The notes under the pieces: generated by a model | What the model saw: the letters and a program-made list of their open reading frames with translations, nothing else | Database searches by the model: none | Told to the model about the DNA's origin: nothing | Virus record (IMG/VR): IMGVR_UViG_3300023208_000003 | Location: 133,100-197,099 of that record | DNA: 64,000 nt | Direction: 5' to 3' (one strand) | Source: a virus | Program-made: the position numbers and the translations under genes | Shown here: piece by piece, positions 1-64,000 of the stretch | How the letters are laid out: each line of letters starts with the position of its first letter | Numbering within the stretch: position 1 is the stretch's first letter

Positions 1-15
1 CAAACAATATTTGCA

Positions 16-1824
16 ATGTACGAGGACTACGCGATTAATACGCCTGGTCCAAAATTCAGCACTGTCATTTTTAGAAAGCTTGTTCGTTACATTAAAGTTG
101 AACACGATCAGTTTTTTCCGCTTCGAAGCTTTATAAAGTCGACGTATCTTTATGATCCGCCAATTATTTTGCTACCAAACCCAAAATACAAAGCTGAGTC
201 AGAGCAGATAACAACGGCAGCTGCCGATAAGCAGGGCAATTTTTATTTTAACGTGCCGTTTATGCAAAATTTAATGAATTACGCACATATTAAAAAAGTT
301 CATCCTGCCGGCAAGAAATATCAATCAAATGGCGGCGATATTCCTGATGAGTATTGTTACATTGAGTTCGTTATTATGCATGAATTCATGCACTATAGCT
401 ATGATGACTTTTATTACAATGACATTATAAAAGACCCAGGAATCAGTAGAAAATTTAAGAGCAAAATTATTAATTATGTCGGTGATTTTCGTACGAATTA
501 TCTATTGGTGAAATCAGGATTTGAGCAGCTTCCAATGGGATTATTTAATGATGACATCAATTATGATCGCCAATCAACTTACAAGGAAATGTATGATTTA
601 GTAAAGTCTGAACTTGAAAAGCTAAACGATAAGGATCGTGAAGAGCTTGAAAAAATGCTTGACGATATGACAGATGACCACGAACCTGGTAATGAGCCTG
701 GAGAAGGCGAGGGAGAAGGCGAGGGAGAAGGCGAAGGTCAGCCAGGAAAAGGAAAAGGAAAGGGTAAAGGAAAACCAAGTGATAAAAAAGAAGAGGGAGA
801 GGAAACCGGCGAAGGAGGAGATGAAAAGAAAGATGGTAAAAGTGGTAAGGGCAAAGCTGGCGAAGGGGAAGATAAAGATGGAGACGCTGCGGGTGAAAAA
901 GAAGGAGAATCTGACAAGAAATCAAAAGTTAATAAAACTTTAGAGGACATTGAAAAGCGTCACAAGGAAATTGAAGACGCAATGAGTAAAGGCGAAGATA
1001 AAGATGCTGAAGAAGTCGAATCAAAAACACGTGAAGAAAATACAAAGCGAAACATAAAATCTGGTTCTAATTTCGGAGGTGGTAGTAAAACCGGCGACGG
1101 TAACATTGGCATTGATTATTCAAAGGAACACGCGCGTTTTGATTGGGATGAGCTTCTTAACAACGTTATCAAATCAACAGGTACGGATACGGTAGAAGTT
1201 TATGGTAAGCATAATCGTAGAAATATGCAGGCTGTCGTTCAAGCTGATGATACCGGTGCGGCAGCAGTATTTCCAACTCCTACTGAAGAGCCGTACATTG
1301 ACGCAAAATTTGCCTTTATCATTGACAGCTCTGGTTCAATGAGCGGTTACATTGAACAGGTTTATGCCAACGTTCATTCATTGTTTAGCGAGCATCATAC
1401 ATTAGCAAATGCTGAATTTTTCTTAATTAAGTTTTCAAGTGATTACGAAATCTTCAAGTGTATTTTTAACCAGAATAAAGCCGCACTTCTTCCTAAAATT
1501 GATGCAACTCCTAACTTTGATAAAGATTTACACCACGTGTTCACAACACATTTTGGCGGAGGCACAAATTTCTCTGGTGAGGTAGCTCATATTGGAAGAA
1601 AGTTGCTTGATGATGGATACAACGTTATCATTCTTTCAGACTCTGATATATGTGGCGGTGGAAATTTAGAAGATTTGGTAACCTTGCTTAATTTCCCTAG
1701 CGGTAAAGCGTTTGTTATTTTTGCAACGCGAGGTGATTGGGTTGCATTCCGTCAGGCAGCAAGAGAGCAATATCCAGAACAAGTTACCTACATTGATAAA
1801 TCATTGGAAAAGAATCAGAAATGA
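16..1824 (+). CDS. Metallopeptidase-like (DUF2201-type) plus vWA domain protein; probably 5'-partial
   Basis: HExxH motif (IMHEFMHY), long Gly/Glu/Lys linker, C-terminal vWA MIDAS motif (FIIDSSGSM...GGT). The frame is open back to base 1. Confidence 0.75.
   Translation: MYEDYAINTPGPKFSTVIFRKLVRYIKVEHDQFFPLRSFIKSTYLYDPPIILLPNPKYKAESEQITTAAADKQGNFYFNVPFMQNLMNYAHIKKVHPAGKKYQSNGGDIPDEYCYIEFVIMHEFMHYSYDDFYYNDIIKDPGISRKFKSKIINYVGDFRTNYLLVKSGFEQLPMGLFNDDINYDRQSTYKEMYDLVKSELEKLNDKDREELEKMLDDMTDDHEPGNEPGEGEGEGEGEGEGQPGKGKGKGKGKPSDKKEEGEETGEGGDEKKDGKSGKGKAGEGEDKDGDAAGEKEGESDKKSKVNKTLEDIEKRHKEIEDAMSKGEDKDAEEVESKTREENTKRNIKSGSNFGGGSKTGDGNIGIDYSKEHARFDWDELLNNVIKSTGTDTVEVYGKHNRRNMQAVVQADDTGAAAVFPTPTEEPYIDAKFAFIIDSSGSMSGYIEQVYANVHSLFSEHHTLANAEFFLIKFSSDYEIFKCIFNQNKAALLPKIDATPNFDKDLHHVFTTHFGGGTNFSGEVAHIGRKLLDDGYNVIILSDSDICGGGNLEDLVTLLNFPSGKAFVIFATRGDWVAFRQAAREQYPEQVTYIDKSLEKNQK
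700..735 (+). repeat. 12-bp coding tandem repeat (GGAGAAGGCGAG x3) encoding (GE)n
   Basis: Direct repeat read in the linker of the vWA gene. Confidence 0.85.
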
Positions 1825-2600
1825 AGACGTGGTTCAAGAAATTTATTAAGGAAGATTTTGAACCTAATCTTAAACCTTGGATGCTTCAAACGAAACCTGA
1901 GATTGAGAAATGGTTGAAAGATAATAGAATTGATGGTTTGGTTTCAAAAGAACTGGAAGTTCATATTACGAGAGGGTCATTATCTTTTATATTTTTAGGC
2001 AATAATGACTTTACTACGGACAACCAAGGCCGTCGCTGCTTGCCAGTGCAATTTTATATCGTAAAAGAATATGATATGGACGGTCCTGATCTTGAATCAT
2101 TTGTCGGCAGTCCAATTGGTGTTTTTGAAAAAATGACATTTAATGATTTTTGCGGTGATAGCTGGGAAGGGTTTCCAAAGTTTTGTTCTGAACTTCGAGG
2201 TAATCCAGGAAAGATAACTTCATTCGAAGGTTTTCCTACTAATGGGGTAAAGTCTCTTAAACTTTTTAGTAAAAAAGATGAACCGCAAATTCCAACTTTA
2301 GAAGGACTTCCAGATAATATTAAAGAGTTTGCAACTGATTGCGTTGCAAGTTATTCAAAAATTGATAAAATTTTACCCAATTTAACTTTTGTAAATGTTC
2401 CAAAAACTCTAAAGGATTCAATTTTAGGAATTTTATTGTTAGAACACTTAAGTGACATTGGATATAATTCAAAAGGGGAAAGTAAGGCATGCCGCGCGGC
2501 AACCATTGTAAATGACCATTACTTCTCGGGCGATCGTGACATTCTTGACTGTAAGTCAGAGTTAATTGAAAAAGGACTTTCTGAATATGCCAAGCTTTAA
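1821..2600 (+). CDS. Paralog family copy 1 (LRR-like, conserved C-terminal tail)
   Basis: SxEGxP repeats, SILGILLL motif, ends DCKSELIEKGLSEYAKL. Confidence 0.8.
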   Translation: MKTWFKKFIKEDFEPNLKPWMLQTKPEIEKWLKDNRIDGLVSKELEVHITRGSLSFIFLGNNDFTTDNQGRRCLPVQFYIVKEYDMDGPDLESFVGSPIGVFEKMTFNDFCGDSWEGFPKFCSELRGNPGKITSFEGFPTNGVKSLKLFSKKDEPQIPTLEGLPDNIKEFATDCVASYSKIDKILPNLTFVNVPKTLKDSILGILLLEHLSDIGYNSKGESKACRAATIVNDHYFSGDRDILDCKSELIEKGLSEYAKL

Positions 2601-3234
2601 AACTTTTATTGTAAATGACCCTGATAGAGTTAGAGCGAGCGTATTTGCTGGACGCATAATAAAATCTCGACAAACTGATGCCGATGCTTTTAAAATTGAA
2701 CGAGATGCTAGCATAACGCTTTTAGCTAATGCTAGACTTTTAACAGTTGACTATAAAAACATTGAAAATTCAAATTTTGAGCTGCCGTTCAAAATTAATG
2801 ACACTGACATGAAAATCAGCTTTGATTTTGATTCTTCTGTTTTAAAATCATTTAAGAATTTTCCAAGAAAAATACCAAATGTTTATTTGAGACTTATAGA
2901 TTGTGGCATTACTTCTATTGAAAATATACCTGAGGAAATGGATCGCTTGTTAATGGCTGGAAATGACAGGCTAGAATCATACGCTGGTATTGGATCAAAA
3001 ATTAAAAAATGTGACGAAATGATAATGCCTACTGTTAGTATTAAATCAAGTATTCTTGGATTTCTTCTTATTGATAGACTTGAATCTTTAATGTTTGATA
3101 TGTTTTCACCAACCCCACATTTTACTGCTGTAGCTTTTCAAATTTTACATAAGCATTTTAAAGGCGAAAAAGACGTGCTAGACTGTAAAGCCGAGCTTAT
3201 TGAAAATAAATTATCGGAATTCGCCAAACTATGA
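2587..3234 (+). CDS. Paralog family copy 2
   Basis: Start MPSFK at 2587 lies inside the tail of copy 1, after AAAGGA; ends DCKAELIENKLSEFAKL. Confidence 0.8.
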   Translation: MPSFKTFIVNDPDRVRASVFAGRIIKSRQTDADAFKIERDASITLLANARLLTVDYKNIENSNFELPFKINDTDMKISFDFDSSVLKSFKNFPRKIPNVYLRLIDCGITSIENIPEEMDRLLMAGNDRLESYAGIGSKIKKCDEMIMPTVSIKSSILGFLLIDRLESLMFDMFSPTPHFTAVAFQILHKHFKGEKDVLDCKAELIENKLSEFAKL

Positions 3235-4175
3235 AACTTACTGACATTTTACAAGAAGATGTTGATATTGCTGCTATTGAAAATCTTCCTATCTTTCAAA
3301 AGTTTAAGAACTTACAATTTACTGTGGTTTCAACCCCACGTCAAATAAAGAATGGTACTTTTGAAATTTCACAGCCAAAAGATATTATTAAGAACCCTGA
3401 TATTATCAAGATGGGCGTTAAGATTTCAAGAACAGGAAACATTTATTTTAGACACCGCTCAAATATGTATCCTTCTTCAGCAAATGTTGCTTTTATTTAT
3501 GAAAAAGATGATCTTACATTTTACCAAAAGGCGCTTGAGCGTGCCTGGGAAGAAATTGAAAAACGTTTAAAGCTAGATCAAAAACAAAGAGATAAAAATG
3601 CTAAGGAAATTTTTAAATTTGATCCTACAGCGTATTATGAAGATTTAACTTTCTTAAATTTGCCTGCCGAGCAACGAAATTTACGACTTGAAAACATTAA
3701 TACGGGATCTTTTTTAGGGCTTCCAAAAAAGATACCTGGAGAATGCAGAATATTGCTCGCTGAAAATAATGTCAACTCTCTTGAGCATTTACCGGCTATT
3801 TGTGGAGATTTTCGATTAGCTTTATTTAAATCTGGTCTTGTTAAAGCTTCAGATGATCAATTAAAGTACGTACCAGCTCGTTGTGAGTACTTATGGCTTG
3901 ACACTATTGGCTTTACATCATTTGCAGGAATTGGAAAAATATTAAAACGGTGTCAAAATCTTTACGCACCAACAACACTTGCATCATCATGTTTAGGCAT
4001 TTTGCTTATTCCAAAAATAGATAGGTTTGGTTTTAACCGGTCAATTGATGCCACTCCTATAAAATTGCAATTATTAAACAAAATTATTAACACGCATTTA
4101 GGATCAGACAAAGATATTCTTGAATGCAAAACAGAACTTATTGAAAATGGATTAAAAGAGTTTGCTAAACTATGA
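3231..4175 (+). CDS. Paralog family copy 3
   Basis: ATGA overlap with copy 2; ends ECKTELIENGLKEFAKL. Confidence 0.8.
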   Translation: MKLTDILQEDVDIAAIENLPIFQKFKNLQFTVVSTPRQIKNGTFEISQPKDIIKNPDIIKMGVKISRTGNIYFRHRSNMYPSSANVAFIYEKDDLTFYQKALERAWEEIEKRLKLDQKQRDKNAKEIFKFDPTAYYEDLTFLNLPAEQRNLRLENINTGSFLGLPKKIPGECRILLAENNVNSLEHLPAICGDFRLALFKSGLVKASDDQLKYVPARCEYLWLDTIGFTSFAGIGKILKRCQNLYAPTTLASSCLGILLIPKIDRFGFNRSIDATPIKLQLLNKIINTHLGSDKDILECKTELIENGLKEFAKL

Positions 4176-5140
4176 AACTTAATCAGCTAATTCGTGAATC
4201 GTTAACTTACGATCAGCTTATTAACTCTCCAGCATTTAAGGAGTTAAAGTCAAAGCATGGTTTTGAAATCGACTTTGACTCTTTTACAAAAAGTCCAAAA
4301 CGAAACGAAATTAAATTAGCTCAAGGAAAATTCGTCAATTCTAAAAATATGTATTTTATGTCCTTTTTTATTAAAATAAAGGGCGATAAGGCTAACATTG
4401 AATTTCGTCGTAGCTCAAAAAAGATTGAATATTTTAAATCCCCTGATTTGAAAGATGATATTGAAAAGAATCAGGATAATTTTTTAGAGCAAATTTTTGA
4501 GTACTGTAAGCTTGTTGTTGAATCACAACTTAAAAAGGAAGAAGAAGCGCGAATGAAACACGCGCTTGAAAATCGTACTTTCATTCCAACTGATTACTAT
4601 GACAGCTTTGAATTTCTATACTTGCCTGAAGATAGAATGGACACGTTGAACATCAAAAATGCAAATGTCGGTTCTCTAAAAGGACTACCGCAGAGCGTTG
4701 ATGAATTGCATATTGAACTTGCTGAATCAATAGAAAGTATCTCTCTTGAAGGTCTTCCTTGGCGGTGCGCAGATTCATTTTATTTAGGTCTATATCAATC
4801 ACAACAACTATTAAATTTTCCTGCAGGTGATATAAAGCATTTGCCTAAAAGTTGTACATTTCTTGATTTAACTGGGTTAAACGTGACATCATTAATAGGC
4901 ATTAATAAAGTCGAATTTAAACGAATTCTTAGAATTAAAATGAGTAAAACTCTTGAAGAAGGAGGACTCGGCTTATTATTGATTCCGAAACTTCGTGAAC
5001 TTACTTTTACTACTGCGCATGGAAAGTATAAAGCTTTTGCAGATATTATGAACGCTAATTTTAGAAAAGCTGAAAAAGATATTCTTGATTGCAAAGCAGA
5101 ACTTATTGAAAATGGATTATCAGCATATGCCAAGCTTTAA
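4172..5140 (+). CDS. Paralog family copy 4
   Basis: ATGA overlap; SLKGLP/SLEGLP repeats; ends DCKAELIENGLSAYAKL. Confidence 0.8.
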   Translation: MKLNQLIRESLTYDQLINSPAFKELKSKHGFEIDFDSFTKSPKRNEIKLAQGKFVNSKNMYFMSFFIKIKGDKANIEFRRSSKKIEYFKSPDLKDDIEKNQDNFLEQIFEYCKLVVESQLKKEEEARMKHALENRTFIPTDYYDSFEFLYLPEDRMDTLNIKNANVGSLKGLPQSVDELHIELAESIESISLEGLPWRCADSFYLGLYQSQQLLNFPAGDIKHLPKSCTFLDLTGLNVTSLIGINKVEFKRILRIKMSKTLEEGGLGLLLIPKLRELTFTTAHGKYKAFADIMNANFRKAEKDILDCKAELIENGLSAYAKL

Positions 5141-5678
5141 AGCAAGATACATCCCAAAAAATCCTCAAAAGTATGTCGGTAATCCAAATAACATTCAATG
5201 CCGTAGTTCTTGGGAAATAGCAGTTTGTAAATTTTTCGATCTTTCAACTTCAGTTATTCGCTGGGCTTCAGAAGAAATTTCCGTGCCTTATATTTCACCA
5301 GTTGACGGAAGAGTGCATCGATATTTTCCAGATTTTATTGTTTCATATTTAGACGCCCGCGGCAATATTCAACAAGAAATTGTTGAAGTAAAGCCCTTAA
5401 AAGAATCAGATGAACGATTTGCTAAAACTCCAGTCGATAAATCACGTTTTTTAGTAAATAAAGCAAAGTGGGAAGCAGCAGCTAAATTTGCGTCAAGTAA
5501 TGGAATGAGCTTTCGAGTAATTACTGAACTTAGTATTTTTAAGGACAGCCGGTCAACCTCGAAAAATCGTGTTAAATCAACAAAAGGAACGCAAGGGTCC
5601 ACCACAACTAAAAAAGCTCGTACTACGGTTGCGCCGCGCTCAGTAAAAACGGCTCGCAAGCAAAAGGCTAAAAAATGA
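5127..5678 (+). CDS. Head completion nuclease, T4 gp4-like (TnsA-like PD-(D/E)xK)
   Basis: Motifs PKNPQKYVG, RSSWE, WASEEISVPY, HRYFPDF, VEVKP, KWEAA, FRVITE. Start MPSFK at 5127. Confidence 0.85.
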   Translation: MPSFKARYIPKNPQKYVGNPNNIQCRSSWEIAVCKFFDLSTSVIRWASEEISVPYISPVDGRVHRYFPDFIVSYLDARGNIQQEIVEVKPLKESDERFAKTPVDKSRFLVNKAKWEAAAKFASSNGMSFRVITELSIFKDSRSTSKNRVKSTKGTQGSTTTKKARTTVAPRSVKTARKQKAKK

Positions 5679-6331
5679 CATCATTCAAAACATACTTTAA
5701 ACAAGATGACACTGTTGATTCACCAAAACAAATTGAGAATTATCTAAGAAATAATTGGAAATTCAATTTTGACGCTGGAAATATCAAAATTGACCTATTA
5801 AAAAAAGAAGTTTTTGGTTCAAACTTTTCACTGACTGTTACCGAGGAAAATTTAGCTAATGTCAATGGTAAAAAAGTAATTCCAGTAAAATTTTCTACTG
5901 TTGCTAACTTTCAACATATCAACAAACATACTGAAAGTTTTACATTAGAATACGCGCCACACACAACTATAGATCATTGGTACGCGATTGATCCATATTT
6001 TAATAATATTGAATACTTACCTCAATATTCAACTATGATTGATATTTCTCAATGTTTAAATTTTAAATCTCTTCATAATATTCATAAAAGAGTAAAGCGA
6101 ACTCACGTTGTTACGCTGTGCAATATGATTGAAAGTTCAATGCTAGGGCTAATGTTAATTCCTGAACTAGGACAAGTTGAGTTTATAAATTTTATAAGTT
6201 CAGGAACTTCAAATGATACGATTTCCACTTTAACAAATACCTTTCGAAAAGCGCTAGAAACAAGCGTCGATGTTTTAGATGTTAAAGCTGAACTAATTGA
6301 AAAAGGATTATCAGAGTTTGCGAAGCTCTAA
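5675..6331 (+). CDS. Paralog family copy 5
   Basis: SLHNIHK, SSMLGLMLI; ends DVKAELIEKGLSEFAKL. Confidence 0.8.
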   Translation: MTSFKTYFKQDDTVDSPKQIENYLRNNWKFNFDAGNIKIDLLKKEVFGSNFSLTVTEENLANVNGKKVIPVKFSTVANFQHINKHTESFTLEYAPHTTIDHWYAIDPYFNNIEYLPQYSTMIDISQCLNFKSLHNIHKRVKRTHVVTLCNMIESSMLGLMLIPELGQVEFINFISSGTSNDTISTLTNTFRKALETSVDVLDVKAELIEKGLSEFAKL

Positions 6332-6366
6332 AATAAATAAGAAAAACACAATTTGGAGCATATCAA

Positions 6367-7044
6367 ATGCGAATAAACGATCTCGTAAACGAACAAATTA
6401 TTGCTGAAGTACACCAGGAGGAAAACCTGGTAGCGCAGTATCACAACGCTGAAGAGTATGAAGGGAATATAAGCATGTCAGGACGTCACCTGACATCACT
6501 CAGAGGAGCCCCGAAGATAGTCAATGGAAACTTTGACGTTAATGAAAATCCTCTTTTAAAGACACTGCGCTTTGCACCAATCCACATAACTGGTAGATTT
6601 AACGCTAATGATTGTGATATTCAATCATTGCGCGGCTGTACAACAAAAACAATTGGTGAGCTATTTACTATATCAAAAAATTCTTTTAGATCAGTTGATG
6701 ATTTAATGGGGGCTCCTGAAGATATTGGCTCACTTCACATGTGTTTTGGAATGAACTTTACTTCACTAAGCGGAATTCATAAAGCGTTTAAATGCGTCAA
6801 TGATACGATTTTTATTCCAGAAAAATCAACTCACGTGCTTGCATTAGCTTTTATTAAAAACCTTAAACACGTTGTTATTGGTTCATTGCCATCTGATCAG
6901 AAATTAAATACTGACCTTGGTAAGGTAATAAAGATTTTGAATGATCATTTAAAAACTGGTTCAATTGATATGCTTGATGTAAAGACTGAAATTATTGAAA
7001 CTTATTCAGGTCAGCCTGAAATTCTTGCGCTTGCAAAGGTATAA
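6367..7044 (+). CDS. Paralog family copy 6 (clearest LRR-like repeats)
   Basis: LTSLRGAP/LKTLRFAP/IQSLRGC repeats; diverged tail DVKTEIIE...ALAKV. Confidence 0.75.
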   Translation: MRINDLVNEQIIAEVHQEENLVAQYHNAEEYEGNISMSGRHLTSLRGAPKIVNGNFDVNENPLLKTLRFAPIHITGRFNANDCDIQSLRGCTTKTIGELFTISKNSFRSVDDLMGAPEDIGSLHMCFGMNFTSLSGIHKAFKCVNDTIFIPEKSTHVLALAFIKNLKHVVIGSLPSDQKLNTDLGKVIKILNDHLKTGSIDMLDVKTEIIETYSGQPEILALAKV

Positions 7045-7047
7045 ACA

Positions 7048-8037
7048 ATGAAACTAATTGAAATAACTGAATCTAGCAAAGTCTATAATTTTAAAAATGT
7101 TGAAGATACTATTAAACGACTTACTCCAGAAGAATTTGAAGCGGCAATTCGATTCGCAAAAAAGCAGCCAGAGTTTAAAGCGCTTTTAGCAGCTGGTTAT
7201 GATTTTGCTTCGTCTGAAAATCAGCTTAAGAAAGGAATTTTAAGTTTTAAATTTGCGCATATTTCAAAAACTGACGCTGGCCAAGCAATATCTGACAACA
7301 CTGCACGTTCAGTAATTTACCCAAACGGCAATGTTCGTTTAATGTGGGATAGCGGCGACCATGCAACAACTATTTCAATTCCAGGTATTGGTAGAAATCT
7401 AACTGAACGTTATAAAATCGGACTTCAAGCTCTTGTACGAGTTGCTAATAAGCGCGCTAAGCTCAGACAAGAGCTAGGCGTTGTCCATGGGTTAACCAAT
7501 CTTTCTAAAATTGATACATCTCATCAAGCTTTAAATCAAATAACTTTTGATCGTTGTTCATTTAAGGATTTTAAAACTCTTGATCCCAATTTTAATGGCA
7601 TAATGAAAATTATCAGCCACAAAGTTGACCTTTCAATGGTTGGCTGCGCAGTTAAGAGTCAACATTTAGATGAACTAAGAATACAAGAAGGCAAAAACGT
7701 AATTGATCTCGATAAATTACCGGAACGTATCGACATTTTAGATTTATCTGAATCAAACATTATAAGTTTAAAAGGAATCGGAAAAAGTTTAAGATATTGT
7801 GATAAGTTTTACTTTTCGCCTAAAATACAGGATAGCATTTTAGGTATAATGAACATTCAATGGATTTCAACTTATAAAGATGTTAAAGTAAATAGATTTA
7901 CTATAGCATTTGAAAAAAACAAATTATTAGCTGATGCAATTGGAATCTTAATGACAAATTACCACAACAAAGCAGATATTTTAGATTGTAAAGCTGAGCT
8001 GATTGAAGCTGGGTTAGGGCAGTATGCCAAACTTTAA
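7048..8037 (+). CDS. Paralog family copy 7
   Basis: ISLKGI, SILGIMNI; ends DCKAELIEAGLGQYAKL. Confidence 0.8.
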   Translation: MKLIEITESSKVYNFKNVEDTIKRLTPEEFEAAIRFAKKQPEFKALLAAGYDFASSENQLKKGILSFKFAHISKTDAGQAISDNTARSVIYPNGNVRLMWDSGDHATTISIPGIGRNLTERYKIGLQALVRVANKRAKLRQELGVVHGLTNLSKIDTSHQALNQITFDRCSFKDFKTLDPNFNGIMKIISHKVDLSMVGCAVKSQHLDELRIQEGKNVIDLDKLPERIDILDLSESNIISLKGIGKSLRYCDKFYFSPKIQDSILGIMNIQWISTYKDVKVNRFTIAFEKNKLLADAIGILMTNYHNKADILDCKAELIEAGLGQYAKL

Positions 8038-8650
8038 AGAATTTTTCAAATATAATCCTCGTGAACCCGCTCTTTGGATGTATGCTGAAAGACAAGACGT
8101 TTTAGACTGGCTTTGGCAGGCAGCTCCGCATAAAACGCAATTTGACGTAAATGATGATCTGATTGTTTTTTCAAAAGACGATTTCCAGCTCGAAGATAAC
8201 GTAATAACAGCATTGCCAGTTCGTTTAGATACTCCAAAAAAATTAGTATTGAAAATGAAAAATTTACAAACTTTACGAGGTATACCAGAAGGCGTAATGT
8301 ATGGAACTTTAATAATCGCTTCTGATAAATTAACAGAGCTTGATTATTTGCCATATAGCGTGTCTTCATTGAATATAATAGATTGCCCAAATGTTCATTC
8401 GCTTCATGGAATTCACGATAAGGTTAAACGAATGACGATGATTATTGTTGGTGAAGGAATTGAAAGCTCAATTCTTGGTCTTCTAACAATTAAAGATTTT
8501 TCAGGAATGATGACTAATACATCTAATTCTAACGCTTCGCTAAATAAAGCTTGTCAGATTTTAAATGCTGCAATTATTCATAAGCAAGATTTACTTGATT
8601 GCAAAGCAGAACTAATTGAAAAAGGATTATCAACATATGCTAAGCTTTAG
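8024..8650 (+). CDS. Paralog family copy 8
   Basis: Start MPNFKEF inside the previous tail; ends DCKAELIEKGLSTYAKL. Confidence 0.8.
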   Translation: MPNFKEFFKYNPREPALWMYAERQDVLDWLWQAAPHKTQFDVNDDLIVFSKDDFQLEDNVITALPVRLDTPKKLVLKMKNLQTLRGIPEGVMYGTLIIASDKLTELDYLPYSVSSLNIIDCPNVHSLHGIHDKVKRMTMIIVGEGIESSILGLLTIKDFSGMMTNTSNSNASLNKACQILNAAIIHKQDLLDCKAELIEKGLSTYAKL

Positions 8651-9314
8651 AGATTATTTAAAAGAAGAAAAACTAACAGGCTTCTTAGATACAAGAGAGG
8701 CAGTTAAACAATACATGCAGGATAATTTTTCACTCATTTCATATTCATTTAATGATTATGAAGATGATCCTGATATTGTAGAAGTTAATTTAGAGTTAAC
8801 TCCACGAATAACTTTTACAAATGAACATTTACGTAAAACTGGCAGCCAATATCATCTTCCATTTAAAATTGGAGAAATTACTAATTTAGTTATTAACGCG
8901 CCGAAGTTAAATTCTACTGAAGGTTTTCCAAATTCAGCAGGACGTATTTTAATTTTAGATATGGATTTACACGAGCTGAATCACGATATTGTATTCAATG
9001 TTGGTGATTTATGCTTACGCGGCACTTATCTCATAACGTTAACAGGAATTCATAACTCCTGTCCTCATGGAGTTAGTGAGTTAGAATTTCCAAAAGGACT
9101 ACAGGGAAACGTTTTAGATTTAGCGCGTCTAGATAATCTTGACAGTGTAAGCGTTGCGCCGCATGCAATGCGACTTTCAGATGAAATTTGGAATGAACAA
9201 GTTCGTTTGGCGGCCACTATTAATGATTATCTTAGTGAATCTCGTGGTCTTGATTTATTAGAACTAAAAGCTACTCTTATTGATAATGGATTTTCAAAGT
9301 ATGCCAAGATTTAA
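8637..9314 (+). CDS. Paralog family copy 9
   Basis: Start MLSFRDYLKEE at 8637 inside the previous tail; ends ELKATLIDNGFSKYAKI. Confidence 0.8.
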   Translation: MLSFRDYLKEEKLTGFLDTREAVKQYMQDNFSLISYSFNDYEDDPDIVEVNLELTPRITFTNEHLRKTGSQYHLPFKIGEITNLVINAPKLNSTEGFPNSAGRILILDMDLHELNHDIVFNVGDLCLRGTYLITLTGIHNSCPHGVSELEFPKGLQGNVLDLARLDNLDSVSVAPHAMRLSDEIWNEQVRLAATINDYLSESRGLDLLELKATLIDNGFSKYAKI

Positions 9315-9987
9315 AGAATTTTTAAAAGAAGAAACTGAATCACATTACTTTAAAAATAAAGACGCCGTACTAGATTGGTTTAGCGATTATGTTGAAACAC
9401 TTGAAACTCCTGATATTAAAGTAAATAATAAAGGAGTTTTTTATGTAGCCGATGATTCAATGGATTTTACTCTTAATCCTGGTTGTTCAGTTCCTGTAAC
9501 TTGGAATGGAAGAAAAGTTTATGGTTTACCAGTTAAAATAGAAGAAGCCCGTGATTTTATTGTTAAAGATGGAAGATTAAATTCAACAGTAGGATTTCCT
9601 GATCTTGTAGATAATATTGTCCATTATCCATATGGTTTTCCTTGTGGTTTAACTGAATTTAACGACGCTGTATTTTTTCCGATGTGTAATCTTAAGTTGT
9701 CTGGAACTCAAATTAAAACATTAAGAGGTATTCATACTTCTTGTGACGCCGGTCTTGGCGATCTTTGGTTACCATTTGAACTTGACGGCCCGGTTCTTGA
9801 CATTACAAAGCTTGAAGGTCTTAATATGGTAAGAATCGATAAAAAAATTCATCCGGCTCATTCAGATTATTTTAGATACAAGACACTTACTGAAACTATA
9901 AATCTTGTTCTTGAAGACGGTTTTGACGCGCTTGATTTAAAAGCTGCGCTTATTGAAAAAGGATTAAGTCAATATGCGAAGTTTTAA
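9301..9987 (+). CDS. Paralog family copy 10
   Basis: Start MPRFKEFLKEE at 9301; ends DLKAALIEKGLSQYAKF. Confidence 0.8.
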   Translation: MPRFKEFLKEETESHYFKNKDAVLDWFSDYVETLETPDIKVNNKGVFYVADDSMDFTLNPGCSVPVTWNGRKVYGLPVKIEEARDFIVKDGRLNSTVGFPDLVDNIVHYPYGFPCGLTEFNDAVFFPMCNLKLSGTQIKTLRGIHTSCDAGLGDLWLPFELDGPVLDITKLEGLNMVRIDKKIHPAHSDYFRYKTLTETINLVLEDGFDALDLKAALIEKGLSQYAKF

Positions 9988-10627
9988 GCAATTTTTAGCT
10001 GATGAAGAAGTCGACAGTTGCTTTTTAACATTTGTAATGCAATTCAGCAAGCTTTATAATTCGCCTGAAGACTCAGAAGCGGAACGAATTGTTAGAGAAG
10101 CGTTTGAGCCTGTTTTTTCAAAGTATCACATTGAAAAAATGATTCCTTCTAAAGTAAACAAGCTTGGCGGCTTTTATTCTATAGTGCTTGTGATAGCTGA
10201 AGGGGCTCATTTAAATGTAAAAGATTTAGTTAATGAATTGACATTGTTGTATAAAGAAAAAATTGGTTCATATTCAGTTTTTGAACCTAACCCCTGGGCC
10301 GCTAGTTTGTATGTTAATCTTCCAACGTCATCAGTGTTTGATTGTGATTTTGAAGCTTTTATTACTCGTGTTAATAATAAAACTGCTAAAAATATTCACA
10401 AAACACTTTTGAATCTTGAACATCTAATGTTTCAAGATTCACTTTTTAATGGTCCGGTACTTGGAACGATGTTAATGCCGCATCTTAAAAGCGTTGGTCT
10501 TGAATTTCATTTAGAGCCGCCTGATTGGATCAAAATAATTAATGCGCAGCTTAAAGGCGATCGTGATTTGCTTGAGTGCAAGACACAACTAATTGAGGCT
10601 GGCTACGCTGAAATGGCTAAAATTTAA
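9974..10627 (+). CDS. Paralog family copy 11
   Basis: Start MRSFKQFLADEE; ends ECKTQLIEAGYAEMAKI. Confidence 0.8.
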   Translation: MRSFKQFLADEEVDSCFLTFVMQFSKLYNSPEDSEAERIVREAFEPVFSKYHIEKMIPSKVNKLGGFYSIVLVIAEGAHLNVKDLVNELTLLYKEKIGSYSVFEPNPWAASLYVNLPTSSVFDCDFEAFITRVNNKTAKNIHKTLLNLEHLMFQDSLFNGPVLGTMLMPHLKSVGLEFHLEPPDWIKIINAQLKGDRDLLECKTQLIEAGYAEMAKI

Positions 10628-10704
10628 GCAAGTAATATTTATTCAATCTCAATAAAATCTCAAAATCATCAACCTTTAGAAATAAGCAAAAAATTAAAGT
10701 AGCT

Positions 10705-10712
10705 GATAAATA
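10705..10712 (+). promoter_or_regulatory. Probable T4-type late promoter variant (GATAAATA)
   Basis: One mismatch to TATAAATA, directly upstream of the tail tube gene. Confidence 0.5.
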
Positions 10713-10753
10713 GCTTTAACACTTTACTTACGTGTTTAAAGGAGAAAAAATTT

Positions 10754-11344
10754 ATGGCTACTCTCTCACAGATTGGCATTCCAGCTTCTGGAAATGGTAT
10801 TTTAGCACCAAAAATTAAGAATCGCTTTCAAGTTCGCTTTGTTGGTATTGCAAGGGCACTTGGTGGAAATGGACGTGACTTAACCGCGCAGGTAACCACA
10901 TTTACCCGCCCACAACTTGATTTTGAAGAAATTGAATTAAACCGCTACAACAGCCGCGCGTATGTTGCTGGTAAGCATACTTGGTCTGAAACAACTCTTA
11001 CTGTTGAGGATGACATTACAGGTCGTGCAGCGTATGTTGTTCAAGGTCAGCTTGAAACTCAGCAGCGCTTGATTGGCGCAGACTCAACTAATGGTCAGTG
11101 GTTGAACGCAACCCCAACGGCTTCTGGTTACAAGTTTGCAACCAAGGTTGAACAGCTTGACGGTAATGAGTTCCCTGTTGAAACTTGGATTATTGAGGGC
11201 TGTTGGATCAAGTCAGTTGACTGGGGTGATCTTGATTATCAAGCATCTGAAGCAAATACGATTCAGCTTACTATTCGTTACGACCATGCACGTCAAGAAC
11301 TTACAGGTCAGGGTTATGGAACGGCCATTGGAGGCACGTTATAA
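10754..11344 (+). CDS. Tail tube protein (gp19-like)
   Basis: APKIKNRFQVRF, TLTVEDD, ETWIIEGCWIKSVDWGDLDY, IQLTIRYDHA pattern of jumbo T4-like tube proteins; strong SD (AAGGAG). Confidence 0.8.
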   Translation: MATLSQIGIPASGNGILAPKIKNRFQVRFVGIARALGGNGRDLTAQVTTFTRPQLDFEEIELNRYNSRAYVAGKHTWSETTLTVEDDITGRAAYVVQGQLETQQRLIGADSTNGQWLNATPTASGYKFATKVEQLDGNEFPVETWIIEGCWIKSVDWGDLDYQASEANTIQLTIRYDHARQELTGQGYGTAIGGTL

Positions 11345-12873
11345 GTCCAACCATAAACATCCTGTCCGCAATCATAAACGCGGTACGCTTTTACAGCTAC
11401 CGCGTTTTCTTCTTCTGATAAATTTTTATTGTATTGAATATCAAAATTTTTATTAAAGTTTTTTTCTTGAAATGCAATTCGTGATATTCTAAGTAATTGT
11501 CCTTCTTTATAATAAGAGTACCCTATTTTTGATGTACGTAAATAGGTAAAACCGATTTTTTCATAAAAAGAACTAATAAAGCCCCACGTTTTATCTCTAT
11601 ATGTTATTATAGATTGAGGATTAAGATTTTTTTTAAAAAACGCCAGTAATTTACCGGCACCACCAATCACATTTCCATTTGAACAATATCTTAGTAATTC
11701 CCATTCATAAGATTTATCATATCGTGGTTTTCCAAAAGTCATAACAGCGATAAGATTTTCATTATTAAATAAGCCCAAATTTATTTTTGCTGGAATAAAA
11801 CCTTGTATATGATGTTGTTCTAAAAAATCTTTAGACGTTTTTATTATTTTTACTGTGCAATTTCGCGCAAACATTCTATTTGATTTATCTAATAGACTTT
11901 TTATTCTATTTTTACAAATTTCATTTTTTGAAATCCAGTCATCTTCAAAAATATGAAATAGTTGAATATAATTTTCATTACATAAAAACGATTTATTGAA
12001 ATGATATGCAGGGTCAATTCCTTTTTTTGTTGAATGCCAATACAGCCCATTAAATTCAAATGCTATATTTTTTTTCGGTAAAAATATATCTAATTGGTAT
12101 GGTTTTATAATCTGTTTTGAATCAATTATGATTTCATCATCGAACTGTTTTATCCATTCACAAATTTCATTTTGTAGTTTTGTTTTAGGATTAGAATAAC
12201 AAGTTGGACAAGTTGGAATATTATTTGCTGATAATCTAGATATTTTAAAAGTCGTCTGACAGTCTTTGTGCTTAATTAGATTTATACGACCATTTTCAAA
12301 CGTTTTTATTATTTCAAAGTTGAAAATTTTTAATTTTTCTATTATTTCATTTAATCGTTTTTGATATCTATTAGTGTAAAATTGCTTTGATTGAAAAATT
12401 GTAGGAGCACCGTATTTGGTCATACAGGTTTGACGTTTTTTAAATTCTGCTTCTACTTTATCTCTGCTATTTGCTGCCTCTTTCATTTTTTGTTTTTGCT
12501 CTAAGGTCCTTTTGCTACCTAAATTTTTATTAGGTGTATTTTTTTCCTTGATTGTCAATAGTCTCTTTTTTGTACATTCAGGATCTTTCATTTGACAGGA
12601 CACGGAGCAATATGTGCCAACATATCCTAATTTAAAAACACTAAATGTTAAATAACCAGTTTGACAAATTTTACATTTAGGAGGTTCAATAACATTATTC
12701 AAAATTCTAAAAATTTTTTCACTTAACGAGCGCGATTTAAACGTAAAACTTTCTTCAATTATTTCAACATATTCAGCTATTTCCACGTTTTTAGGATTTT
12801 TTAGAATTGCTGCAGCATTTTTGTTGAGATTACCGTTTTTTAAGACAATTAATTGTTTTAATTTTTCTAACAT
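11314..12873 (-). mobile_element. Free-standing homing endonuclease-like gene (Hef/Vsr-type PD-(D/E)xK)
   Basis: Antisense, very AT-rich, Cys clusters, LDIFLPKKNIAFEFNGLYWHS motif; overlaps the tube gene 3' end. Confidence 0.7.
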
Positions 12874-12967
12874 AGAATTACTTTAAAATCAAAATAAATA
12901 TATTTTATCAACATTTCATTTGGTTGTACATTGAAATAAATAGATCATATTATTTTAGGAGAATTTT

Positions 12968-14212
12968 ATGTCTCTAGATTTTTCAGGAATTGTAGGTGGT
13001 ACCGGTATTGATCTTGAACGAACAGCAGCTGCTGTTTTTGGTCAAGCGGTTGATATTTACGCTAATCAGCAAATAAATCGAATTTTTAGCGGGCCGACGT
13101 CTGGTGAAATAACGTCACATTCTAGACCACCATATGGATTATGGGATCCAGCTTCTTACGCTGAGGATCTTGTTGCGTTTCAACCAAAACACCGCTTTCT
13201 TTTTAAGGTGATGTTTGATGTTGAACCTCAGTATCTAAATCTTTTTAAGAACCATTCTGGACAATCAGCTTTCCAATATATGGTTAAATCTATTCAACGT
13301 CCTACAATAACGTATGAATATGAAGACGTTAACTTTTACAACTTTCGTACAAAGTTTTTAAAGTCAATAAAGCACGGTGAACTTCAGTTAACATTAATTG
13401 ACGATATTCAAAATACGCTTCACGTATTTTTAGGTGAATATATTAGAGCGTTTTCTCCAATCAATCGTTCGGCCGCCCCCGCTAGTCCAATAATGTATGA
13501 TACTGCTGGTTTTAACTTCACGGATCCTGCAGGCGTCGGGCAAGTAGATTCATCAGTACGCGGCGTATTAAAGAAAGCTAATTCTGATAATTCAATTAAC
13601 CCACTCAAGTCAATAAAGATTATTCAGTTCTTTGGTCACGCAGCATGGTATAATACATTTACGCTAATTAATCCACGCGTTACATCAATCAATTATGATG
13701 ACGCATCTCATGAAGGTGGCGATCCTGGAAATCACGTAACTCTTAACTTTGATTATGACGCGCTCTATCTTGATCAAACTGTTGACTTTATCGGAGCTCC
13801 TCCGTACCCAGCCCCAAAGTCAGACATTTACGGATCAATAAATGATAGAACAATAAAAGCAGCATCGTTTAATGATAGCTTTGATCCAGCCACTGGCAGA
13901 CAAACAAGCGGTTTTGGTGTTGCACAAAGTGTTTTAGGTACTTTGCTTGGAAACGTTGGCTCAAGAATAGCGTCAAATGCAATTCAGCGAGTTACTCAAG
14001 GAGTGCTTGGGTCAAGCAATCCAATGATTGCAGGTGTGCTTGGAAATCTTGGTTATGGTGTTTCAAGTCAAGTAGGTGATATGGCTCGCCGAACAATCGG
14101 TAATACAGTGAACGGCGTTAGTCCTGGATTTATAGCGCCAAATCGTCCAGCTGTTATTGACAATAGTTCAATCAATCAAACAACTACACAACGTTACAAT
14201 AATTTATTCTAA
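12968..14212 (+). CDS. Tail tube-like baseplate protein (gp54/gp19 fold)
   Basis: PKHRFLFKV...VKSIQRPTI...NFYN...LTLIDD parallels the tube protein; structural-gene context. Confidence 0.55.
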   Translation: MSLDFSGIVGGTGIDLERTAAAVFGQAVDIYANQQINRIFSGPTSGEITSHSRPPYGLWDPASYAEDLVAFQPKHRFLFKVMFDVEPQYLNLFKNHSGQSAFQYMVKSIQRPTITYEYEDVNFYNFRTKFLKSIKHGELQLTLIDDIQNTLHVFLGEYIRAFSPINRSAAPASPIMYDTAGFNFTDPAGVGQVDSSVRGVLKKANSDNSINPLKSIKIIQFFGHAAWYNTFTLINPRVTSINYDDASHEGGDPGNHVTLNFDYDALYLDQTVDFIGAPPYPAPKSDIYGSINDRTIKAASFNDSFDPATGRQTSGFGVAQSVLGTLLGNVGSRIASNAIQRVTQGVLGSSNPMIAGVLGNLGYGVSSQVGDMARRTIGNTVNGVSPGFIAPNRPAVIDNSSINQTTTQRYNNLF

Positions 14213-14682
14213 TGAGCACAAAAACTACAATTCTTCCGTTAGAGCAAACCTTTAATATTGAAGCTGGCTCAACGCGCGCTTTACAAAACGTTTTAGAAGA
14301 AGATGATCAGATGATGGCGATATCACAAGCGACTGCAAATGAAGTCGCTCCTTATCAGGACGATGCTGAAGATAAAGAAATTGCAGAGCAAATTAAAACA
14401 ATTTATGACGCTGCAATGGACGCCTTCGATAACCAAACACAACTTGTTGAAGTTGTTGAGCCACGATACGCCGCCCGACTTGGTGAAATCGCTAATCAAA
14501 GTTTAAATACGGCTTTAAATGCAGTTGCTCTTCGTTCTAAAAATAAGAATGAAAAGCGAAAAACTGCAGCATTTGTGCCTTTTGCTAATCAAAGCAATCA
14601 AACTAACATTGTAATGGCAAGTCGAAATGATTTGCTTAAAATGATTAAGGACAGAAAGGAAGTAATAATCGATGCAGAATAA
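14212..14682 (+). CDS. terS: Terminase small subunit (probable)
   Basis: Helical protein with VEPRYAARLGEIA motif; lies upstream of the large subunit. Confidence 0.6.
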   Translation: MSTKTTILPLEQTFNIEAGSTRALQNVLEEDDQMMAISQATANEVAPYQDDAEDKEIAEQIKTIYDAAMDAFDNQTQLVEVVEPRYAARLGEIANQSLNTALNAVALRSKNKNEKRKTAAFVPFANQSNQTNIVMASRNDLLKMIKDRKEVIIDAE

Positions 14683-15328
14683 ATCGTTAAAGCAATTTCT
14701 ATGTGAAGATGAAAATTTAACTCTTGAGAGGGGTGTTGAAGTTTTGCAAATGCTTTTTGGTGATCAATTTGTTATTGACGGTGATAGAGTCAACTCTACT
14801 CAAAGTTTATCATTGAATTTTTCACATAAACGCTGGTTCAAAGGAACACACATGCCTGTAAAATTTGGCAAAATTCAAGGTAATTTTAATGTAACAAATA
14901 TGGATTTTAATTACAATAAAGAACTACCAATTTACGTTAAAGGAAATTGTTATCTCACTAGTAATGGATTTAAAACCATTGAGCATTTTCCTGAGTATAT
15001 AGGCGCAATTCTTTCAATTTACGATAATCCAGAAATAAAAACGTATTCTAACATTCACAAACACGTAAAATATTGTGGAAAGGGAATAGTAATTGATCCT
15101 CTTCACTGCCCATATCTTGGTTTTCTTTTAGTTAAAGATAACTTATCAATTTTTAACATCAAATCATATTTAACTTTTGATATTTCAGTAGTAATGGGCG
15201 ACCCTCATAATGAAGAAGCTTTTCAAGCAAAGCAAATCATTAACGATTACAAAGTTAAAAACGGCGATTTACTTGATTGCAAAGCTGAATTAATAGAACA
15301 AGGACTTACAGAGTTTGCGAAAATATAA
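14672..15328 (+). CDS. Paralog family copy 12, between terS and terL
   Basis: Start MQNKSLKQFLCE; ends DCKAELIEQGLTEFAKI. Confidence 0.8.
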   Translation: MQNKSLKQFLCEDENLTLERGVEVLQMLFGDQFVIDGDRVNSTQSLSLNFSHKRWFKGTHMPVKFGKIQGNFNVTNMDFNYNKELPIYVKGNCYLTSNGFKTIEHFPEYIGAILSIYDNPEIKTYSNIHKHVKYCGKGIVIDPLHCPYLGFLLVKDNLSIFNIKSYLTFDISVVMGDPHNEEAFQAKQIINDYKVKNGDLLDCKAELIEQGLTEFAKI

Positions 15329-15393
15329 TATCTATCGATAATCTTATTCAGATTAGCCCATAAATAAATGAAAGTACCAATCTTTCATATTTT

Positions 15394-16257
15394 ATGGCAA
15401 ACATATACATCAAAAGAGCTTTCGCAGAAAGTGAATATACGTACAATGAAGTTCTTGAACTCGAACGTTGTACAAATGATCCAATCTACTTCATAGAAAA
15501 ATACGTAAAGGTTCAGCACCCAACACGAGGACCTGTCCCATTTATTCTGTATGACTACCAGAGACACATGATCGATGTCATACATAACAATAAAGACTCG
15601 ATTATCTTGTGTTCCAGACAGCTTGGTAAGACCACGGTAGTAGCAATCTATCTACTTTGGTTAACCACATTTTTTGAGGACAAGCTTGCTATTATTGCAT
15701 CAAAGGCAAACAGTCACGCGATTGAAATTATGTCTCGCATTAAGTTTGCTTATGAGGAACTTCCGCACTGGTTAAAAGCAGGTTGCAAATATTACAATCG
15801 TCACAGCATTGAATTTGATAACGGCTCAATCATAAAGTCAGAAGCAACAACTGAAAAAACAGGTCGAGGCAGTTCGCCATCAATTTTGTTCCTTGACGAA
15901 ATTGCATTTATTTCTCATAAAATTCAGGAAGAGCTTTGGGCGTCATTAACACCATCTCTTTCTACTGGTGGTAAATTTATTCTCACCTCAACACCAAACG
16001 GAGACTCTGATCTTTACGCGACTCTCTGGCGCGGCGCAATGGCTGGTACAAACAATTTTAAGCCGTTTAAAGCGCTATTTCACCAGCACCCTGAGCGTGG
16101 TCCAGAATCTGGTTACTATGAAGAAATGAAAGGTAAGCTTGGTGAGATTAAGACTCGACAGGAATTAGACTGTTGCATTGGTGAAACTGAAGTAACAGTT
16201 GAAAATAAAAATAAAATACAAAATATTTCAATAGAAAAATTATTTGAACTTTTATGA
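15394..16257 (+). CDS. terL: Terminase large subunit N-half (ATPase) fused to a 28-aa split-intein N fragment
   Basis: gp17 motifs (DPIYFIEKY, SRQLGKTT, LFLDEIAF, TSTPNG), then RQELD|CCIGETEVTV...LFELL*. Confidence 0.92.
   Translation: MANIYIKRAFAESEYTYNEVLELERCTNDPIYFIEKYVKVQHPTRGPVPFILYDYQRHMIDVIHNNKDSIILCSRQLGKTTVVAIYLLWLTTFFEDKLAIIASKANSHAIEIMSRIKFAYEELPHWLKAGCKYYNRHSIEFDNGSIIKSEATTEKTGRGSSPSILFLDEIAFISHKIQEELWASLTPSLSTGGKFILTSTPNGDSDLYATLWRGAMAGTNNFKPFKALFHQHPERGPESGYYEEMKGKLGEIKTRQELDCCIGETEVTVENKNKIQNISIEKLFELL
16171..16254 (+). mobile_element. Split intein N fragment (IntN, 28 aa)
   Basis: Block A pattern C-x-x-G-E-T-x-V, followed by a stop after 28 codons. Confidence 0.85.
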
Positions 16258-16868
16258 CAAACATAAATCATAGACAAATTTGGCAAAATAATTTCGGTTC
16301 AATACCAATTGATGAATATGGCAGAAGCTATGAAATTCATCATATAAATGGCAATCATTTTGATAATTCAATTGAAAATTTAAAATGCGTTTCAATTGAT
16401 GAACATTTTCAAATTCATTTAAGTCAAGGAGATTTTGGTGCGTGTTTTTTAATTGCTCGCAGAATGGGATTATCATCTGAAGAATTAAGCAATTTGCAAA
16501 AAGGAAATAAATTATCTGAAATTACAAAAGCTAAAATTTCAATAGCGCATAAAAGGGGACATTTTGAAGGTAAAATTAAATCATGGAATGAAGGATTTAA
16601 AGGGTATAAATTGAAGCTAAAAATTCAACGAAAAGGAAAACGTTTTTCTTCAAAAATATCAGAAGAAGATGTTATCAAAATTAAAAATGATTTTATTGAA
16701 TGGAAAAAAACTCAGCCTAACAAATTACCATTTAAACTTTCACATGAAAAAGCTTTTGCACGTTTAATAAAACCAAAATTCCCGTTATTAAAAACAGACG
16801 TAACTATAGTTAATATTCTTAAAGGCAAATCATGGAAACCAGAGATTTTGAATATAAACCCAATTTAA
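16254..16868 (+). mobile_element. Free-standing HNH homing endonuclease between the terL halves
   Basis: YEIHHINGNHFDNSIENL...EHFQIH; overlaps both flanking ORFs. Confidence 0.85.
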
Positions 16869-17929
16869 AAAAGTTAAAAATTAAAACCTTATTTGGAATG
16901 AAATCATTTGATGGAATAAGAAAAATACTTAAAAAAGGTTTAATTGAAATTCAGACACACCATTTTAATTTAAAATGTTCATTGACCCATAAAGTTTTAA
17001 CTGAACGAAATTGGATTTCTGCAGATGAATTACAGGTTGGTGAAAAAATTGAAACTATTAATGGTGAAGAAGAAATTATTTCAATTTCAATAGATCATGA
17101 AAAAGAAGAAACTTTTTATGATTTAGTAAATGTTGAAGGTGGAAATACATATCTAACCAATGGAATTGTTTCACATAATTGTGAGTTCTTATCATCTGAT
17201 GCACTATTAATTAATACTTTGCGCCTTATTGAGTTAAAAGCTTCCCTACCAATCTCTGAAGAACTCGGATTTAAATACTGGAAACCGATTGGAGGTCGCG
17301 GAAAAGTTTATCTGATGAGCGTGGATATAGCAACCGGAAACGGTAATGATTTCTCAGTTATTGATGTGTTTGAATTTCCATCTCTTGAACAAGTGGTTCA
17401 ATGGCGCTCAAACGTTATGAACATTCCGATGCTTTACCAAGCAATAAAATACATGCTTTCAATGTTGACAAGACAAGATTCACACGGATTTAGACCTGAT
17501 GTTTTTTGGACATTTGAACGTAATGGAGTTGGTGAAGCAATCAAAGCGCTCCTTTTCAATGATGAAAAACCAAATGAATTTGCTGAACTTGTAAGCGATA
17601 AGCCAGATGAAATGGGAATGAACACGTCTGGTAAGACAAAAATTCTTGCATGCCTTCACGTAAAGCAACTTGTTGAAAAACAAAAAGATGGATTAAAGCT
17701 AAATTCAGATAAAACAATTTTTGAGCTTCAAAATTTTGTTGCTTCTGGCGGTTCCTACGCAGCAAAGAAGGGAGCAACAGACGATACTGTTTCATCTCTT
17801 CTTTTGATATCTAGACTGTTAAAGCAAATCTGTATGTACGATGACCGCGCAATTGATATTCTTTACGATTATTCTAACCAATTTGATGACACACAAACAG
17901 AAGCACCTATGCCTATTTTAATCGTGTAA
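16832..17929 (+). CDS. terL: Split-intein C fragment (116 aa) fused to terminase large subunit C-half (nuclease)
   Basis: Block B (SLTH), F/G (FYDLVNV...NGIVSHN|CEFLSS); then VDIATGNGNDFSV, FERNGVG, HDD-like TDDTVSS nuclease motifs. Confidence 0.92.
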   Translation: METRDFEYKPNLKKLKIKTLFGMKSFDGIRKILKKGLIEIQTHHFNLKCSLTHKVLTERNWISADELQVGEKIETINGEEEIISISIDHEKEETFYDLVNVEGGNTYLTNGIVSHNCEFLSSDALLINTLRLIELKASLPISEELGFKYWKPIGGRGKVYLMSVDIATGNGNDFSVIDVFEFPSLEQVVQWRSNVMNIPMLYQAIKYMLSMLTRQDSHGFRPDVFWTFERNGVGEAIKALLFNDEKPNEFAELVSDKPDEMGMNTSGKTKILACLHVKQLVEKQKDGLKLNSDKTIFELQNFVASGGSYAAKKGATDDTVSSLLLISRLLKQICMYDDRAIDILYDYSNQFDDTQTEAPMPILIV

Positions 17930-17977
17930 TAATATTGAAACAATTTGGTGATATGATAAACTTTTTGAGGTAGGCTT

Positions 17978-18745
17978 ATGTTACGCGTAAAAACTTGTTG
18001 GATTTCAGATCTTCATCTTGGTAGTACTCAGTGTCAAGCTGATAAACTCCTTGAGTTTCTTAAAGTGCTTGATGCTCAAAAGCTTTACTTAGTCGGTGAT
18101 ATTATTGATTTTTGGGCTCTTTCAAGAAAATCATTTTGGCCAACTGATCACAATACAGTGGTTCAAAAAATACTTCGAATGGCGCGGCATGGTGTTGAAG
18201 TCATTTATATTCCAGGTAATCATGACTCTCCAGTACGTGATTTAGCTGATATGACATTTGGAAATGTACAAGTTAAGCTAGAAGATATTCATGAGCTAAA
18301 AAATGGTAAAAAGTTTTTAGTTACTCATGGCGACCAATTTGATACAATATCAAAGCATTATGGTTGGCTTTCAAAATTCGGCGCCATAGGCTATGACATT
18401 TTGCTTCAGCTAAATCGTTTTACACGATTAATTCAAAAGCTTTTTAACATTGAATCTCACTTTTCACTGTCTTCATTTATAAAGTACAAAGTTAAGAACA
18501 TTGTAAAATTTATAAGTGATTATGAGAATGAAATTTGTGAAATTTTAAAGAATGAAGAACTAGATGGAATAATTTGCGGGCATATTCATCATCCTGAGCT
18601 AATAAAAAATAATGATTTCATTTACTTGAACTGCGGTGATTGGGTAGAAAGCTTAACAGCAATTATTGAAACTTATGAAAATGAATTAATTTTAATTAAA
18701 AAAATTGAAAATGACATTATTGAAATTAAAAAATTATCCATCTAA
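17978..18745 (+). CDS. plcP: PlcP-like phospholipase C (LpxH2-family metallophosphoesterase)
   Basis: ISDLHLG, VGDIID, WP..HNTVVQKILR, PGNHD, HGDQFD, CGHIHH, NCGDWVES; next to an Agt-like GT4. Confidence 0.8.
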   Translation: MLRVKTCWISDLHLGSTQCQADKLLEFLKVLDAQKLYLVGDIIDFWALSRKSFWPTDHNTVVQKILRMARHGVEVIYIPGNHDSPVRDLADMTFGNVQVKLEDIHELKNGKKFLVTHGDQFDTISKHYGWLSKFGAIGYDILLQLNRFTRLIQKLFNIESHFSLSSFIKYKVKNIVKFISDYENEICEILKNEELDGIICGHIHHPELIKNNDFIYLNCGDWVESLTAIIETYENELILIKKIENDIIEIKKLSI

Positions 18746-19670
18746 ATAAAAATCCAAGATTTTTAGTGGCCGTTTCTTTTAAAAATGATATTTTTTGATC
18801 AATTTTAAACGTATATTGACTTTTTACTTCAATAATAGTATTAATTTTTGGAATAAAAAAGTCAGGATAATATCGCTTAATTTTGTTATCATATTCATAG
18901 ATAATTTTGGGCATATCTTTTTTAGAAAAAAGAATTTCTTCTTCATTAAATCCTTCATCTAATAACAAAGAAAATGCCTTTGGCTCAAATCCTTGTAATA
19001 AAATTACTTTACCGGATGGTAAAGTAAATTCATGTTTCTTTTTAAATCTGTTATTACAACAAATTTCTGCTACTGATGGAATATGTGCTGGATAAAATAC
19101 ATCATATTTTTCATTTAAAACTTGTTGTAAATAATTTTGATCAAAATTATGTGGACGTTTATATTTTTGCATCATTGTTTGAGCTTTTTTAAATTTTATG
19201 CTGTCTAATTTACTAATATTATCCACTCCATATCTTTTAATTAAGGTAAATTTACATTTTTGTTTAACATCTTTACGTTGAAAGACATTAGTAATTCCAT
19301 ATTTTTCTAAAAGACTTTTTTCTAAATTTTGCTTTATAAGCTGTTTTCCTTCATTGCTTGATGCTTCTCTTTTAGAATGAAATAATGCATATCCATATTG
19401 TAATCCAGGAAAATCAATTTCCCGTCGAGTTGCCGGGCCACGCCGCCACATACATTCAAGTCCGCTAATTGGACATATTGGAACATTTACGTGACCTAAT
19501 AACAAGTGATATATTTTACGTTGAAAATTCCATTCATTTGGAATTTTCAACGTTTTAAAAGCATTTTCGATTTCAAAAAACCAACTTTCTTTTTGAATAA
19601 AAAATAGATTTCTTCGTTTTCTTTTTGGATTTGATAAATATTCAAGAATTTTACTTTGTATAATAATCAT
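18726..19670 (-). mobile_element. Putative homing endonuclease (PD-(D/E)xK C-terminus)
   Basis: Antisense and AT-rich; KYG..N repeats; RYYPDFFIP..NTIIEVKS. Confidence 0.65.
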
Positions 19671-19718
19671 GTTAATATCTCCACTATTAGCATAATAAAC
19701 TATTTATAGGAAAAAATA

Positions 19719-20753
19719 ATGACAAAATTGCTAATTGTAACTGATGCGTTTAGACCTCAAGTATCAGGCGTAGTTCGTACACTTGAAAAAACTATTGATG
19801 GGCTTTCTGCTCATTTTAATATTACAGTAATTCATCCAGAGATGTTTAAAACATTTCCTTGCCCAACTTATCCTGAAATTAAGTTAGCTTGGCCTGGAAT
19901 GAAACGATTAGCAACACGAATAAAGCACGCAAAACCAGATTTTATTCACATTGCAACTGAAGGTCCTTTAGGGCTTTTAGCCCGCTGTTACTGCGTTAAA
20001 AATAATCTCAGATTTACAACCGCATATCATACAAAGTTTCCTGAATATATTGAAAATAAGTTAAGTGTTCCTGCCAGCTTAACTTACAAATACTTCAAAT
20101 GGTTTCATAAACCTGCTTCTCGCGTCTTTGTCGCAACAGAATCACTTGAAAATGAATTGAAAGCTCGAGGCTTTCAAAACCAATTTTGGCGCTGGTCTCG
20201 TGGTGTCGATATTGATCTTTTTAATCCTTCACGCGATTATAAAAAAGGACCACCGTTTGCTCTTTATGTAGGTCGAGTTTCAAGTGAAAAAAATATTGAA
20301 GCTTTTTTAAATGCAAAAACAGCATTTTTAAAAATAGTTGTCGGTGATGGCCCGCAACTTGAACAGTATAAAAAGCAATATAAATGTGATAGTATAATAT
20401 TTGTTGGAGCTAAGCATTCAACAGACTTAGCTAATTTTTATGCTTCTGCTAAGGTAGTAGTTTTTCCATCAAAAACTGATACGTTTGGTTTGGTAACTCT
20501 TGAGGCTTTAGCAAGCGGAACGCCAGTGGTTGCGTTTAACGTGCCTGGTCCTGGTGATGTATTGCCAGCATACTTAAAGGGGTATCTATCAAACGTAGGA
20601 ACTCTTGTAGAAAGCGATAATGAAATAGGAGCCGCAATTAATTATTATTGTGAATATTATAAAAATGAAGTTCCTCGTCAGTATGTGCTTGACAATTTTA
20701 CGTGGGAAATAGCTACTCAGCAATTTAAAGATGGTTTAGTTTTGATGAAATGA
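19719..20753 (+). CDS. agt: GT4 glycosyltransferase, Agt-like (diacylglycerol glycosyl/glucuronosyltransferase)
   Basis: IVTDAFRPQVSGVVRTL, FPCPTYPEI, IHIATEGPLG, FTTAYHTKFPEY, TDTFGLVTLEALASG. Confidence 0.8.
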   Translation: MTKLLIVTDAFRPQVSGVVRTLEKTIDGLSAHFNITVIHPEMFKTFPCPTYPEIKLAWPGMKRLATRIKHAKPDFIHIATEGPLGLLARCYCVKNNLRFTTAYHTKFPEYIENKLSVPASLTYKYFKWFHKPASRVFVATESLENELKARGFQNQFWRWSRGVDIDLFNPSRDYKKGPPFALYVGRVSSEKNIEAFLNAKTAFLKIVVGDGPQLEQYKKQYKCDSIIFVGAKHSTDLANFYASAKVVVFPSKTDTFGLVTLEALASGTPVVAFNVPGPGDVLPAYLKGYLSNVGTLVESDNEIGAAINYYCEYYKNEVPRQYVLDNFTWEIATQQFKDGLVLMK

Positions 20754-21331
20754 ATGATAAAAAAGAGGTTATTAAGATGCTTAAATTTTTGATGATGTTA
20801 TTTCTTTCAAATCTTGCTTTTGCCAGTAGTCCTAATGTTTCAACCGCTACGTATGATATCCCTGAGTTAATGATTTTTCGTGACGATGGCGTAAAGATAA
20901 ATATCAAAGATGAAACAATGGGGTACAAACCCATTGCCATCAATTTTGTTTTTACCACGTGCGCTGGCATTTGTCCTGCGTTAAGCCGCACGTTTGTAGC
21001 AGTTCAGAAGCAATTAGGCGAGGACGCTTCGAAAGTTCATCTCATTTCATTTTCAATTGACCCTGAAAATGACACTGTTAGCGTCTTACAGGAACATATG
21101 AAAAAATTAAAGACGCAACCAGGTTGGAATTTTTACACTGGAACCTTTGATCAAATTATTCAAATTGAAAAAGCATTTCACGCTTATTTTGGTGATAAAA
21201 TGAATCACCAGCCGTTAACCATTATTCATCGACCTGGTGAAAGTACTTGGACTCGTATTGATGGTTTCGCCACAGCCAATCAAATTGTGTCAGAGTTGAG
21301 AAAAAACGATGAAGTTGTTACCATAAAATAA
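20750..21331 (+). CDS. SCO1/SenC family copper chaperone with signal peptide
   Basis: INFVFTTCAGICP (CxxxC), ISFSIDPENDT, YTGT; hydrophobic N-terminus; ATGA overlap with agt. Confidence 0.8.
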   Translation: MNDKKEVIKMLKFLMMLFLSNLAFASSPNVSTATYDIPELMIFRDDGVKINIKDETMGYKPIAINFVFTTCAGICPALSRTFVAVQKQLGEDASKVHLISFSIDPENDTVSVLQEHMKKLKTQPGWNFYTGTFDQIIQIEKAFHAYFGDKMNHQPLTIIHRPGESTWTRIDGFATANQIVSELRKNDEVVTIK

Positions 21332-21369
21332 TGAAATTCACAAAGTGCAATAATGTTTGGTACAATTAA

Positions 21370-21398
21370 TTGTACTTTTTTAAAAATTGTGCTATAAT
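21370..21398 (+). promoter_or_regulatory. Sigma70-type early promoter TTGTAC-N17-TATAAT
   Basis: Same motif recurs at 38626, 42156, 45462, 49219 and 62665. Confidence 0.7.
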
Positions 21399-21404
21399 AA
21401 GCAC

Positions 21405-21689
21405 ATGAACACTGATATGGCTGGGCCTGACGCTAGAATTGAAATCATTGACGACATTTCACTTACTCTGAGACTTCGTCATGATTTCATTTATGAAAGT
21501 CGTTTTACGCCTACTTCAGTTCACTTAGACGTTTGTAGAAATAACCAAACGGTAACACTCTATTTACAACTTATGCCTAATTATGAAATTTTAATTTCAT
21601 TTGAAGGCATTTTTTACCAAACCGTTACAACAGATGAAGCGCTTTCGTTAATTGAAATGTTGATTGAGGAACATAATGGAACTTTTTAA
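21405..21689 (+). CDS. Hypothetical protein
   Basis: ORF immediately after the early promoter. Confidence 0.55.
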   Translation: MNTDMAGPDARIEIIDDISLTLRLRHDFIYESRFTPTSVHLDVCRNNQTVTLYLQLMPNYEILISFEGIFYQTVTTDEALSLIEMLIEEHNGTF

Positions 21690-22857
21690 CAAGCTCTACA
21701 TTGCTCTCACCTCGAGCTCAATTGCGCATAACATGCGTTCTATTCGTGAAAACAGCCCGTATCATCGTGAGGAAAATGTGTGGAAGCACACGTTGATGAC
21801 ACTTGACTCATACTGCGTAAACATTGGGCCGCACCGCACCCAACGGATGGAGCTTATCACGATGACAGCTCTGCTTTTTCATGATGCTGGAAAGCCGCTG
21901 TCACGTCAAGAAAAGTACAGTGACAGCCGTGGCAACTATCAAACTTTTGGTGGTCATGAACCTGTTTCAGCTCGAGTGTTTGAAGATTTCATGATGACAA
22001 ACCCCGAACTTATGGCTGAACTTCGCTTTGACAGCAATGAGTGGCGTTTGATTAAGTGGTTGATTGAAAATCATCTTCCGTACGACATTAAGGATAACCA
22101 AAAGTGTCGCGCTTTGATAACTGATTGTCATTCACACGGTCTGGGAGCGTTGCAAATGTTCTTAGATGTTTTGCGCTCTGACGCAAGAGGCCGCATCTCT
22201 GATGATCATGAAGCGAAGCTCTCAAAGGTCGAGCAATGGATTGCCGAGTTTGTTACTTTGGAACCTTTGTCTTACAGAATAGTTGAGCAACCGCAGCCGG
22301 CAAATCATAAGATTGCTACATTTTTGATTGGTCCTTCTGGTGCTGGTAAGTCCACGTATGCCCGTCAATTGGCTACTAATGCCAAGATTTTTTCACTCGA
22401 TGAGCTTCGCTTGGAGTTTTACTTTACGTCAGGTTTTAAGACATCAAATAATTCTAAGCGTGATTACGCACTCGCTTGGAAGTATTGCACAATGGAAAAG
22501 TCAAAAGAATTTGACCAGTTTTGGAGAGCTCGTTTTATTGGATTAATGAACGCTGGTCACGATTTGGTTATTGACAACGTGAACTCGACCAGAAAGTCTC
22601 GCGCGTTCTATGTTGCAGAGCTTCGCAAGCGCAATTATTTCATTGTTTCAATGGAATTTCCGATTGCGCTTTCTACGGTAATTGAGCGTCAATTGTTGCG
22701 TGATGATAAGGAAGTACCAGTTGAGAGTGTAACGCAGCAATACTACGCTATTAGTCAGCCGCGAGTTGGAAGCGAGGTTGATGAAGCGTACGTAATATTT
22801 GATGGAAACTTTCAAAAATCTGCTGCTAAGCACTACAAAGTAGTGTACAACAGCTGA
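21676..22857 (+). CDS. HD-domain phosphoesterase plus P-loop polynucleotide kinase (HD-Pnk-like)
   Basis: H...HD (NVWKHT, LLFHDAGKP), GPSGAGKSTYA, VIDNVNSTRKSR. Confidence 0.75.
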   Translation: MELFNKLYIALTSSSIAHNMRSIRENSPYHREENVWKHTLMTLDSYCVNIGPHRTQRMELITMTALLFHDAGKPLSRQEKYSDSRGNYQTFGGHEPVSARVFEDFMMTNPELMAELRFDSNEWRLIKWLIENHLPYDIKDNQKCRALITDCHSHGLGALQMFLDVLRSDARGRISDDHEAKLSKVEQWIAEFVTLEPLSYRIVEQPQPANHKIATFLIGPSGAGKSTYARQLATNAKIFSLDELRLEFYFTSGFKTSNNSKRDYALAWKYCTMEKSKEFDQFWRARFIGLMNAGHDLVIDNVNSTRKSRAFYVAELRKRNYFIVSMEFPIALSTVIERQLLRDDKEVPVESVTQQYYAISQPRVGSEVDEAYVIFDGNFQKSAAKHYKVVYNS

Positions 22858-22888
22858 TTTCTTGTTATAATAACACTTACCCGCTGAT

Positions 22889-22922
22889 AAGGGAACCTAT
22901 TATAGGTTCCCTTCCTCTTTTG
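22889..22922 (+). terminator. Intrinsic terminator-like hairpin
   Basis: AAGGGAACCTAT / ATAGGTTCCCTT inverted repeat followed by a pyrimidine tract. Confidence 0.6.
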
Positions 22923-23000
22923 TCTAAGACTTCCCCTTGTTGATATGCCCAATTTATTTGGGCTTTTGTTGCCGTTGTCCTACAAAAACTGTTGACAGTC

Positions 23001-23008
23001 TATAAATA
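23001..23008 (+). promoter_or_regulatory. T4-type late promoter TATAAATA
   Basis: Exact consensus; other exact copies at 28020, 32172, 40493, 60515 and 61221. Confidence 0.7.
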
Positions 23009-23077
23009 ACATTGTCACCTGCCAAACAGGTGTCATTTGTACGTTTATTTGTTTATTTTGTTTAGGAGAATATTATC

Positions 23078-23974
23078 ATGGCATCAGAACGTTTTACCCG
23101 TTTAACTGGAAATTACAACAAATCTGCTAATTCCGAATCACCATACAAAAAGTTTTTTCCATTCTGGAAAATGGAAGATGACACAACTACAGTTGTTCGT
23201 TTTCTTCCTGATCGCAACGAAAGCAATCCATTAGGTTTTCTAGTAGAAAATCTTCAACATGAGCTCACCATCAACGGTGAAAGAAAGCGCGTTCCTTGTT
23301 TGTCAATGTATGGCGAAAAATGTCCTATTTGTGAACTCTCTCGTAAGTATTACAATGAGAAAAACGAAGATCTTGGTTACAAGTACTATAAGAAAAAGTC
23401 CTATATCGGACAAGTCATCGTAGTTGAATCTCCAATTGAGACTAACGATTCTGACCTAGTAAAGCTTATTGAATTTGGCCCAAAGATTTTCAAAGCAATT
23501 CAAGCTGGATTTAAATCTGGTGATCTTGAAGAAAGTCCAGATGATATGAAAGCTGGTTACAATTTTCGCATCAAGAAGACAAAGTCTGGTAAGTGGTCAG
23601 ATTACGGAACTTCAACATTTTCACCAAAGCAAACTCCTCTTGACGACTCTCTTATTGAGAGTTTAACTCGATATGATCTATCTGAATATCGTACACCGTA
23701 CATGGATTATGATACTGTTGCAAACATGCTTCTCGCTGATCAAACTGGCGCAAGTTATGAAGGCGATACAGATTCTGGTCATGAAATTCCTGATGATTCA
23801 AGTACGACATCAAGTTTAAAAACTGAAACTACAGAATCTTCTGCTCCGTCACAATTTAATGCTTCTGAATCAAATGATGATAAATTTGATTCAGCTGAAA
23901 ATAATACAAGCAAAGCTTCAGCTGTTCTTGAAAGATTAAAGAACCGCAAGGCAGCACGTCAGACAGCCGAGTAA
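23078..23974 (+). CDS. ssb: Single-stranded DNA-binding protein (gp32)
   Basis: VRFLPD, CLSMYGEKCPICE, FGPKIFK, GYNFRIKK; acidic C-terminal tail. Confidence 0.9.
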   Translation: MASERFTRLTGNYNKSANSESPYKKFFPFWKMEDDTTTVVRFLPDRNESNPLGFLVENLQHELTINGERKRVPCLSMYGEKCPICELSRKYYNEKNEDLGYKYYKKKSYIGQVIVVESPIETNDSDLVKLIEFGPKIFKAIQAGFKSGDLEESPDDMKAGYNFRIKKTKSGKWSDYGTSTFSPKQTPLDDSLIESLTRYDLSEYRTPYMDYDTVANMLLADQTGASYEGDTDSGHEIPDDSSTTSSLKTETTESSAPSQFNASESNDDKFDSAENNTSKASAVLERLKNRKAARQTAE

Positions 23975-23988
23975 AAACTTAGGAATTA

Positions 23989-24017
23989 AAAGGCAAAGCA
24001 TTTAATGCTTTGCCTTT
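23989..24017 (+). terminator. Hairpin after ssb
   Basis: AAAGGCAAAGCAT-TTA-ATGCTTTGCCTTT. Confidence 0.65.
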
Positions 24018-24027
24018 GGAGCTTGTT

Positions 24028-25095
24028 ATGTTACCATTTTTGAATAAATTTAAAAAGACGATTGATAAACTAGAAACAGTTTATACGTCATTCGGACCGC
24101 CTGATTTTTGGTATAATACCGGAAATTACGCGATTAATAAAATTATGTCTGGTTCTTTTACCAAAGGCATTCCACAAGGTAGAATTACATGTTTAGCTGG
24201 TCCATCTGGTGCCGGTAAATCATTTTTACTTTGTAACATTTTACGAGATGCTCAGAAGCAAGGAGCATTTGTTTTAGTTCTTGATTCCGAAAATGCTCTT
24301 GATGATAACTTTATGTCAGCTATCGGAATTGATACATCACCTGATAAGCTCATGTACGTTGGCGTAACGCTATTCTCTGATGTTGTTTCTGTAATTTCAG
24401 ATTTTATTCAGAGTTATGAAAAGGAATACGGCAAGGATAATCCTAACTCGCCTAAAGTTGTAATAGCACTTGATTCACTTGATATGCTTTTGACAGATTC
24501 TGAAGTTTCTCACTTTGAATCAGGCGTTCAAAAAGGCGATCAAGGACAGCGAGCCAAGCAGTCAAAGCACATGCTTAGAACTGCTGTTTCACGAATAAAG
24601 CGATTGCCGATGGCAATGATTGTTACACATCAAGTTTACGCAAACTCTGATTTGCTAAACGGTGAAGGTAATTGGATTATCAATAATGCAATTCGTTACT
24701 CTGTTTCTCAAATCCTGCTTATCACGAAGCTTAAATTAAGAGAGGCCGGCGAAGTTCTTGGTATTCGCATGAGAGTAGAATGTTTTAAATCACGCTTTGC
24801 AAAACTTGGTAGTCGAGTTGAAGTCGATGTTCCGTACACAAAGGGAATGAGTCCTTATTCTGGATTTCTTGATCTTATGGAAGCAGCTGGGATTGTAACT
24901 TCTGCAGGTGCCTGGAAAACATTAGTTATGCCTGATGAACAAATCAAGTTTCAATCAAAACAGCTAAATGAAGAGTTGGTCTCAAAAATGTTGAGTCACC
25001 CAAAAATAACCGGTGAAGAAATAGCCATAACAACACTCATAGACTCAATGTCAGAAGACCCTGAACAAGAACTACAAACGGAGGCAATCCAATGA
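24028..25095 (+). CDS. uvsX: RecA-like recombinase UvsX
   Basis: NTGNYAINKIMSG, AGPSGAGKS, LDSENALD, IALDSL. Confidence 0.92.
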   Translation: MLPFLNKFKKTIDKLETVYTSFGPPDFWYNTGNYAINKIMSGSFTKGIPQGRITCLAGPSGAGKSFLLCNILRDAQKQGAFVLVLDSENALDDNFMSAIGIDTSPDKLMYVGVTLFSDVVSVISDFIQSYEKEYGKDNPNSPKVVIALDSLDMLLTDSEVSHFESGVQKGDQGQRAKQSKHMLRTAVSRIKRLPMAMIVTHQVYANSDLLNGEGNWIINNAIRYSVSQILLITKLKLREAGEVLGIRMRVECFKSRFAKLGSRVEVDVPYTKGMSPYSGFLDLMEAAGIVTSAGAWKTLVMPDEQIKFQSKQLNEELVSKMLSHPKITGEEIAITTLIDSMSEDPEQELQTEAIQ

Positions 25096-25298
25096 AACGA
25101 AAGGACCTTGATTTTTACAATGTTGAAGTTGTAATTGAAATTGTAAACGGCGGTTTTATTTTAAACTACCCAACTTTTGAAAATGCTGGAAATGCAGATG
25201 AATTATCTAGCGTTGGACAACGTCGTGAAGTTTTTCACACCCGCGCCAAATTAAATAAAAAGTTAAAAGAAGTAGTCGATAATCTAACTGAAAAATAA
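25092..25298 (+). CDS. Hypothetical protein
   Basis: ATGA-coupled to uvsX. Confidence 0.6.
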   Translation: MKRKDLDFYNVEVVIEIVNGGFILNYPTFENAGNADELSSVGQRREVFHTRAKLNKKLKEVVDNLTEK

Positions 25299-25334
25299 TT
25301 CTAACTTGGAAGCTCGTAAAGAGCTTCATTTTAC

Positions 25335-25613
25335 GTGGAGCTTTTTATGAGCTTGCTTTTTGATACTAGTGCAATCGAAAAGTTACAAGAAACAGGAATT
25401 AAAAAATTCCGAATAGAAATTAATAATAACGATGAATTTAGTATTGTTCAAATTGATGAAGTTGAATTGCCGGATATTGCTGACGCTATTGTAGAAATTC
25501 AAGACATTTTAGTGTATATTGATTTTATAAGCTACACCATTCTCGTAGAAAGCGTTGTTAAATTCGATACTACGTTAGATACTTTTATTGTTGATTCTCA
25601 ATATGTTTCATGA
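25335..25613 (+). CDS. Hypothetical protein
   Basis: Acidic ORF filling the gap in the operon. Confidence 0.5.
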   Translation: MELFMSLLFDTSAIEKLQETGIKKFRIEINNNDEFSIVQIDEVELPDIADAIVEIQDILVYIDFISYTILVESVVKFDTTLDTFIVDSQYVS

Positions 25614-26055
25614 TATCATAAAAAATAATGAATTACTAGTTCATAAAATACTTGATTATTCAGATAAAATTGATGAGGCGGCGCCTATCTTTGATATTGA
25701 GGGTAAGCGAATTGAAACGCTACACCGTGAGTTACCTAGTAACTTAGTTCGTTATCGTCAAATAGCTGATGAGTTAAAAACTCTAGAACAATTTCTCCTT
25801 ATTAAAAAGGAAAAAGCTGAGTCTGACGCGTATCGTAAGTTTAAAGAAGGTTCAAACAGAGCCCTTCAACCATCAGATATCAAGGCCTATGTACCTGGCG
25901 ATAAGGATGTTATAAGTTGGGCTGAACTTGGACTAGAGGTTACTCTTCTTAGAAGAAAAGCTGAATCAATTGTTGCCGCTCTAGAAACTTGGAGTTGGCG
26001 AATTAGCGACATAACAAAATTAAGAATTGCAGAATTGCAAGACGTTATCCTGTGA
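25603..26055 (+). CDS. uvsY: Recombination mediator UvsY (probable)
   Basis: Helical protein, DIKAYVPGDKDV motif; lies between uvsX and uvsW. Confidence 0.7.
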   Translation: MFHDIIKNNELLVHKILDYSDKIDEAAPIFDIEGKRIETLHRELPSNLVRYRQIADELKTLEQFLLIKKEKAESDAYRKFKEGSNRALQPSDIKAYVPGDKDVISWAELGLEVTLLRRKAESIVAALETWSWRISDITKLRIAELQDVIL

Positions 26056-27455
26056 TAAAGTGTTACATTACAGTTAAAGATGAAGTTTGGTGTATTATCT
26101 CTGGGTTAAAACCGTCACACGCTGAGGTCCTCTGGGATAAGTTGGGGCCTCACAAAGATGGTTACTTTTGGAGCCCACAATATAAGCTTGGACGCTGGGA
26201 TGGTAGAATCAGATTTTTTAACAAACAAACTGGTAAAACTTACTATCGACTATTAACTACCATTGTTCCAATGTTGGCAGCTTGGGACTATGATATTGAG
26301 TTAAGAGATGAACGAAAACCAATTGAAAATATTCCAGCTTTAGTTTGTGAAAACTTCTTTGCAAATGAAAAGATAAAACTTAGACCTTATCAAGTAGAAG
26401 CTGTTAATCTTGCCATTGATGCAACCTCAGGATTTATTATTGCTGGAACTGGAGCTGGTAAATCACTTATTTGCGCTGCGCTTTGTGACACTTATGGTCG
26501 CTCAGGGTACAGAACAATAACAGTAGTTCCATCAGCTGATTTAGTACGACAAACAGCTGATTGGTATGAAATCTGCGGGCTAGATGTTGGCATTTATTGT
26601 GGTGATAAAAAAGAAATTGATCACCAGCATGTAGTGGGCACGTGGCAAGCACTTCAAAACAACCCTCATTTGTTAAGTTTTTTTCAATGTTTTGTTTGGG
26701 ACGAAGTACACGGCGCCGCCGCTAATGTAGCTCAAAAGTTAATGAATGAAAATGGAGTTCATATTCCATTTAGATATGGAGTAACTGGAACATTTCCAAA
26801 ACCTGAAGTTGATAAGCTTTCACTTTATTCTTCAATTGGAGATATTTTAACTGAAATACCAGCTAGTTGGTTAATTGAAAATGGTTATCTAGCTGAAGTT
26901 GAAATTGAGCCTGTTGAGTTAAAAGAAAACGTGGATGAGGAGTTCATTGATTACGCTTCAGAGCGAGCTTACTTAGCTAAGTCTCCAAGTAGAATAGATT
27001 TTATTGCGGATTTAATCATTGCAAAAGCTGAAACTTATGGAAACACCCTTGTGTTAGTTAGCTCAATTCAATTCGGCAAGAAACTGCAAAAGTTAATTGA
27101 CGGAAGTGTTTTCCTCTACGGCGCTTCTGAAAAAGAAGAACGAAAAGAAAATTATGATCTTTTTGAAACTGAAAATAACTTAATTGTAATTGCCACGTTT
27201 GGTATTGCGTCAACTGGCATTTCAATCAATAGGGTGTTTTGCGAAGTTATGATTGATGGCGGAAAATCATTCATTAAAGCAATACAATCAGTTGGTCGTG
27301 GAACACGACTTGCGCATGACAAGAAAAAAGTTCATGTAGTAGATTTACATAGCTCTCTTAAGTGGTCAAAAAAGCACTTTAGAGAACGTAAGAAATATTT
27401 TAAAGCAGCACAATACACACTTCTTCCTTTAGTTAATTATAAAATAAGAAACTGA
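26052..27455 (+). CDS. uvsW: SF2 helicase UvsW
   Basis: LRPYQ, AGTGAGKS, WDEVH, YGVTGT, QSVGRGTR. Confidence 0.92.
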   Translation: MIKCYITVKDEVWCIISGLKPSHAEVLWDKLGPHKDGYFWSPQYKLGRWDGRIRFFNKQTGKTYYRLLTTIVPMLAAWDYDIELRDERKPIENIPALVCENFFANEKIKLRPYQVEAVNLAIDATSGFIIAGTGAGKSLICAALCDTYGRSGYRTITVVPSADLVRQTADWYEICGLDVGIYCGDKKEIDHQHVVGTWQALQNNPHLLSFFQCFVWDEVHGAAANVAQKLMNENGVHIPFRYGVTGTFPKPEVDKLSLYSSIGDILTEIPASWLIENGYLAEVEIEPVELKENVDEEFIDYASERAYLAKSPSRIDFIADLIIAKAETYGNTLVLVSSIQFGKKLQKLIDGSVFLYGASEKEERKENYDLFETENNLIVIATFGIASTGISINRVFCEVMIDGGKSFIKAIQSVGRGTRLAHDKKKVHVVDLHSSLKWSKKHFRERKKYFKAAQYTLLPLVNYKIRN

Positions 27456-27456
27456 C

Positions 27457-27993
27457 ATGTTATGTTTTCCTGAAATAAATAAACCTTATATTATTGAATC
27501 TACAGATTCACCAATTGCTGTAAAATACTTTTGGGCATTTAGCGCAACTTTAGCTGATTTTATTCTCAAACCGTTTACATACTTTGAAGATACAATTGGC
27601 AACGCAGTTTCTGTTGAAATCAATAATTTTAATTTCATGATGCCTAGTTCTTGGCATATTTTAATTATTGATCCTGAAACTAGCATGGTTGATACTGTTC
27701 CAATTGCAAGTTGTGCTCATCAACCATCGTACGCTGTATTAATGACACCTTCACCGCATGATCAAAAGCAAAGAACAGCAAAAATTAACATTATAGATTT
27801 TCATGAAAATGAAAATATTAGCTTAGTTCATCCAATGGTTCAAAAACAGCATGCGCTCTGTCACCCAGCAGGTTTAGCAAATGCTCACTTTGATAATGTA
27901 AATAATGAAGTTCACGTCGGCGTTTCAATTGGTCCACATGATTTACATAAGTATTTGAATGGATTAACAATAGGTAATATTCTTAGCTACTAA
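27457..27993 (+). CDS. Hypothetical protein
   Basis: Intact 178-aa ORF coupled to uvsW. Confidence 0.65.
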   Translation: MLCFPEINKPYIIESTDSPIAVKYFWAFSATLADFILKPFTYFEDTIGNAVSVEINNFNFMMPSSWHILIIDPETSMVDTVPIASCAHQPSYAVLMTPSPHDQKQRTAKINIIDFHENENISLVHPMVQKQHALCHPAGLANAHFDNVNNEVHVGVSIGPHDLHKYLNGLTIGNILSY

Positions 27994-28070
27994 GCTTTAA
28001 AAATGCTGCTTTGAAGCTGTATAAATAGCCCTATCATTCCTCAAATAATACATCATGATAGGGAGCATTT

Positions 28071-28652
28071 ATGCCTTCAGAACACGACTTTTCTCCAGCC
28101 TTTGTTAAAGCTTTTAATTTTTCAATGAAATATGAAGTTGGGCCACGTTTTAACCCAACAGATCCAGATGTAATTATAGGTGCCTGTGGAACTAAAGAGC
28201 AACAACGAAAAACCGGATATGTTAATGACGCGGCTGACCGGGGCGGCGAAACAAAGTTTGGCATCGCAAAAAACTCACACCCGTCTCTTAATATAAAAAC
28301 GTTAACTTTGGAACAGGCAATGGGTGTTTATGAAAGAGGATATTGGCAAGCTGGTCACGCTGATGATTTGCCTGCTAATTTAGGTATTGTTCATTTTGAC
28401 GCGTGCGTCAACCATGGTAACGGCCGAGGCATTAAGATGCTTCAAGAAGCAATAGGCTGTAAAGCAGACGGTCTTTTTGGAAAAGGTACGTTAGCGGCTG
28501 CTCAATCGATTGATGAAAATAAAGCCATAAAAAATTACTTAGATATACGTTCTCGTTTTTTTAAAAATTTAGCTTTACGAAATCCTTCACAAAATAGATT
28601 CTTGAATGGTTGGTTATCTCGAGTTGAAAGCATACGTTCGCTGCTTTCATGA
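28071..28652 (+). CDS. GH108 lysozyme-like endolysin with peptidoglycan-binding C-terminus
   Basis: YE...VNDAADRGGETKFGI, FDACVNHG, FLNGWLSRV; late promoter at 28020. Confidence 0.85.
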   Translation: MPSEHDFSPAFVKAFNFSMKYEVGPRFNPTDPDVIIGACGTKEQQRKTGYVNDAADRGGETKFGIAKNSHPSLNIKTLTLEQAMGVYERGYWQAGHADDLPANLGIVHFDACVNHGNGRGIKMLQEAIGCKADGLFGKGTLAAAQSIDENKAIKNYLDIRSRFFKNLALRNPSQNRFLNGWLSRVESIRSLLS

Positions 28653-28725
28653 GTTGATTACAATTTCTGATATCTTTGATATAATAATGTAGTTAACCTA
28701 GGCTTTACTTAGTAAGGACATAATA

Positions 28726-31044
28726 ATGACAAATGAAATCTTTATAATAAAAAGAAATGGAAATCGTGAAGCTCTCAATTTAGAAAAAATGCACTTTGTC
28801 GTCGAGCAGAGCTGCGAAGGTCTAAATGGAGTTTCTGCTTCTCAAATTGAGATGACTTCAAACTTACAGTTTAAAAATGGGATGACAACTGATGAAATTC
28901 AAAATATTTTAATAAAATCTGCGTCAGATTTAATTTCATTAGAAACGCCGAATTATCAGTACGCCGCCGCTCGTCTTCTTCTTTGGTCACTTCGTAAGCA
29001 AGTATTTGGTCGCTTTGAGTACTTTTCATTGACAGAATTGCTAGAGCGAAATATTTCAGTAGGAGTTTATGATGCTGAGATTTTGAAAAAATACACTCCA
29101 ACTGAGTTAAAAAAATTAAACACCTTCATTAAGCATGAGCGTGATCTTGATTTTACCTATGCTGGATTGCAACAACTTGTTGATAAGTACCTTGTACAAG
29201 ACCGTGGAACTAAACAAATTTTTGAAACTCCACAATTTATGTTCTTGCTCGTTGCCGCTACTTTATTTGCTGAATACCCTGCCGAAACTCGTTTAAAATA
29301 CGTAAAAGACTATTATGACGCACTTTCAACTTTCAAGATTAATTTACCAACTCCTGTCTTGGCTGGGGTTCGTACGCCCATACGTCAGTTTGCTTCTTGT
29401 GTACTTATTGATGTCGGAGATTCTCTCGACTCCATTTTCAGTTCCAACACTGCTGTTGGAAAGTATATTGCTAGGCGCGCTGGTCTTGGTATAAATTTTG
29501 GCCGCATTAGAGGCATAAACTCAAAGATTAGAGATGGTGAAGTTTTACATACTGGTGTAATTCCATTTTTAAAGGTATTTGAATCTACAGTTCGTTCTTG
29601 TTCTCAAAACGGAATTCGCGGCGGCAACGGCACAATCAACTTCCCAATCTGGCATCAGGAAATTGAGGACATTATCGTTTTGAAGAACAATAAGGGAACT
29701 GAAGATTCTCGTGTTAGAAAGCTCGACTACTGCATTTCTCTTAGCAAGCTATTCTACGAACGATTTATTTCCGACGGTGAAATCAGTCTGTTCTCACCTC
29801 ATGAGGTTCCTGGACTTTATGAAGCTTTTGGAACTTCGGCTTTTGATGAGCTCTATTGTAAATATGAAAAGGATAAAAGTAAAGTAAAAAAGAAAATAAA
29901 GGCTCGTCAGCTTTTTATTGATATTCTAAAGGAGCGAATTGAAACCGGTAGAATCTATTTAATGAACATTGATCATTTTAACGATCATAGTTCATTTCTT
30001 GATAAAATTTATATGACTAATCTCTGCACAGAAATTAGTCTTCCTACCGCACCAATAAAATCCATGGATGATGAAGAAGGCGAAATTGCGCTTTGTATTC
30101 TTTCATCTTTAAATGTTGGACTTATTAAGTCTAATGAGCTTGAATATGTTTGCGAACTTGCAGTTCGCGCGCTTGACGCTCTAATTGATTATCAGGATTA
30201 TCCTGTTAAGGCTGCAGAAATCACAAAACTACGTCGTTCTCTTGGAATTGGTTTTACAGGTTTAGCTCATTATCTTGCAAAATGTAAGCGTGGTTACGAG
30301 GAAAAAGAAGCTGCAATTTTAGTTCACCGTTTAGCTGAAGCGACCCAGTATTATTTACTAAAAGCATCAAATAAGCTTGCTCAAGAAATTGGTCCTTGCG
30401 CATACTTTAATCGTACAAAATATTCTCGTGGAATTTTACCAGTTGATACTTATAAAAAAGATATCGATGCCTTAATTGGTGATGGTTACCTTGAGTTGAA
30501 TTGGGAAGAACTTCGCGATAATATTAAAAAATATGGATTAAGAAATTCGACTTTAACAGCGCAAGCGCCAGTTGAAAGTTCAAGTCTTGTTACAAATTCA
30601 ACTAATGGTATTGAACCGCCACGCGCCCTACTTTCAGTTAAAAAATCAAAGAAAGGAGTTATTAAGCAAATTGTTCCACAATTTGAAAAGTTGAAAAATC
30701 AGTATACTTTACTTTGGGAAATGAAATCAAACTCTGGTTACATTAACATTGTTGGTGCGATGCAGAAGTTTTTTGATCAAGCAATTTCTGCAAACTGGTC
30801 ATACAATCCAATGAACTATGAAAATCACGAGCTTCCTTTACAAGTAGTTATTTCAGATTGGTTTCATTCATACAAGGCAGGGTTAAAAACAAACTACTAT
30901 TTGAATATGTATGATATGAAAACAGATGATAGTATTGAAGACCAACATTTAAAAAATGTAAAATCTAATGCGGAACAAAATACTGAGCATCAACAAGAGT
31001 ACTTAACCGCTGAAGAAGAACATTGTGAATCTTGCACAATTTAA
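28726..31044 (+). CDS. nrdA: Ribonucleotide reductase class Ia alpha subunit
   Basis: ATP cone (IIKRNG), PTPVLAG, FASCVL, TNLCTEI, C-terminal CESC. Confidence 0.97.
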   Translation: MTNEIFIIKRNGNREALNLEKMHFVVEQSCEGLNGVSASQIEMTSNLQFKNGMTTDEIQNILIKSASDLISLETPNYQYAAARLLLWSLRKQVFGRFEYFSLTELLERNISVGVYDAEILKKYTPTELKKLNTFIKHERDLDFTYAGLQQLVDKYLVQDRGTKQIFETPQFMFLLVAATLFAEYPAETRLKYVKDYYDALSTFKINLPTPVLAGVRTPIRQFASCVLIDVGDSLDSIFSSNTAVGKYIARRAGLGINFGRIRGINSKIRDGEVLHTGVIPFLKVFESTVRSCSQNGIRGGNGTINFPIWHQEIEDIIVLKNNKGTEDSRVRKLDYCISLSKLFYERFISDGEISLFSPHEVPGLYEAFGTSAFDELYCKYEKDKSKVKKKIKARQLFIDILKERIETGRIYLMNIDHFNDHSSFLDKIYMTNLCTEISLPTAPIKSMDDEEGEIALCILSSLNVGLIKSNELEYVCELAVRALDALIDYQDYPVKAAEITKLRRSLGIGFTGLAHYLAKCKRGYEEKEAAILVHRLAEATQYYLLKASNKLAQEIGPCAYFNRTKYSRGILPVDTYKKDIDALIGDGYLELNWEELRDNIKKYGLRNSTLTAQAPVESSSLVTNSTNGIEPPRALLSVKKSKKGVIKQIVPQFEKLKNQYTLLWEMKSNSGYINIVGAMQKFFDQAISANWSYNPMNYENHELPLQVVISDWFHSYKAGLKTNYYLNMYDMKTDDSIEDQHLKNVKSNAEQNTEHQQEYLTAEEEHCESCTI

Positions 31045-31053
31045 GGAATAAAA

Positions 31054-32154
31054 ATGAGAACTGTTTATAATAAAGAAGTCGTAGATTTTACAAAACAACC
31101 GTTATTTTTTGGTGAAGATTTAAATATTCAGCGATATGATGTATTTAAGTATCCTGTACTTGATAAGCTTAATGAAAAAATGCAAGGTCTTTACTGGCGC
31201 CCAGTAGAGATTTCTCTTCAAAAGGACCGATCTGATTATCACGCTTTTCGTCCAGAGCAAAAGTTTATTTTCACCAAGAACTTAAGCTACCAAATTTTGC
31301 TTGATTCTGTACAAGGACGTGGACCAGAAACTATTCTTCAAACCTATTGTTCAAATCCTGAACTTGAAGGTTGTATTATTACCTGGGGATTTTTTGAAGC
31401 AATTCATTCAAGAGCTTACACTCACATTATTAAAAATGTATATCCTGATCCAGCGGTTATATTTGATGATGTTTTAAAGGATGAATATATTCAAAAGCGC
31501 GCGCAATCAGTAACAAAATACTATGACGAGTTTCTTCATGATTCAAAAAATTATGATGAACACAGAGATGAATTTAATAGACTTAAGGCTAAGCGTTCAC
31601 TAGTAAAATTAATTTACAACATTAATGCGCTAGAAGGCCTTCGTTTTTATGGCTCATTTGCAGTAACGTTCGCATTCGGCGAGCTAAAATTAGTTGAAGG
31701 TTCAGCTAAAAATATTTCATTGATTGCAAGAGATGAGATTCAGCATCTTGCCTTAACTCAACATCTTATCAAATTTTGGCAAAAAGGAGATGATTCAGAA
31801 ATCTTAGAAATTTTAAATGAATCTAATTTTGCTGAAGAAATGCGGCAAATGTATGCTGATATTTTGATGGAAGAAAAAGAGTGGAATGCTTATATGTTTA
31901 GTGAAGGCTCAATTATTGGGTGTAATGAGCGGCTTCATAATGATTATCTTGACTACATTTCAGGTCATCGTTTAAAAGCTATTGGATTAGAGCCAATTGA
32001 AAAGCAAACCCAGAATCCTTATCCTTGGACAAATCACTGGTTAAGCTCATCAGGGCTTCAAGAAGCGCCGATGGAAACGGAGAAACAATCGTATCTTATT
32101 GGAGCAATCAAGGCTGATATTGATTATGATAATTTTTCAAACTTTTCATTATAG
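31054..32154 (+). CDS. nrdB: Ribonucleotide reductase class Ia beta subunit
   Basis: WRPVEISL, LLDSVQGRG, EAIHSRAY, ALEGLRFY, RDEIQH. Confidence 0.97.
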   Translation: MRTVYNKEVVDFTKQPLFFGEDLNIQRYDVFKYPVLDKLNEKMQGLYWRPVEISLQKDRSDYHAFRPEQKFIFTKNLSYQILLDSVQGRGPETILQTYCSNPELEGCIITWGFFEAIHSRAYTHIIKNVYPDPAVIFDDVLKDEYIQKRAQSVTKYYDEFLHDSKNYDEHRDEFNRLKAKRSLVKLIYNINALEGLRFYGSFAVTFAFGELKLVEGSAKNISLIARDEIQHLALTQHLIKFWQKGDDSEILEILNESNFAEEMRQMYADILMEEKEWNAYMFSEGSIIGCNERLHNDYLDYISGHRLKAIGLEPIEKQTQNPYPWTNHWLSSSGLQEAPMETEKQSYLIGAIKADIDYDNFSNFSL

Positions 32155-32183
32155 AAACTGATTTAGAAAACTATAAATACAGT

Positions 32184-32984
32184 ATGTTTAATTTTTGCAT
32201 GCTCTATTTTATGGAACCTTTATTTGTATATTTTGTTTATGGGTTAATTGATAAAAGAACCGATTTACCCTTTTATATTGGCAAAGGAAAACACGATAGA
32301 CCATTTCAACATTTTGCACCACAATCGATAAAGCGTGATAAAAAAAGAAATTCTCGAAAATTAAATAAAATTTTAAAATTACAATCATTAGGTTTTGAAA
32401 TTCCAATTGTTTATTACGCATATTTTATTAATGAGCAAGACGCTTATGATTATGAGACTCAACTAATAATTCAATATGGAAGAAAAGGTATAGATGAGAA
32501 TGGTATTCTTACAAATTTTTGTTTAGGAGCAAAACCTCCTTCTTTTAAAGGAAAAACGTTAGCTGAAATTATTGGACCTGGGTGGGAAGAAAAAGTAGAA
32601 GCTCGTCGTCAAAAGCAATTAGCTCGTGGTGGATATGGGCCTAAAAAACATAGCGAAGAAACTAAAAGAAAAATAAGTGAAAAAATGTCTGGCACGAATA
32701 ATCCAATGTATGGAAGAGAAAAATCAGAAAACTTTATAAAAATAATGAAAGAAAAGATGTCAATAAAAAGTGCTGGTGCTAACAATCCTATGGCAAAAAC
32801 ATATGAAATTATTACTCCAAATAATGAACATTTTTTTATAACAGGTAACCTTAAAAACTTTTGTAATGATAATAATTTATTTTATGGAACTATGAAAGGG
32901 ATGATTGATAAAAATAGGACTGCTAGATTTGGTAATTGTAAAGGTTGGTATATTAATGAAGTGTCGTCCAGCAAAAAAAGATGA
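32184..32984 (+). mobile_element. GIY-YIG homing endonuclease with NUMOD3-like repeats
   Basis: FVYGLID...FYIGKGK, HSEETKRKISEKMSG..NPMYG. Confidence 0.85.
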
Positions 32985-33336
32985 TATTGGCTTTAATGAA
33001 ATAGTAGAATTTTTGAATTTACAAAAATCATATTTTCATTATTTAAAAACTGGTAAATTTCCAGAAAATGAATGTCATAAAAATGTTGAAAATTATATTT
33101 TAGAAAATAATGCTTATAAAGTTATTGGATATAATTTAATTCACGTAGAAGATAAACGTCTATACGCAATTTTTCATTCTGTAGTTTCAAAAGCTAATAT
33201 ATTATTTGATATTACGAAAAATTTTCTACCAAAAATATTATTTGCAGAATGTACTAATAATATAAAAATTTATTCAGCAGTAGAATATAAAAATGGAATA
33301 ATAACGCCAATTGATTATAAGCAAATAATTTTATAA
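32956..33336 (+). CDS. Hypothetical protein
   Basis: AT-rich ORF. Confidence 0.5.
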   Translation: MKCRPAKKDDIGFNEIVEFLNLQKSYFHYLKTGKFPENECHKNVENYILENNAYKVIGYNLIHVEDKRLYAIFHSVVSKANILFDITKNFLPKILFAECTNNIKIYSAVEYKNGIITPIDYKQIIL

Positions 33337-33348
33337 TGGAGAATACTT

Positions 33349-33636
33349 ATGAAATACGATTTCAACATTCAATTGAAAAATAGAAAACCGATTTCTGAAA
33401 AAGATGTTCAGAATATAAAGGCAACAATTATTGAAAATGGTGATGGCTTTACAAATGTTGATGCGATTATTCCTAATGAGACTAGAATAGTTCACGCGCT
33501 AGTTATTCGACCAGGAACGTATGAAAAATTAGTAACGATATTTGAAGAGAATATACCATCATTTTTAGTCAGACATGAATTTGTTGAATTAAAAAACCCA
33601 CCGAATAATTATTTACCAGTTTTTAGGAGAATTTAA
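33349..33636 (+). CDS. Hypothetical protein
   Basis: SD GGAG upstream. Confidence 0.6.
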   Translation: MKYDFNIQLKNRKPISEKDVQNIKATIIENGDGFTNVDAIIPNETRIVHALVIRPGTYEKLVTIFEENIPSFLVRHEFVELKNPPNNYLPVFRRI

Positions 33637-33887
33637 TGCACGCTATAATTTATTCAAAAGAAAATTGTCCATATTGCGATAAAGCGAAATACCTTTTAGA
33701 AACAAAAGGTATTGAATATATTCAATACCTGCTTGACTATGGACAGTTAAAGAATCCAGGAGTTATTTATTATACGCGTAATGAACTTTTAAAGGCTGCT
33801 CCAGATGCTCGTTCTGTTCCACAAATTTTCATAAACGATAACCACATTGGCGGTTATACGCAATTAGAGCAATTTCTAAATAAATAG
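33636..33887 (+). CDS. Glutaredoxin
   Basis: CPYC, RSVPQIFI, IGGY. Confidence 0.92.
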   Translation: MHAIIYSKENCPYCDKAKYLLETKGIEYIQYLLDYGQLKNPGVIYYTRNELLKAAPDARSVPQIFINDNHIGGYTQLEQFLNK

Positions 33888-33897
33888 TTACATAATA

Positions 33898-33920
33898 GAG
33901 ACGGTGCTGAGCACCGTCTC
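33898..33920 (+). terminator. Hairpin after glutaredoxin
   Basis: GAGACGGTGC-TGA-GCACCGTCTC. Confidence 0.6.
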
Positions 33921-33938
33921 TCATACTTATAACACCAT

Positions 33939-34367
33939 ATGTTCAAATTTTTTGAGAGTTATAAGTATATGTGGCACGACTTTATAAACAGTCTTTTGGA
34001 TCAGATTTTATCAAGCCATTTTTGGTCGTCATTATTCATTCTTCTTTTCTTCACTTTATTAATTTATGGCATTCAGCGCGCCGATAGTCTTGAATGGTCG
34101 GATTTAATAACAGCTAAAGGAACCAATCGAGTATCTCTTACAAAACTTCTCCAATTTATTGGAGGTATCGTTGGAACCTGGGTTATTATTCGAATGACTA
34201 TTTTTGAAAAACTTACATGGGATATGTTCGCTACATATCTTACTTATGTTGCCTCAAGTGAAGGCTTTAGTAAATTTATCGCTGCTAAATATGGGGTAAA
34301 AATTGAAAATAAGGAAAAAGAAAATGATGAACCACCTTCACCAAAGAAGATTTTTGGAGTTTTTTGA
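33939..34367 (+). CDS. Multi-pass membrane protein (holin-like candidate)
   Basis: Two to three hydrophobic segments and a charged C-terminus. Confidence 0.5.
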   Translation: MFKFFESYKYMWHDFINSLLDQILSSHFWSSLFILLFFTLLIYGIQRADSLEWSDLITAKGTNRVSLTKLLQFIGGIVGTWVIIRMTIFEKLTWDMFATYLTYVASSEGFSKFIAAKYGVKIENKEKENDEPPSPKKIFGVF

Positions 34368-34431
34368 GCTTTAGTCTAATAAAATCATTTCAAATAATAA
34401 ATAAGAAAAACATCTTAACTGAGGACGTGAA

Positions 34432-37400
34432 ATGATTTTACAGTTTCGTCACGGTGTTCTTAATGCACCACAAGACAATTTAGGCAACTTTAGTTCGCTG
34501 CGCTTGAGCTCTGATCCTACTCGTGTAGATTTAAGCACATCTAATGGGCCACTCTATATTACGATAGCTCATGGTACATCAAATTATATTATTGAATTTA
34601 ATAAAACAATTCAAAAGGCCTGGGGTCCATTACCAGCAAATGCGGATTTGTATGTTGAAATCAGTCAAATAACTGGTCAGCCATCGTTTACATTTTCAAC
34701 TTTACCATTTTTAGTTCAACATGGTGTGCCAGCTACAGCCGGTGTTGGTCAAACAGTTTTTGATCTTGACGCTAACGTAGTTAAAGAGTGGGATGGTAAT
34801 CGTTGGATAACAAAACTTAAAGTTTTAGTTGGTTCAAAAGCTGGTTATAACATCACGTCTTATCCGGTAGGAAGTCAAGTTTCAATTAATGGTAATTTTG
34901 AGGGCGGCTTTATCATTGCAGATGGTGATGGTAAACCAGTTAGACGCCCTAATGGTGAGCTTTTAACTTCTGACGTTGATCTCAAACTTATAGGTAGTCA
35001 ACAGCAAAGTAACATTAAGATTGATAGTACGATCTTTTTGGTAACAGCAATTGAACCAATTCCAGCATTCTCTGTTGTAGCGTTTGGCGGTCCTGATCAA
35101 ATAAAGCTTGCGCAAAATGATCCTGTTTTAGGTGCTACGCCTATTGGTTTCTGTATTGAACCTGTTTATGTTAATGAACCTACCACCATTATTCTTAGTG
35201 GTCGTATTGTTCATAACCCAAATTGGAATTTTGATATTTCTGATGCAGGGAAAACACTGTACCTTACAGCAAATGGGCAGTTTTCTACAGTAAGACCACA
35301 ACGTGACGTTTGGCATATTGGTTCAATTTTAAATCCTACAACAATTCTTTTTCAAATAGATAGAGAAGCATCCGCACCTGTAACAGCTTCATCAACAGGC
35401 ATCACTTCAGTAAGTGCAGTTGCTCCACTCGCAGCAAGCACTTCTTCAGGTGCAGTGCTAGTAGCAATTGGTGAAGCAAGCGCCAGCCAAGGCGGGTACA
35501 TGAGTGAGACTGTTTTTCAAACAGTAGAAAGTACAGCAGCTAACTTAGCACTTGAAATTCAAACTCGCGATAATCAAGTTCAATCTATTTTAAGTTCATT
35601 AACAGCTGAAATTCAAAATAGAATAAGCGCAGATTTATTAAAAGCTGATATAAATCATGTTCATGATATTTTAGATATAACCGGTTTACAAGCTGTTCTT
35701 GATAACAAGACAGATATCGGCCATCTTCATGACATGACAGATATCAATGGATTAATTGCTGAACTAAACAATAAATCAAATATTTCACATGTTCATAACT
35801 GGTTTGATTTAATTAATATTCCAACTGTTGCCGCCGGCTGGTTAACAGATGTTTCATTAATTGGTCACACACATCATATCGCTGATATTGTTGATTTTCC
35901 AACATCATGGGACTGGATACATATTTCAAATACGCCAACAACTTGGCAGGCATATGGAATTACAAATGTTGCCGATATAAATCATACACATCATGTTGCT
36001 AATATTGTTGATTTTCCAAGCGTGTGGGACTGGGCTAACATCATAAATACTCCTACCACACTTGCTGGTTATGGAATATCACCATCAGAGCTTGTGCATA
36101 ATCACCCGTGGTTAGAGATAGTTAACACTCCTACCACACTTGCTGGTTATGGAATAAATGACGCTGCACTAGCAAATCATACTCACGGGCTTTTAAATCT
36201 AACAGATGTTCAGTTTTTAACTTTACCAGCTAATGGTGACTTGTTAAAATTCAACGGAATTACTAATAAGTGGGAAAATTCACCGCACGCTGTAGCAATT
36301 AACTCAAATTTAGGTGGTGTTCAAATAACCACTCCAGTTAATGGACAAATTTTAACTTATGATTTAAGTGGAAACTGGGTAAATGCAAATCTTCCAGCGC
36401 TTCCAACAAATTGGGACTGGGCTAATGTCGTAAACACGCCAAGCAATCTTGCCGGTTACGGAATAAATGACGCGGTTTCACTAACAACATTTAATGCGCA
36501 CAATCACGCTCTTTCGCAACTTTCTGATGTAATAAATTCTACTCCTGGTAGAATTCCTGGTGATGTTTTGAAATGGGATGGTTCTCAGTGGGTAAATCAA
36601 CAGTTGCCAGTTCAAGTTAATTCATTACCGTGGACAAGTATAACTGCGAAGCCGTCGACAATTAGTGGTTTCGCAATTACTGACGCGTACACAATGTCAC
36701 AAGTTGATTCACTGCTTAGCAACAAGTCAAATGTTGGACATATTCATTCACTTGCATCATCAAGTGATGTCACTATAGCGTCACCATCAGCTACACAGTA
36801 TCTCGCCTTTAATGGAACAACTTGGGCTAACACTCCATTTCCAACAACTTGGGCCTGGTCTAATATTACTGGCGCTCCAACAACTTGGGCCTGGTCTAAT
36901 ATTACTGGCGCTCCAACGTCACTTGTCGGGTACGGTATTATTGATGCTTATACCGCAACACAGGTTGATACTCTACTAAGTGGTAAAGCTGCGACAGCAC
37001 ACACACACGCTCTTAGTTCGTTAACTGATACTGTAATTTCGACACCAAGTGTAGATGAGTTTTTGAAATTTAATGGAACTGTTTGGGTAAATAGCCCACT
37101 TACCACTACTGTTAATTGGTCAAATATTATTGGCACTCCTACCACTCTTGCTGGTTATAATATCAGTGACGCGATTGCGACAACTGAAAAAGGTATTGTA
37201 AACGGAGTTGCATCTCTTGATGCAACTGGAAAAGTTCCATCAATTCAACTTCCAGCAATCGCAATAGTTGATACTTTTGTAGTTACAGATCAAACTCAGA
37301 TGCTTGCCCTTACAGCACAGACAGGTGACGTTGCAATTAGAAGTGATCTAAACAAAAGTTTTATTTTGCAAGGAACTGATCCTTCATTGTTATCAGATTG

Positions 37401-38619
37401 GCAGGAGCTTTTAACTCCAACTGATTTAGTGCTTTCAGTAAATGGCCAAGTTGGCGCGGTTAGCATCACTGATATTACTGGAAACGCAGGTACCGCTTCC
37501 AATGTAAATTGGTCAGGAGTTTTAAATGCTCCTACCACACTTGCTGGTTATAACATCAGTGACTCTTATGACATTACGCAGATCAATAACTTGCTTGCTG
37601 GTAAAGCAAATGTTTCGCACAGTCACGCTATTGCTGATTTAACTGATGTTAATATTGGAACGCTAACTGTTTTAAATAACGATGAAGCGTTAGTTTTCAA
37701 TGGAACAACATTAAAATGGGAGGCCGGCCAAAAGTTCTTAAACCTTAACGGTGGAACAATGACTGGCGATATCAATGTTAATAATAATATCGTCGAAAAG
37801 GCGATTTTAAAAAGCTACAGTGAACCTACTGTTAATGTTAGTATTCAAGGAACGTATGACATTGACCTTTCACAAGGTAACACACATGTTGTTACAATGA
37901 CAGATAACACCGCGTTTACAATTTCAAACTTTGTTCCGGGGACATTCACATCATCGGTTACACTTGTTCTTATTCAAAACGCTTCAGGTAACAATATACC
38001 GTCATTTCCTTCTACTTTTAAATGGGCAAATGGAACATTACCTACCTTTAGTATGACTCCTGGCGGTATTGATGTTCTTACTATTATTACAACTGACGGC
38101 GGCGCAACATGGTTAGCATTTGTTGCAGGAGCAGATATGAAATTTATTCCATTAATTGCATACTGGTGGTTAACAACTACTACTGGTGGTTGGGCATTAA
38201 CAGGAAATGATACTGTGACGGTTCCTACTGGGGCTGGAGGCGGAGTCGCTTTACGAGCTGAACTTATTTCACAGCACAATTTCTATATCTCTTCATTACA
38301 AAGCATTCAGCCATCAGCTCTTAAATTTGACTTTATTTTAGATGCTCCTTATGATGGAACATCATTTTTACAACAGACAATTGCTATTGCAACTCAAAAC
38401 GGAACTGCTGTTACCACTGACAATGTCAATCTTGACATGAGCACAGGTTTAAATGCAGGTGATACAACAGGTTCAATAACTGTTCCATTAAATTGGACTG
38501 GAGCTCCACCTACTGATGGGCTAATGTCAATTACTTTCGTTGTTCAACCATATGACTGGTATAGCTTTAGTATGAAAATATCTGGTATAGGTGGAAATAT
38601 AAAATTCTGGCAGCAGTAA
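34432..38619 (+). CDS. Large tail fibre / virion structural protein with internal repeats
   Basis: 1395 aa; repeated W..I..TPTTLAGYGI and H.H...DI/LSDV units; C-terminal YDIDLSQGN...FTWPxG-type domain. Confidence 0.75.
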   Translation: MILQFRHGVLNAPQDNLGNFSSLRLSSDPTRVDLSTSNGPLYITIAHGTSNYIIEFNKTIQKAWGPLPANADLYVEISQITGQPSFTFSTLPFLVQHGVPATAGVGQTVFDLDANVVKEWDGNRWITKLKVLVGSKAGYNITSYPVGSQVSINGNFEGGFIIADGDGKPVRRPNGELLTSDVDLKLIGSQQQSNIKIDSTIFLVTAIEPIPAFSVVAFGGPDQIKLAQNDPVLGATPIGFCIEPVYVNEPTTIILSGRIVHNPNWNFDISDAGKTLYLTANGQFSTVRPQRDVWHIGSILNPTTILFQIDREASAPVTASSTGITSVSAVAPLAASTSSGAVLVAIGEASASQGGYMSETVFQTVESTAANLALEIQTRDNQVQSILSSLTAEIQNRISADLLKADINHVHDILDITGLQAVLDNKTDIGHLHDMTDINGLIAELNNKSNISHVHNWFDLINIPTVAAGWLTDVSLIGHTHHIADIVDFPTSWDWIHISNTPTTWQAYGITNVADINHTHHVANIVDFPSVWDWANIINTPTTLAGYGISPSELVHNHPWLEIVNTPTTLAGYGINDAALANHTHGLLNLTDVQFLTLPANGDLLKFNGITNKWENSPHAVAINSNLGGVQITTPVNGQILTYDLSGNWVNANLPALPTNWDWANVVNTPSNLAGYGINDAVSLTTFNAHNHALSQLSDVINSTPGRIPGDVLKWDGSQWVNQQLPVQVNSLPWTSITAKPSTISGFAITDAYTMSQVDSLLSNKSNVGHIHSLASSSDVTIASPSATQYLAFNGTTWANTPFPTTWAWSNITGAPTTWAWSNITGAPTSLVGYGIIDAYTATQVDTLLSGKAATAHTHALSSLTDTVISTPSVDEFLKFNGTVWVNSPLTTTVNWSNIIGTPTTLAGYNISDAIATTEKGIVNGVASLDATGKVPSIQLPAIAIVDTFVVTDQTQMLALTAQTGDVAIRSDLNKSFILQGTDPSLLSDWQELLTPTDLVLSVNGQVGAVSITDITGNAGTASNVNWSGVLNAPTTLAGYNISDSYDITQINNLLAGKANVSHSHAIADLTDVNIGTLTVLNNDEALVFNGTTLKWEAGQKFLNLNGGTMTGDINVNNNIVEKAILKSYSEPTVNVSIQGTYDIDLSQGNTHVVTMTDNTAFTISNFVPGTFTSSVTLVLIQNASGNNIPSFPSTFKWANGTLPTFSMTPGGIDVLTIITTDGGATWLAFVAGADMKFIPLIAYWWLTTTTGGWALTGNDTVTVPTGAGGGVALRAELISQHNFYISSLQSIQPSALKFDFILDAPYDGTSFLQQTIAIATQNGTAVTTDNVNLDMSTGLNAGDTTGSITVPLNWTGAPPTDGLMSITFVVQPYDWYSFSMKISGIGGNIKFWQQ
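36841..36917 (+). repeat. Perfect 36-bp tandem duplication (PTTWAWSNITGA x2)
   Basis: CCAACAACTTGGGCCTGGTCTAATATTACTGGCGCT twice, plus CCAAC. Confidence 0.9.
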
Positions 38620-38681
38620 AATTCATTGTACTTTTTTAGATGTTGTGCTATAATATAATTATCAACTAAAGAGCAAAAACG

Positions 38682-39548
38682 ATGGCTACTAAAATTGTTG
38701 AACAACTACAAGCTCTCGCAAACAAAACAGCGTCAATTCACAATGTTGACGCTGTTTTGTTTTTTAAAGCATTGACTTCCTTATTAAAAGTTAAAGTATG
38801 TCCCCGATGCGGTGGCAGTGGTCATTACTCTTACAGTAACTGGTATCATAGTTCAGTTTGCTTCAAGTGTAACGGTTACGGTCATATAGGTTTTGTTCCT
38901 TCATTGAATGAAGTAGAGGTTTTTGTGGTAAATGAGGAACAAAAGATTTTGAAAAAAATTAAATCTTTACAAGTAGCAAATGATCGTAAGACTGCGAAAG
39001 TTCAAGAGAAGCGCAATGCGGTTCTTGAGGCTTTGAAGCAAAAACAAAAAGCTACTCTTGCAAATTTGAGTTGCTATCATCGTGAACTTTTTTTACAAGC
39101 TATTGATTCTGAAACTGCTAGTGTATTTGTACGTGATATTGGTTTAAAATATCACATGTATGGAACGCTTTCTGAAAAGCAAGTAGCAGCAGTCATAAAA
39201 AACGCTGAAGCAGTTATTAACGAAGCTGAAAATCCGACAGAATATCCTGAAACACACATTAAACAAAATTACGAATTTCAAGGCGTAGTTTCAAGCGTAA
39301 AAGAAAAAGCAAATGATTTTGGATGTTTTTTCCAAGTTAATTTAAAGCTTACTGATGGTCGCTTCGTAACTTTTAAAGCAAAAAATTATGATGATGTTTT
39401 AGAAATTTTTAATCCTGCAAAAGAAAATAAAATTCAAATAAAAGTTACAGGAACTGTAAAATGGGTATCAGATGATAAAAAGCTTATTTCACTTTCTACG
39501 AGATCAACTCGGTATAACCAAGAAGCAGGCAGCGCTGCAGCAGCGTAA
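38682..39548 (+). CDS. Hypothetical protein with DnaJ-like zinc finger
   Basis: CPRCGGSG...CFKCNGYG; early promoter at 38626-38654. Confidence 0.7.
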   Translation: MATKIVEQLQALANKTASIHNVDAVLFFKALTSLLKVKVCPRCGGSGHYSYSNWYHSSVCFKCNGYGHIGFVPSLNEVEVFVVNEEQKILKKIKSLQVANDRKTAKVQEKRNAVLEALKQKQKATLANLSCYHRELFLQAIDSETASVFVRDIGLKYHMYGTLSEKQVAAVIKNAEAVINEAENPTEYPETHIKQNYEFQGVVSSVKEKANDFGCFFQVNLKLTDGRFVTFKAKNYDDVLEIFNPAKENKIQIKVTGTVKWVSDDKKLISLSTRSTRYNQEAGSAAAA

Positions 39549-40014
39549 GCAAGAAACTCTTGATAAAATTTTCATTGAGCAAGTTTGTAATTTTACTAAA
39601 CTTTCACATTGTGTGTCACAACAGGTAGCATGTTTTTTTGTAGTTGACAATCGAATTGTTGCTACAGGCATCAACGGTACCGTTGCTGGTGAAATTAATT
39701 GTGATGAAATATTTACAAGAGAAGGGTTTGACCCAGCTGCTCATCGAGCTTGGTCAGACGTTCATGAAATTCACGCTGAGCTAAATGCATTAATTTGGGC
39801 AGCCCGCCGCGGAATTAGTCTTGAAGGAGCAACTGTGTATAGTTCGCTTCAACCTTGTTCGCAATGTCTAAAAAATTTAATTCCGCTTAAGGTAAAGCGG
39901 ATTGTTTTTGCGCGATATTATAATCGAGTTACGAACAATGACGAAGTTATTCAGCGTCTAATTGACAATGGGATTGAATATAAATGGTGTCCTATAGACC
40001 CGATGGAAAAATAA
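39472..40014 (+). CDS. dCMP deaminase
   Basis: IVATGINGT, HAELNAL, PCSQC. Confidence 0.88.
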   Translation: MIKSLFHFLRDQLGITKKQAALQQRKQETLDKIFIEQVCNFTKLSHCVSQQVACFFVVDNRIVATGINGTVAGEINCDEIFTREGFDPAAHRAWSDVHEIHAELNALIWAARRGISLEGATVYSSLQPCSQCLKNLIPLKVKRIVFARYYNRVTNNDEVIQRLIDNGIEYKWCPIDPMEK

Positions 40015-40475
40015 TTGCTGAACCTGAAAATGTTGAAGAATTACTTCTTCGAAATATTCCAGTTCAGCAAATTCTTGTAACACAGTTAACACCAGAAATT
40101 ATTGAGTTTAATCAATTTGCTGAAACATTGCTTTTAAAAAGCAATGATGACGATAAATATACGTGGAATTTAGAATGGAATATTCCAACTAAGTATAAAA
40201 CACTTGACGTTCGTGAATATTTCAATCAATTCAAAACCGGTGATGATCGAGTTGACACTAGGATTGATAACGAGTTAACACAGGTCTACAGGAGAAATCT
40301 TGTAGACTTGTTTAGAGTTATTATTTACATCGTTGATACTTTAAAAGAAAAGGCTCAGGTTTGGGGAGTAGGTAGAGGAAGTAGCTGCGCTTCATATCTT
40401 CTATTTTTAATTGGTCTACATTTAGTTGACCCATTAAAGTACAATATTTCATACTCCGAATTTTTCCATGATTGA
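39984..40475 (+). CDS. DNA polymerase III alpha-like fragment (GRGS part)
   Basis: RIDNEL...WGVGRGSSCASYLLFLIGLHLVDPLKYN...FF. Confidence 0.8.
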   Translation: MVSYRPDGKIIAEPENVEELLLRNIPVQQILVTQLTPEIIEFNQFAETLLLKSNDDDKYTWNLEWNIPTKYKTLDVREYFNQFKTGDDRVDTRIDNELTQVYRRNLVDLFRVIIYIVDTLKEKAQVWGVGRGSSCASYLLFLIGLHLVDPLKYNISYSEFFHD

Positions 40476-40548
40476 TATTTCTGCCTGACACCTATAAATA
40501 AAGTAGGTTCGCCTACTTTATAACTAATACCAAATAGTCGGAGAAATT

Positions 40549-40830
40549 ATGGGAAGAATAACACGATCTGCGCGCGGCGAAATTGTTGATTTTGATATTT
40601 TAGAAATTCAGCAGGCTCTTGCGGCAGCCCCTATACCAGTTTCTGTAAATCAACGAAGAAAATTTATTGATGAAAAAGGTGGCTTTTCAAAAGCAACGCC
40701 TGTTGCAGAACCTGTTGAAACTGCAATCAGCGATGAAAAACAAATTAATGAGTTACCACTTGCGCTAAGAGTCAGCGCTGAAGCCGCTGCAGAATCTGCC
40801 TCGGTATCAAAGAACTCAAAAACTAAATAA
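40549..40830 (+). CDS. Hypothetical late protein
   Basis: TATAAATA at 40493; SD GGAG. Confidence 0.65.
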   Translation: MGRITRSARGEIVDFDILEIQQALAAAPIPVSVNQRRKFIDEKGGFSKATPVAEPVETAISDEKQINELPLALRVSAEAAAESASVSKNSKTK

Positions 40831-40855
40831 AAATATTCATAAGGAAATAAGGCAT

Positions 40856-41164
40856 ATGTTAAGACCATTAGGCAATTCAATTTTATTTGCGTTCGTTGAT
40901 GATCATGCTGGCGGAAATTTTATTCCAAAAACAAAATCAGGAATTTTGTTAACAAATCAAAATCTTAATGAAGCTCATGTACCGAAATGGGCCAAGGTTT
41001 TAGCAATTGGCCCTGATGTTGATGAGCAAATAAAAGTTGGATTATACATTTTGATCGAACCATTAAAATGGACGATTGGCTTCAAGCATGAAAATGTTCA
41101 AATTTGGAAAACTGATGATACTCAAGTCATGCTTGTAGACGACGAGCCACACTTTTCGTATTAA
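40856..41164 (+). CDS. groES: GroES-like co-chaperonin
   Basis: LRPLGNSIL, TKSGILL, AKVLAIGPDV. Confidence 0.8.
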   Translation: MLRPLGNSILFAFVDDHAGGNFIPKTKSGILLTNQNLNEAHVPKWAKVLAIGPDVDEQIKVGLYILIEPLKWTIGFKHENVQIWKTDDTQVMLVDDEPHFSY

Positions 41165-42154
41165 ATGCTTTTTACTTTATTAGTTTTTTTATCAGCACTT
41201 ACAATTGAAGTTTTAGGAAGTTGGATTTCAATTTTGGGTTGGAGTTCATTTTTCTCAAATAATTTTTTAGTTCTTGCAGTCGCTGCCTCTCTTGACCTGG
41301 GGAAAGTTATTGGTGTCTCTTTCTTGTACAAGGAATGGAATAATATTAACTTTTTACAGAAACTTTACGGGGTGCCTGCGGCTGCGACATTAATTTTGAT
41401 TACTTCTGCTGGAGCTGCTGGATTTCTAGCTGCTGAATTTCAGAAATCATCAGTTCCTATAAAAGGGATTGAAACAAAAATTGAGTTGCTCGAAGCTGAA
41501 AAATCAAAGCTTGAAACGCGTAAAAGAGAAATTGATACTCAAATCGCGAACTTGCCAACAGACGTTGTTAGAGGAAGAACCAAGTTAATGGCAAATTTCA
41601 AAGCAGAACAAGAAGCAGTAACTAATCGAGTTGCCGAAATTGACAAGGAACTACCTGAGATCAAAATGACTCAGATAGATAGAAATGCCCATGTTGGGCC
41701 AATAATGTACCTTGCAGCAATCTTTGGAAAAACGCCAGAAGAAACTGTTAGTTATGCGATTTCATTAATTATTTTTGTTTTTGATCCATTAGCAATTTGG
41801 CTTCTTTTATCTGGAAACTATTTGCTATTAAAGAAAGTTCCGAAAAAAGAAGTCATAATTACTCCAGAAGAAGTAATTGTTGATTTTACACCTGATTTAG
41901 CATCTCCTGGATTTGTTAATGTTCCAAGTGGTCCTTTAGAATTAGAGCCAAAACACGACATTATTGAACCAATTGTAAAAGAAGAGCTACCATATATTCC
42001 TGAGCTAGAAGTAAAAGATAAAACGCCAACTGTTTTAACTGAGATTGAAAGTACACCCATGAGATCAAAACTTGAAGATATTGATGCCGACTCTATTCAA
42101 ATTGACTTTGGTAACGTTTCAAAAAACGCGCCAATTAATCAGGTTTATAGATAA
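41165..42154 (+). CDS. Membrane protein with coiled coil
   Basis: N-terminal TM helices, central coiled coil, FVFDPLAI motif. Confidence 0.7.
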   Translation: MLFTLLVFLSALTIEVLGSWISILGWSSFFSNNFLVLAVAASLDLGKVIGVSFLYKEWNNINFLQKLYGVPAAATLILITSAGAAGFLAAEFQKSSVPIKGIETKIELLEAEKSKLETRKREIDTQIANLPTDVVRGRTKLMANFKAEQEAVTNRVAEIDKELPEIKMTQIDRNAHVGPIMYLAAIFGKTPEETVSYAISLIIFVFDPLAIWLLLSGNYLLLKKVPKKEVIITPEEVIVDFTPDLASPGFVNVPSGPLELEPKHDIIEPIVKEELPYIPELEVKDKTPTVLTEIESTPMRSKLEDIDADSIQIDFGNVSKNAPINQVYR

Positions 42155-42212
42155 ATTGTACTTTTAAAAATATAAGTTGTATAATGATTCTTTGAATCAT
42201 TATGGAAGACAA

Positions 42213-43142
42213 ATGAAGAATAAAAGTCCACTTTGGGTTGATAGATACGCCCCAACTTGTTTAGCCGATATTGTGTTTCAAGATAATTCGCAACGAGCTT
42301 ATTTTGAATCAATAGTTAAAAATAAAGATCTTCCCCACTTATTGATTAGTGGAATTAAAGGAACTGGTAAATCTACTTTATCAAATATTTTAATTTCTGA
42401 GCTAGGTGTTCATGAACTTGATGTGCTTCGTATTAACTCATCAGATGAAACTGGCGTTGATACGATTCGTGAAAAGATCAGTCGATTTGCAAATGTAATG
42501 CCGTTTGGAGATTTTAAAGTAATTCAGCTCGAGGAAGCTGATTATCTTTCTCCTAACGCGCAAGCTATGTTGCGTCACATAATTGTTGAAAATACGTCAA
42601 CCACAAGATTTATCGCAACATGTAATCATGAAAATCGATTAACTATTGAGATTAAGTCAAGGTTCAACCACATTAGATTTAAATCTCCGCACACTGATTC
42701 TGTAATTGAATTAGTTGTTGACATTCTTGATAAAGAAGGGGTTGACATAAACGTTGATGTGCTTGAAAAAATAATCTACTCATCATATCCAGACATTCGT
42801 CAAATAATTACAATTTGTCAAGAATCATCAAGATCAGGAGTTCTTAAAGCTCCTCTTGAAAGTGAATCAAAAAATTATCGTTATGATGTTCTTGAGCTTT
42901 TACAACAAAATAAATTTAAGGAAGCCAGAAAACTTTTAGTAGATTCAGTTAACACTGAAGATTACGAAGATTTGTTTAGATTTTTGTATACAAGTCTTGA
43001 ACTCATTCCAAAGTTTAAAGTTGATGACAATAAACAAGAAAAGGCAATCATTGAAATAGCTGAGCACCTTTACAAGCATGGCATTGTGGTTGACCCTGAA
43101 ATTAACTTTGCCGCATTACTTATAAAGCTAGGTGCTCTTTAA
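42213..43142 (+). CDS. Clamp loader AAA+ subunit (gp44/RFC-like)
   Basis: LWVDRYAP, GIKGTGKS, LEEADYLSPNAQAMLR, IKSR, YPDIR. Confidence 0.92.
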   Translation: MKNKSPLWVDRYAPTCLADIVFQDNSQRAYFESIVKNKDLPHLLISGIKGTGKSTLSNILISELGVHELDVLRINSSDETGVDTIREKISRFANVMPFGDFKVIQLEEADYLSPNAQAMLRHIIVENTSTTRFIATCNHENRLTIEIKSRFNHIRFKSPHTDSVIELVVDILDKEGVDINVDVLEKIIYSSYPDIRQIITICQESSRSGVLKAPLESESKNYRYDVLELLQQNKFKEARKLLVDSVNTEDYEDLFRFLYTSLELIPKFKVDDNKQEKAIIEIAEHLYKHGIVVDPEINFAALLIKLGAL

Positions 43143-43615
43143 TGGGAGAAAAAGTTCGAAGCTTCAAGCTTGATATTTTCTGGTTGCTTAGTGAAATTAA
43201 CAAACGCAATTTCAATATTTGGGAAAGTTTAACGGTTGAACAACAAAAAGGATTTTCTCCAATTGTTGTTCAACGCTGGTTGGCAGGAACACATGATACA
43301 GAAGCACTTAGGAAGCTAAATGATAACGTAAATCCATATGTGTTTGCGCTGGGTAAATACCCTAATTTGTTGCTAAAACTGATGTCAACAACAGGAAATA
43401 AAAAAACAAATCGCTATTTTTGGAAGCCACTTAATAAAAAGAAACAAAAAAAGCTTGCGCTTGAAGTAATTGCTACAGCTCGAAATTGTTCGCTTCGAGA
43501 GGCAAAAATAATTTTTCCAGGTTATACTGATGATGATATAATAACGTTGGCCGAAGATTTAGCTTGGGAAAAAGATCAATTGACAAAATTGAAAAAAGAA
43601 TTAAAAGATGGATGA
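43142..43615 (+). CDS. Clamp loader small subunit (gp62-like, probable)
   Basis: FSPIVVQRWL motif; directly follows gp44. Confidence 0.6.
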   Translation: MGEKVRSFKLDIFWLLSEINKRNFNIWESLTVEQQKGFSPIVVQRWLAGTHDTEALRKLNDNVNPYVFALGKYPNLLLKLMSTTGNKKTNRYFWKPLNKKKQKKLALEVIATARNCSLREAKIIFPGYTDDDIITLAEDLAWEKDQLTKLKKELKDG

Positions 43616-44351
43616 AGAAACAATTCGTCGAATTGCAAAGAAGAGAAAAGCACAAGTTGAGATAAATGCAAGTCCAAGCAGTTGGACTTGCCCTCATTGT
43701 AAAAGAACTCTTGCAAATGAAACCAATTTCATGAAGCATAGTTGTCGTGAAATGGAGCGTGCTGAAATTTTAAAAACTCCAATTGGGCAAGGAGCATTTG
43801 CAATCTATGCTGACTGGATGACTATTCAGAAGCGAGCAGTTCCTCCAATTGACACGTTTGCAGAATCTAGATTTTTTTCAGTTTTTATAAAGTTTGCCGA
43901 ATTTATAAAAAAGCTCGGCATAAGCAAACCAACGGTTTACGTGCGAACTATGGTTGAAATTGACTATCCACCTGCAATGTGGATGAGAAATGAAGCTTAT
44001 GGGGCTTATATTCAACAGGTCGATAAATCAGTTGATAATCCACAGGAAGCGTTAGCTGAAAGTATCGGTGTTTTAATTAACTATGCTGAAAAATATGAAG
44101 TTGATTTAACTAATGTTCTTAATGAAATCGGAAGTAAAAGATTCATTGAGTTATTTCGTCGCCGTCAGCTTTCTCCATGGATTATTTTTATTAGTAGCTC
44201 AGTGAATCAATTTGTTAGTAAAATGGACACTGAAGATAAGGAAGAATTAAAAAAAGTAATTAATATAGGTTTTTGGTTTACTAAGTTTGAAGAAATGAAA
44301 TCCACTGTTGATGAATTGAAGCATTTCATAAAGGAAGAATTTGGTTTATGA
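43608..44351 (+). CDS. Hypothetical protein with zinc finger
   Basis: WTCPHC...FMKHSC. Confidence 0.65.
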   Translation: MDEETIRRIAKKRKAQVEINASPSSWTCPHCKRTLANETNFMKHSCREMERAEILKTPIGQGAFAIYADWMTIQKRAVPPIDTFAESRFFSVFIKFAEFIKKLGISKPTVYVRTMVEIDYPPAMWMRNEAYGAYIQQVDKSVDNPQEALAESIGVLINYAEKYEVDLTNVLNEIGSKRFIELFRRRQLSPWIIFISSSVNQFVSKMDTEDKEELKKVINIGFWFTKFEEMKSTVDELKHFIKEEFGL

Positions 44352-44926
44352 GCGCTGACGTTGATATTGATTTTCCGTCAGATTTCAATCCTATTAAAAT
44401 TTTTCCAGAGTTGATACGAGCTTCTCAATCAAAAAAAGGAAACTTAACACCTCACCAATGTGGCTTTTATTTTCAAAACATTGTAAAAGACATATTAACA
44501 GATTTAGCGTGTATTGATTATGAAATTGCTGAAGAAATTGGTTATCAAAAAATTGACTTTCTTCATTTAGGCGTTTATGATCATTTTACTAGTAGAGCTG
44601 AAATTGAAGAGCTTATAAATGTAGAACCTGATTGGAATCTTCTTTTGATTCCAAGCAAAGTTGAAAAACTATTTCATCTTGCAAAGCATTATGATGTTTT
44701 AGAAAAAATAAAACCTAAATCAATTGATGATGTTGCAGATGCGCTTGCATTAATTAGACCAGGTAAAAGAGAACTTCTTGATTTTTATTTGGAAAATAAA
44801 CAAGAATGTCGAAAAATCCTGTATTCAAAAACTAAGACTGGATATTCTTTTAAAAAGTCTCATGGTATAGCGTACGCGCTAATTATTGTTTTACAGCTTC
44901 ACATGATAGAAGCTGGAATTATCTAA
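44348..44926 (+). CDS. DNA polymerase III alpha-like fragment (catalytic palm part)
   Basis: ADVDIDF, KIDFLHL, LFHL, KPKSIDD.ADALALIRPG, YSFKKSHGIAYA. Confidence 0.8.
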   Translation: MSADVDIDFPSDFNPIKIFPELIRASQSKKGNLTPHQCGFYFQNIVKDILTDLACIDYEIAEEIGYQKIDFLHLGVYDHFTSRAEIEELINVEPDWNLLLIPSKVEKLFHLAKHYDVLEKIKPKSIDDVADALALIRPGKRELLDFYLENKQECRKILYSKTKTGYSFKKSHGIAYALIIVLQLHMIEAGII

Positions 44927-44937
44927 GGAGAAAAAAA

Positions 44938-45189
44938 ATGAGCTTGAATCTTTTTGTAGTAAAACATGGTACCAAGGTAGTTGGTGAATTTGAGAATAAA
45001 ATTCTCGCAAAAGTAGCTCGTGACGAGCTAAATGGCGGTGCCTTTGGTTCTGATAAGTCTAGTGATTCTCATCATGTTTCTCGCAGTAAAGACCACTGGC
45101 GGGGGCTATCAGGATTGGTTCCTGCAACCAGACCTCAAGGCAGTCGTAAAAATTCTAAAGTTGAAGCCAAAAAGGGTGCTAAGAAATAA
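44938..45189 (+). CDS. Hypothetical protein
   Basis: SD AAGGAG. Confidence 0.65.
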   Translation: MSLNLFVVKHGTKVVGEFENKILAKVARDELNGGAFGSDKSSDSHHVSRSKDHWRGLSGLVPATRPQGSRKNSKVEAKKGAKK

Positions 45190-45455
45190 TGGTTTTAAAC
45201 GATAGCAGATTAAAAGCGTGCAACGTTTTACGACAACTGTTGAACGGTGAAACTTTAAAATTTTATGGTGTTGACGTTAAATGGTTTAATGAAGACGCAA
45301 CCTATGAAGAAGATGGTAAGATAAAAAGAGCTGATAAATCTGGAATTTATAAAAACATTCCTGTCGTAACTCCTAAACGTCAACATAAGTATAATAAATG
45401 GGTTTTTATTGAAATTTCTGTTGATGAATTTGTAGAAATGTGTAAACTGTCTTAA
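45189..45455 (+). CDS. Hypothetical protein
   Basis: Coupled ORF. Confidence 0.55.
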   Translation: MVLNDSRLKACNVLRQLLNGETLKFYGVDVKWFNEDATYEEDGKIKRADKSGIYKNIPVVTPKRQHKYNKWVFIEISVDEFVEMCKLS

Positions 45456-45510
45456 AATAAATTGTACTTCTAAAAAAATTAGGTTATAATTTGTTCAAGA
45501 GAATTATTAC

Positions 45511-46545
45511 TTGGATAGAATTCAAATGAAAAATTTACTTGCAGAAATTGTTAGTGGCTCCCACCTGTTTGGTACTTCCACGCCAACATCAGACCGTGAC
45601 TTTAAGGTAATTTACATCCCTGACCTCAATCAAGTTCTTCTTGAACGACGTTCAGCTATCATTAAGAAGCGGCCTGAAGGTGTGAGCGACGATGACATCA
45701 TGCCCGCCGATGAGTCGGAATATGAATTTGTTCCGCTCAAAACTTTTGCGGAACACTTCTTTGAAGGGCAAACATACGCAATTGAATCTGCTTTTGTTAT
45801 AGCGTTTAGCAATAACGAAAACAAACAGTTTGTTAATTGTTATGATGCTCGAATTGTTGAATTCTGTCATGAGTTAATTAATGACTTCTTAACGGATGAT
45901 ATCACAAAGATGATTCAGTACGCTATGAGCCAAGCAGAGCTTTATGGTGCTCGCGCCAGCAGGTTAAACTCGGTTGAAGCAATTATTGAGCTCATTGAAC
46001 ATGAACTTACAGAGGGATTACTGGATGTTTCTAACACGCTTGGGTCAATTGAATCAAAGCTGACAAAGTTGCAGTCAGAATTTATCTTCATGACAGAAAT
46101 AAAAGACACAAAAACCGGTTACGATAAGATGCCAGCGCTGTCTGTTAATAATCGCACTTATGCTCTTACGACAAAAGTTGGGCATTTTTTAAACGCAATG
46201 AAGGGGCTTCGTGATAAATATGGAGAGCGAGTTCGTAAATCACAGGGTGATGAAGTTGACTGGAAGGCGCTTTCACACGCCATCCGCATCACTGAAGAAG
46301 CGCTAGAAATTTTAACGGTAGGTAAAATTAATTTCCCACGTGAAAGCGCCAAGCATCTTCTAGATATCAAAAATGGAAAAATTCCATTCGACAGGGTTAA
46401 GGCAGAATTTGAGGAGCTAAATGAACGTGTTACGAACGCGCAGCAAATTACTAACTTACCATTTAAGGACGATAATCTTAAACGTCAGTTTTACGAATGG
46501 TTAGTCGACTGGCTTAGACTCTTTTACGATATTGAACACAATTAA
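45511..46545 (+). CDS. Pol-beta superfamily nucleotidyltransferase
   Basis: GSHLFGTSTPTSDRDFK; C-terminal DWKALSHAIR...LLDIKNG. Confidence 0.8.
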   Translation: MDRIQMKNLLAEIVSGSHLFGTSTPTSDRDFKVIYIPDLNQVLLERRSAIIKKRPEGVSDDDIMPADESEYEFVPLKTFAEHFFEGQTYAIESAFVIAFSNNENKQFVNCYDARIVEFCHELINDFLTDDITKMIQYAMSQAELYGARASRLNSVEAIIELIEHELTEGLLDVSNTLGSIESKLTKLQSEFIFMTEIKDTKTGYDKMPALSVNNRTYALTTKVGHFLNAMKGLRDKYGERVRKSQGDEVDWKALSHAIRITEEALEILTVGKINFPRESAKHLLDIKNGKIPFDRVKAEFEELNERVTNAQQITNLPFKDDNLKRQFYEWLVDWLRLFYDIEHN

Positions 46546-46546
46546 A

Positions 46547-46750
46547 ATGCCACTTTACGATTATAAATGCACTGGCTGTGGTCGGTTTACGGAATTAAAT
46601 TCATCAATTTCTTCACGTAATGAACAATATTGTGATATTTGTGGTATGATGCTAAAGCGCGTAATTAGCGCCGTAAATATTAATCTTAAAGGCTCAGACT
46701 TTTATAAACCAGGTTTTTCAGGAAAAACTCAAAATGCTAAATCCACTTGA
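46547..46750 (+). CDS. FmdB-family zinc ribbon protein
   Basis: MPLYDYKCTGC...CDICG...KGSDFY. Confidence 0.8.
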   Translation: MPLYDYKCTGCGRFTELNSSISSRNEQYCDICGMMLKRVISAVNINLKGSDFYKPGFSGKTQNAKST

Positions 46751-46931
46751 TGTTATAAATTATATTTGTTTAGGTTTTATGACGATTGCATTTTCAATTT
46801 TCTTTACTGGAAATACTTCAGCTCATTATTATAGCTTAACTGTTCAAGATTTTTTCATTGAGTTTCCAGAATTTTTTCTAGAGAATTAAAATGTTGACAC
46901 TTATTGACAAAATTCTAACCTATTTTGCTGC

Positions 46932-46959
46932 AATGGCGCTCGCATTTTTGAGCGCCATT
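46932..46959. terminator. Bidirectional terminator-like hairpin
   Basis: AATGGCGCTC / GAGCGCCATT between convergent genes. Confidence 0.6.
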
Positions 46960-46994
46960 TGCTTTATTCTTTTTCTTTTATTTTCAACTGGCGT

Positions 46995-47465
46995 TTACAC
47001 AGTCGAGAAAATTTCAGGAATTTGGCGCTGGGTATTTACAGATTGATTTTTTAAGCGAATTGGAATTCCTTCTTGAATAGGAATTACTCTTCTGCGCTTA
47101 ACCTTTTTAGGTTGGCTAAAATCAAACTTAAATGGATTTCCTAAAACTCTGGCAACAAAATTAACATCAAAGCTTCTATACATATTTGAAAGCGAGCCTG
47201 TTAATCCAAGCTTTGCGACTTCAATACTAATTGGATAATTATTACTACTTTTGTAAAACCAAATATTTACAATGCGCATGAATTGTTGAATGTCAACATT
47301 TGACTGCGCAGCATAATCAAGAACATAGGCGCCTATTTCAAAAGGTGTAATGTTATCAATTACAACTAAAAAATTTTCTCGCTTGTACTCAATGAGTGAT
47401 AAAGCGAAAAGATTAGTTCTATCCTGCAAAAATTCAATTTGAAGTGGTGGAATTTTCTTTTTCAT
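46995..47465 (-). CDS. Hypothetical protein
   Basis: Intact 156-aa ORF coupled to 47465..47668. Confidence 0.65.
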   Translation of the reverse strand: MKKKIPPLQIEFLQDRTNLFALSLIEYKRENFLVVIDNITPFEIGAYVLDYAAQSNVDIQQFMRIVNIWFYKSSNNYPISIEVAKLGLTGSLSNMYRSFDVNFVARVLGNPFKFDFSQPKKVKRRRVIPIQEGIPIRLKNQSVNTQRQIPEIFSTV

Positions 47466-47668
47466 TATTGACTCACCAATATGCCCGTTTTTTTGTATTC
47501 TCGGGGGCGGCCGGCGTCATCATAAACAATATTACCGTCTATTGTAGCGGCCATGTATTTTCCATGAGGCCCGACGTATAAACTTGGTTTAACTTGCTTA
47601 CCTTCGTGCATTCTAACACGCTGAGTATTTACACTAGCTGATGTGTTTTTCTTTGGTGGACCTGCCAT
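47465..47668 (-). CDS. Hypothetical protein
   Basis: SD AAGGAG on the minus strand. Confidence 0.65.
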   Translation of the reverse strand: MAGPPKKNTSASVNTQRVRMHEGKQVKPSLYVGPHGKYMAATIDGNIVYDDAGRPREYKKTGILVSQ

Positions 47669-47743
47669 ATAATTTCTCCTTATAAATTTATCGTTCTTAT
47701 TAAATAACTTTGTTTAATAAGACGTATTTATTGGAGAAATGAA

Positions 47744-48157
47744 GTGTTTTTTGATTTTTTAAAAGCATTTATAATTCTTTCTTTGATAATTGGAACACAA
47801 AATGGAACATCTTTATTTTCTAAAACTAAAAAGTTTCATAATTTTGATTACTTAACCTTTAACTTTAAACCCATTAACCAAATTGAATTATTTGTAGGAC
47901 CATATTATGCCAATAAAGCACTTACAACTAGCTATAACCAAGTAGGAATTCTAACAGGAATAAATATTGAAATTATTCCAAAACAACTAGATTTAAATTT
48001 GTCATATGTTTCAGGACACACAAATGTTTCAGGTGCGATGACACAGTTATTGTACAGGCCATTTAAAAAAGTACAACTTTACGGAGGAGTTGGTGTTCCT
48101 GAAAAACAAAGCGGAAATGAATTTTTTGGAATTTTTGGTATAAATTACACATTCTAA
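47744..48157 (+). CDS. Beta-strand-rich protein resembling an outer-membrane barrel C-terminus (possibly a fragment)
   Basis: Alternating hydrophobic strands; ends GINYTF. Confidence 0.4.
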   Translation: MFFDFLKAFIILSLIIGTQNGTSLFSKTKKFHNFDYLTFNFKPINQIELFVGPYYANKALTTSYNQVGILTGINIEIIPKQLDLNLSYVSGHTNVSGAMTQLLYRPFKKVQLYGGVGVPEKQSGNEFFGIFGINYTF

Positions 48158-48214
48158 GTTTACAGTGTTAACTATTTGTTGTATAATTTAACAACAGCTA
48201 ACTTTAGGTGAATA

Positions 48215-48676
48215 GTGATGTCTACTTGGTTCAAAACAACCGGTACGTTAATTTACGATCCAAATCGTGGAAAGATGAAAAACCGTACAGTTTGGTGGGC
48301 TGTTGTTAATACCTGTCCAGAAATTGCCAACTACTATCGTTGGTGGCTTGAAAAATTCTGGTGGCATTGGGAAGCCAATGGGTACAAGAGACGTTACTTA
48401 CAACCAGCCTGGGGGTCTCACGTCAGCGTCATTCGCGGCGAGGAGCCTCTTAATAAAGAGCTTTGGGGCAAGTATAATGGCGAGCGAATTATTTTAGAGT
48501 ATCAACACAAAATCGAAGCTACTCGTGAGCTTGGTTTTCGTGACAAGTTTTTTATGGTACGAGTTCGCTCTCATCGCTTGAATGAAATCAGAAAGGAACT
48601 TGGCTTAAAATCTGAAGATGCTAAAGGCCGAGAATTTACTTTCCACATTACAATTGCTAAAACAGAGGAAAATTAA
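48215..48676 (+). CDS. 2H phosphoesterase family protein
   Basis: Two HxS/T motifs: GSHVSVI and FHITIA. Confidence 0.7.
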   Translation: MMSTWFKTTGTLIYDPNRGKMKNRTVWWAVVNTCPEIANYYRWWLEKFWWHWEANGYKRRYLQPAWGSHVSVIRGEEPLNKELWGKYNGERIILEYQHKIEATRELGFRDKFFMVRVRSHRLNEIRKELGLKSEDAKGREFTFHITIAKTEEN

Positions 48677-48894
48677 TGATCAACACACTTTTAGAAGATA
48701 TTCAAGAACTTGCGAACAAAGTTGCACATGGTTATGATATCGATGCTATAGAAAATGGAGAATGGAATGATTTTCAATCAATTGATAGTCATGAATATCA
48801 ATTGCGTCGACTAAAAACTCGTGTTGATGCGGTTCTATCAGCCATTGAAATATATAGGCTTGAAGAGAAAATCACAAACAGTGACCATAGTTAA
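48676..48894 (+). CDS. Hypothetical protein
   Basis: Coupled ORF. Confidence 0.55.
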   Translation: MINTLLEDIQELANKVAHGYDIDAIENGEWNDFQSIDSHEYQLRRLKTRVDAVLSAIEIYRLEEKITNSDHS

Positions 48895-49216
48895 TCTTTA
48901 CGGGCTATTTGTTGATGATACTAGAGATGTTCCTACAGATTACTATAAGATTTGTGGGAACTGGACGGTTGTATATGATTACTTTACTGCAGTAGAGTTT
49001 TTACAGAAATACAAATATGATTTTCTTTCTTTAGATCATGACCTTGCGTCATTCTCTCCTGATGGTAGAGAGTGGACAGGTTATGACATTTGTTTATGGT
49101 TGGCAGAACAAAAAACATTTGGTTTGTGGATACCGCCTATAATAAAAGTTCACTCAGCAAATCCTGTTGGTTCAACCAGAATGCGCGGCGTTATTGAACG
49201 TTATTTAATTTCTTAA
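48881..49216 (+). CDS. Cyclic-phosphate-processing receiver-like domain protein
   Basis: LFVDDTR, LSLDHDL, TGYDICLWL, VHSANPVG. Confidence 0.7.
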   Translation: MTIVNLYGLFVDDTRDVPTDYYKICGNWTVVYDYFTAVEFLQKYKYDFLSLDHDLASFSPDGREWTGYDICLWLAEQKTFGLWIPPIIKVHSANPVGSTRMRGVIERYLIS

Positions 49217-49263
49217 AATTGTACTTTTTTGGTTTTTGATTATAATTATTTCATAACGCAGAG

Positions 49264-49536
49264 GTGACTAAGATGTTTAATTCATATTCTTTATCATGTA
49301 TCGATGACGCTGCCGCCTTTATTGAACGTCTTATTGAAGATGTTCAACATGCAAATAAAGACAATTTACCGAACATCAAAATTGAACGACTGATAAAGCA
49401 GCTCAGCATGCTTCAACAAGTTACAACTGAACTTTCTGACTCGCTTGATCAAATAAAGTATGAAAGAACCATGGCCGAATTCAGGTGCAATAGTGAGCAA
49501 AAGCTTGAGCTATGGAAAGAATCACTAAAAAATTAA
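49264..49536 (+). CDS. Hypothetical protein
   Basis: Follows the promoter at 49219. Confidence 0.55.
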   Translation: MTKMFNSYSLSCIDDAAAFIERLIEDVQHANKDNLPNIKIERLIKQLSMLQQVTTELSDSLDQIKYERTMAEFRCNSEQKLELWKESLKN

Positions 49537-49590
49537 TTTTTTAAAAATGTAATTTTTTGGTTTTTTGATTATAATTATTTCATAAACCAA

Positions 49591-50232
49591 ATGAGTGTTA
49601 CTTCAATGAGTAAAGTCAAATACCCCCGCACCTATCATCTTCCCTGGTCGCTAGGTCGTTCTGATGATGACAAAGTGCTCAAGAATGTTGAACATTTTGA
49701 AGGTCAACATGTCATCATAACAGAAAAAATGGATGGTGAGAACACTTCACTTTATACTAATGGCAATCTACATGCCAGGTCACTTGACAGTGCAAATCAC
49801 CCTTCTCGTGATTGGGTAAAGCGTTGGTGGCAAGAACGTTGTTATGACCTTCCTGAAGGTTGGAGAGTTTGTGGAGAAAACTTATTTGCTCAACACTCGA
49901 TTAGATATGAGAACTTGGTAATACCATTTCGTGGGTTTTCAATTTGGAATGAAAAAAATTTTTGTTTAAGCTGGGGTGAAACACAAGAATGGTTTTCACT
50001 TCTCGAAATTCCGTCTGTACATATTCTTTGGCAAGGTGAATTTGACGAAGACCAAATTCGTCAAATTCAATATCGACTGGATACAACAACACAGGAAGGT
50101 TACGTGGTCAGAATGAAAAAGGGGTTTCACTATAAGGATTTTGCTCAGTCAGTAGCTAAGTTTGTTCGTGCTAGTCACGTTCAAACTGATACGCACTGGA
50201 TGCATTCTGAAATCGTGCCAAATGGGCTCTAA
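49591..50232 (+). CDS. ATP-dependent RNA ligase
   Basis: KYPRTYHLPWS, TEKMDGEN, HARS, GENLFA, EGYVVR, KFVR. Confidence 0.85.
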   Translation: MSVTSMSKVKYPRTYHLPWSLGRSDDDKVLKNVEHFEGQHVIITEKMDGENTSLYTNGNLHARSLDSANHPSRDWVKRWWQERCYDLPEGWRVCGENLFAQHSIRYENLVIPFRGFSIWNEKNFCLSWGETQEWFSLLEIPSVHILWQGEFDEDQIRQIQYRLDTTTQEGYVVRMKKGFHYKDFAQSVAKFVRASHVQTDTHWMHSEIVPNGL

Positions 50233-50233
50233 A

Positions 50234-50476
50234 ATGGAAATTCAATTCAAAGATTTTTTGAACAAAACAGTTCAAATTATAATGAAGAAAACCAACGCCA
50301 AATATGAAGGGTTTCTTAATGGTATTAGACATGATAAAATACACCTGACCCACTTGGTAATTTATAACTGGGCGGGTGGTCCTATAGTGTCTGGTGGAGT
50401 CAATCAAAATGTAAGATGGTTTAACAAAACTTCAATAGCGTCAATTAAAGAAATTTCAGCTTTTGGCAATGAATAG
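50234..50476 (+). CDS. Hypothetical protein (Sm/LSm-like pattern)
   Basis: KTVQII...YEGFLNGI...IHLT beta pattern. Confidence 0.45.
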   Translation: MEIQFKDFLNKTVQIIMKKTNAKYEGFLNGIRHDKIHLTHLVIYNWAGGPIVSGGVNQNVRWFNKTSIASIKEISAFGNE

Positions 50477-50975
50477 ATTAATCCAAACTTTTAATTCGCT
50501 TAAAGAACGTGGAAGAATAAACTTCCCGGTTAAAGTATGGCTTGATCTTGAAGAAACAGTTATTGATGAATGGGGAAATTATGCCTTATTGTTTCATAGT
50601 TGTGAACTAATTGCTGAATTTTTGAACGAGTTTGGTGTAAATGATATTGGTATTTGGTCATTTGCAATTTATAATGACGCTGATATTGAAAAATTTAAAG
50701 TTGAATTAATGCCGCGACTAGAAACAATATTAAATGTGTCAGTTTCGGATATTATTTCAGTTAGACAAATGATTAAACAAATAGGAGATTTTCAAAAACT
50801 AAGATTTCAGGATGAATGTGATTTTATTTCAGTCTATGGGAAGCAAAAATCATTTATTGATTCATGTATTTTTTCTCAAAAGTGGACTACTTGTGTATTA
50901 ATAGATGATGTAGTTCGCACGAGCTACATTTATGATACCGAGTCAGACGTAGAAATTATCACATTGAGAATTTAA
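50463..50975 (+). CDS. HAD-like protein
   Basis: WLDLEETVID, IWSFA, VLIDD. Confidence 0.55.
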   Translation: MAMNRLIQTFNSLKERGRINFPVKVWLDLEETVIDEWGNYALLFHSCELIAEFLNEFGVNDIGIWSFAIYNDADIEKFKVELMPRLETILNVSVSDIISVRQMIKQIGDFQKLRFQDECDFISVYGKQKSFIDSCIFSQKWTTCVLIDDVVRTSYIYDTESDVEIITLRI

Positions 50976-51124
50976 AAATGAACACAGAAAACAGAGAAAA
51001 TCTGATTATGCTTGAACTGAGCGAATCAGTATGGTCCGCAATGGTAAAATACGTGCGGATTATTGTTCTTTTTCATATATCAAATTTAATAGCACCGATC
51101 GAACACGATTAACAGGAGTAGTAA

Positions 51125-51388
51125 ATGCTGCGCGTCTTTTTGGGATTTTTAATTTTATTTCCATGGCTAATTATTAGCGGGTATTGGTTGTTTGGAAACG
51201 GAAACTTTGATGCGTTCCAATGTAAATTTTCTTTATTTTTTATTTGGCTTTCGCCAATAATAAGTTTCATTATAGCATGTGTAGCTTATTCACTTGGGCG
51301 CACGATTGAAATTATAGAAAATGCTAAAACGCTGCATAGTATTGCGCAAACTGGACTAAAAGTAATGAAAGATAGAATAGTAAAATAA
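51125..51388 (+). CDS. Small membrane protein
   Basis: Two TM segments; SD AGGAG. Confidence 0.6.
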   Translation: MLRVFLGFLILFPWLIISGYWLFGNGNFDAFQCKFSLFFIWLSPIISFIIACVAYSLGRTIEIIENAKTLHSIAQTGLKVMKDRIVK

Positions 51389-51446
51389 GTGTATTTTTGA
51401 TATCTTTTGCTTATAATAATACTATAATTAAATAGTGGAACATTTT

Positions 51447-53351
51447 ATGTCAGCTATAATTCAGCAAATTATTAACAGTCCTGAATCTTTTGAAAAGGAT
51501 GAAATTCTTAGCGCACTCATTCAGCTTGATGAAATTTACTATAACGGTGATGAGCCATTAATCTCAGACGCTGAATATGATGAGCTTCATGCTTTTGCTG
51601 AATCAAGGTGGCCAAATGACGGGTACTTTATGGAAACCGGCAGTATGGTTAGAGGTGTCAAAGTAAAACACCCGAACCCTGTTGGTGGTTTAAATCAAAT
51701 CAATCGTGACGGTCTTAACCGCTGGCTAGCAGGAAAAGACGCAGATTTATACATCTTGTCTGAAAAGCTTGATGGATCATCTGGAACTCTTACCTACGTT
51801 AACGGCAAGCTAAAAGTCGCATTAACGCGGGGTGACGGCGTTTATGGTTCAGATTGCACCCGCCACGCACTTTCAATGCGTTCAATTCCTATTTCGCTAG
51901 GTAGTGGAATTGAATCACCTTCATTCGAAGTTCGTGGCGAATTTATTATCCGTAAATGTGATGAAGAAAAAGTTAAGGAAATTTTGAAGCAGCACAATGG
52001 GCGTGAGTATAAAAATTTGCGCGGTATTGCAAACGGGCTAATCAATGCAAAAGAAATTCCTGATGAAATTTTCCAATATTTGAAATTTGTTGCATATGGG
52101 CTCTCATTACCACAATATGATTACTTTGCGCACCTTAATATGCTTGACAGCTACGGATTTCAAACTCCACGCTGGATGCAGGTAAATTCAATTAACGAAA
52201 CACAGTTGACTAGTGTGCTTGTTGATTGGCGTGATTCTTCAAATTACGAAATAGACGGTATTGTTGTTCAGATCAGTAATGCAAAAAGTCGTGAAAAGCT
52301 TGGTTTGAAAAACAAGCGACCGCAGTATGGTTTTAAGTGGAAGGTTGCTGATGAAAGCAATGAGGCTGTCACCACAGTCATTGGTATTGAATGGAAAGCG
52401 TCTCAATATAGTTACCTAATACCAACAGTCTTGCTTGAACCAGTCGACCTTTGCGGAGCAACCATCAAACGAGCTGCTGGATTCAATGCTGCTTATATCA
52501 AAAATAATGGAGTTGGAGTTGGTGCTAAAGTTCGCATTACCCGCTCTGGAGACGTAATTCCTTACATTCTCAAGGTTGAAGAAGGTGTTGAGCCTTTGAT
52601 GCCTGAAGTTGCATATCATTGGTCAAAAACTGGAATTGATGCAATTGCTGATATCGAAAGTGATGCGTCAAAATTATTGAAGTTAAAGCGGTTTTTTAAC
52701 AAGCTTGAAATTGATCAAGTACAAGATGCAACTCTTTCCGCGCTAGTAGAAAATAAAGTCGATTCACTTGAAGCGATCATAAGTCTATCTCGCAAAGAAT
52801 GGAATGATTTGATTGGGCGCAACGGTGAAAAAGCTTACGATAGCCTTCATGCTAAGCTTCAGGATGTTTATCTTTGGGAATTGATGGGAGCTTACCCATC
52901 ATTTGGTAGAGGATTTGGTGAACGAAGAGCAAAAGTTCTTTGCGAAGCTTTCGGGACTTTAGTGCTTGAAGCCACAGAAGCTGATATCCTCACGCTGAAG
53001 GGGTTTAGTGAAATAACCGCACAAACTTATCTTGATGGTATTGACGAATTCAAAGAATTTTTTGATTGGCTTAATCACGTCAATTTCATAAAGCTGAAAA
53101 CCGCCGTCAAAAAAGTGATTACGACCGGTAAGCTGGTTGGTAAAAGTTTCGTATTTACCGGCTTTAGAAGTGATGAATTAACTGCTCAAATTGAAGCTCT
53201 CGGCGGAATAGTTCAAGACGGTATTAAAAAGGATACCACACACCTCGTAATGAAGGACACGACAAAATCTTCTGGAAAATCAAAGAAGGCTGCTGAACAA
53301 GGAATAATCGTAATTGATCGTGATTCCTTGATTGAAATGTTAATCGTGTAA
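51447..53351 (+). CDS. ligA: NAD-dependent DNA ligase
   Basis: YYNG...ISDAEYD, EKLDG, TRGDG, EVRGE, DGIVV, RSGDVIP, C-terminal BRCT (FVFTG). Confidence 0.95.
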   Translation: MSAIIQQIINSPESFEKDEILSALIQLDEIYYNGDEPLISDAEYDELHAFAESRWPNDGYFMETGSMVRGVKVKHPNPVGGLNQINRDGLNRWLAGKDADLYILSEKLDGSSGTLTYVNGKLKVALTRGDGVYGSDCTRHALSMRSIPISLGSGIESPSFEVRGEFIIRKCDEEKVKEILKQHNGREYKNLRGIANGLINAKEIPDEIFQYLKFVAYGLSLPQYDYFAHLNMLDSYGFQTPRWMQVNSINETQLTSVLVDWRDSSNYEIDGIVVQISNAKSREKLGLKNKRPQYGFKWKVADESNEAVTTVIGIEWKASQYSYLIPTVLLEPVDLCGATIKRAAGFNAAYIKNNGVGVGAKVRITRSGDVIPYILKVEEGVEPLMPEVAYHWSKTGIDAIADIESDASKLLKLKRFFNKLEIDQVQDATLSALVENKVDSLEAIISLSRKEWNDLIGRNGEKAYDSLHAKLQDVYLWELMGAYPSFGRGFGERRAKVLCEAFGTLVLEATEADILTLKGFSEITAQTYLDGIDEFKEFFDWLNHVNFIKLKTAVKKVITTGKLVGKSFVFTGFRSDELTAQIEALGGIVQDGIKKDTTHLVMKDTTKSSGKSKKAAEQGIIVIDRDSLIEMLIV

Positions 53352-53376
53352 TGTCGAAGAACAATAAATAAATTAT

Positions 53377-53571
53377 ATGTGTAACCCAATAGAAGAAACA
53401 AAACTTGAAAAATTAAATATTGCTCTCATAGAATATTTTACATGGCTTGGAACTTTATCTTTTGAAGAAAAACAGAAAAATTTTTTAAAGCTTCATGAAA
53501 TTTTACAACATCGGATTTCAGTATTTGTCCAGCTCAATTCAAGCCCAACTGTTGAAATCTTAAAAGAATAG
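53377..53571 (+). CDS. Hypothetical protein
   Basis: Short ORF. Confidence 0.45.
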   Translation: MCNPIEETKLEKLNIALIEYFTWLGTLSFEEKQKNFLKLHEILQHRISVFVQLNSSPTVEILKE

Positions 53572-53765
53572 TGTAAAAATAAAACTAAATGTGTTATAAT
53601 GTCAGCTATAATTTATCAATTTGGGATTTACTACAGCAAAAAGCAATTAAAATTATTAGAAGCAGAAGCAGCACAGGCAGTAATTGAAAATTCATTTTTT
53701 ACTGTTTTAAAGTTAAAATCGATAATTAAGCAGTCAGTGTTACTTCAACAAAAAAGAATGTCGAG

Positions 53766-54536
53766 ATGATTAAAATTAAATATCTGAGATTAGTTTCTGA
53801 TCTACACCTTGAATTTAAAAATTTCACTGTTCCTCAGTTAGATACTGATAGTGAAACCCTTCTTATCTTAGCTGGTGACATTTATGTCGGTACGCTAGGA
53901 GTCGCCTTTGTACGTGAGCACGCCTCACGGTTTGGTGCTGTTTTTTATGTTTTGGGAAATCACGAATTTTACCGTAATCAAATAGTAGGTCTGGTGGACA
54001 AGATAAAAGAAAAAGTTGCTGATTTACCAAATGTTTTTGTCACTACTAATGGTGAAACTGTAAAATTTGATGGTGTTACAGTAATTGGTACGACACTTTG
54101 GGCCGATGCCAATAAAAATGATCCTGTAACAAAATTTCAATTAAGTCAAAGAATGAATGATTTTTACCTTATAAAAAACATAACACGGACATTCACTCCT
54201 GACGATATGGTAGAGCTGCATAAAAAACAGCTTGAATTCATCAAATCACAGCTTTTTGAAAATAAAGATTCTAAGCAGCCGGTAGTAGTGGTTACACATC
54301 ACTTGCCGTCTAGTTTTAGTACTCCACCAGAGTTTCGAGCAGATTTTCATATGAATGGAGGATATCGATCTGAGCTTAATGAGTTAATTGATCACTATAA
54401 ACCAACTTACTGGCTTCACGGCCACACACATGATTCATGTAATTATGAAATGAGCAACACAAAAGTTGTTTGTAATCCACGAGGGTATAACGATTCAAAT
54501 GCCCTGTTTGATGCTAATTTGCTGTTGGAATTATGA
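53766..54536 (+). CDS. Metallophosphoesterase (calcineurin-like)
   Basis: SDLHLE, AGDI, GNHEF, GTTLW, THHLP, HGHTH. Confidence 0.88.
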   Translation: MIKIKYLRLVSDLHLEFKNFTVPQLDTDSETLLILAGDIYVGTLGVAFVREHASRFGAVFYVLGNHEFYRNQIVGLVDKIKEKVADLPNVFVTTNGETVKFDGVTVIGTTLWADANKNDPVTKFQLSQRMNDFYLIKNITRTFTPDDMVELHKKQLEFIKSQLFENKDSKQPVVVVTHHLPSSFSTPPEFRADFHMNGGYRSELNELIDHYKPTYWLHGHTHDSCNYEMSNTKVVCNPRGYNDSNALFDANLLLEL

Positions 54537-54955
54537 CAGTCATCAGTTTTTCTGATGCTAAACAACGATTACGAGGGGCAAGTTTTAAGTCTCCTCAAAT
54601 GCAGAAGCTGTATGCTGACGCAGTCGATGATGTGCTATGTCTTTGGCAAAGCGCAATTTCCGTTGATAGGCTCAATGAGCTATTTTTAACTGAGATAAAA
54701 TCAAAGTTAAAATTAAACGTGGAAAATTCAATTGAAGACCTAAATTTTTTATCGAGCATAGAAGCTCAATTGGGTATGAAGATTGTAATTTTCTGGCCAG
54801 AAACAACCAATTCAAATAGAGCTGGTTGGATAGCTGGTTTTGAGATAAATGAAGGAGCTTTTGCTACGCCTGAATTTGCCTCGGAAAATTACGCTCGCGC
54901 TTTTAACATTTTATTATTTTTGCATTTAAGTGCAATTATAAAAAGTGTAGCGTGA
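54533..54955 (+). CDS. Hypothetical protein
   Basis: ATGA-coupled ORF. Confidence 0.6.
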   Translation: MTVISFSDAKQRLRGASFKSPQMQKLYADAVDDVLCLWQSAISVDRLNELFLTEIKSKLKLNVENSIEDLNFLSSIEAQLGMKIVIFWPETTNSNRAGWIAGFEINEGAFATPEFASENYARAFNILLFLHLSAIIKSVA

Positions 54956-54988
54956 GGACTTGAAAATAATAAGTATGGAGTATGTTTA

Positions 54989-55249
54989 ATGACAACAGTA
55001 GTACACTCTTTTTATGTTGTGCTTAACGAAGATAATGGTAAATATTTTGCAGGTTATAACGCCGCTGAAGGTAAACCCAATTTCGTGGATGATCCATTGG
55101 TGGCAAAGCCATACAGCAACAAATTTGACATTTTACTTAGACCGAATGAAAAAGTTGTTGAGTTAAAAGTTCAACTTTCAAAGGATAATGTTGAACTTTC
55201 AGCACCTTTTCGGCCGCGTCGCAGAGTAGCTTCCCACGCTGCTAAATAA
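54989..55249 (+). CDS. Hypothetical protein
   Basis: SD GGAG; followed by a terminator. Confidence 0.6.
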   Translation: MTTVVHSFYVVLNEDNGKYFAGYNAAEGKPNFVDDPLVAKPYSNKFDILLRPNEKVVELKVQLSKDNVELSAPFRPRRRVASHAAK

Positions 55250-55253
55250 ACTT

Positions 55254-55283
55254 AGAGAGCCTACCCTAAAAAGTAGGTTCTCT
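55254..55283 (+). terminator. Hairpin terminator
   Basis: AGAGAGCCTAC / GTAGGTTCTCT. Confidence 0.55.
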
Positions 55284-55493
55284 ACATATTTGTATAACAA
55301 CAAGTGGAGCTAATCGTGATCCATACTATCATCGAAGCTGAATCACTGTCCGACCTCGCTGTGTTAGTTAATGACTTTTTAAAATTTTGGAACCCAATAA
55401 TCTATAATTCTGAAGTAGATGAATTTCAAAGATCAAAGAAAAATGGAAAAGATATTTGGGTTGCCTATGTTTCAAGGGAGTGTGATTTAAAAA

Positions 55494-55829
55494 ATGAAAC
55501 TTCAAGATTTATTGCAGACCGACGTAGAGCGCCAAGGCATATTAGAAGAACAAAAATCATACAGGCGAAAAATTGCTAAAAAATTAGGTCTAGGACTTAA
55601 TGAACTCGATGATTTATCAGATAAAGAGATTGAAATTATTCTTAAAAATTTAGGTAAAAATGACTTTAAGCCAGATTCTGATTTTGATCCAAAAGAACTT
55701 GAGCTAGGAATAAAAGTTGAAATGGAACATACTAATTCTGTACTGGTTGCAAAACTCGTGTGTAAAGATCATCTCGTTGAATTACCAAATTATTATAGCA
55801 GATTAGAAAAAATGGAGCATAATAAATGA
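55494..55829 (+). CDS. DUF5661-like protein
   Basis: ELELGIKVEMEHT...A..VCKDHL.E.PNYYSRL. Confidence 0.7.
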   Translation: MKLQDLLQTDVERQGILEEQKSYRRKIAKKLGLGLNELDDLSDKEIEIILKNLGKNDFKPDSDFDPKELELGIKVEMEHTNSVLVAKLVCKDHLVELPNYYSRLEKMEHNK

Positions 55830-56146
55830 TTGATGCAATAATATTTAGAGTTGATGAAACAAGTTTTATGAGTTGGCCAGTTGATATTAATGGTGTACCC
55901 GCGGAAACTGGAAACATGTTTGAACCTGAAAGTCCAGATGATTCATATTTTAATTTAAAATATGACCAAATAGTTTTAGCGTCTCTTTATGAAAACAATG
56001 ATGAACATGGTAGCACTGATCATATGTGGGTTTATATTGCACACGATAATAGCCCGATACGTAGCGTACTTGACATGTCCTTTGATGATTTTAAAGGGCT
56101 AATTCCTGCAATTATCAAAGATTTTAAACAAACTAAACTTCATTAA
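55826..56146 (+). CDS. Hypothetical protein
   Basis: ATGA-coupled ORF. Confidence 0.6.
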   Translation: MIDAIIFRVDETSFMSWPVDINGVPAETGNMFEPESPDDSYFNLKYDQIVLASLYENNDEHGSTDHMWVYIAHDNSPIRSVLDMSFDDFKGLIPAIIKDFKQTKLH

Positions 56147-56337
56147 AAACGGTGGTAACGATGTTTGACCCAGCAACAACGCTTCTTGGTCTAATTCTTT
56201 TAGGTTACGCCATCTATCTTCTTTTATGTGATGAATGGAACGATTAAAAGCAGTCGTTCACACCTTAGAAAATTTTTTAGTGGCTAATGGAGTCATTTCC
56301 ATTTTGGTCATAATTGTTATTGTCGCTTTAATAAAGA

Positions 56338-56550
56338 ATGAGTATAATCAGAATGACAACTGATAGAGAATTTTTAACTTTTATTCATGATCGCCTTTTA
56401 AATGTACATCATGAAAATGAATTACTAGATTATATGCATCGTTTACGTGCTATAATTGCAAAATTACCTGCAGATCGAACAACGTCGATTAATGAAACTA
56501 TACCTTCTGAGAGTCTTCCTCGCAGAAATAGAAATATTTTACTTGGATAA
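56338..56550 (+). CDS. Hypothetical protein
   Basis: Short ORF. Confidence 0.45.
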   Translation: MSIIRMTTDREFLTFIHDRLLNVHHENELLDYMHRLRAIIAKLPADRTTSINETIPSESLPRRNRNILLG

Positions 56551-56630
56551 GAATTTATAGTATTATGTTTTAAAGTAGATTTTTATCGACAGACAATAAA
56601 TAAAAAAACAATAGATTTAAGGTCTGTCAA

Positions 56631-56939
56631 ATGAATAAGTTATTGAAAATAATAACTGTTTTATTAGTGATAGCGTTAACTAGTTGCGCTTTATATCGTG
56701 AACAAACAGGTACATCAAAATTAGCACAGGATCCGCCATTACTTGAGCGAGCAATTGAGGGTTCGATTAAAAACTCTACAGCAAGCATTACTTGTAAACC
56801 AGCTAAAGTAAATAAAAAGGTAGAAAAAGTAAATGAAGCGACTCCTGCTGCTAGAATGGAATTACAGCACGAATTATCGCGTATTCAGCAACAGATAAAT
56901 AATCTTGAAGATGGTGTTGAAAAACTAAAGCAGAATTAA
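56631..56939 (+). CDS. Predicted lipoprotein
   Basis: Signal peptide with lipobox LTSC; coiled-coil C-terminus. Confidence 0.65.
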   Translation: MNKLLKIITVLLVIALTSCALYREQTGTSKLAQDPPLLERAIEGSIKNSTASITCKPAKVNKKVEKVNEATPAARMELQHELSRIQQQINNLEDGVEKLKQN

Positions 56940-57159
56940 TTACTTCAACAGCGCCGATGTGTTAATAACTGTTTCAGGTTTCGGTTATTAAACGACGTGG
57001 TTGTAAGTTAGGAAACCTGATTTTTATTTCATTATATGAAAATATTAGTCAGACATTGGAACGAATATTACACGCAATATCATATTCCAAAATATCAACG
57101 ATGGTTCTGGCGAGTAATTTGTATAATAATTGACAATGTTTTCTTTAGAAGACATTACT

Positions 57160-57430
57160 GATTTTATCGTTGTGTAAACAGGAAGTTTTGAAAGACTGAC
57201 TGAAAGGGGTCGCGGACGCGGGGGCAGAACCCGCCCAGTCCACATAGCTTAAAATAAATTTGGGCTGGACAAAGTTTCGACGTGGTCATTAGTAGGAATG
57301 TTTACAACGGGATAGTCGACTGCCCTAAGCAGCGAAAAACTTATAAATGCAAGCAATGACGCATTTTATGGAGATTATGCTCTCGCAGCATAATCCACCG
57401 GGGCTGTTCAGCCTAGCAACAGAATGAACC
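57160..57430 (+). ncRNA. ssrA: Circularly permuted two-piece tmRNA (outer ends approximate)
   Basis: Acceptor piece: T-arm GCGGG-GGCAGAA-CCCGC then CCAGTCC-A (57218-57242). A 19-nt spacer follows. Coding piece starts GGGCTGG (57262), pairing with a G3.U70 wobble. Tag ORF 57349-57393 = ASNDAFYGDYALAA*. Confidence 0.88.
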
Positions 57431-57431
57431 G

Positions 57432-57461
57432 AATGGGGAAGATTTAATCTTCCCCATTTTT
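57432..57461 (+). terminator. Intrinsic terminator after tmRNA
   Basis: AATGGGGAAGAT-TTA-ATCTTCCCCATT followed by T's. Confidence 0.8.
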
Positions 57462-57499
57462 GTGTGTACATCTCCAATTTTTCTTAGTATAATGCTCAT

Positions 57500-58078
57500 A
57501 TGGATAAATTTAAACTTGAAATCAGTGAGCAGGAAGCCAAGCGTTTCTTAAAACCGGTCTGTCCTTCGCTCGACGAAAAAGATCATAAGCTCGCGCAAGC
57601 TCGTTACGCTTATGAAACAATCTGGGAAATTCTTCATAATTTTACTCTTTACGTTCGTCGCAAAGAAGGATTAAAAGAAGATTCTTATTGGGTTAATCAG
57701 TCTGATGAAAAAATAACTGAATATGCTCTTAACGCTCTCAAGGAAGTTGATGATGCGTGGGATGAAAAAGATGCTGATGAATGGTGGAATGAATTCATCA
57801 ATCTTGAGCATTTCAATGAATACATTAAAGGCGCGCTAACAGAAGAACACTGTGGAGACTGTACAGCAGTTCCAGCAACGTGTTCTCGCTGCTACGCTGA
57901 AACAATGTACAAACTGCCCTACACTGCTTGGTGGAACAAACATTTAGGTCACGCACTTACAGTGACTGCTAACGCAGGATATAGGGAACAACTTAAAAAA
58001 TACAATCCAAAAAAACCCCTACGAAGACGAATTACGCTAGCTGTTAAGGAATTTTGGAGAATACTTATGGAAAAATAA
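57500..58078 (+). CDS. Hypothetical protein with Cys cluster
   Basis: EHCGDCTAVPATCSRC. Confidence 0.7.
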   Translation: MDKFKLEISEQEAKRFLKPVCPSLDEKDHKLAQARYAYETIWEILHNFTLYVRRKEGLKEDSYWVNQSDEKITEYALNALKEVDDAWDEKDADEWWNEFINLEHFNEYIKGALTEEHCGDCTAVPATCSRCYAETMYKLPYTAWWNKHLGHALTVTANAGYREQLKKYNPKKPLRRRITLAVKEFWRILMEK

Positions 58079-58079
58079 A

Positions 58080-58250
58080 ATGTCACGTGCAGCTTTGATA
58101 TTTACACTAGTAATTTTAGCAATTGTTGTTGGTCCAATTTTAATCATTTGGTCACTGAACACTCTTTTCAGTTTAACAATTCCATTTACCCCTCAAACGT
58201 GGGTCGCAACAGCAATTTTAACATCAGTCGTTCGAGCAACTTGTAAATAA
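58080..58250 (+). CDS. Small membrane protein (not in ORF track)
   Basis: 56-codon hydrophobic ORF filling the gap exactly. Confidence 0.55.
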   Translation: MSRAALIFTLVILAIVVGPILIIWSLNTLFSLTIPFTPQTWVATAILTSVVRATCK

Positions 58251-58251
58251 A

Positions 58252-58668
58252 ATGAACAAATTCAAAAGCCGTAAATATCATTTGATTAAGGCAATATATG
58301 AATGGTGTCTCGGTAGTGAGTTAACTCCATATATTGTAGTTGATTTACAAATTAATCCAATTTTAATTCCACCTAAATTAAAAAACGCTGAAGAAGCAAT
58401 TTTTAACTTAGGATTGGCGGCTTGTAAAAATGTTGACATTACGTCAAACTGTGTTCATTTTTCGACACGTTTTCAAGGCGTTCACTTTGATATGCTAATT
58501 CCATTAGAGTCTGTAATTGCGATTTTTCCGCACGAGCTTGGACCAAGAGAAGGAATAACATTTGGCGTTGAAAAAGTTCCTGATGAAGAAATTAGCGTGG
58601 AACCTGAACCACCGGAACCTGAACCACCAAAAGGCAAAAAGCGCGGTCACCTAACAGTCGTCAAATGA
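58252..58668 (+). CDS. sspB: ClpXP adaptor SspB (beta/gamma-proteobacterial type)
   Basis: YHLIKAIYEWC...TPYIVV, FNLG, FSTRFQG, IPLESVIAIF; Pro-rich linker; C-terminal RGHLTVVK ClpX-binding motif. Confidence 0.85.
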   Translation: MNKFKSRKYHLIKAIYEWCLGSELTPYIVVDLQINPILIPPKLKNAEEAIFNLGLAACKNVDITSNCVHFSTRFQGVHFDMLIPLESVIAIFPHELGPREGITFGVEKVPDEEISVEPEPPEPEPPKGKKRGHLTVVK

Positions 58669-59219
58669 ACAGAATAATTATACTTGATATTGACGGTGTT
58701 CTAATTTCAGGTAGAGCTGCTCTGCTTGACTACAATCTTGGAGGTTCAGGAACCTTCAAGTGTTTTGACCCTGTTGCGGTCGCTCTGTTAAATCACGCGC
58801 TTGAATTTACTTACGCTAAGCTTGTAATTGCGTCTTCATGGCGCCATACTTTTTCACGTAATCAATTTATCGATATTTTTAAAATCAACGGTTTAAATCC
58901 AACGATATTGGAAGGTGATCAGTGGAAAACGCCAGTTGCTGAAACGCGTGGCGAAGAAATTAAAAAATGGCTTAAGTTAAATTGCGGCCAATATTCATAT
59001 TTTTGTTACGTAGACGACGCGTTTGTTGAACCTGATATCGTAGAAGAATACGTAGGTTATGTCAAAGTTGATTATAACGCCGGACTTTCTCTAGAAAATT
59101 TCTTTGAAATTATGAAATTTTTAGGGCATTCAAAACAAGAAACTAATCAACTTTTAGTTGAAAAAAGAAAAACACTTTTAAGTAAAGTTCATGAAATCAA
59201 CAGAATGGTACGTAGCTAA
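58665..59219 (+). CDS. HAD phosphatase, RNA-repair (Swiss-army-knife) type
   Basis: IILDIDGVL, LVIASSWR, RGEEIKKWL, YVDD. Confidence 0.8.
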   Translation: MNRIIILDIDGVLISGRAALLDYNLGGSGTFKCFDPVAVALLNHALEFTYAKLVIASSWRHTFSRNQFIDIFKINGLNPTILEGDQWKTPVAETRGEEIKKWLKLNCGQYSYFCYVDDAFVEPDIVEEYVGYVKVDYNAGLSLENFFEIMKFLGHSKQETNQLLVEKRKTLLSKVHEINRMVRS

Positions 59220-59487
59220 AATTAAACCGGCTGGGTTAACGCTTTTCAACGATGCGTTTTATCCTATCCCAGACCCTGAAACTAATGAGCTTTATGTCTA
59301 TATTAAGCCAACGCTCGTGATTAACCAAGATGCCTGTAGAGTCTCTGTAATTAATGGTAAGACAGGCGCTAGAGTTATAAGTGGATCAACAGCAGCAACT
59401 TGTCTTGAAATTGTTAGAGAAGCGACAGCTGATGACATTGAAGTCATAAATAAAAATTTAAGCAAATTGACTGTGAGGCTTTCCTAA
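59191..59487 (+). CDS. Hypothetical protein
   Basis: Overlapping ORF in the operon. Confidence 0.5.
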   Translation: MKSTEWYVAKIKPAGLTLFNDAFYPIPDPETNELYVYIKPTLVINQDACRVSVINGKTGARVISGSTAATCLEIVREATADDIEVINKNLSKLTVRLS

Positions 59488-59488
59488 C

Positions 59489-59794
59489 ATGATAGAAGAA
59501 GAACTTTCTGAGCTACGTGAACATCAAAAATTAAGTTTACTATTGCATGAAGCTATTTCTGAAAGGCATAAAATACGCATTTTTAGAAAAGTATTTTATG
59601 CGTTAGAACAAATAGAAATTGGAAAACAAACAGATTTTAATATTCTAAAAGTTTACAGACAAGCATTTGATGAGCTAAATGAGTTTAAAGCTAATTTAGA
59701 ATTAGAAGAAAATTCATTAGCTGCATATCATTTGATGTTGGCTGTTTCGGCATATGGGCGAGCAAAAAATTTATCTCGTCATTATATTCATTGA
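59489..59794 (+). CDS. Hypothetical protein
   Basis: Coupled ORF. Confidence 0.55.
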   Translation: MIEEELSELREHQKLSLLLHEAISERHKIRIFRKVFYALEQIEIGKQTDFNILKVYRQAFDELNEFKANLELEENSLAAYHLMLAVSAYGRAKNLSRHYIH

Positions 59795-59833
59795 TAAATA
59801 GGAAAGATTTTATAAAAATAGGACAAATTCGCT

Positions 59834-60217
59834 ATGAAAAAAATATTGTTAATTTTAGCCTTGACAGGAACACTCTCAAGCTGTATGAATTTAAATTTTG
59901 ATAATCTTGAATATGATAGATTTATCACAGTAAAACAACTTGCGCAACGAGGTGAGCTTTTTTGCGGGAAAAATGAAGCAAGTTTATTCGCTAAACAATT
60001 AAAGGAAATGATGGTTCACCAAAGTATTTATGCTGAAAATCGTGGTGGCCGACCTAATATTAAGTCTGCCACAGCAGAACTTGATAAGCTTGTTGATGAG
60101 CTTAATGTTCGTTTTGATAAACCTACACCGCCGTCTGAAGCTTACTGTAAGCAAAAATTCGCTGATATTCGCGATGGTGCAACTGACATTGTGTTTGCTA
60201 TTGGCAAACTTCAATAA
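59834..60217 (+). CDS. Predicted lipoprotein
   Basis: MKKILLILALTGTLSSC lipobox. Confidence 0.7.
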   Translation: MKKILLILALTGTLSSCMNLNFDNLEYDRFITVKQLAQRGELFCGKNEASLFAKQLKEMMVHQSIYAENRGGRPNIKSATAELDKLVDELNVRFDKPTPPSEAYCKQKFADIRDGATDIVFAIGKLQ

Positions 60218-60231
60218 AGGAGACAAAACAA

Positions 60232-60477
60232 ATGTTAACAATTAACGACATTCTACTTTCGCCAATTCCAGAAGTTAAAGAATTGGGTCAGCGCGCCGCC
60301 GCTTTAAAAAAGCAATTTGATGAAAAACAGATTAGTGAAGATGAATTTAATGAGCTTTTAGAAGATATCAAGAGCTTAAACAACATTCATAAAGAAATGG
60401 TTTCACTCGAAACCTGGCGCGAGCTTCTTAAGGCTGTACAAATTTTGGATATGATTCGCCACTGGGCACCATTTTAA
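60232..60477 (+). CDS. Hypothetical protein
   Basis: SD AAGGAG. Confidence 0.65.
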   Translation: MLTINDILLSPIPEVKELGQRAAALKKQFDEKQISEDEFNELLEDIKSLNNIHKEMVSLETWRELLKAVQILDMIRHWAPF

Positions 60478-60563
60478 GATTTTGTGATAAAATTGCTTTC
60501 TTTATTAAAGTAATTATAAATAATAAAAATTCTATCCTAGATAAATCTTAAGGAGATACCAAA

Positions 60564-61148
60564 ATGGCATTTGACACATTAACAGAATTACTTGCCCTCA
60601 ATGAGGGCAAAGCTTGCAAGACTTCTGGAAAACTAGTTAGCAAGAAAAAGAAAATCGTAAAAGAAAATGTTGGATTACTCCACATAGAAGTACCATTTAA
60701 CGGTGTTGAAGATGAAGCCGATGTTTTAGCGCAGTTTAACGTTAAACTTATAAAAACCACAAAATTACATACTGGCGGCGGAAACACTGAAGCAACTCTA
60801 GAAGGAACTGAAGAAAATCTTCGTCAGCTTTTAGCTCATGTATGGGATATGAGCGAAGATGAACCTGAAATTGACGAAGTATTTGAGACGGCAGTTCCAG
60901 CAAACACAAATCAGCATGTTCATGACACTGCTGCGCAGGTTAGAAATAAAGAGCATTTCATTACAACTACTCCTTTTAGTGCAACTCATTTCAACGAAGA
61001 ACATGAAGAAGAAATTCCTGTAAACACTGTGTTAAAAGTTCACAGTAAAACAAATGGAACAGTTGTTTTTGATTGTATGATTGATGGAAATGACGAAACT
61101 TGGACAGTTGATATTGAAACTTTCGTAGATAACACAGATCCAATTTAA
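60564..61148 (+). CDS. Hypothetical late protein
   Basis: TATAAATA at 60515; SD AAGGAG. Confidence 0.7.
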   Translation: MAFDTLTELLALNEGKACKTSGKLVSKKKKIVKENVGLLHIEVPFNGVEDEADVLAQFNVKLIKTTKLHTGGGNTEATLEGTEENLRQLLAHVWDMSEDEPEIDEVFETAVPANTNQHVHDTAAQVRNKEHFITTTPFSATHFNEEHEEEIPVNTVLKVHSKTNGTVVFDCMIDGNDETWTVDIETFVDNTDPI

Positions 61149-61259
61149 AAAATGTAAATAACAGTGTACTTTTTATTCCATAATGATATAATAGCTCACA
61201 TCAAAACATTGTTGAAACCGTATAAATAAAGCTATACAAACACAAACCTTTTGGAGTTT

Positions 61260-61376
61260 ATGAACAAACAAGCAATCAGTACTATCGTCAATCCATCCTA
61301 TTCACTAGGAGGCTTAGGATATGCGCCGGTGCTTGCGTCCTCAAATCCAACAAATTCGAGGAACTCTTTCTTGTAA
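61260..61376 (+). CDS. 38-aa leader-peptide-like ORF
   Basis: Late promoter at 61221, SD GGAG, terminator immediately downstream. Confidence 0.4.
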   Translation: MNKQAISTIVNPSYSLGGLGYAPVLASSNPTNSRNSFL

Positions 61377-61402
61377 AGCTTAAAGGATTAAAAAGTTTGC
61401 AG

Positions 61403-61433
61403 AAAGGGTTTCTCTAAAAAGAAACCCTTTTTT
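61403..61433 (+). terminator. Intrinsic terminator
   Basis: AAAGGGTTTCT / AGAAACCCTTT plus T-run. Confidence 0.75.
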
Positions 61434-61667
61434 GTTATGGAGGTACAGCATGCAAACTTTAAGAATGAAACAAACGTTAAAGAGAGCTGGTTGTTGCTGT
61501 AAACCAGCAAAAAAATTTAAAGAAAGTGAAAAAAGTACAAATTTTTTTAAAAAACTATGTACAATGCTGAAGAATATAGTATAATAGTTACACATTCAAC
61601 AAAAATTGAATGTAAAAATCAACTCCTTTAGCGAGCTCTGATTGTTTTTTAACAACTTGATTTATCT

Positions 61668-61742
61668 AGGTTCGTAGCTCAGAGGCAGAGCGTTGCCCTT
61701 ACAAGGCAAATGTCGGGATTTCGAAATTCCCCGAACCTACCA
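61668..61742 (+). tRNA. tRNA-Val(TAC)
   Basis: Full cloverleaf; TTGCC-CT-TAC-AA-GGCAA; encoded CCA. Confidence 0.92.
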
Positions 61743-61745
61743 TTT

Positions 61746-61817
61746 AATCGTCGGGTCGGTTGGAGAGGCGACATCTTTACAAGGTGTACAAACCGGGTTC
61801 GATTCCCGGGACGGTTA
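61746..61817 (+). tRNA. tRNA-Val(TAC), degenerate D-arm
   Basis: AATCGTC/GACGGTT acceptor, ACATC-TT-TAC-AA-GGTGT, canonical T-arm; no CCA. Confidence 0.6.
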
Positions 61818-61824
61818 CGGTTAC

Positions 61825-61953
61825 TGTGACTTGATGTATTGGTTAGTACGCGAAAAAAGTCGTCTGCGCCTCTTGTTTCGAAAGAAACCGTTTGTGGATG
61901 GTTATCTCACGCATAAGGGCGAAGACCAGGTTCGAATCCTGAGGTCACAACCA
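61825..61953 (+). tRNA. tRNA-like gene, anticodon CAT, with about 50 nt of insertions
   Basis: TGTGACT/GGTCACA-A-CCA and T-loop TTCGAAT; anticodon stem halves CGCCT and GGGCG are separated by a 38-nt insert. Confidence 0.5.
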
Positions 61954-61956
61954 ATT

Positions 61957-62048
61957 GGAGAAATGACAGAGTGGACTATCGTGCTACCCTGGAAAGGTAG
62001 AGGACCTGAAATATGGTTCCGTGGGTTCGAATCCCACTTTCTCCGCCA
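61957..62048 (+). tRNA. tRNA-Ser(GGA)
   Basis: Long variable arm, G73, CCA. Confidence 0.92.
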
Positions 62049-62237
62049 AATTTATTGTACATTTTGGATTTTTGTGTTAGAATTTGTTTTTGAATTTTCT
62101 GGAGCTGGCGACCCGTAAGGACTCCTTCGATAAGGAGGAAGCTCCATCGCCATCTATGAAAGAAAGCGGTTGAGGAGTTGTTGTGTTAACATCCGACAAC
62201 AAGACAACTGGAGGATCCGTAACCTCCACCTAAATTT

Positions 62238-62328
62238 GGGTTTCGAAAGTAAGGATGGGTGGTCCCGTCAGCCGGCTGTAACCCGGTTCCCTCGTGGCAA
62301 GCAGTTCGATTCTAGCCGAGACCCACCA
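62238..62328 (+). tRNA. Non-canonical tRNA-Tyr(GTA)-like gene
   Basis: 8-bp acceptor GGGTTTCG/CGAGACCC-A-CCA; 6-bp D stem with TGGT loop; CT-GTA-AC loop; bulged T-stem. Confidence 0.6.
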
Positions 62329-62332
62329 ATTT

Positions 62333-62417
62333 GGATAAGCGGGGACGTGGGAGAGTCTCACCTGACTGTAAATCAGGCGCTTCGGCTGAGTAGGTTCGAA
62401 TCCTACCTTATCCACCA
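62333..62417 (+). tRNA. tRNA-Tyr(GTA)
   Basis: CCTGA-CT-GTA-AA-TCAGG; type II variable arm; CCA. Confidence 0.9.
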
Positions 62418-62424
62418 AATTTTT

Positions 62425-62500
62425 ACTCTCGTAGCCCAATTGGCAGAGGCGGAAGGTTTAAGCCCTTCTTTATGTGTGGGTTCGAATCCGACCGAGAGTA
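62425..62500 (+). tRNA. tRNA-Leu(TAA), short variable region
   Basis: GAAGG-TT-TAA-GC-CCTTC; no CCA. Confidence 0.8.
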
Positions 62501-62502
62501 CA

Positions 62503-62574
62503 GTGAAACCGAAAGAAAAATGGTTATCTTACTTTTACTGAGAAAAACCCCGTTTTTCGCTTATTTTGTTTCAC
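62503..62574 (+). ncRNA. Inter-tRNA structured element, copy A
   Basis: GTGAAAC/GTTTCAC outer stem; AAAAATGG/CCGTTTTT inner stem; TTATCT core. Confidence 0.6.
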
Positions 62575-62579
62575 ACTTT

Positions 62580-62656
62580 GCGGGTATAGCTCAATTGGCC
62601 AGAGCGCCGTCCTTCCAAGTCGGAGGTTGTCGGTTCGAGACCGTCTACCCGCTCCA
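62580..62656 (+). tRNA. tRNA-Gly(TCC)
   Basis: Canonical cloverleaf, U73, CCA. Confidence 0.92.
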
Positions 62657-62722
62657 AAATAAAGTTGTACTTTTTGATTTTTGTGTTATAATTATTCCAT
62701 CAAATCAAAATGATGAAAAAGG

Positions 62723-62899
62723 ATGAACGCTCAACAACTGTTAGACACGCTTCTTAGTCTTCAAGCTCAAGGAGCTAATTTACAAATGTTAGATGTAATG
62801 ACTCTTCAATCAAGGACTGATGAAGATTACAATTCATGGATGGAAGAAAGCTGGCCTGGTAATGTTGAAGTTAACGGCTCTGAACTGAGGATTTACTAA
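62723..62899 (+). CDS. Small hypothetical protein (58 aa)
   Basis: Follows the early promoter 62665-62692; not in the ORF track. Confidence 0.45.
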   Translation: MNAQQLLDTLLSLQAQGANLQMLDVMTLQSRTDEDYNSWMEESWPGNVEVNGSELRIY

Positions 62900-62900
62900 A

Positions 62901-63047
62901 ATGATTTGTTATAATTCGATGGCTGAAGCTTGGATAGATGATGAAGATGATTCATTTTACGTGGACATGACACCTGAAGGTGGAGAACCTGATTTTGAGT
63001 TTGAAACTCAGGAGGAGTTTTGGAACTGGTACAACAGTTCAGATTAA
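62901..63047 (+). CDS. Small acidic hypothetical protein (48 aa)
   Basis: Starts 1 nt after the previous stop. Confidence 0.45.
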   Translation: MICYNSMAEAWIDDEDDSFYVDMTPEGGEPDFEFETQEEFWNWYNSSD

Positions 63048-63053
63048 AAAATT

Positions 63054-63128
63054 GCCGTCGTAGCCCAATTGGCAGAGGCGCTACGCTAAGAACGTAGTTA
63101 TGTAGGAGTTCAAATCTCCTCGACGGTA
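63054..63128 (+). tRNA. tRNA-Leu(AAG), short variable region
   Basis: CTACG-CT-AAG-AA-CGTAG; D-arm identical to the Leu(TAA) gene; no CCA. Confidence 0.8.
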
Positions 63129-63131
63129 CAA

Positions 63132-63197
63132 GTGAAACCGCTTTTTAACGATTATCTTATTGGAAAGAAAAAACTCGTTAAATCTTTTTTGTTTCAC
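63132..63197 (+). ncRNA. Inter-tRNA structured element, copy B
   Basis: GTGAAAC/GTTTCAC; TTTAACGA/TCGTTAAA; TTATCT. Confidence 0.6.
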
Positions 63198-63202
63198 GAT
63201 TT

Positions 63203-63285
63203 TCCGGAGTAGGAAAACGGTAACCCCAGGGCACTGTTAATGCTCCGCCGAAAGGCAACTGTCCGTTCGAGTCGGACCTCCGGAG
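63203..63285 (+). tRNA. tRNA with Asn anticodon (GTT) and a long variable arm
   Basis: TCCGGAG/CTCCGGA-G; GGGCA-CT-GTT-AA-TGCTC; GCC-GAAA-GGC extra arm. Confidence 0.8.
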
Positions 63286-63295
63286 CAAAAATTAT

Positions 63296-63368
63296 TGGCT
63301 TGTAGCTCAGTCGGTAGAGCGGGTGATTGTTAATCACTAGGTCGGGGGTTCGAACCCCTCCGGGCCAG
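63296..63368 (+). tRNA. tRNA-Asn(GTT)
   Basis: Canonical cloverleaf, G73. Confidence 0.9.
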
Positions 63369-63674
63369 CATGGGACGAAAGAACATTTAAGGCGAGCGTC
63401 ATACGTTATTTGATGTCTCAACTTAAAAATAGGTTATCGTAAGGTAACCGTCGGTGACGTAGATCATCGTGCAGCGTAAGCAAACTGGTAAGCTATGAAG
63501 CAACCCAGCAAACACTAAAACCGGTCCTGGTAAATATCGAGCGCTCTCGAGGCAGTGGTTTGGTAAAGGCTGGAATTGTTAAGAAGGATGAGGTGGGAGT
63601 TGATCACCCACTAATTTCTAAGTAGTCGGCTCCTGTAAAGTTTGCACATCTACATTAATTTTAGAGAGGTTGAA

Positions 63675-63836
63675 ATGTTTGTAAGAGGTTCAATTGTTCG
63701 TTCTGTAAATGGTGGTCCTGAAATGGAAGTTTTAGGAGTTTCCAATGATGGAAAGATTATGTGTAGGACTTTTGATGAAACATTTCAAGAGTGGTACATC
63801 ATTCAAATTTCTCAAGAATGGTTGATGTACGCGTAA
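63675..63836 (+). CDS. Small hypothetical protein (YodC-like pattern)
   Basis: SD GAGGT before ATG; GSIVRSVNGGPEMEV. Confidence 0.6.
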   Translation: MFVRGSIVRSVNGGPEMEVLGVSNDGKIMCRTFDETFQEWYIIQISQEWLMYA

Positions 63837-63842
63837 GGTTTA

Positions 63843-63908
63843 AATCAAACCGCTTGGTAACGGTTATCTTTTGGGTAGACTAGTCCGTTTCCTACTTTTT
63901 GTTTGATT
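63843..63908 (+). ncRNA. Inter-tRNA structured element, copy C
   Basis: AATCAAAC/GTTTGATT (compensatory changes relative to A and B); AACGG/CCGTT; TTATCT. Confidence 0.6.
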
Positions 63909-63912
63909 ATTT

Positions 63913-63986
63913 CTCCGAGTGGGTCAATTTGGTCGACCACTTGCTTTGGGAGCAAGCTTATGCAGGTTCAAATCCTGTCTCGGAGA
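63913..63986 (+). tRNA. tRNA-Pro(TGG)
   Basis: CTCCGAG/CTCGGAG-A; CTTGC-TT-TGG-GA-GCAAG. Confidence 0.9.
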
Positions 63987-64000
63987 CAAAAATTTTCGGG

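Follow-up and report, generated by a model that had tools for sequence, protein, structure and literature searches.

The locus and its phage context

The window (i.e., the whole 64,000-nt stretch of viral DNA that was analysed) carries plcP followed by agt on the same strand, with terL directly upstream and gp32 and a UvsX/RecA homologue downstream (Table 1). The original prediction had placed a metallophosphoesterase and a GT4 glycosyltransferase here, directly after terL and in phage context. Both points were confirmed, and translation of the two open reading frames (ORFs) returned every motif that had been quoted: YIPGNHDSP, FWPTDHNTVVQK, THGDQFD and NCGDWVES in the first protein, and VTDAFRPQVSGVVRTL, FPCPTYPEI and HIATEGPLG in the second. 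The phage is large, T4-like and of lytic type. Its phoH gene sits elsewhere (G000:19188-19976), and megablast of window positions 15000-25000 against phage records gave no match.

Table 1. Positions of genes and other features around plcP and agt in the window.
Feature	Position	Strand	Description and evidence
terL	15394-17929	+	Directly 5' of the cassette; three ORFs here
TerL-N ORF	15394-16257	+	Pfam Terminase_6N, 7e-14
terL insertion	16174-17179		1,006 bp; missing from variant L193
HNH gene within terL	16254-16868	+	Pfam HNH_3, 1.7e-9
Intein-C-like piece and TerL-C	16832-17929	+	NCBIfam intein_Cterm, 19.8 bits (cut-off 15.6)
Putative sigma-70-like promoter	17935-17962	+	TTGAAA, 16 nt, TAAACT, with TG in front; consensus scan
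plcP	17978-18745	+	255 aa; LpxH-like metallophosphoesterase, assigned to the PlcP (phospholipase C) clade
DUF7487 ORF	18726-19670	-	314 aa; Pfam DUF7487, 8.9e-42
Insertion between plcP and agt	~18783-19707	.	~925 bp (~0.93 kb); DNA alignment of both junctions against sister phage L002
Match to T4 late-promoter consensus	19701-19708	-	TATAAATA; 31 nt upstream of the DUF7487 start codon
agt	19719-20753	+	344 aa; GT4 (GT-B), assigned to the Agt/GTcp diacylglycerol glycosyltransferase clade
SCO1/SenC-type copper chaperone	20750-21331	+	Pfam SCO1-SenC, 7e-19
gp32	23078-23974		Downstream of the cassette
UvsX/RecA homologue	24010-25095		Downstream of the cassette

The insertion in terL was mapped by blastn of L193, a variant 98-99% identical to the window, in which the alignment jumps from position 16173 to 17180. 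In both L193 and the sister phage L002, terL is intact (508-509 aa). A Pfam Intein_splicing match in this region was sub-threshold.

The SCO1/SenC gene, whose start overlaps the agt stop, encodes a protein with an N-terminal signal or anchor and a CAGIC motif. It is found in this phage and its 98-99% identical variants but is missing from L002, and it probably lies outside the lipid pathway. The eight SCO1 relatives recovered gave no clue to the host.

The first protein belongs with PlcP

The product of plcP matches Pfam Metallophos (6.6e-12) and scores well under the cut-offs of both LpxH equivalog models: 54.9 bits for PRK05340 (cut-off 134) and 50.2 for TIGR01854 (cut-off 190.35). We compared six bacterial genomes that hold its closest relatives, and in all six a true LpxH (236-334 bits) occurs beside the paralogue (30-46 bits). 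The third phosphoesterase motif reads GNHD in the window protein and GNRD in the same alignment column of Methylomonas LpxH, in keeping with the wider pattern: GNHD/E in the PlcP clade, GNRD in true LpxH. With IQ-TREE, the six LpxH sequences that score over the cut-off split from all PlcP-type sequences with 100/100 support, and the window and L002 proteins together form the sister of Methylococcales PlcP (96/92), a placement with which FastTree concurs. The plcP gene has been reported in the Methylococcales lineage (PMC9239053). As the original prediction had it, the sequence evidence gives good support for placing this protein in the PlcP clade rather than with LpxH.

The metal-ligand positions (D11, H13, D41, N81, H117, H202, and H204) are invariant in 40/40 PlcP-type sequences, and the window protein has the complete ligand set (DxH, GD, GNH, H, and GHxH), which is common to LpxH as well. 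Its predicted model has a mean pLDDT of 84.7, and the best solved-structure matches are all LpxH, at 17-21% identity. Overall, the window PlcP is 44-50% identical to orthologues from the same family or genus as the validated proteins, rather than to the validated proteins themselves: 48-50% for Pelagibacteraceae, 46% for the Burkholderia cepacia complex and 45% for Pseudomonas. Among experimentally validated PlcPs, identity is 46-51% (PMC8528852, PMC9239053).

The second protein belongs with Agt

The product of agt matches Pfam Glycos_transf_1 (6.7e-23) and Glyco_transf_4 (2.5e-15). Its UDP-sugar motif at residue 185 is GRVSSEKN (GRVAxEKN with A replaced by S), and at residue 249 it has FPSKTDTFG, as expected from FPSxTDTFG. 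Of the 15 residues probed by mutation in the SAR11 enzyme GTcp (listed in PMC8231724), 14 are identical in the phage protein, the exception being T162, which is S. The catalytic His104-Asp256 dyad of GTcp, with Asp in place of the Glu of other GT4, is kept as H104 and D254, and the diacylglycerol-contact residues T162, R163, and W320 of GTcp correspond to S160, R161, and W329.

Identity to the GT4 proteins encoded directly 3' of plcP in Pelagibacteraceae, Burkholderia and Cupriavidus is 42-49%, and members of the Agt clade share <25% identity with other GT4 (PMC8231724). An 86-row Agt clade split from low-identity GT4 found near plcP with a support of 99 (FastTree only). Some Agt homologues are fused to diacylglycerol kinase, which fits with the plcP-agt-dagK operon of B. 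cenocepacia (PMC13691135). Membership of the Agt/GTcp diacylglycerol glycosyltransferase clade, as opposed to a lipopolysaccharide (LPS) transferase, is thus well supported by sequence, in agreement with the original prediction.

An insertion separates the two genes

The two genes are not contiguous: a DUF7487 gene inserted between them on the opposite strand had been overlooked. This insertion accounts for the wide plcP-agt gap, which is 973 nt in the window and 45 nt in L002, and the last ~18 codons of the DUF7487 gene overlap the former spacer and the 3' end of plcP. The DUF7487 protein matches PHROG homing endonuclease/endonuclease families (1e-9 to 2e-7) and has a D...EVK motif at its C-terminus, and the composition of its ORF is low in GC (25.7%; 13% at third codon positions, GC3). 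We read it as a homing-endonuclease-like nuclease. The gene is a later selfish insertion and no component of the pathway, and as an antisense element it could disturb the co-transcription of agt.

The putative promoter ahead of plcP falls in the 48-nt terL-plcP spacer, where the TTGAAACAATT block is kept in L002; sigma-70-like matches are no commoner in the region than in shuffled sequence. The T4 late-promoter consensus occurs seven times in the window (6.5 expected), and the copy upstream of the DUF7487 gene is only suggestive of a late promoter for that gene. Neither plcP nor agt has a nearby site like CTGTCAT-N4-CTGTCAT with up to three mismatches, although the host may use a different Pho box, and Pho-box-like matches in the window numbered 7 with 5.05 expected. 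In a simple consensus scan of the sequence upstream of plcP in 78 viral loci, a Pseudomonas/E. coli-type Pho box showed no enrichment over random stretches. Timing would be set by the phage's own promoters, not by host PhoB.

The cassette is phage DNA under selection

The sister phage L002, which is 78% identical and comes from another assembly, has the order terL-plcP-agt-...-gp32-uvsX within 21 syntenic ORFs. Six contigs encode an identical Agt, contigs from other samples among them. Two of the six were examined: L194, at 99.98% identity to the window, and L193, which has the complete order terL-plcP-DUF7487-agt-SCO1. The GC content of plcP and agt is phage-like and unlike that of Methylococcales, with GC3 at 22% for plcP and 21% for agt compared with 68% for Methylomonas plcP. 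Both reading frames are intact, and dN/dS is 0.076 for plcP and 0.089 for agt. The two genes are genuine phage genes under purifying selection, and the host chimera that the original prediction had allowed for finds no place in these data.

A mosaic origin, with plcP and agt from separate donors, was also considered. It was dropped as unsupported because the phage contigs L190-L192, which share this Agt clade, carry PlcPs that fall near the Methylococcales/betaproteobacterial part of the tree.

The cassette recurs in uncultured phages

Single-protein scans of IMG/VR returned no PlcP and two GT4 loci, as the peptides chosen were poorly conserved, and an alignment query was used instead. Surveyed in this way, PlcP relatives are encoded on at least 544 IMG/VR stretches. 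Among the 69 evaluable viral loci, agt lies immediately downstream of plcP in 33, overlapping or abutting it in 27 of these. The cassette is therefore not rare but recurs in many uncultured phages. The flanks of viral plcP hold T4-type core genes, and phoH adjoins it in several loci.

Cultured isolates show the plcP-type gene alone, and no cultured phage with both genes was found; an Agt-clade gene at ≥35% identity was absent from the 50,697 phage records searched. The 'LpxH' genes of Pelagibacter phage Mosig (EXVC030M) and Synechococcus phage S-SRM01 are of the same PlcP-type family (41% and 37% identity, respectively) and likewise sit in auxiliary-gene neighbourhoods, which in Mosig include an adjacent pstS. 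They differ from the window in lacking an agt neighbour, and they branch elsewhere in the tree. In virome surveys the PlcP-type gene appears as 'lpxH' among the genes of lipopolysaccharide synthesis (PMC10653327, PMC9611531), a systematic mislabel that a PlcP identity would correct. We found no description of a phage PlcP-Agt pair in the searchable literature, in line with the original prediction, which named no characterised phage example.

A proposed pathway for membrane phosphorus

We consider it probable that the phage carries a functional lipid-renovation pathway of bacterial origin, with two steps, by which membrane phosphorus would be passed to nucleotide synthesis. PlcP, a metallophosphoesterase of the Mn type whose fold resembles that of LpxH and includes a helical lid, would remove the phospho-head group from host glycerophospholipids, leaving diacylglycerol in the membrane. 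Agt, a retaining GT4, would then transfer glucose or glucuronate (possibly galactose) from a host UDP-sugar to the diacylglycerol, giving phosphorus-free glycolipids with which the bilayer could survive. The net effect during infection would be to convert membrane phosphorus into soluble phospho-alcohols. Free phosphate is not itself a product of PlcP, which yields diacylglycerol and a phospho-head group, and another phosphatase would have to follow; no dedicated one was identified, and host or phage phosphatases could feed the phospho-alcohols into nucleotide synthesis. Neither pstS nor genes for UDP-glucose dehydrogenase or a sugar-nucleotidyltransferase were found in the 197 kb of the record (~55% complete), which, like the missing Pho box, counts against this reading. 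We infer these enzyme activities, the sugar donor, phosphate mining for a very large genome as the purpose put forward in the original prediction, and phosphorus gain as the selective benefit.

A wider proposal, which we hold only tentatively and rate as possible, is that large aquatic T4-like phages routinely turn the host membrane from phospholipid to glycolipid, using it as a phosphorus reserve for their genomes, and that the lineage of this phage acquired its plcP from Methylococcales-type bacteria. Such a source hints at a methanotroph host, and the stacked internal membranes of methanotrophs would, if the reading is true, be an unusually rich phosphorus store. Infection would then alter how lipids and phosphorus are budgeted in phosphorus-poor waters, and the 'lpxH' entries of virome surveys would have to be reinterpreted. 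A search of the phage record for pmoC found none, and hence no direct methanotroph marker.

Alternative explanations

The lipids might be remodelled as proposed but with the changed membrane, not phosphorus, as the benefit to the phage: for example, a superinfection block via receptor presentation, resistance to membrane-active agents, or a stable envelope over a long latent period in which host phospholipid synthesis is shut down. We think this unlikely, as the cassette adjoins phoH or pstS in other phages, and Agt glycolipids are chiefly inner-membrane bulk lipids rather than classical phage receptors. There are nevertheless points in its favour. With no Pho box and no pstS in the phage, the genes would be expressed on the phage's own schedule, irrespective of phosphorus status. 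PlcP-dependent remodelling alters membrane proteomes and antibiotic sensitivity in P. aeruginosa, lipids affect phage attachment (PMC8528852, PMC9804370, PMC9938194), and the authors of a pelagimyophage study read phage glycosyltransferases as surface modifiers (PMC7029224). Against this, in one virome survey of oligotrophic water, 'lpxH' was among the commonest LPS-pathway auxiliary genes at the surface and subsurface rather than at 1,000 m (PMC10653327).

The other two alternatives deny the pathway itself, and both fare much worse. That the pair modifies lipopolysaccharide, with an LpxH of the lipid A pathway encoded by the first gene and a glycosyltransferase for LPS or the cell wall by the second, is suggested by the source names of homologues (e.g., 'UDP-2,3-diacylglucosamine diphosphatase' and 'glycosyltransferase involved in cell wall biosynthesis') and by LpxH being the only solved relative. 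The sub-cut-off LpxH scores, GNHD in place of GNRD, the coexistence of true LpxH with the bacterial relatives, the tree split, and the Asp-for-Glu signature and GTcp diacylglycerol-binding residues of the GT4 make this very improbable. Still harder to credit is that the genes are host DNA misassembled onto a phage contig or non-functional passengers in decay. Identity between the window protein and its closest bacterial PlcPs reaches 56-62%, which is unusually high for a phage gene, but the synteny with L002, the identical Agt in other samples and the phage-like GC and GC3 all argue against misassembly, as do the intact frames and a dN/dS of ~0.08 against decay.

Comparison with known systems

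The proposed phosphorus pathway has a well-characterised bacterial counterpart, which gives sharp predictions for the phage pair. PlcP has been validated in S. meliloti and Phaeobacter MED193, and PlcP and Agt/GTcp in SAR11 HTCC7211; further validated examples are those of P. aeruginosa (PA3219-PA3218), M. trichosporium OB3b and B. cenocepacia (BCAL2364-2366) (PMC4796936, PMC8231724, PMC8528852, PMC9239053, PMC13691135). Expression of the SAR11, Pseudomonas and Burkholderia Agt in E. coli gave MGDG and/or GADG. The phage pair shares with the bacterial operon the two families, their order and strand, and the catalytic and substrate-binding residues; in the sister phage and most viral loci the two genes adjoin or overlap. 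Its 42-50% identity to bacterial orthologues from the same families or genera is close to the values among validated proteins. Unlike the bacterial operon, the phage pair adjoins terL and replication genes in a T4-like phage, has no dagK and no Pho box that we could find, is split by the homing-endonuclease-like gene and is fully phage-adapted in composition. The likeness to LpxH, the nearest solved structure, extends to the calcineurin-like fold, a helical lid for lipid substrates and the metal ligands, whereas the equivalog scores, GNHD motif, separate clade and co-occurrence with true LpxH in bacteria set PlcP apart.

Phosphorus limits phage production in many waters, and the known viral answers (pstS, phoA, and phoH) act in uptake or signalling. 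Those genes, carried by T4-like cyanophages and pelagiphages, resemble plcP and agt in being host-derived genes of T4-like aquatic phages, and phoH or pstS adjoins plcP as described above. They differ in that they concern external phosphate, whereas phage PlcP-Agt would mobilise an internal membrane pool, and in that we found no evidence of PhoB sites for the phage pair. Mobilising host membrane phosphorus with the bilayer kept intact would be a different viral strategy.

Locus layout

The window is the final 64 kb of a 197,099-bp IMG/VR virus record, approximately 55% complete according to CheckV, and judged by its gene content the record is T4-like. Pfam searches found terL, gp32 and a UvsX/RecA homologue in the window; other parts of the record match ribonucleotide reductase, clamp loader, family-B DNA polymerase, RNA ligase and PhoH. 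All motifs quoted for the two proteins in the original prediction occur in their translations, and the cassette does lie directly 3' of terL, with three ORFs beginning right after it. The GT4 gene was said to follow the phosphoesterase gene: it does come after it on the same strand, but an antisense DUF7487 ORF lies in between.

Features of the terL-plcP-agt region, in window coordinates
Feature	Position	Strand	Details
terL region, three overlapping ORFs in different frames	15394-17929		TerL-N; free-standing HNH gene; intein-C-like piece + TerL-C
Insertion in terL	16174-17179		1,006 bp
plcP ORF, 255 aa	17978-18745	+	Pfam Metallophos
DUF7487 ORF, 314 aa	18726-19670	-	Pfam DUF7487 8.9e-42
Insertion between plcP and agt	18783-19707		~925 bp
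TATAAATA	19701..19708	-	T4 late-promoter consensus match
agt ORF, 344 aa	19719-20753	+	Pfam Glyco_transf_4 + Glycos_transf_1
SCO1/SenC gene	20750-21331		start overlaps agt stop

Identity of the two enzymes

As predicted, the first enzyme is well supported by sequence comparison as PlcP-type (the phospholipase C clade), not the lipid A enzyme LpxH, an identity rejected by model scores, a diagnostic motif and phylogeny. Two NCBIfam LpxH equivalog models, with cut-offs of 134 and 190 bits, score the protein at 54.9 and 50.2, and this clade has GNHD/E at the alignment column where true LpxH has GNRD. An IQ-TREE phosphoesterase tree (LG+C20, 55 rows) sets LpxH apart at 100/100 and places the proteins of the window and its sister phage (L002) as sister to Methylococcales at 96/92; a 168-row FastTree tree agrees. 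The nearest bacterial relatives (56-62% identical) come from Methylomonas, Methylomicrobium and other Methylococcales, and LpxH coexists with them: 6/6 bacterial genomes with such relatives also encode a true LpxH scoring 236-334 bits, the relative itself reaching only 30-46 bits. Seven metal ligands are invariant in 40/40 PlcP-type sequences. LpxH provides the only close structural matches (17-21% identity) of the AlphaFold model, which has a mean pLDDT of 84.7 and is low in the helical lid (residues ~121-180); the PDB holds no PlcP structure.

Most viral copies other than the window's fall in virus-only clades adjoining Pelagibacteraceae, and an AU test rejects joining the window PlcP to them (p = 0.001, for a group picked after the tree was seen). 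Proteobacterial methanotrophs carry plcP throughout, those of type Ia without an adjacent agt (PMC9239053), and the Methylomonas plcP locus agrees with this pattern.

The second enzyme is well supported, again from sequence, as an Agt-type GT4, i.e., a diacylglycerol glycosyltransferase, which bears out the prediction. It is 42-49% identical to the gene directly 3' of the PlcP homologue in Pelagibacteraceae, Burkholderia, Cupriavidus, Paraburkholderia and others, taxa among which Agt has been validated in SAR11 HTCC7211 and B. cenocepacia (PMC4796936, PMC8231724, PMC13691135); other GT4 enzymes are reported to share <25% identity with the Agt clade (PMC8231724). The phage GT4 falls within that clade, split at 99 from low-identity betaproteobacterial GT4 near plcP (FastTree, 102 sequences). 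A Pelagibacteraceae orthologue with matching numbering served to locate the 15 mutated positions of GTcp, the SAR11 Agt: 14/15 are identical in the phage Agt, including the His-Asp dyad and the diacylglycerol contacts R163 and W320, and T162 is Ser. Both UDP-sugar motifs are present. A diacylglycerol kinase domain is fused on in some homologues, in keeping with a diacylglycerol substrate and with the plcP-agt-dagK operon. The proteins nearest to the phage Agt are encoded on big phage-like contigs (262 kb and 126 kb); on each, a metallophosphoesterase gene immediately precedes the relative's gene and PhoH is close by.

Phage ownership and insertions

A host chimera is excluded by dN/dS, phage-like GC3 and independent assemblies with the same layout, in line with the phage context originally described. 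Comparison of the window with L002 gives a dN/dS of 0.076 (plcP) and 0.089 (agt), synonymous sites being close to saturated. With GC3 values of 22% and 21%, plcP and agt resemble terL, gp32 and uvsX (23-33%) and not Methylomonas plcP (68%). By these measures, plcP and agt are genuine phage genes that are being maintained.

L002 is a 219,530-bp contig (JAWBPO010000001.1, GCA_038824965.1) deposited in a 'Candidatus Nitrosotenuis' (archaeal) MAG, likely a binning error, as it is plainly a T4-like genome fragment from a sister phage. It has 21 syntenic ORFs in common with the record, and its genes run from an intact 509-aa terL through plcP and agt to gp32 and uvsX. Its phosphoesterase and GT4 are 79% and 77% identical to the window's, with a plcP-agt gap of 45 nt.

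Junction alignments against L002 delimit the insertion between plcP and agt. Its DUF7487 ORF matches PHROG homing-endonuclease families and is very low in GC (25.7%, GC3 13%). The TATAAATA match lies 31 nt upstream on the same strand as that ORF, which is only suggestive given 7 matches in the window versus 6.5 expected. Other samples yielded contigs with 98-99.98% identity to the window, and these show the plcP-DUF7487-agt-SCO1 order as well. A separate insertion breaks the window's terL. Since terL is unbroken (508-509 aa) in L002 and in L193, one of those contigs (a 98-99% identical variant), this element is recent and polymorphic, and the differing layouts of the window, L193 and L002 mean that the region exists in three natural states.

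The plcP-agt junction seems, from such comparisons, to be a recurrent insertion site. In other viral loci, it holds a relative of the HNH gene inside the window's terL (L050, 6714-7421), a RimK-like ATP-grasp gene (L088, 1970-2860) or another wedged gene (L072). The record's family-B DNA polymerase ORF (G000:C1:25294-27699) ends in an Intein_splicing match (1.5e-8), which suggests a second intein-type element among phage core genes.

Occurrence in other viruses

An alignment-based scan found PlcP relatives in at least 544 confirmed IMG/VR stretches. Among the best 80 of these, 69 had enough downstream sequence to judge the next gene, and agt was downstream on the same strand in 33/69 (27 overlapping or abutting plcP). 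Flanking genes are T4-type replication genes, with PhoH adjoining in several loci. At least two of the best 80 look cellular: the plcP of L021 matches a Paraburkholderia gene exactly, and the PlcP of L046, which is on a contig of 480 kb, groups within alphaproteobacterial sequences.

Within 50,697 deposited phage records, a PlcP-type gene occurs only in Mosig, S-SRM01 and a few metagenomic records, labelled LpxH, and no Agt-clade gene was found at ≥35% identity. In Mosig, a cultured Pelagibacter phage (MT647606.1, 93031-94866), the gene is annotated as UDP-2,3-diacylglucosamine hydrolase and is divergent from an adjoining pstS-like phosphate-binding gene; in S-SRM01, it sits in the psbA/hli island. 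PHROGs has no dedicated family for PlcP or for Agt.

A literature search, with subscription journals outside its coverage, found among the matches listed no paper that appears to deal with a phage-encoded PlcP, none treating plcP as an auxiliary metabolic gene and, as the original prediction supposed, no report of the pair in a phage. Virome papers file 'lpxH' under lipopolysaccharide synthesis (PMC10653327, PMC9611531), which for viral PlcP-type genes is, by sequence, a mislabel. A pelagimyophage survey took phage glycosyltransferases as LPS modifiers and left phospholipases unmentioned (PMC7029224).

Mechanism and purpose

Support is good for what the two enzymes are, but not for their purpose. 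Following the established bacterial pathway, PlcP would convert phospholipid to diacylglycerol and a phospho-head group, and Agt would glycosylate that diacylglycerol using host UDP-glucose or UDP-glucuronate. For the predicted mining of membrane phosphate, rough figures are ~2×10^7 phospholipids in an E. coli-sized cell and ~7×10^5 phosphorus atoms per 360-kb genome, so that the pool would equal tens of genomes, or more where the host has internal membranes. The record contains phoH; neither pstS nor UDP-sugar genes were found in its 197 kb (~55% complete). Alternatively, the benefit to the phage may be altered membrane properties. The enterobacterial/Pseudomonas Pho-box consensus, which may not be the host's, has no match near plcP/agt in the window, nor is it enriched 5' of plcP at other viral loci. 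The 48-nt terL-plcP spacer contains a conserved sigma-70-like element, which suggests that the phage programme may drive expression, but shuffles give at least as many promoter-like matches as the region itself.

Besides a CAGIC motif, the SCO1/SenC copper chaperone has a signal or anchor sequence. L002 lacks the gene, and a word-based search found only eight relatives (34-48% identity). A copper-handling gene and a methanotroph-nearest PlcP in one phage may deserve attention.

What the first reader, a model, noticed from the sequence alone, without database searches (positions are those of the whole stretch)
57160..58668. tmRNA plus its own SspB adaptor: a candidate phage-controlled tag-and-degrade module
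Seen: an SspB homolog with an intact C-terminal ClpX-docking motif (RGHLTVVK) starts about 0.8 kb after the tmRNA. The phage tag keeps the ClpX degron (YALAA) but differs in the N-terminal SspB-binding part (AASNDAFY versus AANDENY in E. coli). Inference: a co-evolved tag/adaptor pair lets the phage prioritise or redirect host ClpXP. SspB also delivers non-ssrA substrates such as RseA, so it could retarget host regulators or defence proteins. I know of no described phage tmRNA-SspB pairing. No smpB is visible in this window.
Basis: partly seen in the sequence, partly recalled or inferred. Interest (0 to 1): 0.8.

Follow-up and report, generated by a model that had tools for sequence, protein, structure and literature searches.

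The report
Phage tmRNA beside phage SspB adaptor
A giant freshwater phage carries both a ribosome-rescue RNA (tmRNA) that writes a "destroy-me" tag and, 0.77 kb downstream, a copy of SspB, the bacterial adaptor that reads such tags; each gene is known from other phages, but no other phage surveyed here had both, and whether they work as a pair is untested.

Summary
Both genes are real. The tmRNA (57153-57484, +) is two-piece (permuted): Rfam tmRNA_permuted 97 bits, G3:U70 pair, tag AASNDAFYGDYALAA. The 138-aa SspB (58252-58668, +) matches Pfam at 6e-14, folds like E. coli/H. influenzae SspB (TM 0.80-0.89) and ends in the ClpX-docking motif LTVVK.

The contig is a lake-water jumbo myovirus, about 55% complete. 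It holds no SmpB, ClpX or ClpP, so the host must supply them.

The co-evolved-pair reading is only partly supported.
- A strong terminator and a promoter-like site separate the tmRNA from the ORF192-ORF56-SspB-HAD string.
- The tag belongs to a common viral tag family: 14 residues is the modal length, and the nearest tag is 10/14 identical.
- Pairing is not conserved. None of 11 described phages, 6 viral SspB contigs or 50 viral tmRNA contigs had both genes.

The pair is a hybrid: an alphaproteobacterial-type tmRNA with a beta/gamma-type adaptor. In 15 of 28 sampled alphaproteobacteria, sspB directly follows ssrA, so this gene order is normal in cells but new for a phage. The tag keeps the N-D-x-x-Y spacing that beta/gamma SspB reads, which is rare (2/74) among viral alpha-type tags.

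Most likely the phage supplements the host tag-and-degrade pathway. An earlier unchecked scan note reports a similar pair in another phage.

The parts
57153..57484 (+). Two-piece (circularly permuted) tmRNA gene. Parts in order: acceptor piece with T-arm 57218-57234 and 3' acceptor strand 57235-57241; short intervening segment, about 57243-57261; coding piece starting with GGGCUGG at 57262-57268.
   Evidence: ARAGORN permuted tmRNA. Rfam RF04321 97.1 bits and RF01849 67.9 bits. The G3:U70 pair was read from the sequence.
57349..57393 (+). Tag reading frame. The resume codon GCA is followed by 13 codons and UAA. It encodes ASNDAFYGDYALAA.
   Evidence: The register matches the Rfam consensus AUAAAU-GCA.
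57431..57459 (+). Intrinsic-terminator-like hairpin (13 pairs) followed by a T run. It ends the tmRNA transcription unit.
   Evidence: sequence.
57465..57493 (+). Sigma-70-like promoter (TGTACA, 17 nt, TATAAT; 10 of 12 matches), 7 nt before the ATG of ORF192.
   Evidence: This is a consensus match only; function is not shown.
57500..58078 (+). ORF192, an orphan protein of unknown function and the first gene after the tmRNA.
   Evidence: No Pfam or meaningful PHROG hit. Poor Atlas model. Not a diverged SspB.
58080..58250 (+). ORF56, a small hydrophobic protein of unknown function.
58252..58668 (+). SspB homologue of the beta/gamma-proteobacterial type, 138 aa. The folded domain spans 1-105. A Pro/Glu-rich disordered linker follows, and the C-terminus carries the ClpX-docking motif GHLTVVK.
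   Evidence: Pfam PF04386 at 6.1e-14. phrog_8945 at 1.5e-14. PDB phmmer 1ou9 at 1.2e-17. Model pLDDT 88. Foldseek TM 0.80-0.89 to SspB structures. Scores 127.9 bits on a beta/gamma HMM against 4.2 bits on an alpha HMM.
58665..59219 (+). HAD_SAK_2 phosphatase, an RNA-repair-associated family. Its ATG overlaps the SspB stop codon (ATGA).
   Evidence: Pfam PF18143 at 2.4e-18. Overlap read from the ORF table.
61668..63987 (+). Array of 10 tRNA genes running to the end of the contig. It provides the translation and RNA-maintenance context.

Best explanation
The phage supplies two parts of one host pathway.

Its own two-piece tmRNA is charged with Ala. With host SmpB it rescues stalled ribosomes and appends AASNDAFYGDYALAA to the unfinished protein. 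Its own SspB dimer then binds the N-terminal N-D-x-x-Y part of such tags, from phage and probably also host tmRNA, and tethers the tagged protein to the N-domain of host ClpX through its LTVVK tail. This speeds degradation by host ClpXP.

The expected gains are faster ribosome recycling and faster clearance and amino-acid recovery from truncated proteins. That would matter during an infection in which mRNAs and tRNAs are being cut and the translation load is high. The genes sit in an island of RNA-repair genes and tRNAs.

The two genes are separate transcription units. They were assembled in this lineage from different sources: an alphaproteobacterial-type tmRNA, common in aquatic phages, and an adaptor captured from a betaproteobacterial-type host lineage. 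They are not a conserved, co-inherited module.

Shown here: both genes are intact and of these types, they are adjacent, and SmpB, ClpX and ClpP are absent from the 197 kb in hand. Inferred: expression, tag binding, ClpX docking, and any benefit to the phage.
For: - tmRNA hallmarks are intact.
- SspB fold and conserved core are kept: W18, T25, P26, P40, N52, A57, F70, R73, F74, G76, P84, E95, G101, F104, L134, V137 and K138.
- The tail L-x-V-V-K is conserved across cellular and phage homologues.
- The tag keeps N-D-x-x-Y and the C-terminal ALAA. SspB binds the first seven tag residues, and ClpX binds ALAA (PMC9963277; PMC8512704).
- Three extra residues lie between the two sites. Inserting residues there strengthens the ternary complex in E. 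coli (PMC9963277), and the engineered tag AANDENYSENYALAA is also 15 residues long.
- N-D-x-x-Y occurs in only 2 of 74 other viral alpha-type tags. This fits adaptation of the tag to a beta/gamma-type adaptor.
- tmRNA close to SspB is rare elsewhere: 1 of 167 SspB loci.
- The pathway logic is shown by cells. In 15 of 28 sampled alphaproteobacteria, sspB directly follows ssrA.
- Neighbours are RNA-repair genes and tRNAs.
- The same arrangement is found in many lake samples.
Against: - No relative keeps both genes: 0 of 11 described phages, 0 of 6 viral SspB contigs and 0 of 50 viral tmRNA contigs. Each gene evidently works without a phage-encoded partner, and there is no comparative signal of linkage.
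- A terminator and a promoter-like site lie between them.
- Two unexplained ORFs lie between them.
- SspB differs from the family consensus at the near-invariant Tyr (H10) and Asp (G21) of the N-terminal helix.
- The tag has Ser where E. coli has A2, so binding may be weaker than assumed.
- The adjacency could simply reflect the clustering of accessory genes in one island.
- The host is unknown.
Confidence: 0.5

Rival explanations
1. The two are independent accessory genes that happen to lie in the same variable island. The tmRNA serves mainly for ribosome rescue. The phage SspB acts mainly on host-tagged proteins or on other clients, such as an RseA-like anti-sigma factor, as proposed for phage pf16. 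There is no specific relation between this tag and this adaptor.
For: - The genes occur singly in all relatives examined.
- They are separate transcription units.
- The SspB tree shows several independent captures by phages from host lineages: FLC4-3B groups with Ralstonia/Cupriavidus and pf16 with gammaproteobacteria.
- The tag is typical of viral alpha-type tmRNAs that have no SspB.
- pf16 carries SspB without a tmRNA (PMC5587285).
Against: - SspB's best-known client is the ssrA tag, and this tag keeps the N-D-x-x-Y and ALAA determinants. Some functional overlap is therefore hard to avoid once both are expressed.
- tmRNA near SspB is rare in the background (1 of 167 loci).
- N-D-x-x-Y is rare among viral alpha-type tags (2 of 74).
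Confidence: 0.28
2. This is an orthogonal, co-evolved pair. The phage SspB prefers the phage tag (Ser at position 3, Phe-Tyr, longer spacer). The host SspB reads it poorly, or the phage SspB ignores host tags. The phage would then control a private degradation channel through host ClpXP.
For: - The tag starts A-S, which is unique among the 74 viral and 30 alphaproteobacterial tags read here.
- The SspB differs from consensus at several otherwise conserved positions of the N-terminal helix: Y9, H10, K13, G21 and S22. It also differs at A49, F51, T72 and P93, and these four are shared with its only close relative P0002.
- The hybrid origin of the tmRNA and the adaptor would have required mutual fitting.
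Against: - There is no covariation to analyse, because only one phage species carries the pair and all its copies are identical.
- The main determinants N, D, Y and LAA are the canonical ones, so host SspB and ClpX should also read the tag.
- The positions where this SspB differs were not mapped onto the binding groove. I could not obtain contact lists or coordinates.
Confidence: 0.12
3. The pair works by saturating or blocking ClpXP. Mass tagging plus an extra adaptor would flood ClpXP (proteolytic queueing). Alternatively the phage SspB occupies the ClpX N-domains. Either way, other ClpXP substrates useful to the phage would be stabilised, or host regulation would be disturbed.
For: Queueing at ClpXP-SspB is a known effect in E. 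coli (abstract of PMC12013620). SspB also blocks ClpAP recognition of tagged proteins (PMC9963277).
Against: There is no direct evidence. An intact groove together with an intact tail points to a productive adaptor rather than an inhibitor.
Confidence: 0.07
4. The region is host DNA or a prophage-host junction. ssrA is a classical integration site, and in alphaproteobacteria sspB follows it.
For: One 'UNVERIFIED Bacteriophage sp.' record, MT836065.1, carries a permuted tmRNA directly followed by an alpha-type SspB. It is probably such a junction.
Against: - In the window the SspB is of the beta/gamma type while the tmRNA is of the alpha type, which matches no cellular arrangement seen here.
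- GC content is like the rest of the phage: SspB 0.37 against 0.35 for the window.
- Phage genes lie on both sides, with terminase, tail, ligase and RNA-repair genes upstream and the tRNA array downstream.
- The same context recurs on at least 8 contigs.
Confidence: 0.03

Closest known systems
Alphaproteobacterial ssrA-sspB gene pair (two-piece tmRNA directly followed by the SspB-alpha adaptor; Caulobacter is the studied case)
   Same: Both have a two-piece tmRNA of the alpha type, with an SspB-family adaptor gene downstream on the same strand. Tag length is similar and the tags start with A-x-N-D or A-N-D-N. Here, SspB was the next ORF in 15 of 28 sampled genomes.
   Different: The phage adaptor is of the beta/gamma type: 127.9 against 4.2 bits, 12-13% identity to the Caulobacter and Agrobacterium structures, and tail LTVVK instead of VVSLDxFRKK. 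It lies 767 nt away, behind a terminator, a promoter-like site and two ORFs, rather than 0-160 nt away. It is carried by a virus.
E. coli / H. influenzae SspB with the ssrA tag AANDENYALAA and ClpXP (PDB 1OX9, 1OU8, 8ET3)
   Same: The fold is the same (TM 0.80-0.89, 28-31% identity). The phage protein has a disordered linker and a C-terminal L-x-V-V-K ClpX-docking motif. The tag has N-D-x-x-Y followed by ALAA.
   Different: The tag is 15 rather than 11 residues. It has Ser in place of A2, Phe in place of N6, and three extra residues (GDY) before ALAA, much like the engineered AANDENYSENYALAA. The phage protein has His at the near-invariant Tyr of helix 1. The tmRNA is two-piece, whereas the bacteria with the closest SspBs have one-piece tmRNAs with the tag ANDxNYALAA.
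Phage-encoded two-piece tmRNAs (OM43 phage Melnitz, pelagimyophages, XacN1, RsoM2USA, Xoo-sp13, Phosso)
   Same: All are permuted tmRNAs on large myoviruses, sometimes in phages whose hosts have one-piece tmRNA. None has a phage SmpB. Tags are of the form ANDN...(D)YALAA (PMC9004378).
   Different: None of those examined carries SspB. The Melnitz tmRNA is reported to lie behind a glutamine riboswitch, whereas no riboswitch reached the Rfam threshold in this window.
Phage-encoded SspB (Pseudomonas phage pf16 gp18; Ralstonia jumbo phages FLC4-3B and FLC1-1B; Xanthomonas phage LucasX; Erwinia phage pEa_SNUABM_54; PHROG 8945)
   Same: These are SspB-family proteins on large phages. pf16 and FLC4-3B also end in L-x-V-V-K.
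   Different: None has a tmRNA (PMC5587285). The window's SspB is a separate capture. Its only sister is P0002, on a small metagenome contig.

Membership tests
Two-piece (permuted) tmRNA, Rfam RF04321 / RF01849 | Covariance-model score above the curated gathering score | tested here: met
   RF04321 scores 97.1 bits against a cut-off of 47. RF01849 scores 67.9 bits against 50.
Two-piece (permuted) tmRNA, Rfam RF04321 / RF01849 | tRNA-like domain: a 7-bp acceptor stem with the G3:U70 alanine identity pair, plus a T-arm | tested here: met
   GGGCUGG (57262-57268) pairs with CCAGUCC (57235-57241), including G57264:U57239. The T-arm is at 57218-57234.
Two-piece (permuted) tmRNA, Rfam RF04321 / RF01849 | Permuted gene order: acceptor piece, then intervening segment, then coding piece | tested here: met
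   ARAGORN flags the gene as permuted, and the full-length CM alignment shows this order.
Two-piece (permuted) tmRNA, Rfam RF04321 / RF01849 | Tag frame that starts at an Ala resume codon and ends in a hydrophobic ...LAA degron plus a stop codon | tested here: met
   GCA at 57349 through to GCA-GCA-UAA at 57385-57393. The tag is ASNDAFYGDYALAA.
Two-piece (permuted) tmRNA, Rfam RF04321 / RF01849 | Encoded 3' CCA after the discriminator base | tested here: not met
   The sequence after the acceptor strand reads A-C-A-U (57242-57245), so CCA would have to be completed after processing. Many tRNA and tmRNA genes do not encode CCA, so this does not exclude function.
Two-piece (permuted) tmRNA, Rfam RF04321 / RF01849 | Expression, cleavage into two pieces, charging with Ala and SmpB binding | not testable with these tools
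   No RNA run was listed for this stretch. There is no SmpB in the contig.
SspB (Pfam PF04386), beta/gamma-proteobacterial type | Family profile match above the cut-off | tested here: met
   52.8 bits against a cut-off of 27, E 6.1e-14. A beta/gamma HMM built without this sequence scores 127.9 bits.
SspB (Pfam PF04386), beta/gamma-proteobacterial type | SspB substrate-binding fold | tested here: met
   The model has pLDDT 88. Foldseek gives TM 0.80-0.89 to 1ou9, 1ou8, 1ox9 and 8et3.
SspB (Pfam PF04386), beta/gamma-proteobacterial type | Flexible linker plus a C-terminal ClpX N-domain docking motif L-x-V-V-K | tested here: met
   Residues 106-138 have pLDDT of about 70 and are Pro/Glu-rich. The protein ends in GHLTVVK, and L134, V137 and K138 are conserved across homologues.
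SspB (Pfam PF04386), beta/gamma-proteobacterial type | Homodimer through the N-terminal helix | not tested
SspB (Pfam PF04386), beta/gamma-proteobacterial type | Binds the ssrA tag and stimulates ClpXP degradation | not testable with these tools
   The tag is too short for the complex tool, and I could not obtain contact residues from papers that were not held.
Alphaproteobacterial ssrA-sspB(alpha) gene pair | An SspB gene is the next gene downstream of the two-piece ssrA on the same strand | tested here: not met
   Order and strand are the same, but a terminator, a promoter-like site and two ORFs (767 nt) lie between them. In the sampled cells the gap ranges from -35 to +162 nt.
Alphaproteobacterial ssrA-sspB(alpha) gene pair | The adaptor is of the alpha type (tail VVSLDxFRKK) | tested here: not met
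   The alpha HMM scores 4.2 bits. The tail is LTVVK. Identity to 2qaz, 2qas and 2nys is 12-13%.

The most novel reading that the evidence does not exclude
This is a phage-private, orthogonal tag-and-adaptor pair built as a hybrid. An alpha-type tmRNA scaffold would have had its tag reshaped (A-S-N-D-A-F-Y, longer spacer) to fit a captured and modified beta/gamma-type SspB. During infection the phage, not the host, would then decide which stalled-translation products, and possibly which other clients, reach host ClpXP.
Probability: 0.12. Interest if true: 0.8.

Novelty: new variant of a known kind. Interest (0 to 1): 0.45.

Why it matters
Phage tmRNAs occur in about 2% of phage genomes (PMC9004378), and nobody knows what they do for the phage. 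Phage SspB genes are equally unexplained.

A phage that carries both, in a form that can be expressed and assayed with standard ClpXP tools, offers a direct test. The question is whether phage tmRNAs are used for protein degradation (the tag matters) or only for ribosome rescue (the tag is irrelevant).

The hybrid make-up, an alpha-type RNA with a beta/gamma-type adaptor, also gives a natural experiment on how tag and adaptor specificities are matched. If the pair proved orthogonal to E. coli SspB/ssrA, it could serve as a second inducible-degradation system.

If the two genes are merely neighbours, this is an ordinary case of accessory genes collecting in a tRNA and RNA-repair island.

Tried and rejected
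- Close relatives in public phage records: megablast and blastn of the region and of the tmRNA found nothing.
- Word-based protein search found only the protein itself.
- The closest SspB relative, P0002 (49% identity), lies on a 2.35-kb contig whose DNA could not be fetched. It has a 380-nt gene-free gap just upstream of SspB, which could hold a tmRNA. This could not be checked.
- A metagenome scan for the P0002/window SspB lineage returned only cellular-type SspBs at 42% identity or less.
- ORF192, which sits where sspB sits in alphaproteobacteria, is not a diverged SspB: no HMM hit and hhalign probability 0. It also has no Pfam, PHROG or Atlas lead.
- No ClpP, ClpX zinc-finger, RF-1/ArfB or SmpB was found in the 197 kb.
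- No excess of tag-like motifs (ANDN, A[AS]ND, ND..Y, terminal AA or LAA) was found in 218 ORFs of the contig compared with shuffles. There is therefore no sign of built-in SspB clients.
- No RNA holder was listed for the stretch, and read laying was not used.
- Papers with the SspB-tag contact details and the Caulobacter adaptor work were not held. Statements on tag positions 1-4 and 7, and on the discovery of SspB-alpha, rest on my memory.
- The first genome-contig query with the 15-sequence alignment failed for lack of a conserved stretch and was repeated with 7 sequences.
- Host: only a weak hint of a betaproteobacterial, possibly Methylophilaceae-like, donor of SspB. Long branches make this unsafe.
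Full report
**1. What is there**

The window is the last 64 kb of a 197-kb viral contig that CheckV rates about 55% complete. GC is 35% throughout. The contig carries terminase, tail, helicase, ribonucleotide reductase and ligase genes.

The C-terminal half of the large terminase is closest to jumbo myoviruses:
- RsoM2USA (42% identity), XacN1, Xoo-sp13 and the Stenotrophomonas phages RAS14 and CM1;
- more distantly Atu_ph07, Phosso and CBB.

The stretch under study occurs letter for letter on at least 8 contigs from ENA, JGI and Logan assemblies. It also occurs in lake-water metagenome runs from 11 studies, 3 of which may be the source of this DNA. This is therefore a real, recurrent freshwater phage.

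**2. The tmRNA**

ARAGORN calls a permuted tmRNA at 57153-57484 with tag ASNDAFYGDYALAA. Rfam's tmRNA_permuted model scores 97.1 bits (cut-off 47) and alpha_tmRNA scores 67.9 bits (cut-off 50).

Reading the sequence gives these parts:
- T-arm GCGGG-GGCAGAA-CCCGC at 57218-57234. The T-loop is of the alphaproteobacterial kind, not the canonical UUCGAAU.
- 3' acceptor strand CCAGUCC at 57235-57241, then discriminator A, then CAU. CCA is therefore not fully encoded.
- About 16-19 nt of intervening sequence.
- 5' acceptor strand GGGCUGG at 57262-57268. It pairs with the 3' strand and includes the G3:U70 wobble that alanyl-tRNA synthetase reads.
- Resume codon GCA at 57349, in the consensus context AUAAAU-GCA, and stop codon at 57391-57393.

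A 13-pair hairpin followed by a T run (57431-57459) ends the gene.

**3. The adaptor**

The ORF at 58252-58668 (138 aa) matches several references:

| Reference | Result |
|---|---|
| Pfam SspB | E 6.1e-14 |
| PHROG 8945 'SspB-like' | E 1.5e-14 |
| H. influenzae SspB structure (sequence search) | E 1e-17 |
| E. coli SspB structure (sequence search) | E 8e-17 |

An AlphaFold model built on 57 homologues has pLDDT 88. It shows a folded domain at residues 1-105 and a lower-confidence Pro/Glu-rich tail.

Foldseek and profile comparisons place it clearly in the beta/gamma type:

| Comparison | beta/gamma type | alpha type |
|---|---|---|
| Foldseek TM-score | 0.80-0.89 | 0.63-0.70 |
| Sequence identity to structures | 28-31% | 12-13% (Caulobacter, Agrobacterium) |
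| HMM score (beta/gamma HMM built without this protein or its sister; alpha HMM from 15 adaptors) | 127.9 bits | 4.2 bits |

The C-terminus GHLTVVK fits the L-x-V-V-K docking motif shared by all beta/gamma homologues aligned. The alpha type ends in VVSLDxFRKK.

Nearly all highly conserved positions are kept. The exceptions are H10 for Tyr and G21 for Asp in the N-terminal helix. That helix is the dimer interface, from my knowledge of the SspB structures. The designed-heterodimer entry 1ZSZ differs from the wild type in this helix.

In a tree, the protein pairs with P0002 (SH-aLRT 91), its only close relative at 49% identity, found on a 2.35-kb contig of small genes. The pair sits inside a mainly betaproteobacterial cluster (support 87) and weakly near Methylophilaceae. 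Long branches make the exact position unsafe.

Other phage SspBs sit elsewhere. FLC4-3B groups with the Ralstonia/Cupriavidus lineage of its host, and pf16 groups among gammaproteobacteria. Phages have therefore captured SspB several times.

**4. Layout**

The order on the plus strand is:
1. tmRNA
2. terminator (57431-57459)
3. promoter-like site TGTACA-17-TATAAT (57465-57493)
4. ORF192
5. ORF56
6. SspB
7. a HAD_SAK_2 phosphatase whose ATG overlaps the SspB stop codon

The tmRNA and SspB are therefore neighbours in separate transcription units.

Upstream lie a 2H-SAK protein, a cREC_REC protein, an RNA ligase, an NAD-dependent DNA ligase and a metallophosphatase. Ten tRNA genes follow 3 kb downstream. 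The setting is an RNA-repair and translation-maintenance island.

The 197 kb hold no SmpB, ClpP, ClpX zinc-finger or RF-1/ArfB domain. Four complete relatives that carry a tmRNA also lack SmpB. Host SmpB and ClpXP must therefore be used.

**5. Is the pairing conserved?**

It is not.

| Set examined | Has SspB | Has permuted tmRNA | Has both |
|---|---|---|---|
| 10 described phages (relatives by terminase, or hits to the SspB) | FLC4-3B, LucasX, pf16 | XacN1 (two copies), Phosso, RsoM2USA, Xoo-sp13 | 0 |
| Erwinia phage pEa_SNUABM_54 | yes | no | 0 |
| 6 further viral contigs with SspB | all | none | 0 |
| 50 viral contigs with an ARAGORN-called permuted tmRNA (from a pattern scan for the alpha-type T-arm) | none, by Pfam or PHROG model | all | 0 |

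A tblastn search found no SspB in any of the 119 tmRNA-pattern loci. Most of those contigs are fragments and only 4 are at least 90% complete, so this shows absence near the tmRNA rather than absence from the genomes.

As background, only 1 of 167 SspB loci from genomes, metagenomes and viral contigs had any tmRNA within the fetched flanks.

The literature agrees:
- The pf16 paper reported the first phage SspB, looked for a tmRNA and found none (PMC5587285).
- The Melnitz paper counted tmRNAs in 402 of 18,146 phage genomes, 53 of them two-piece, and does not mention SspB (PMC9004378).

An unchecked first-stage note of this scan (e1-5834327) reports another phage with a tmRNA and an SspB-like gene 3.5 kb apart. 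Another note (e1-1957990) says that diverged SspB-like genes are common in jumbo phages. My surveys used canonical SspB profiles and would miss very diverged forms.

**6. The same gene order is normal in cells**

Another scan note (e1-4251371) prompted me to sample 151 Pseudomonadota genomes with the alpha_tmRNA model and to take the 30 best loci.

In 15 of the 28 loci that had a downstream ORF to test, the ORF directly after the two-piece ssrA, on the same strand, is an SspB. The best Pfam E-value is 2e-50, and the gaps range from -35 to +162 nt.

One 'UNVERIFIED Bacteriophage sp.' record, MT836065.1, shows the same alpha-type pair. It is probably a host or prophage-junction fragment.

The phage stretch copies this order but with a beta/gamma-type adaptor, and ORF192 in the 'sspB position' is unrelated to SspB. 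No viral tmRNA contig carries an alpha-type SspB. Capture of an alpha ssrA-sspB unit followed by replacement of the adaptor is therefore not supported. Separate acquisition is the simpler reading.

**7. The tag**

*Compared with other tags.* The 74 viral alpha-type tags are mostly 14 residues long (34 of 74). Fifty end in ALAA and nine in DYALAA. The nearest, ANDNAYIGDYALAA, matches the window's tag at 10 of 14 positions. The 'extra' length and the GDYALAA end are therefore family traits, not adaptations to this SspB.

*What is unusual is the head.* The tag starts A-S-N-D-A-F-Y instead of A-N-D-N-[FY]. This has two effects:
- It gives a start (A-S) seen in none of the 74 viral or 30 alphaproteobacterial tags.
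- It creates the spacing N-D-x-x-Y of the beta/gamma tag ANDENYALAA. Only 2 of the 74 other viral tags have this spacing.

The bacteria with the closest SspBs have one-piece tmRNAs with tags ANDENYALAA, ANDDNYALAA and ANDANYALAA.

*Known recognition rules.* SspB binds the first seven tag residues and ClpX binds ALAA (PMC9963277; PMC8512704). From memory of Flynn et al. 2001, which I could not open, the positions that matter for SspB are 1-4 and 7. Aligned on N-D-x-x-Y, the phage tag keeps four of these five and has Ser for A2.

*Spacing.* The tag has three more residues between the Tyr and ALAA than the E. coli tag. In E. coli the two binding sites are packed so tightly that inserting residues there strengthens the ternary complex (PMC9963277). 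The engineered 15-residue tag AANDENYSENYALAA is degraded at least as well as the wild type. The tag should therefore be readable by a beta/gamma-type SspB together with ClpX.

The rarity of N-D-x-x-Y is a weak, after-the-fact hint that the head of the tag has adapted to beta/gamma-type adaptors. Such adaptors could be the host's as much as the phage's.

**8. Mechanism and rivals**

*Best reading (about 0.5).* The phage adds capacity at two steps of the host trans-translation and ClpXP pathway, and the two products meet on the same substrates. The genes were assembled in this lineage from different sources.

*Rivals:*
- Independent accessory genes with no specific relation (0.28).
- A truly orthogonal, co-evolved pair (0.12).
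- Saturation or blocking of ClpXP (0.07).
- Host DNA or a junction artefact (0.03).

There is no excess of tag-like motifs in the phage's own proteins, so built-in clients are not indicated. Binding, docking, dimerisation and expression remain untested. The complex predictor was unavailable and no RNA run was listed.

**9. Verdict**

Each part is a new member of a known kind. Their combination on a phage, and the mix of an alpha-type RNA with a beta/gamma-type adaptor, is a new variant of the known cellular ssrA-sspB-ClpXP system. The evidence comes from one phage species and includes no comparative support for linkage. Interest is moderate (0.45).

Noticed in passing
L018:2840-3253 (Xanthomonas phage XacN1, AP018399.1): A GOLLD RNA (Rfam RF02032, 227 bits) lies about 1 kb downstream of the phage's permuted tmRNA. 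The region is inside the terminal repeat, so it is present twice.
   Followed up: no
L018:317-392 and 400-475 (XacN1): Two tandem tRNAs with anticodon CUA, which ARAGORN labels 'Pyl', lie 1 kb upstream of the tmRNA. They are candidate amber-suppressor tRNAs.
   Followed up: no
Phage records MG752970.1, AP018399.1, MN047793.1 and PV764938.1 (loci L018-L022): Permuted tmRNAs occur in jumbo phages of Ralstonia and Xanthomonas. Those of XacN1 and RsoM2USA score as beta-type. The betaproteobacterial and gammaproteobacterial genomes sampled here have one-piece tmRNAs. ARAGORN reads an implausible tag (DRRVEQSTLFHAPG) for RsoM2USA and calls no tmRNA in Phosso or Xoo-sp13, although all three score well with Rfam.
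   Followed up: partly
window 45511-54536 and 58665-59219: An RNA-end-processing set surrounds the finding: 2H-SAK, cREC_REC, an RNA ligase, an NAD-dependent DNA ligase, a metallophosphatase and HAD_SAK_2. The HAD gene overlaps the SspB stop codon (ATGA), which suggests translational coupling.
   Followed up: partly
L355 / L357 (MT836065.1, 'UNVERIFIED Bacteriophage sp.', human faecal sample): This 13-kb record holds a permuted tmRNA (135 bits) directly followed by an alpha-type SspB. That is the cellular alphaproteobacterial arrangement, so the record is probably bacterial DNA or a prophage junction.
   Followed up: partly
L282:3286-3654 (metagenome contig Ga0210038_1003252): This was the only one of 167 SspB loci with a tmRNA in the flanks. 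It is a one-piece tmRNA (tag ANDEKYALAA) about 3 kb from SspB.
   Followed up: no
L165, L182 and others among L122-L240 (viral contigs): Some viral permuted tmRNAs encode very long tags of 22-31 residues, for example one ending ...NEDFALAA after 31 residues. Some tags contain an internal second ANDN-like motif.
   Followed up: no
P0002 contig (Logan run, 2350 bp; DNA not retrievable): The only close relative of the window's SspB has a 380-nt gene-free gap immediately upstream of it, large enough for a tmRNA gene.
   Followed up: no

What the first reader, a model, noticed from the sequence alone, without database searches (positions are those of the whole stretch)
62503..63908. Thrice-repeated, covarying structured RNA placed exactly 5 nt upstream of tRNAs
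Seen in copies at 62503-62574, 63132-63197 and 63844-63907. Outer stem: GTGAAAC/GTTTCAC, GTGAAAC/GTTTCAC and ATCAAAC/GTTTGAT (two compensatory pairs). An invariant CG follows. The inner stem differs in sequence but stays paired (AAAAATGG/CCGTTTTT, TTTAACGA/TCGTTAAA, AACGG/CCGTT), then TTA and a TCT...AGA stem with a variable loop. Each ends exactly 5 nt before a tRNA 5' end (Gly, Asn, Pro), and two begin 2-3 nt after a CCA-less tRNA-Leu. Inference: an undescribed tRNA-processing element, protein-binding site or small ribozyme for polycistronic phage tRNA maturation.
Basis: partly seen in the sequence, partly recalled or inferred. Interest (0 to 1): 0.7.

Follow-up and report, generated by a model that had tools for sequence, protein, structure and literature searches.

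The report
Mini Y RNAs in phage tRNA array
The three repeated hairpins between tRNA genes of this lake-water jumbo phage are real, covarying small RNAs. They are most likely minimal Y RNAs, the partner RNAs of the Ro60 protein, rather than a new tRNA-processing signal or ribozyme.

Summary
Three 64-72 nt elements lie at the stated coordinates, each 5 nt before a tRNA, and a fourth, circularly permuted copy sits inside a tRNA-like gene at 61826-61954.

Shared architecture:
- a 7-bp end helix NNNNAAC/GUUNNNN
- an invariant C-G opposite a U-rich strand
- an 8-9 bp covarying upper helix
- an invariant UUAUC

These are the published hallmarks of animal Y RNAs, with the same CCG-N10-GUUAUC spacing as human Y4.

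Evidence for a Ro60 link:
- A covariance model built only from tRNA-array copies finds the family in all four complete related jumbo phages. All four encode Ro60.
- The same model gives 28 hits in 79 other phage Ro60 loci, all on the Ro60 strand and 27 within about 2.2 kb upstream of the gene (one just downstream). A size-matched control gave one hit.
- Covariation is strong: 94% of cells paired against 65-67% when shuffled.

No Rfam family matches, including Y_RNA and YrlA. This contig is only about 55% complete and Ro60 is absent from it; synteny places the gene in the missing part. Binding and expression are untested.

The scan has reported the same kind of phage Y RNA on other genomes. Verdict: a new variant of a known kind, of moderate interest.

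The parts
62503..62574 (+). Y-RNA-like element, copy 1 (72 nt). Lower helix 62503-62509/62568-62574; C-G at 62510-62511; upper helix 62515-62523/62554-62562; UUAUC at 62524-62528; small apical hairpin.
   Evidence: Sequence; fold; R1 36.6 bits and R2 60.8 bits.
63132..63197 (+). Y-RNA-like element, copy 2 (66 nt). Lower helix 63132-63138/63191-63197; C-G at 63139-63140; upper helix 63144-63151/63175-63182; UUAUC at 63152-63156.
   Evidence: R2 66.3 bits.
63844..63907 (+). Y-RNA-like element, copy 3 (64 nt). Lower helix 63844-63850/63901-63907; C-G at 63851-63852; upper helix 63856-63863/63885-63892 with one U.U; UUAUC at 63864-63868.
   Evidence: R2 62.5 bits.
61860..61907 (+). Fourth copy, circularly permuted. 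Order: upper-helix 3' strand, U-rich strand, GUUUC-GAAA-GAAAC capped lower helix, C-G, upper-helix 5' strand, UUAUCU.
   Evidence: Pattern hit at 61886; alignment A10; R3 57.6 bits, E 2e-10.
61826..61954 (+). tRNA-like scaffold carrying the permuted module in place of the 5' side of its anticodon stem. It has an acceptor stem, a D-arm, a T-arm and an ACCA end.
   Evidence: Sequence and fold. Neither ARAGORN nor the Rfam tRNA model calls it. Homologous scaffolds in relatives keep CAU, GUU or UAC anticodon loops.
62425..62501 (+). tRNA-Leu(UAA) without encoded CCA, 1-2 nt upstream of copy 1.
62580..62656 (+). tRNA-Gly(UCC), 5 nt downstream of copy 1.
63054..63129 (+). tRNA-Leu(AAG), 2-3 nt upstream of copy 2.
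63203..63286 (+). 84-nt tRNA-Asn(GUU)-like gene with an extra arm, 5 nt downstream of copy 2.
   Evidence: ARAGORN only; no Rfam tRNA hit; fold.
63913..63987 (+). tRNA-Pro(UGG), 5 nt downstream of copy 3.
62056..62083 (+). Promoter-like site (TGTACA-16-TAGAAT with TG) heading the unit that holds Tyr, Leu, copy 1 and Gly.
   Evidence: A near-identical 30-mer recurs at 62664-62691. A similar TTGTAC...TACAAT sits just before the module that starts the Ro60 leader in relative G018.
62664..62691 (+). Second copy of the promoter-like 30-mer (TTGTAC-16-TATAAT) heading the unit that holds two small ORFs, tRNA-Leu, copy 2 and the Asn genes.
   Evidence: Read directly from the sequence. The consensus scan did not list it.

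Best explanation
The three elements are minimal Y RNAs, the small partner RNAs of the ring-shaped Ro60 (Rsr/TROVE) protein, encoded by a jumbo T4-like phage from lake water.

Shown here:
- Each folds into a 7-bp end helix (NNNNAAC/GUUNNNN).
- An invariant C-G follows, facing a U-rich strand. This gives a bulged C and an asymmetric internal loop.
- Next comes an 8-9 bp upper helix that covaries freely, then an invariant UUAUC and a short variable cap.
- The family is tied to Ro60 genes across phages.

Inferred:
- The elements are transcribed within polycistronic tRNA precursors from phage promoters.
- They are released by the tRNA machinery. RNase P cutting at the next tRNA would leave a 5-nt NNUUU 3' tail. 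3' trimming of the preceding CCA-less tRNA would define the 5' end.
- The mature hairpin docks on the outer face of the phage Ro60 ring through the C-G side of the lower helix.
- There it gates Ro60, or tethers it to a nuclease, for surveillance of structured RNAs during infection. tRNAs are the obvious candidates.

The same handle is also grafted, circularly permuted, into the anticodon stem of tRNA-like genes. One copy lies at 61826-61954. That arrangement is a non-permuted counterpart of tRNA-mimicking YrlA RNAs.
For: 1. Family and structure. Models R1 and R2 were built only from tRNA-array copies. They recover all 3 window copies and nothing else in the 197-kb contig, and 7 strong plus 1 weak (E 0.66) hit in relative G001, 2 of the strong ones not in the training set. 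Across 7 related contigs there are 37 distinct copies. 94.2% of cells are paired against 66.6% shuffled and 26-47% for slid controls, and 13 of 15 pairs show compensatory changes. A conserved U.G wobble marks this as RNA on one strand.

2. Y-RNA hallmarks. [quoted passage not shown] Nematode sbRNAs and vertebrate Y RNAs also share a conserved UUAUC at the start of the loop (PMC4726728). The human Y4 5' end reads GGCUGGUCCGAUGGUAGUGGGUUAUC... (PMC7012775), so the CCG-N10-GUUAUC spacing matches copies 2 and 3. Some family members read GCCGAAG or GUCGAA, which fits the bacterial YrlA motif GNCGAAN0-1G (PMC4201824).

3. Link to Ro60. All four complete genomes of the clade (G001, G004, G005, G018) carry the module and a TROVE gene. 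The G001 protein has both the TROVE and the Ro60 vWA domains. In 79 other phage Ro60 loci (824 kb), R2 gives 28 hits, all on the Ro60 strand. 27 lie within about 2.2 kb upstream of the gene and 1 lies just downstream. A control of 832 kb gave 1 hit. These Ro60-adjacent copies covary at 15 of 15 pairs and keep the same U.G. In G018 the module is the first element of the roughly 500-nt Ro60 leader, with no tRNA nearby.

4. Placement. Across the clade, 24 of 37 copies abut a tRNA within 10 nt. This fits release by tRNA processing.
Against: - No Ro60 gene lies in the 197 kb held for this phage. The contig is about 55% complete. Synteny with G001 places the Ro60 region in the missing part, but that is an expectation, not an observation.
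- Rfam Y_RNA and YrlA models do not match, even at E up to 10 on short stretches.
- The lower helix reads AAC/GUU instead of the vertebrate GUC/GAC. Copies 2 and 3 lack the GAA of the YrlA motif.
- No binding, transcript or end-mapping data exist.
- Co-occurrence within the clade is phylogenetically non-independent.
- In animals UUAUC has been tied to DNA replication rather than to Ro60 binding. Its role here is therefore open.
Confidence: 0.75

Rival explanations
1. The module is a docking handle for a protein other than Ro60, or has an RNA-only role tied to the UUAUC motif. On this reading its position next to Ro60 genes reflects co-regulation, for example a leader or autoregulatory element, rather than a Y-RNA partnership.
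For: Rfam Y-RNA models do not match. UUAUC function in animals is Ro60-independent. In G001 every copy lies 70-100 kb from the Ro60 gene.
Against: The 7-bp helix, bulged C, opposite bulge and spacing reproduce the known Ro60 site. There are 28 same-strand hits beside Ro60 genes against 1 in the control. A Ro60-bound leader would still be a Ro60-binding RNA.
Confidence: 0.12
2. The element is a tRNA-maturation signal: a spacer hairpin that positions RNase P, RNase Z or RNase E, or protects precursor ends, in polycistronic phage tRNA transcripts, with no role after processing.
For: Spacing is fixed at 5 nt before tRNAs in the window. In G001 the spacing is 0-2 nt after and 4-6 nt before tRNAs. 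24 of 37 clade copies abut a tRNA.
Against: Most tRNA junctions in the same arrays have no such element. Copies occur with no tRNA nearby, in front of Ro60 genes. A permuted form sits inside tRNA-like scaffolds, where its ends are not free. The invariant single-stranded motifs match a protein-binding site rather than a generic hairpin.
Confidence: 0.08
3. The element is a small self-cleaving ribozyme or a new kind of tRNA intron or splicing element. The free copies would cut themselves out. The tRNA-embedded copies would be spliced from the anticodon stem.
For: The embedded copies interrupt otherwise good tRNAs at position 29/30 (Rfam tRNA 47-50 bits with a 66-nt insert). 'Enigmatic' introns have been reported in phage tRNAs (PMC6784885).
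Against: No ribozyme or intron family matches at any threshold. I could not draw a bulge-helix-bulge motif at the junctions (my reading). None of the five genomes encodes an RtcB ligase. Free and embedded forms differ in where their ends fall on the fold, so a common cleavage site is unlikely.
Confidence: 0.03
4. The element acts at the DNA level. It would be a miniature inverted-repeat mobile element, or an attC-like recombination site (AAC...GTT) that shuffles tRNA cassettes.
For: It has terminal inverted repeats ending AAC/GTT, lengths of 58-265 bp, and a position between cassette-like tRNA genes.
Against: It is always on the tRNA or Ro60 strand. G.U wobble pairs are conserved at fixed positions, for example U.G in 23 of 37 copies, and these would be A-C mismatches on the other strand. 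A circular permutation inside tRNAs does not fit a cut-and-paste element.
Confidence: 0.02

Closest known systems
Vertebrate Y RNAs and nematode stem-bulge RNAs (Rfam RF00019 and RF01656 from my own knowledge; Kowalski and Krude 2015, PMC4726728)
   Same: A stem is formed by the 5' and 3' ends. It has a 7-bp lower helix, a bulged C followed by G, a bulge on the opposite strand, a covarying upper helix, and UUAUC opening the loop. The CCG-N10-GUUAUC spacing is the same as in human Y4. A U-rich 3' tail is expected after processing.
   Different: The lower helix reads AAC/GUU, not GUC/GAC. The RNAs are smaller (64-72 nt against 80-120 nt) with almost no loop domain. They are made inside bacterial-type tRNA operons rather than by RNA polymerase III. 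The Rfam models do not detect them.
YrlA / YrlB, bacterial and mycobacteriophage Y RNAs bound by Rsr (Rfam RF02553; Chen et al. 2014, PMC4201824; Wang et al. 2018, 10.1101/312249)
   Same: These are partner RNAs of a prokaryotic or phage Ro60, encoded on the same strand near the gene in many genomes. Long family members in relatives carry T-arm-like hairpins, as YrlA does. Some members carry the GNCGAA motif.
   Different: The three window copies have no tRNA-like domain. They sit inside tRNA arrays, not beside Ro60. The tRNA-bearing form here keeps natural tRNA ends with the handle capped (permuted relative to YrlA). RF02553 does not score them.
Phage T4 small stable RNAs, species 1 and 2 (rnaC, rnaD), from my own knowledge
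   Same: They are small non-tRNA RNAs encoded within a T4-type phage tRNA cluster and released by tRNA-processing enzymes.
   Different: They have no known Ro60 link, I know of no shared motif with them, and their function remains unknown. No comparison was run here.

Membership tests
Y RNA (Ro60-associated RNA) class | Terminal stem with the Ro60 site: a conserved helix of about 7 bp, a bulged cytidine, and a bulge on the opposite strand | tested here: met
   The 7-bp helix, the invariant C-G and a 5-10 nt U-rich opposite strand are present in all 3 copies and in 37 + 25 relatives. The definition is from PMC4726728. The helix sequence differs: AAC/GUU rather than GUC/GAC.
Y RNA (Ro60-associated RNA) class | Conserved UUAUC motif at the start of the loop (sbRNAs and vertebrate Y RNAs) | tested here: met
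   UUAUC is invariant in the 3 copies and nearly so across the family. Its position matches human Y4.
Y RNA (Ro60-associated RNA) class | Genomic association with a Ro60/TROVE gene | tested here: inconclusive
   Met for the family: 4 of 4 complete clade genomes, and 28 same-strand hits beside Ro60 in other phages against 1 in the control. Not shown for this phage: there is no TROVE gene in the 197 kb held, the contig is about 55% complete, and the syntenic region is missing.
Y RNA (Ro60-associated RNA) class | Physical binding to Ro60 | not testable with these tools
   This needs a gel shift or co-immunoprecipitation. The complex predictor offered here does not take RNA.
Rfam Y_RNA / YrlA (RF02553) models | Score at or above the gathering threshold of the covariance model | tested here: not met
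   No hit even at E up to 10 on stretches of 75-2500 nt. The YrlA sub-threshold hits in G001 fall on ordinary tRNAs.
YrlA subfamily | tRNA-like effector domain (T and D arms) between the strands of the Ro60-binding stem | tested here: not met
   The three window copies have only a 6-18 nt cap. Long relatives in G001 do carry T-arm-like hairpins.
Small self-cleaving ribozymes (hammerhead, twister, pistol, hatchet, hairpin and others) | Match to a family core | tested here: not met
   No Rfam ribozyme family is hit at any threshold.
Archaeal/eukaryal-type tRNA intron | Bulge-helix-bulge motif at the exon-intron junctions, plus a splicing ligase | tested here: not met
   I could not draw a bulge-helix-bulge at the junctions of the embedded copies (reading). 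The five genomes contain no RtcB. Endonuclease genes were not searched.

The most novel reading that the evidence does not exclude
The phage uses one Ro60 docking handle in two topologies. One is free mini Y RNAs cut out of tRNA precursors. The other is tRNAs that carry the handle capped inside their anticodon stem. Together these would couple Ro60 directly to its own tRNA pool, for example to check or protect phage tRNAs against host anticodon nucleases. On this reading the animal-type signature (7-bp helix, bulged C, UUAUC at fixed spacing) is an ancient part of the Ro60-Y RNA interface that predates animals. That would recast UUAUC, so far tied to DNA replication in animals, as a Ro60-system feature.
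Probability: 0.2. Interest if true: 0.75.

Novelty: new variant of a known kind. Interest (0 to 1): 0.5.

Why it matters
Ro60-Y RNA particles are known from animals, some bacteria and mycobacteriophages, but their roles in viruses are barely explored.

This work shows that conspicuous hairpins between tRNA genes of jumbo phages belong to a large Y-RNA-like family that current RNA family models miss. The family carries the animal-type signature, including UUAUC. The handle is modular: it works as a free hairpin, with tRNA-like cargo, or grafted into a tRNA.

That yields a concrete, testable system (phage Ro60 plus 65-nt RNAs) for asking what Ro60 recognises and what it does to tRNAs during infection. 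It also provides a model that could annotate many unexplained spacers and 'introns' in phage tRNA arrays.

Tried and rejected
- Rfam at gathering and lax thresholds, on the window, on single elements and on G001, gave no family for the elements.
- A strict DNA pattern scan of viral contigs gave 62 hits. All but one (L009, the entry to G001) were chance matches in coding sequence.
- blastn against GenBank phages found only tRNA matches.
- MAFFT alone mis-aligned the upper-helix 3' strands. I therefore seeded a model from three copies that aligned consistently and re-aligned the rest to it.
- Running cmsearch with filters off scored the long copies lower and was dropped.
- An attC-like reading (AAC...GTT) was rejected on strand bias and G.U pairs.
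- An armless-tRNA reading of the short copies was considered because the apical loops of copies 1 and 3 look like anticodon loops. I dropped it because the cap is not conserved.
- No RNA holder was listed among public runs, so expression could not be examined.
- RtcB was absent from the five genomes.
- Two low-GC Ro60 contigs (G036, G037) do not overlap the window end. I could not recover this phage's own Ro60 gene.
- Complex prediction was not used because it does not take RNA.

Full report
**Setting.** The window is the last 64 kb of a 197,099-bp virus contig from lake-water metagenomes, estimated 55% complete. It carries a T4-type major head protein and a tail sheath. The contig ends inside a tRNA array. 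ARAGORN and Rfam find ten tRNAs and a permuted tmRNA in the window.

**Observation.**
They show the stems described and lie exactly 5 nt before the next tRNA.
- The core pattern AACCG-N10-11-RTTATC occurs four times in the window against 0.11 expected by chance.
- The fourth hit, at 61886, lies inside an odd tRNA-like gene at 61826-61954.
- No Rfam family matches any of them at gathering or lax thresholds.

**Relatives.**
- A strict pattern scan of viral contigs gave mostly chance hits. One was real: a complete 359,550-bp phage, G001.
- G001 is syntenic with this contig at about 30-75% protein identity.
- Its tRNA arrays hold at least ten copies on the tRNA strand, 62-128 nt long. They begin 0-2 nt after a tRNA and end 4-6 nt before the next.
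- All share a 7-bp end helix NNNNAAC/GUUNNNN, then C-G, a variable 8-9 bp upper helix, and (G)GUUAUC(U). The 3' side carries a U-rich strand before GUU.
- The cap ranges from a few nucleotides to multi-helix inserts with T-arm-like hairpins.

**Permuted form.**
- In two G001 tRNAs and in the window's 61826-61954 gene, the same module is circularly permuted. The lower helix is capped by a loop, and the open end of the upper helix is spliced into the 5' side of the anticodon stem at about position 29/30.
- A model of this form (R3) finds one copy in this contig, four in G001 and three in each of three further complete relatives.
- Each copy sits between a D-arm and an anticodon-loop/T-arm/acceptor segment, often with a CAU anticodon loop.
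- The module therefore does not depend on where its own ends are. That argues against a processing-signal or self-cleavage reading.

**Structure statistics.**
- I seeded a covariance model from three consistently aligned copies (A3 to R1), re-aligned eight copies and rebuilt (A5 to R2).
- R2 finds only the three copies in the 197-kb contig. In G001 it finds 7 strong plus 1 weak (E 0.66) hit, including two not used in training.
- Across seven related contigs there are 37 distinct copies. 94.2% of pair cells are standard pairs against 66.6% in shuffles and 26-47% when partners are slid. 13 of 15 pairs show compensatory changes.
- The alignment is model-fitted, which favours the structure. The slid controls and the sheer variety of pair types still make the helices secure.
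- A U.G wobble recurs at one position in 23 of 37 copies, and all copies share the tRNA strand. The fold is therefore in RNA, not DNA.

**What it is.**
[quoted passage not shown] Nematode sbRNAs and vertebrate Y RNAs also share UUAUC at the start of the loop (PMC4726728).
- The human Y4 5' end reads GGCUGGUCCGAUGGUAGUGGGUUAUC (PMC7012775). Copies 2 and 3 have the same CCG-N10-GUUAUC spacing.
- Bacterial YrlA RNAs carry GNCGAAN0-1G at the equivalent place (PMC4201824). Some family members read GCCGAAG or GUCGAA.

**Link to the Ro60 gene.**
- G001 encodes a 535-aa protein with TROVE and Ro60-vWA domains.
- The three other complete genomes of the clade, found through the head protein, all have both the module and a TROVE gene.
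- In one of them (G018) a module directly follows a promoter-like site and opens the roughly 500-nt leader of the Ro60 gene, with no tRNA nearby.
- Beyond the clade I collected 79 further phage Ro60 loci (42-93% identical proteins; most 42-59%) with 5-kb flanks.
- R2, trained only on tRNA-array copies, gave 28 hits there, all on the Ro60 strand. 27 lie within about 2.2 kb upstream of the gene and one lies just downstream.
- A control of 832 kb, made of unrelated viral loci plus the rest of G001, gave one hit.
- The Ro60-adjacent copies show the same fold, with 94.6% of cells paired and 15 of 15 pairs compensatory. They also keep the same U.G.

**Caveats.**
- This phage's own Ro60 gene is not in the 197 kb held. 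Synteny places the expected position in the missing part, but I could not recover it.
- Rfam's Y_RNA and YrlA models do not detect the elements.
- No expression data were available.
- Binding is untested.

**Mechanism proposed.**
- Shown: the fold, its conservation, and its association with Ro60 genes.
- Inferred: transcription within tRNA operons from the repeated TTGTAC-N16-TA(G/T)AAT promoter-like sites.
- Inferred: release by RNase P at the next tRNA, leaving an NNUUU tail, and by 3' trimming of the preceding CCA-less tRNA.
- Inferred: docking on Ro60 to gate it or tether it for RNA surveillance during infection. 24 of 37 clade copies abut a tRNA within 10 nt, which fits this maturation route.

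**Comparison and novelty.**
- Phage Y RNAs are published for mycobacteriophages as YrlA.
- I found no paper or Rfam family describing minimal, animal-type Y RNAs embedded in jumbo-phage tRNA arrays, or the handle grafted into tRNAs.
- Introns described as enigmatic have been noted in megaphage tRNAs (PMC6784885).
- This scan has reported the same kind of phage Y RNA on other genomes. My tests here were independent of those notes.
- I class it as a new variant of a known kind, of moderate interest.

Noticed in passing
window 61826-61954: A tRNA-like gene (acceptor stem, D-arm, T-arm, ACCA end) carries the Ro60-type handle capped inside its anticodon stem. Its loop reads CGCAUAA, where homologues in relatives read CUCAUAA (a CAU anticodon). 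ARAGORN and Rfam do not call it a tRNA. Each of the four complete relatives has 3-4 such genes.
   Followed up: yes
window 57133-57484: A phage-encoded circularly permuted (two-piece type) tmRNA. It scores 97 bits against Rfam tmRNA_permuted, and ARAGORN reads the tag peptide ASNDAFYGDYALAA.
   Followed up: no
window 63203-63286: An 84-nt tRNA-Asn(GUU)-like gene with an extra arm and an odd D region. ARAGORN calls it but the Rfam tRNA model does not. G001 has a 91-nt Asn(GUU) gene in the same position after a module (L009 8515-8605, minus strand).
   Followed up: partly
window 62090-62330 and 63370-63640: Two ORF-poor, GC-richer, visibly structured stretches lie inside the tRNA array. The first ends in a T-arm plus ACCA tRNA-like piece at about 62253-62330 (weak tRNA-Sec hit, 17 bits). 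No Rfam family matches, so these may be further small RNAs.
   Followed up: no
window 62055-62085 and 62664-62692 (also 61558-61585): A near-identical 30-nt promoter-like sequence (TTGTAC, 16 nt, TGTTA(G/T)AAT) is repeated in front of successive tRNA / small-RNA units. A similar one precedes the Ro60 leader in relative G018 (L198 about 1452-1482).
   Followed up: partly
L088:9485-9600 (-) and L087:10750-10874 (-), relative G001: Two long family members carry AAUACGAGAGGACUAAU (the second has one change) in their cap. As far as I recall, this matches the universally conserved sarcin-ricin loop of 23S rRNA (UACGAGAGGAC), so it may be an SRL mimic on a Y RNA. I found it in no other copy examined.
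   Followed up: partly
L198 1501-2010, relative G018: The Ro60 gene is preceded by a leader of about 500 nt with no ORF. It starts with a Y-RNA module and contains further repeats (GUUGCUGGUUAGA... twice). It may encode more small RNAs.
   Followed up: no
relative G001, about 120,000 (minus strand; position 35978-36051 of my reverse-complemented stretch 118000-156000): ARAGORN reports a tRNA with anticodon CUA, an amber suppressor type, in this phage. This hints at possible stop-codon reassignment or suppression.
   Followed up: no
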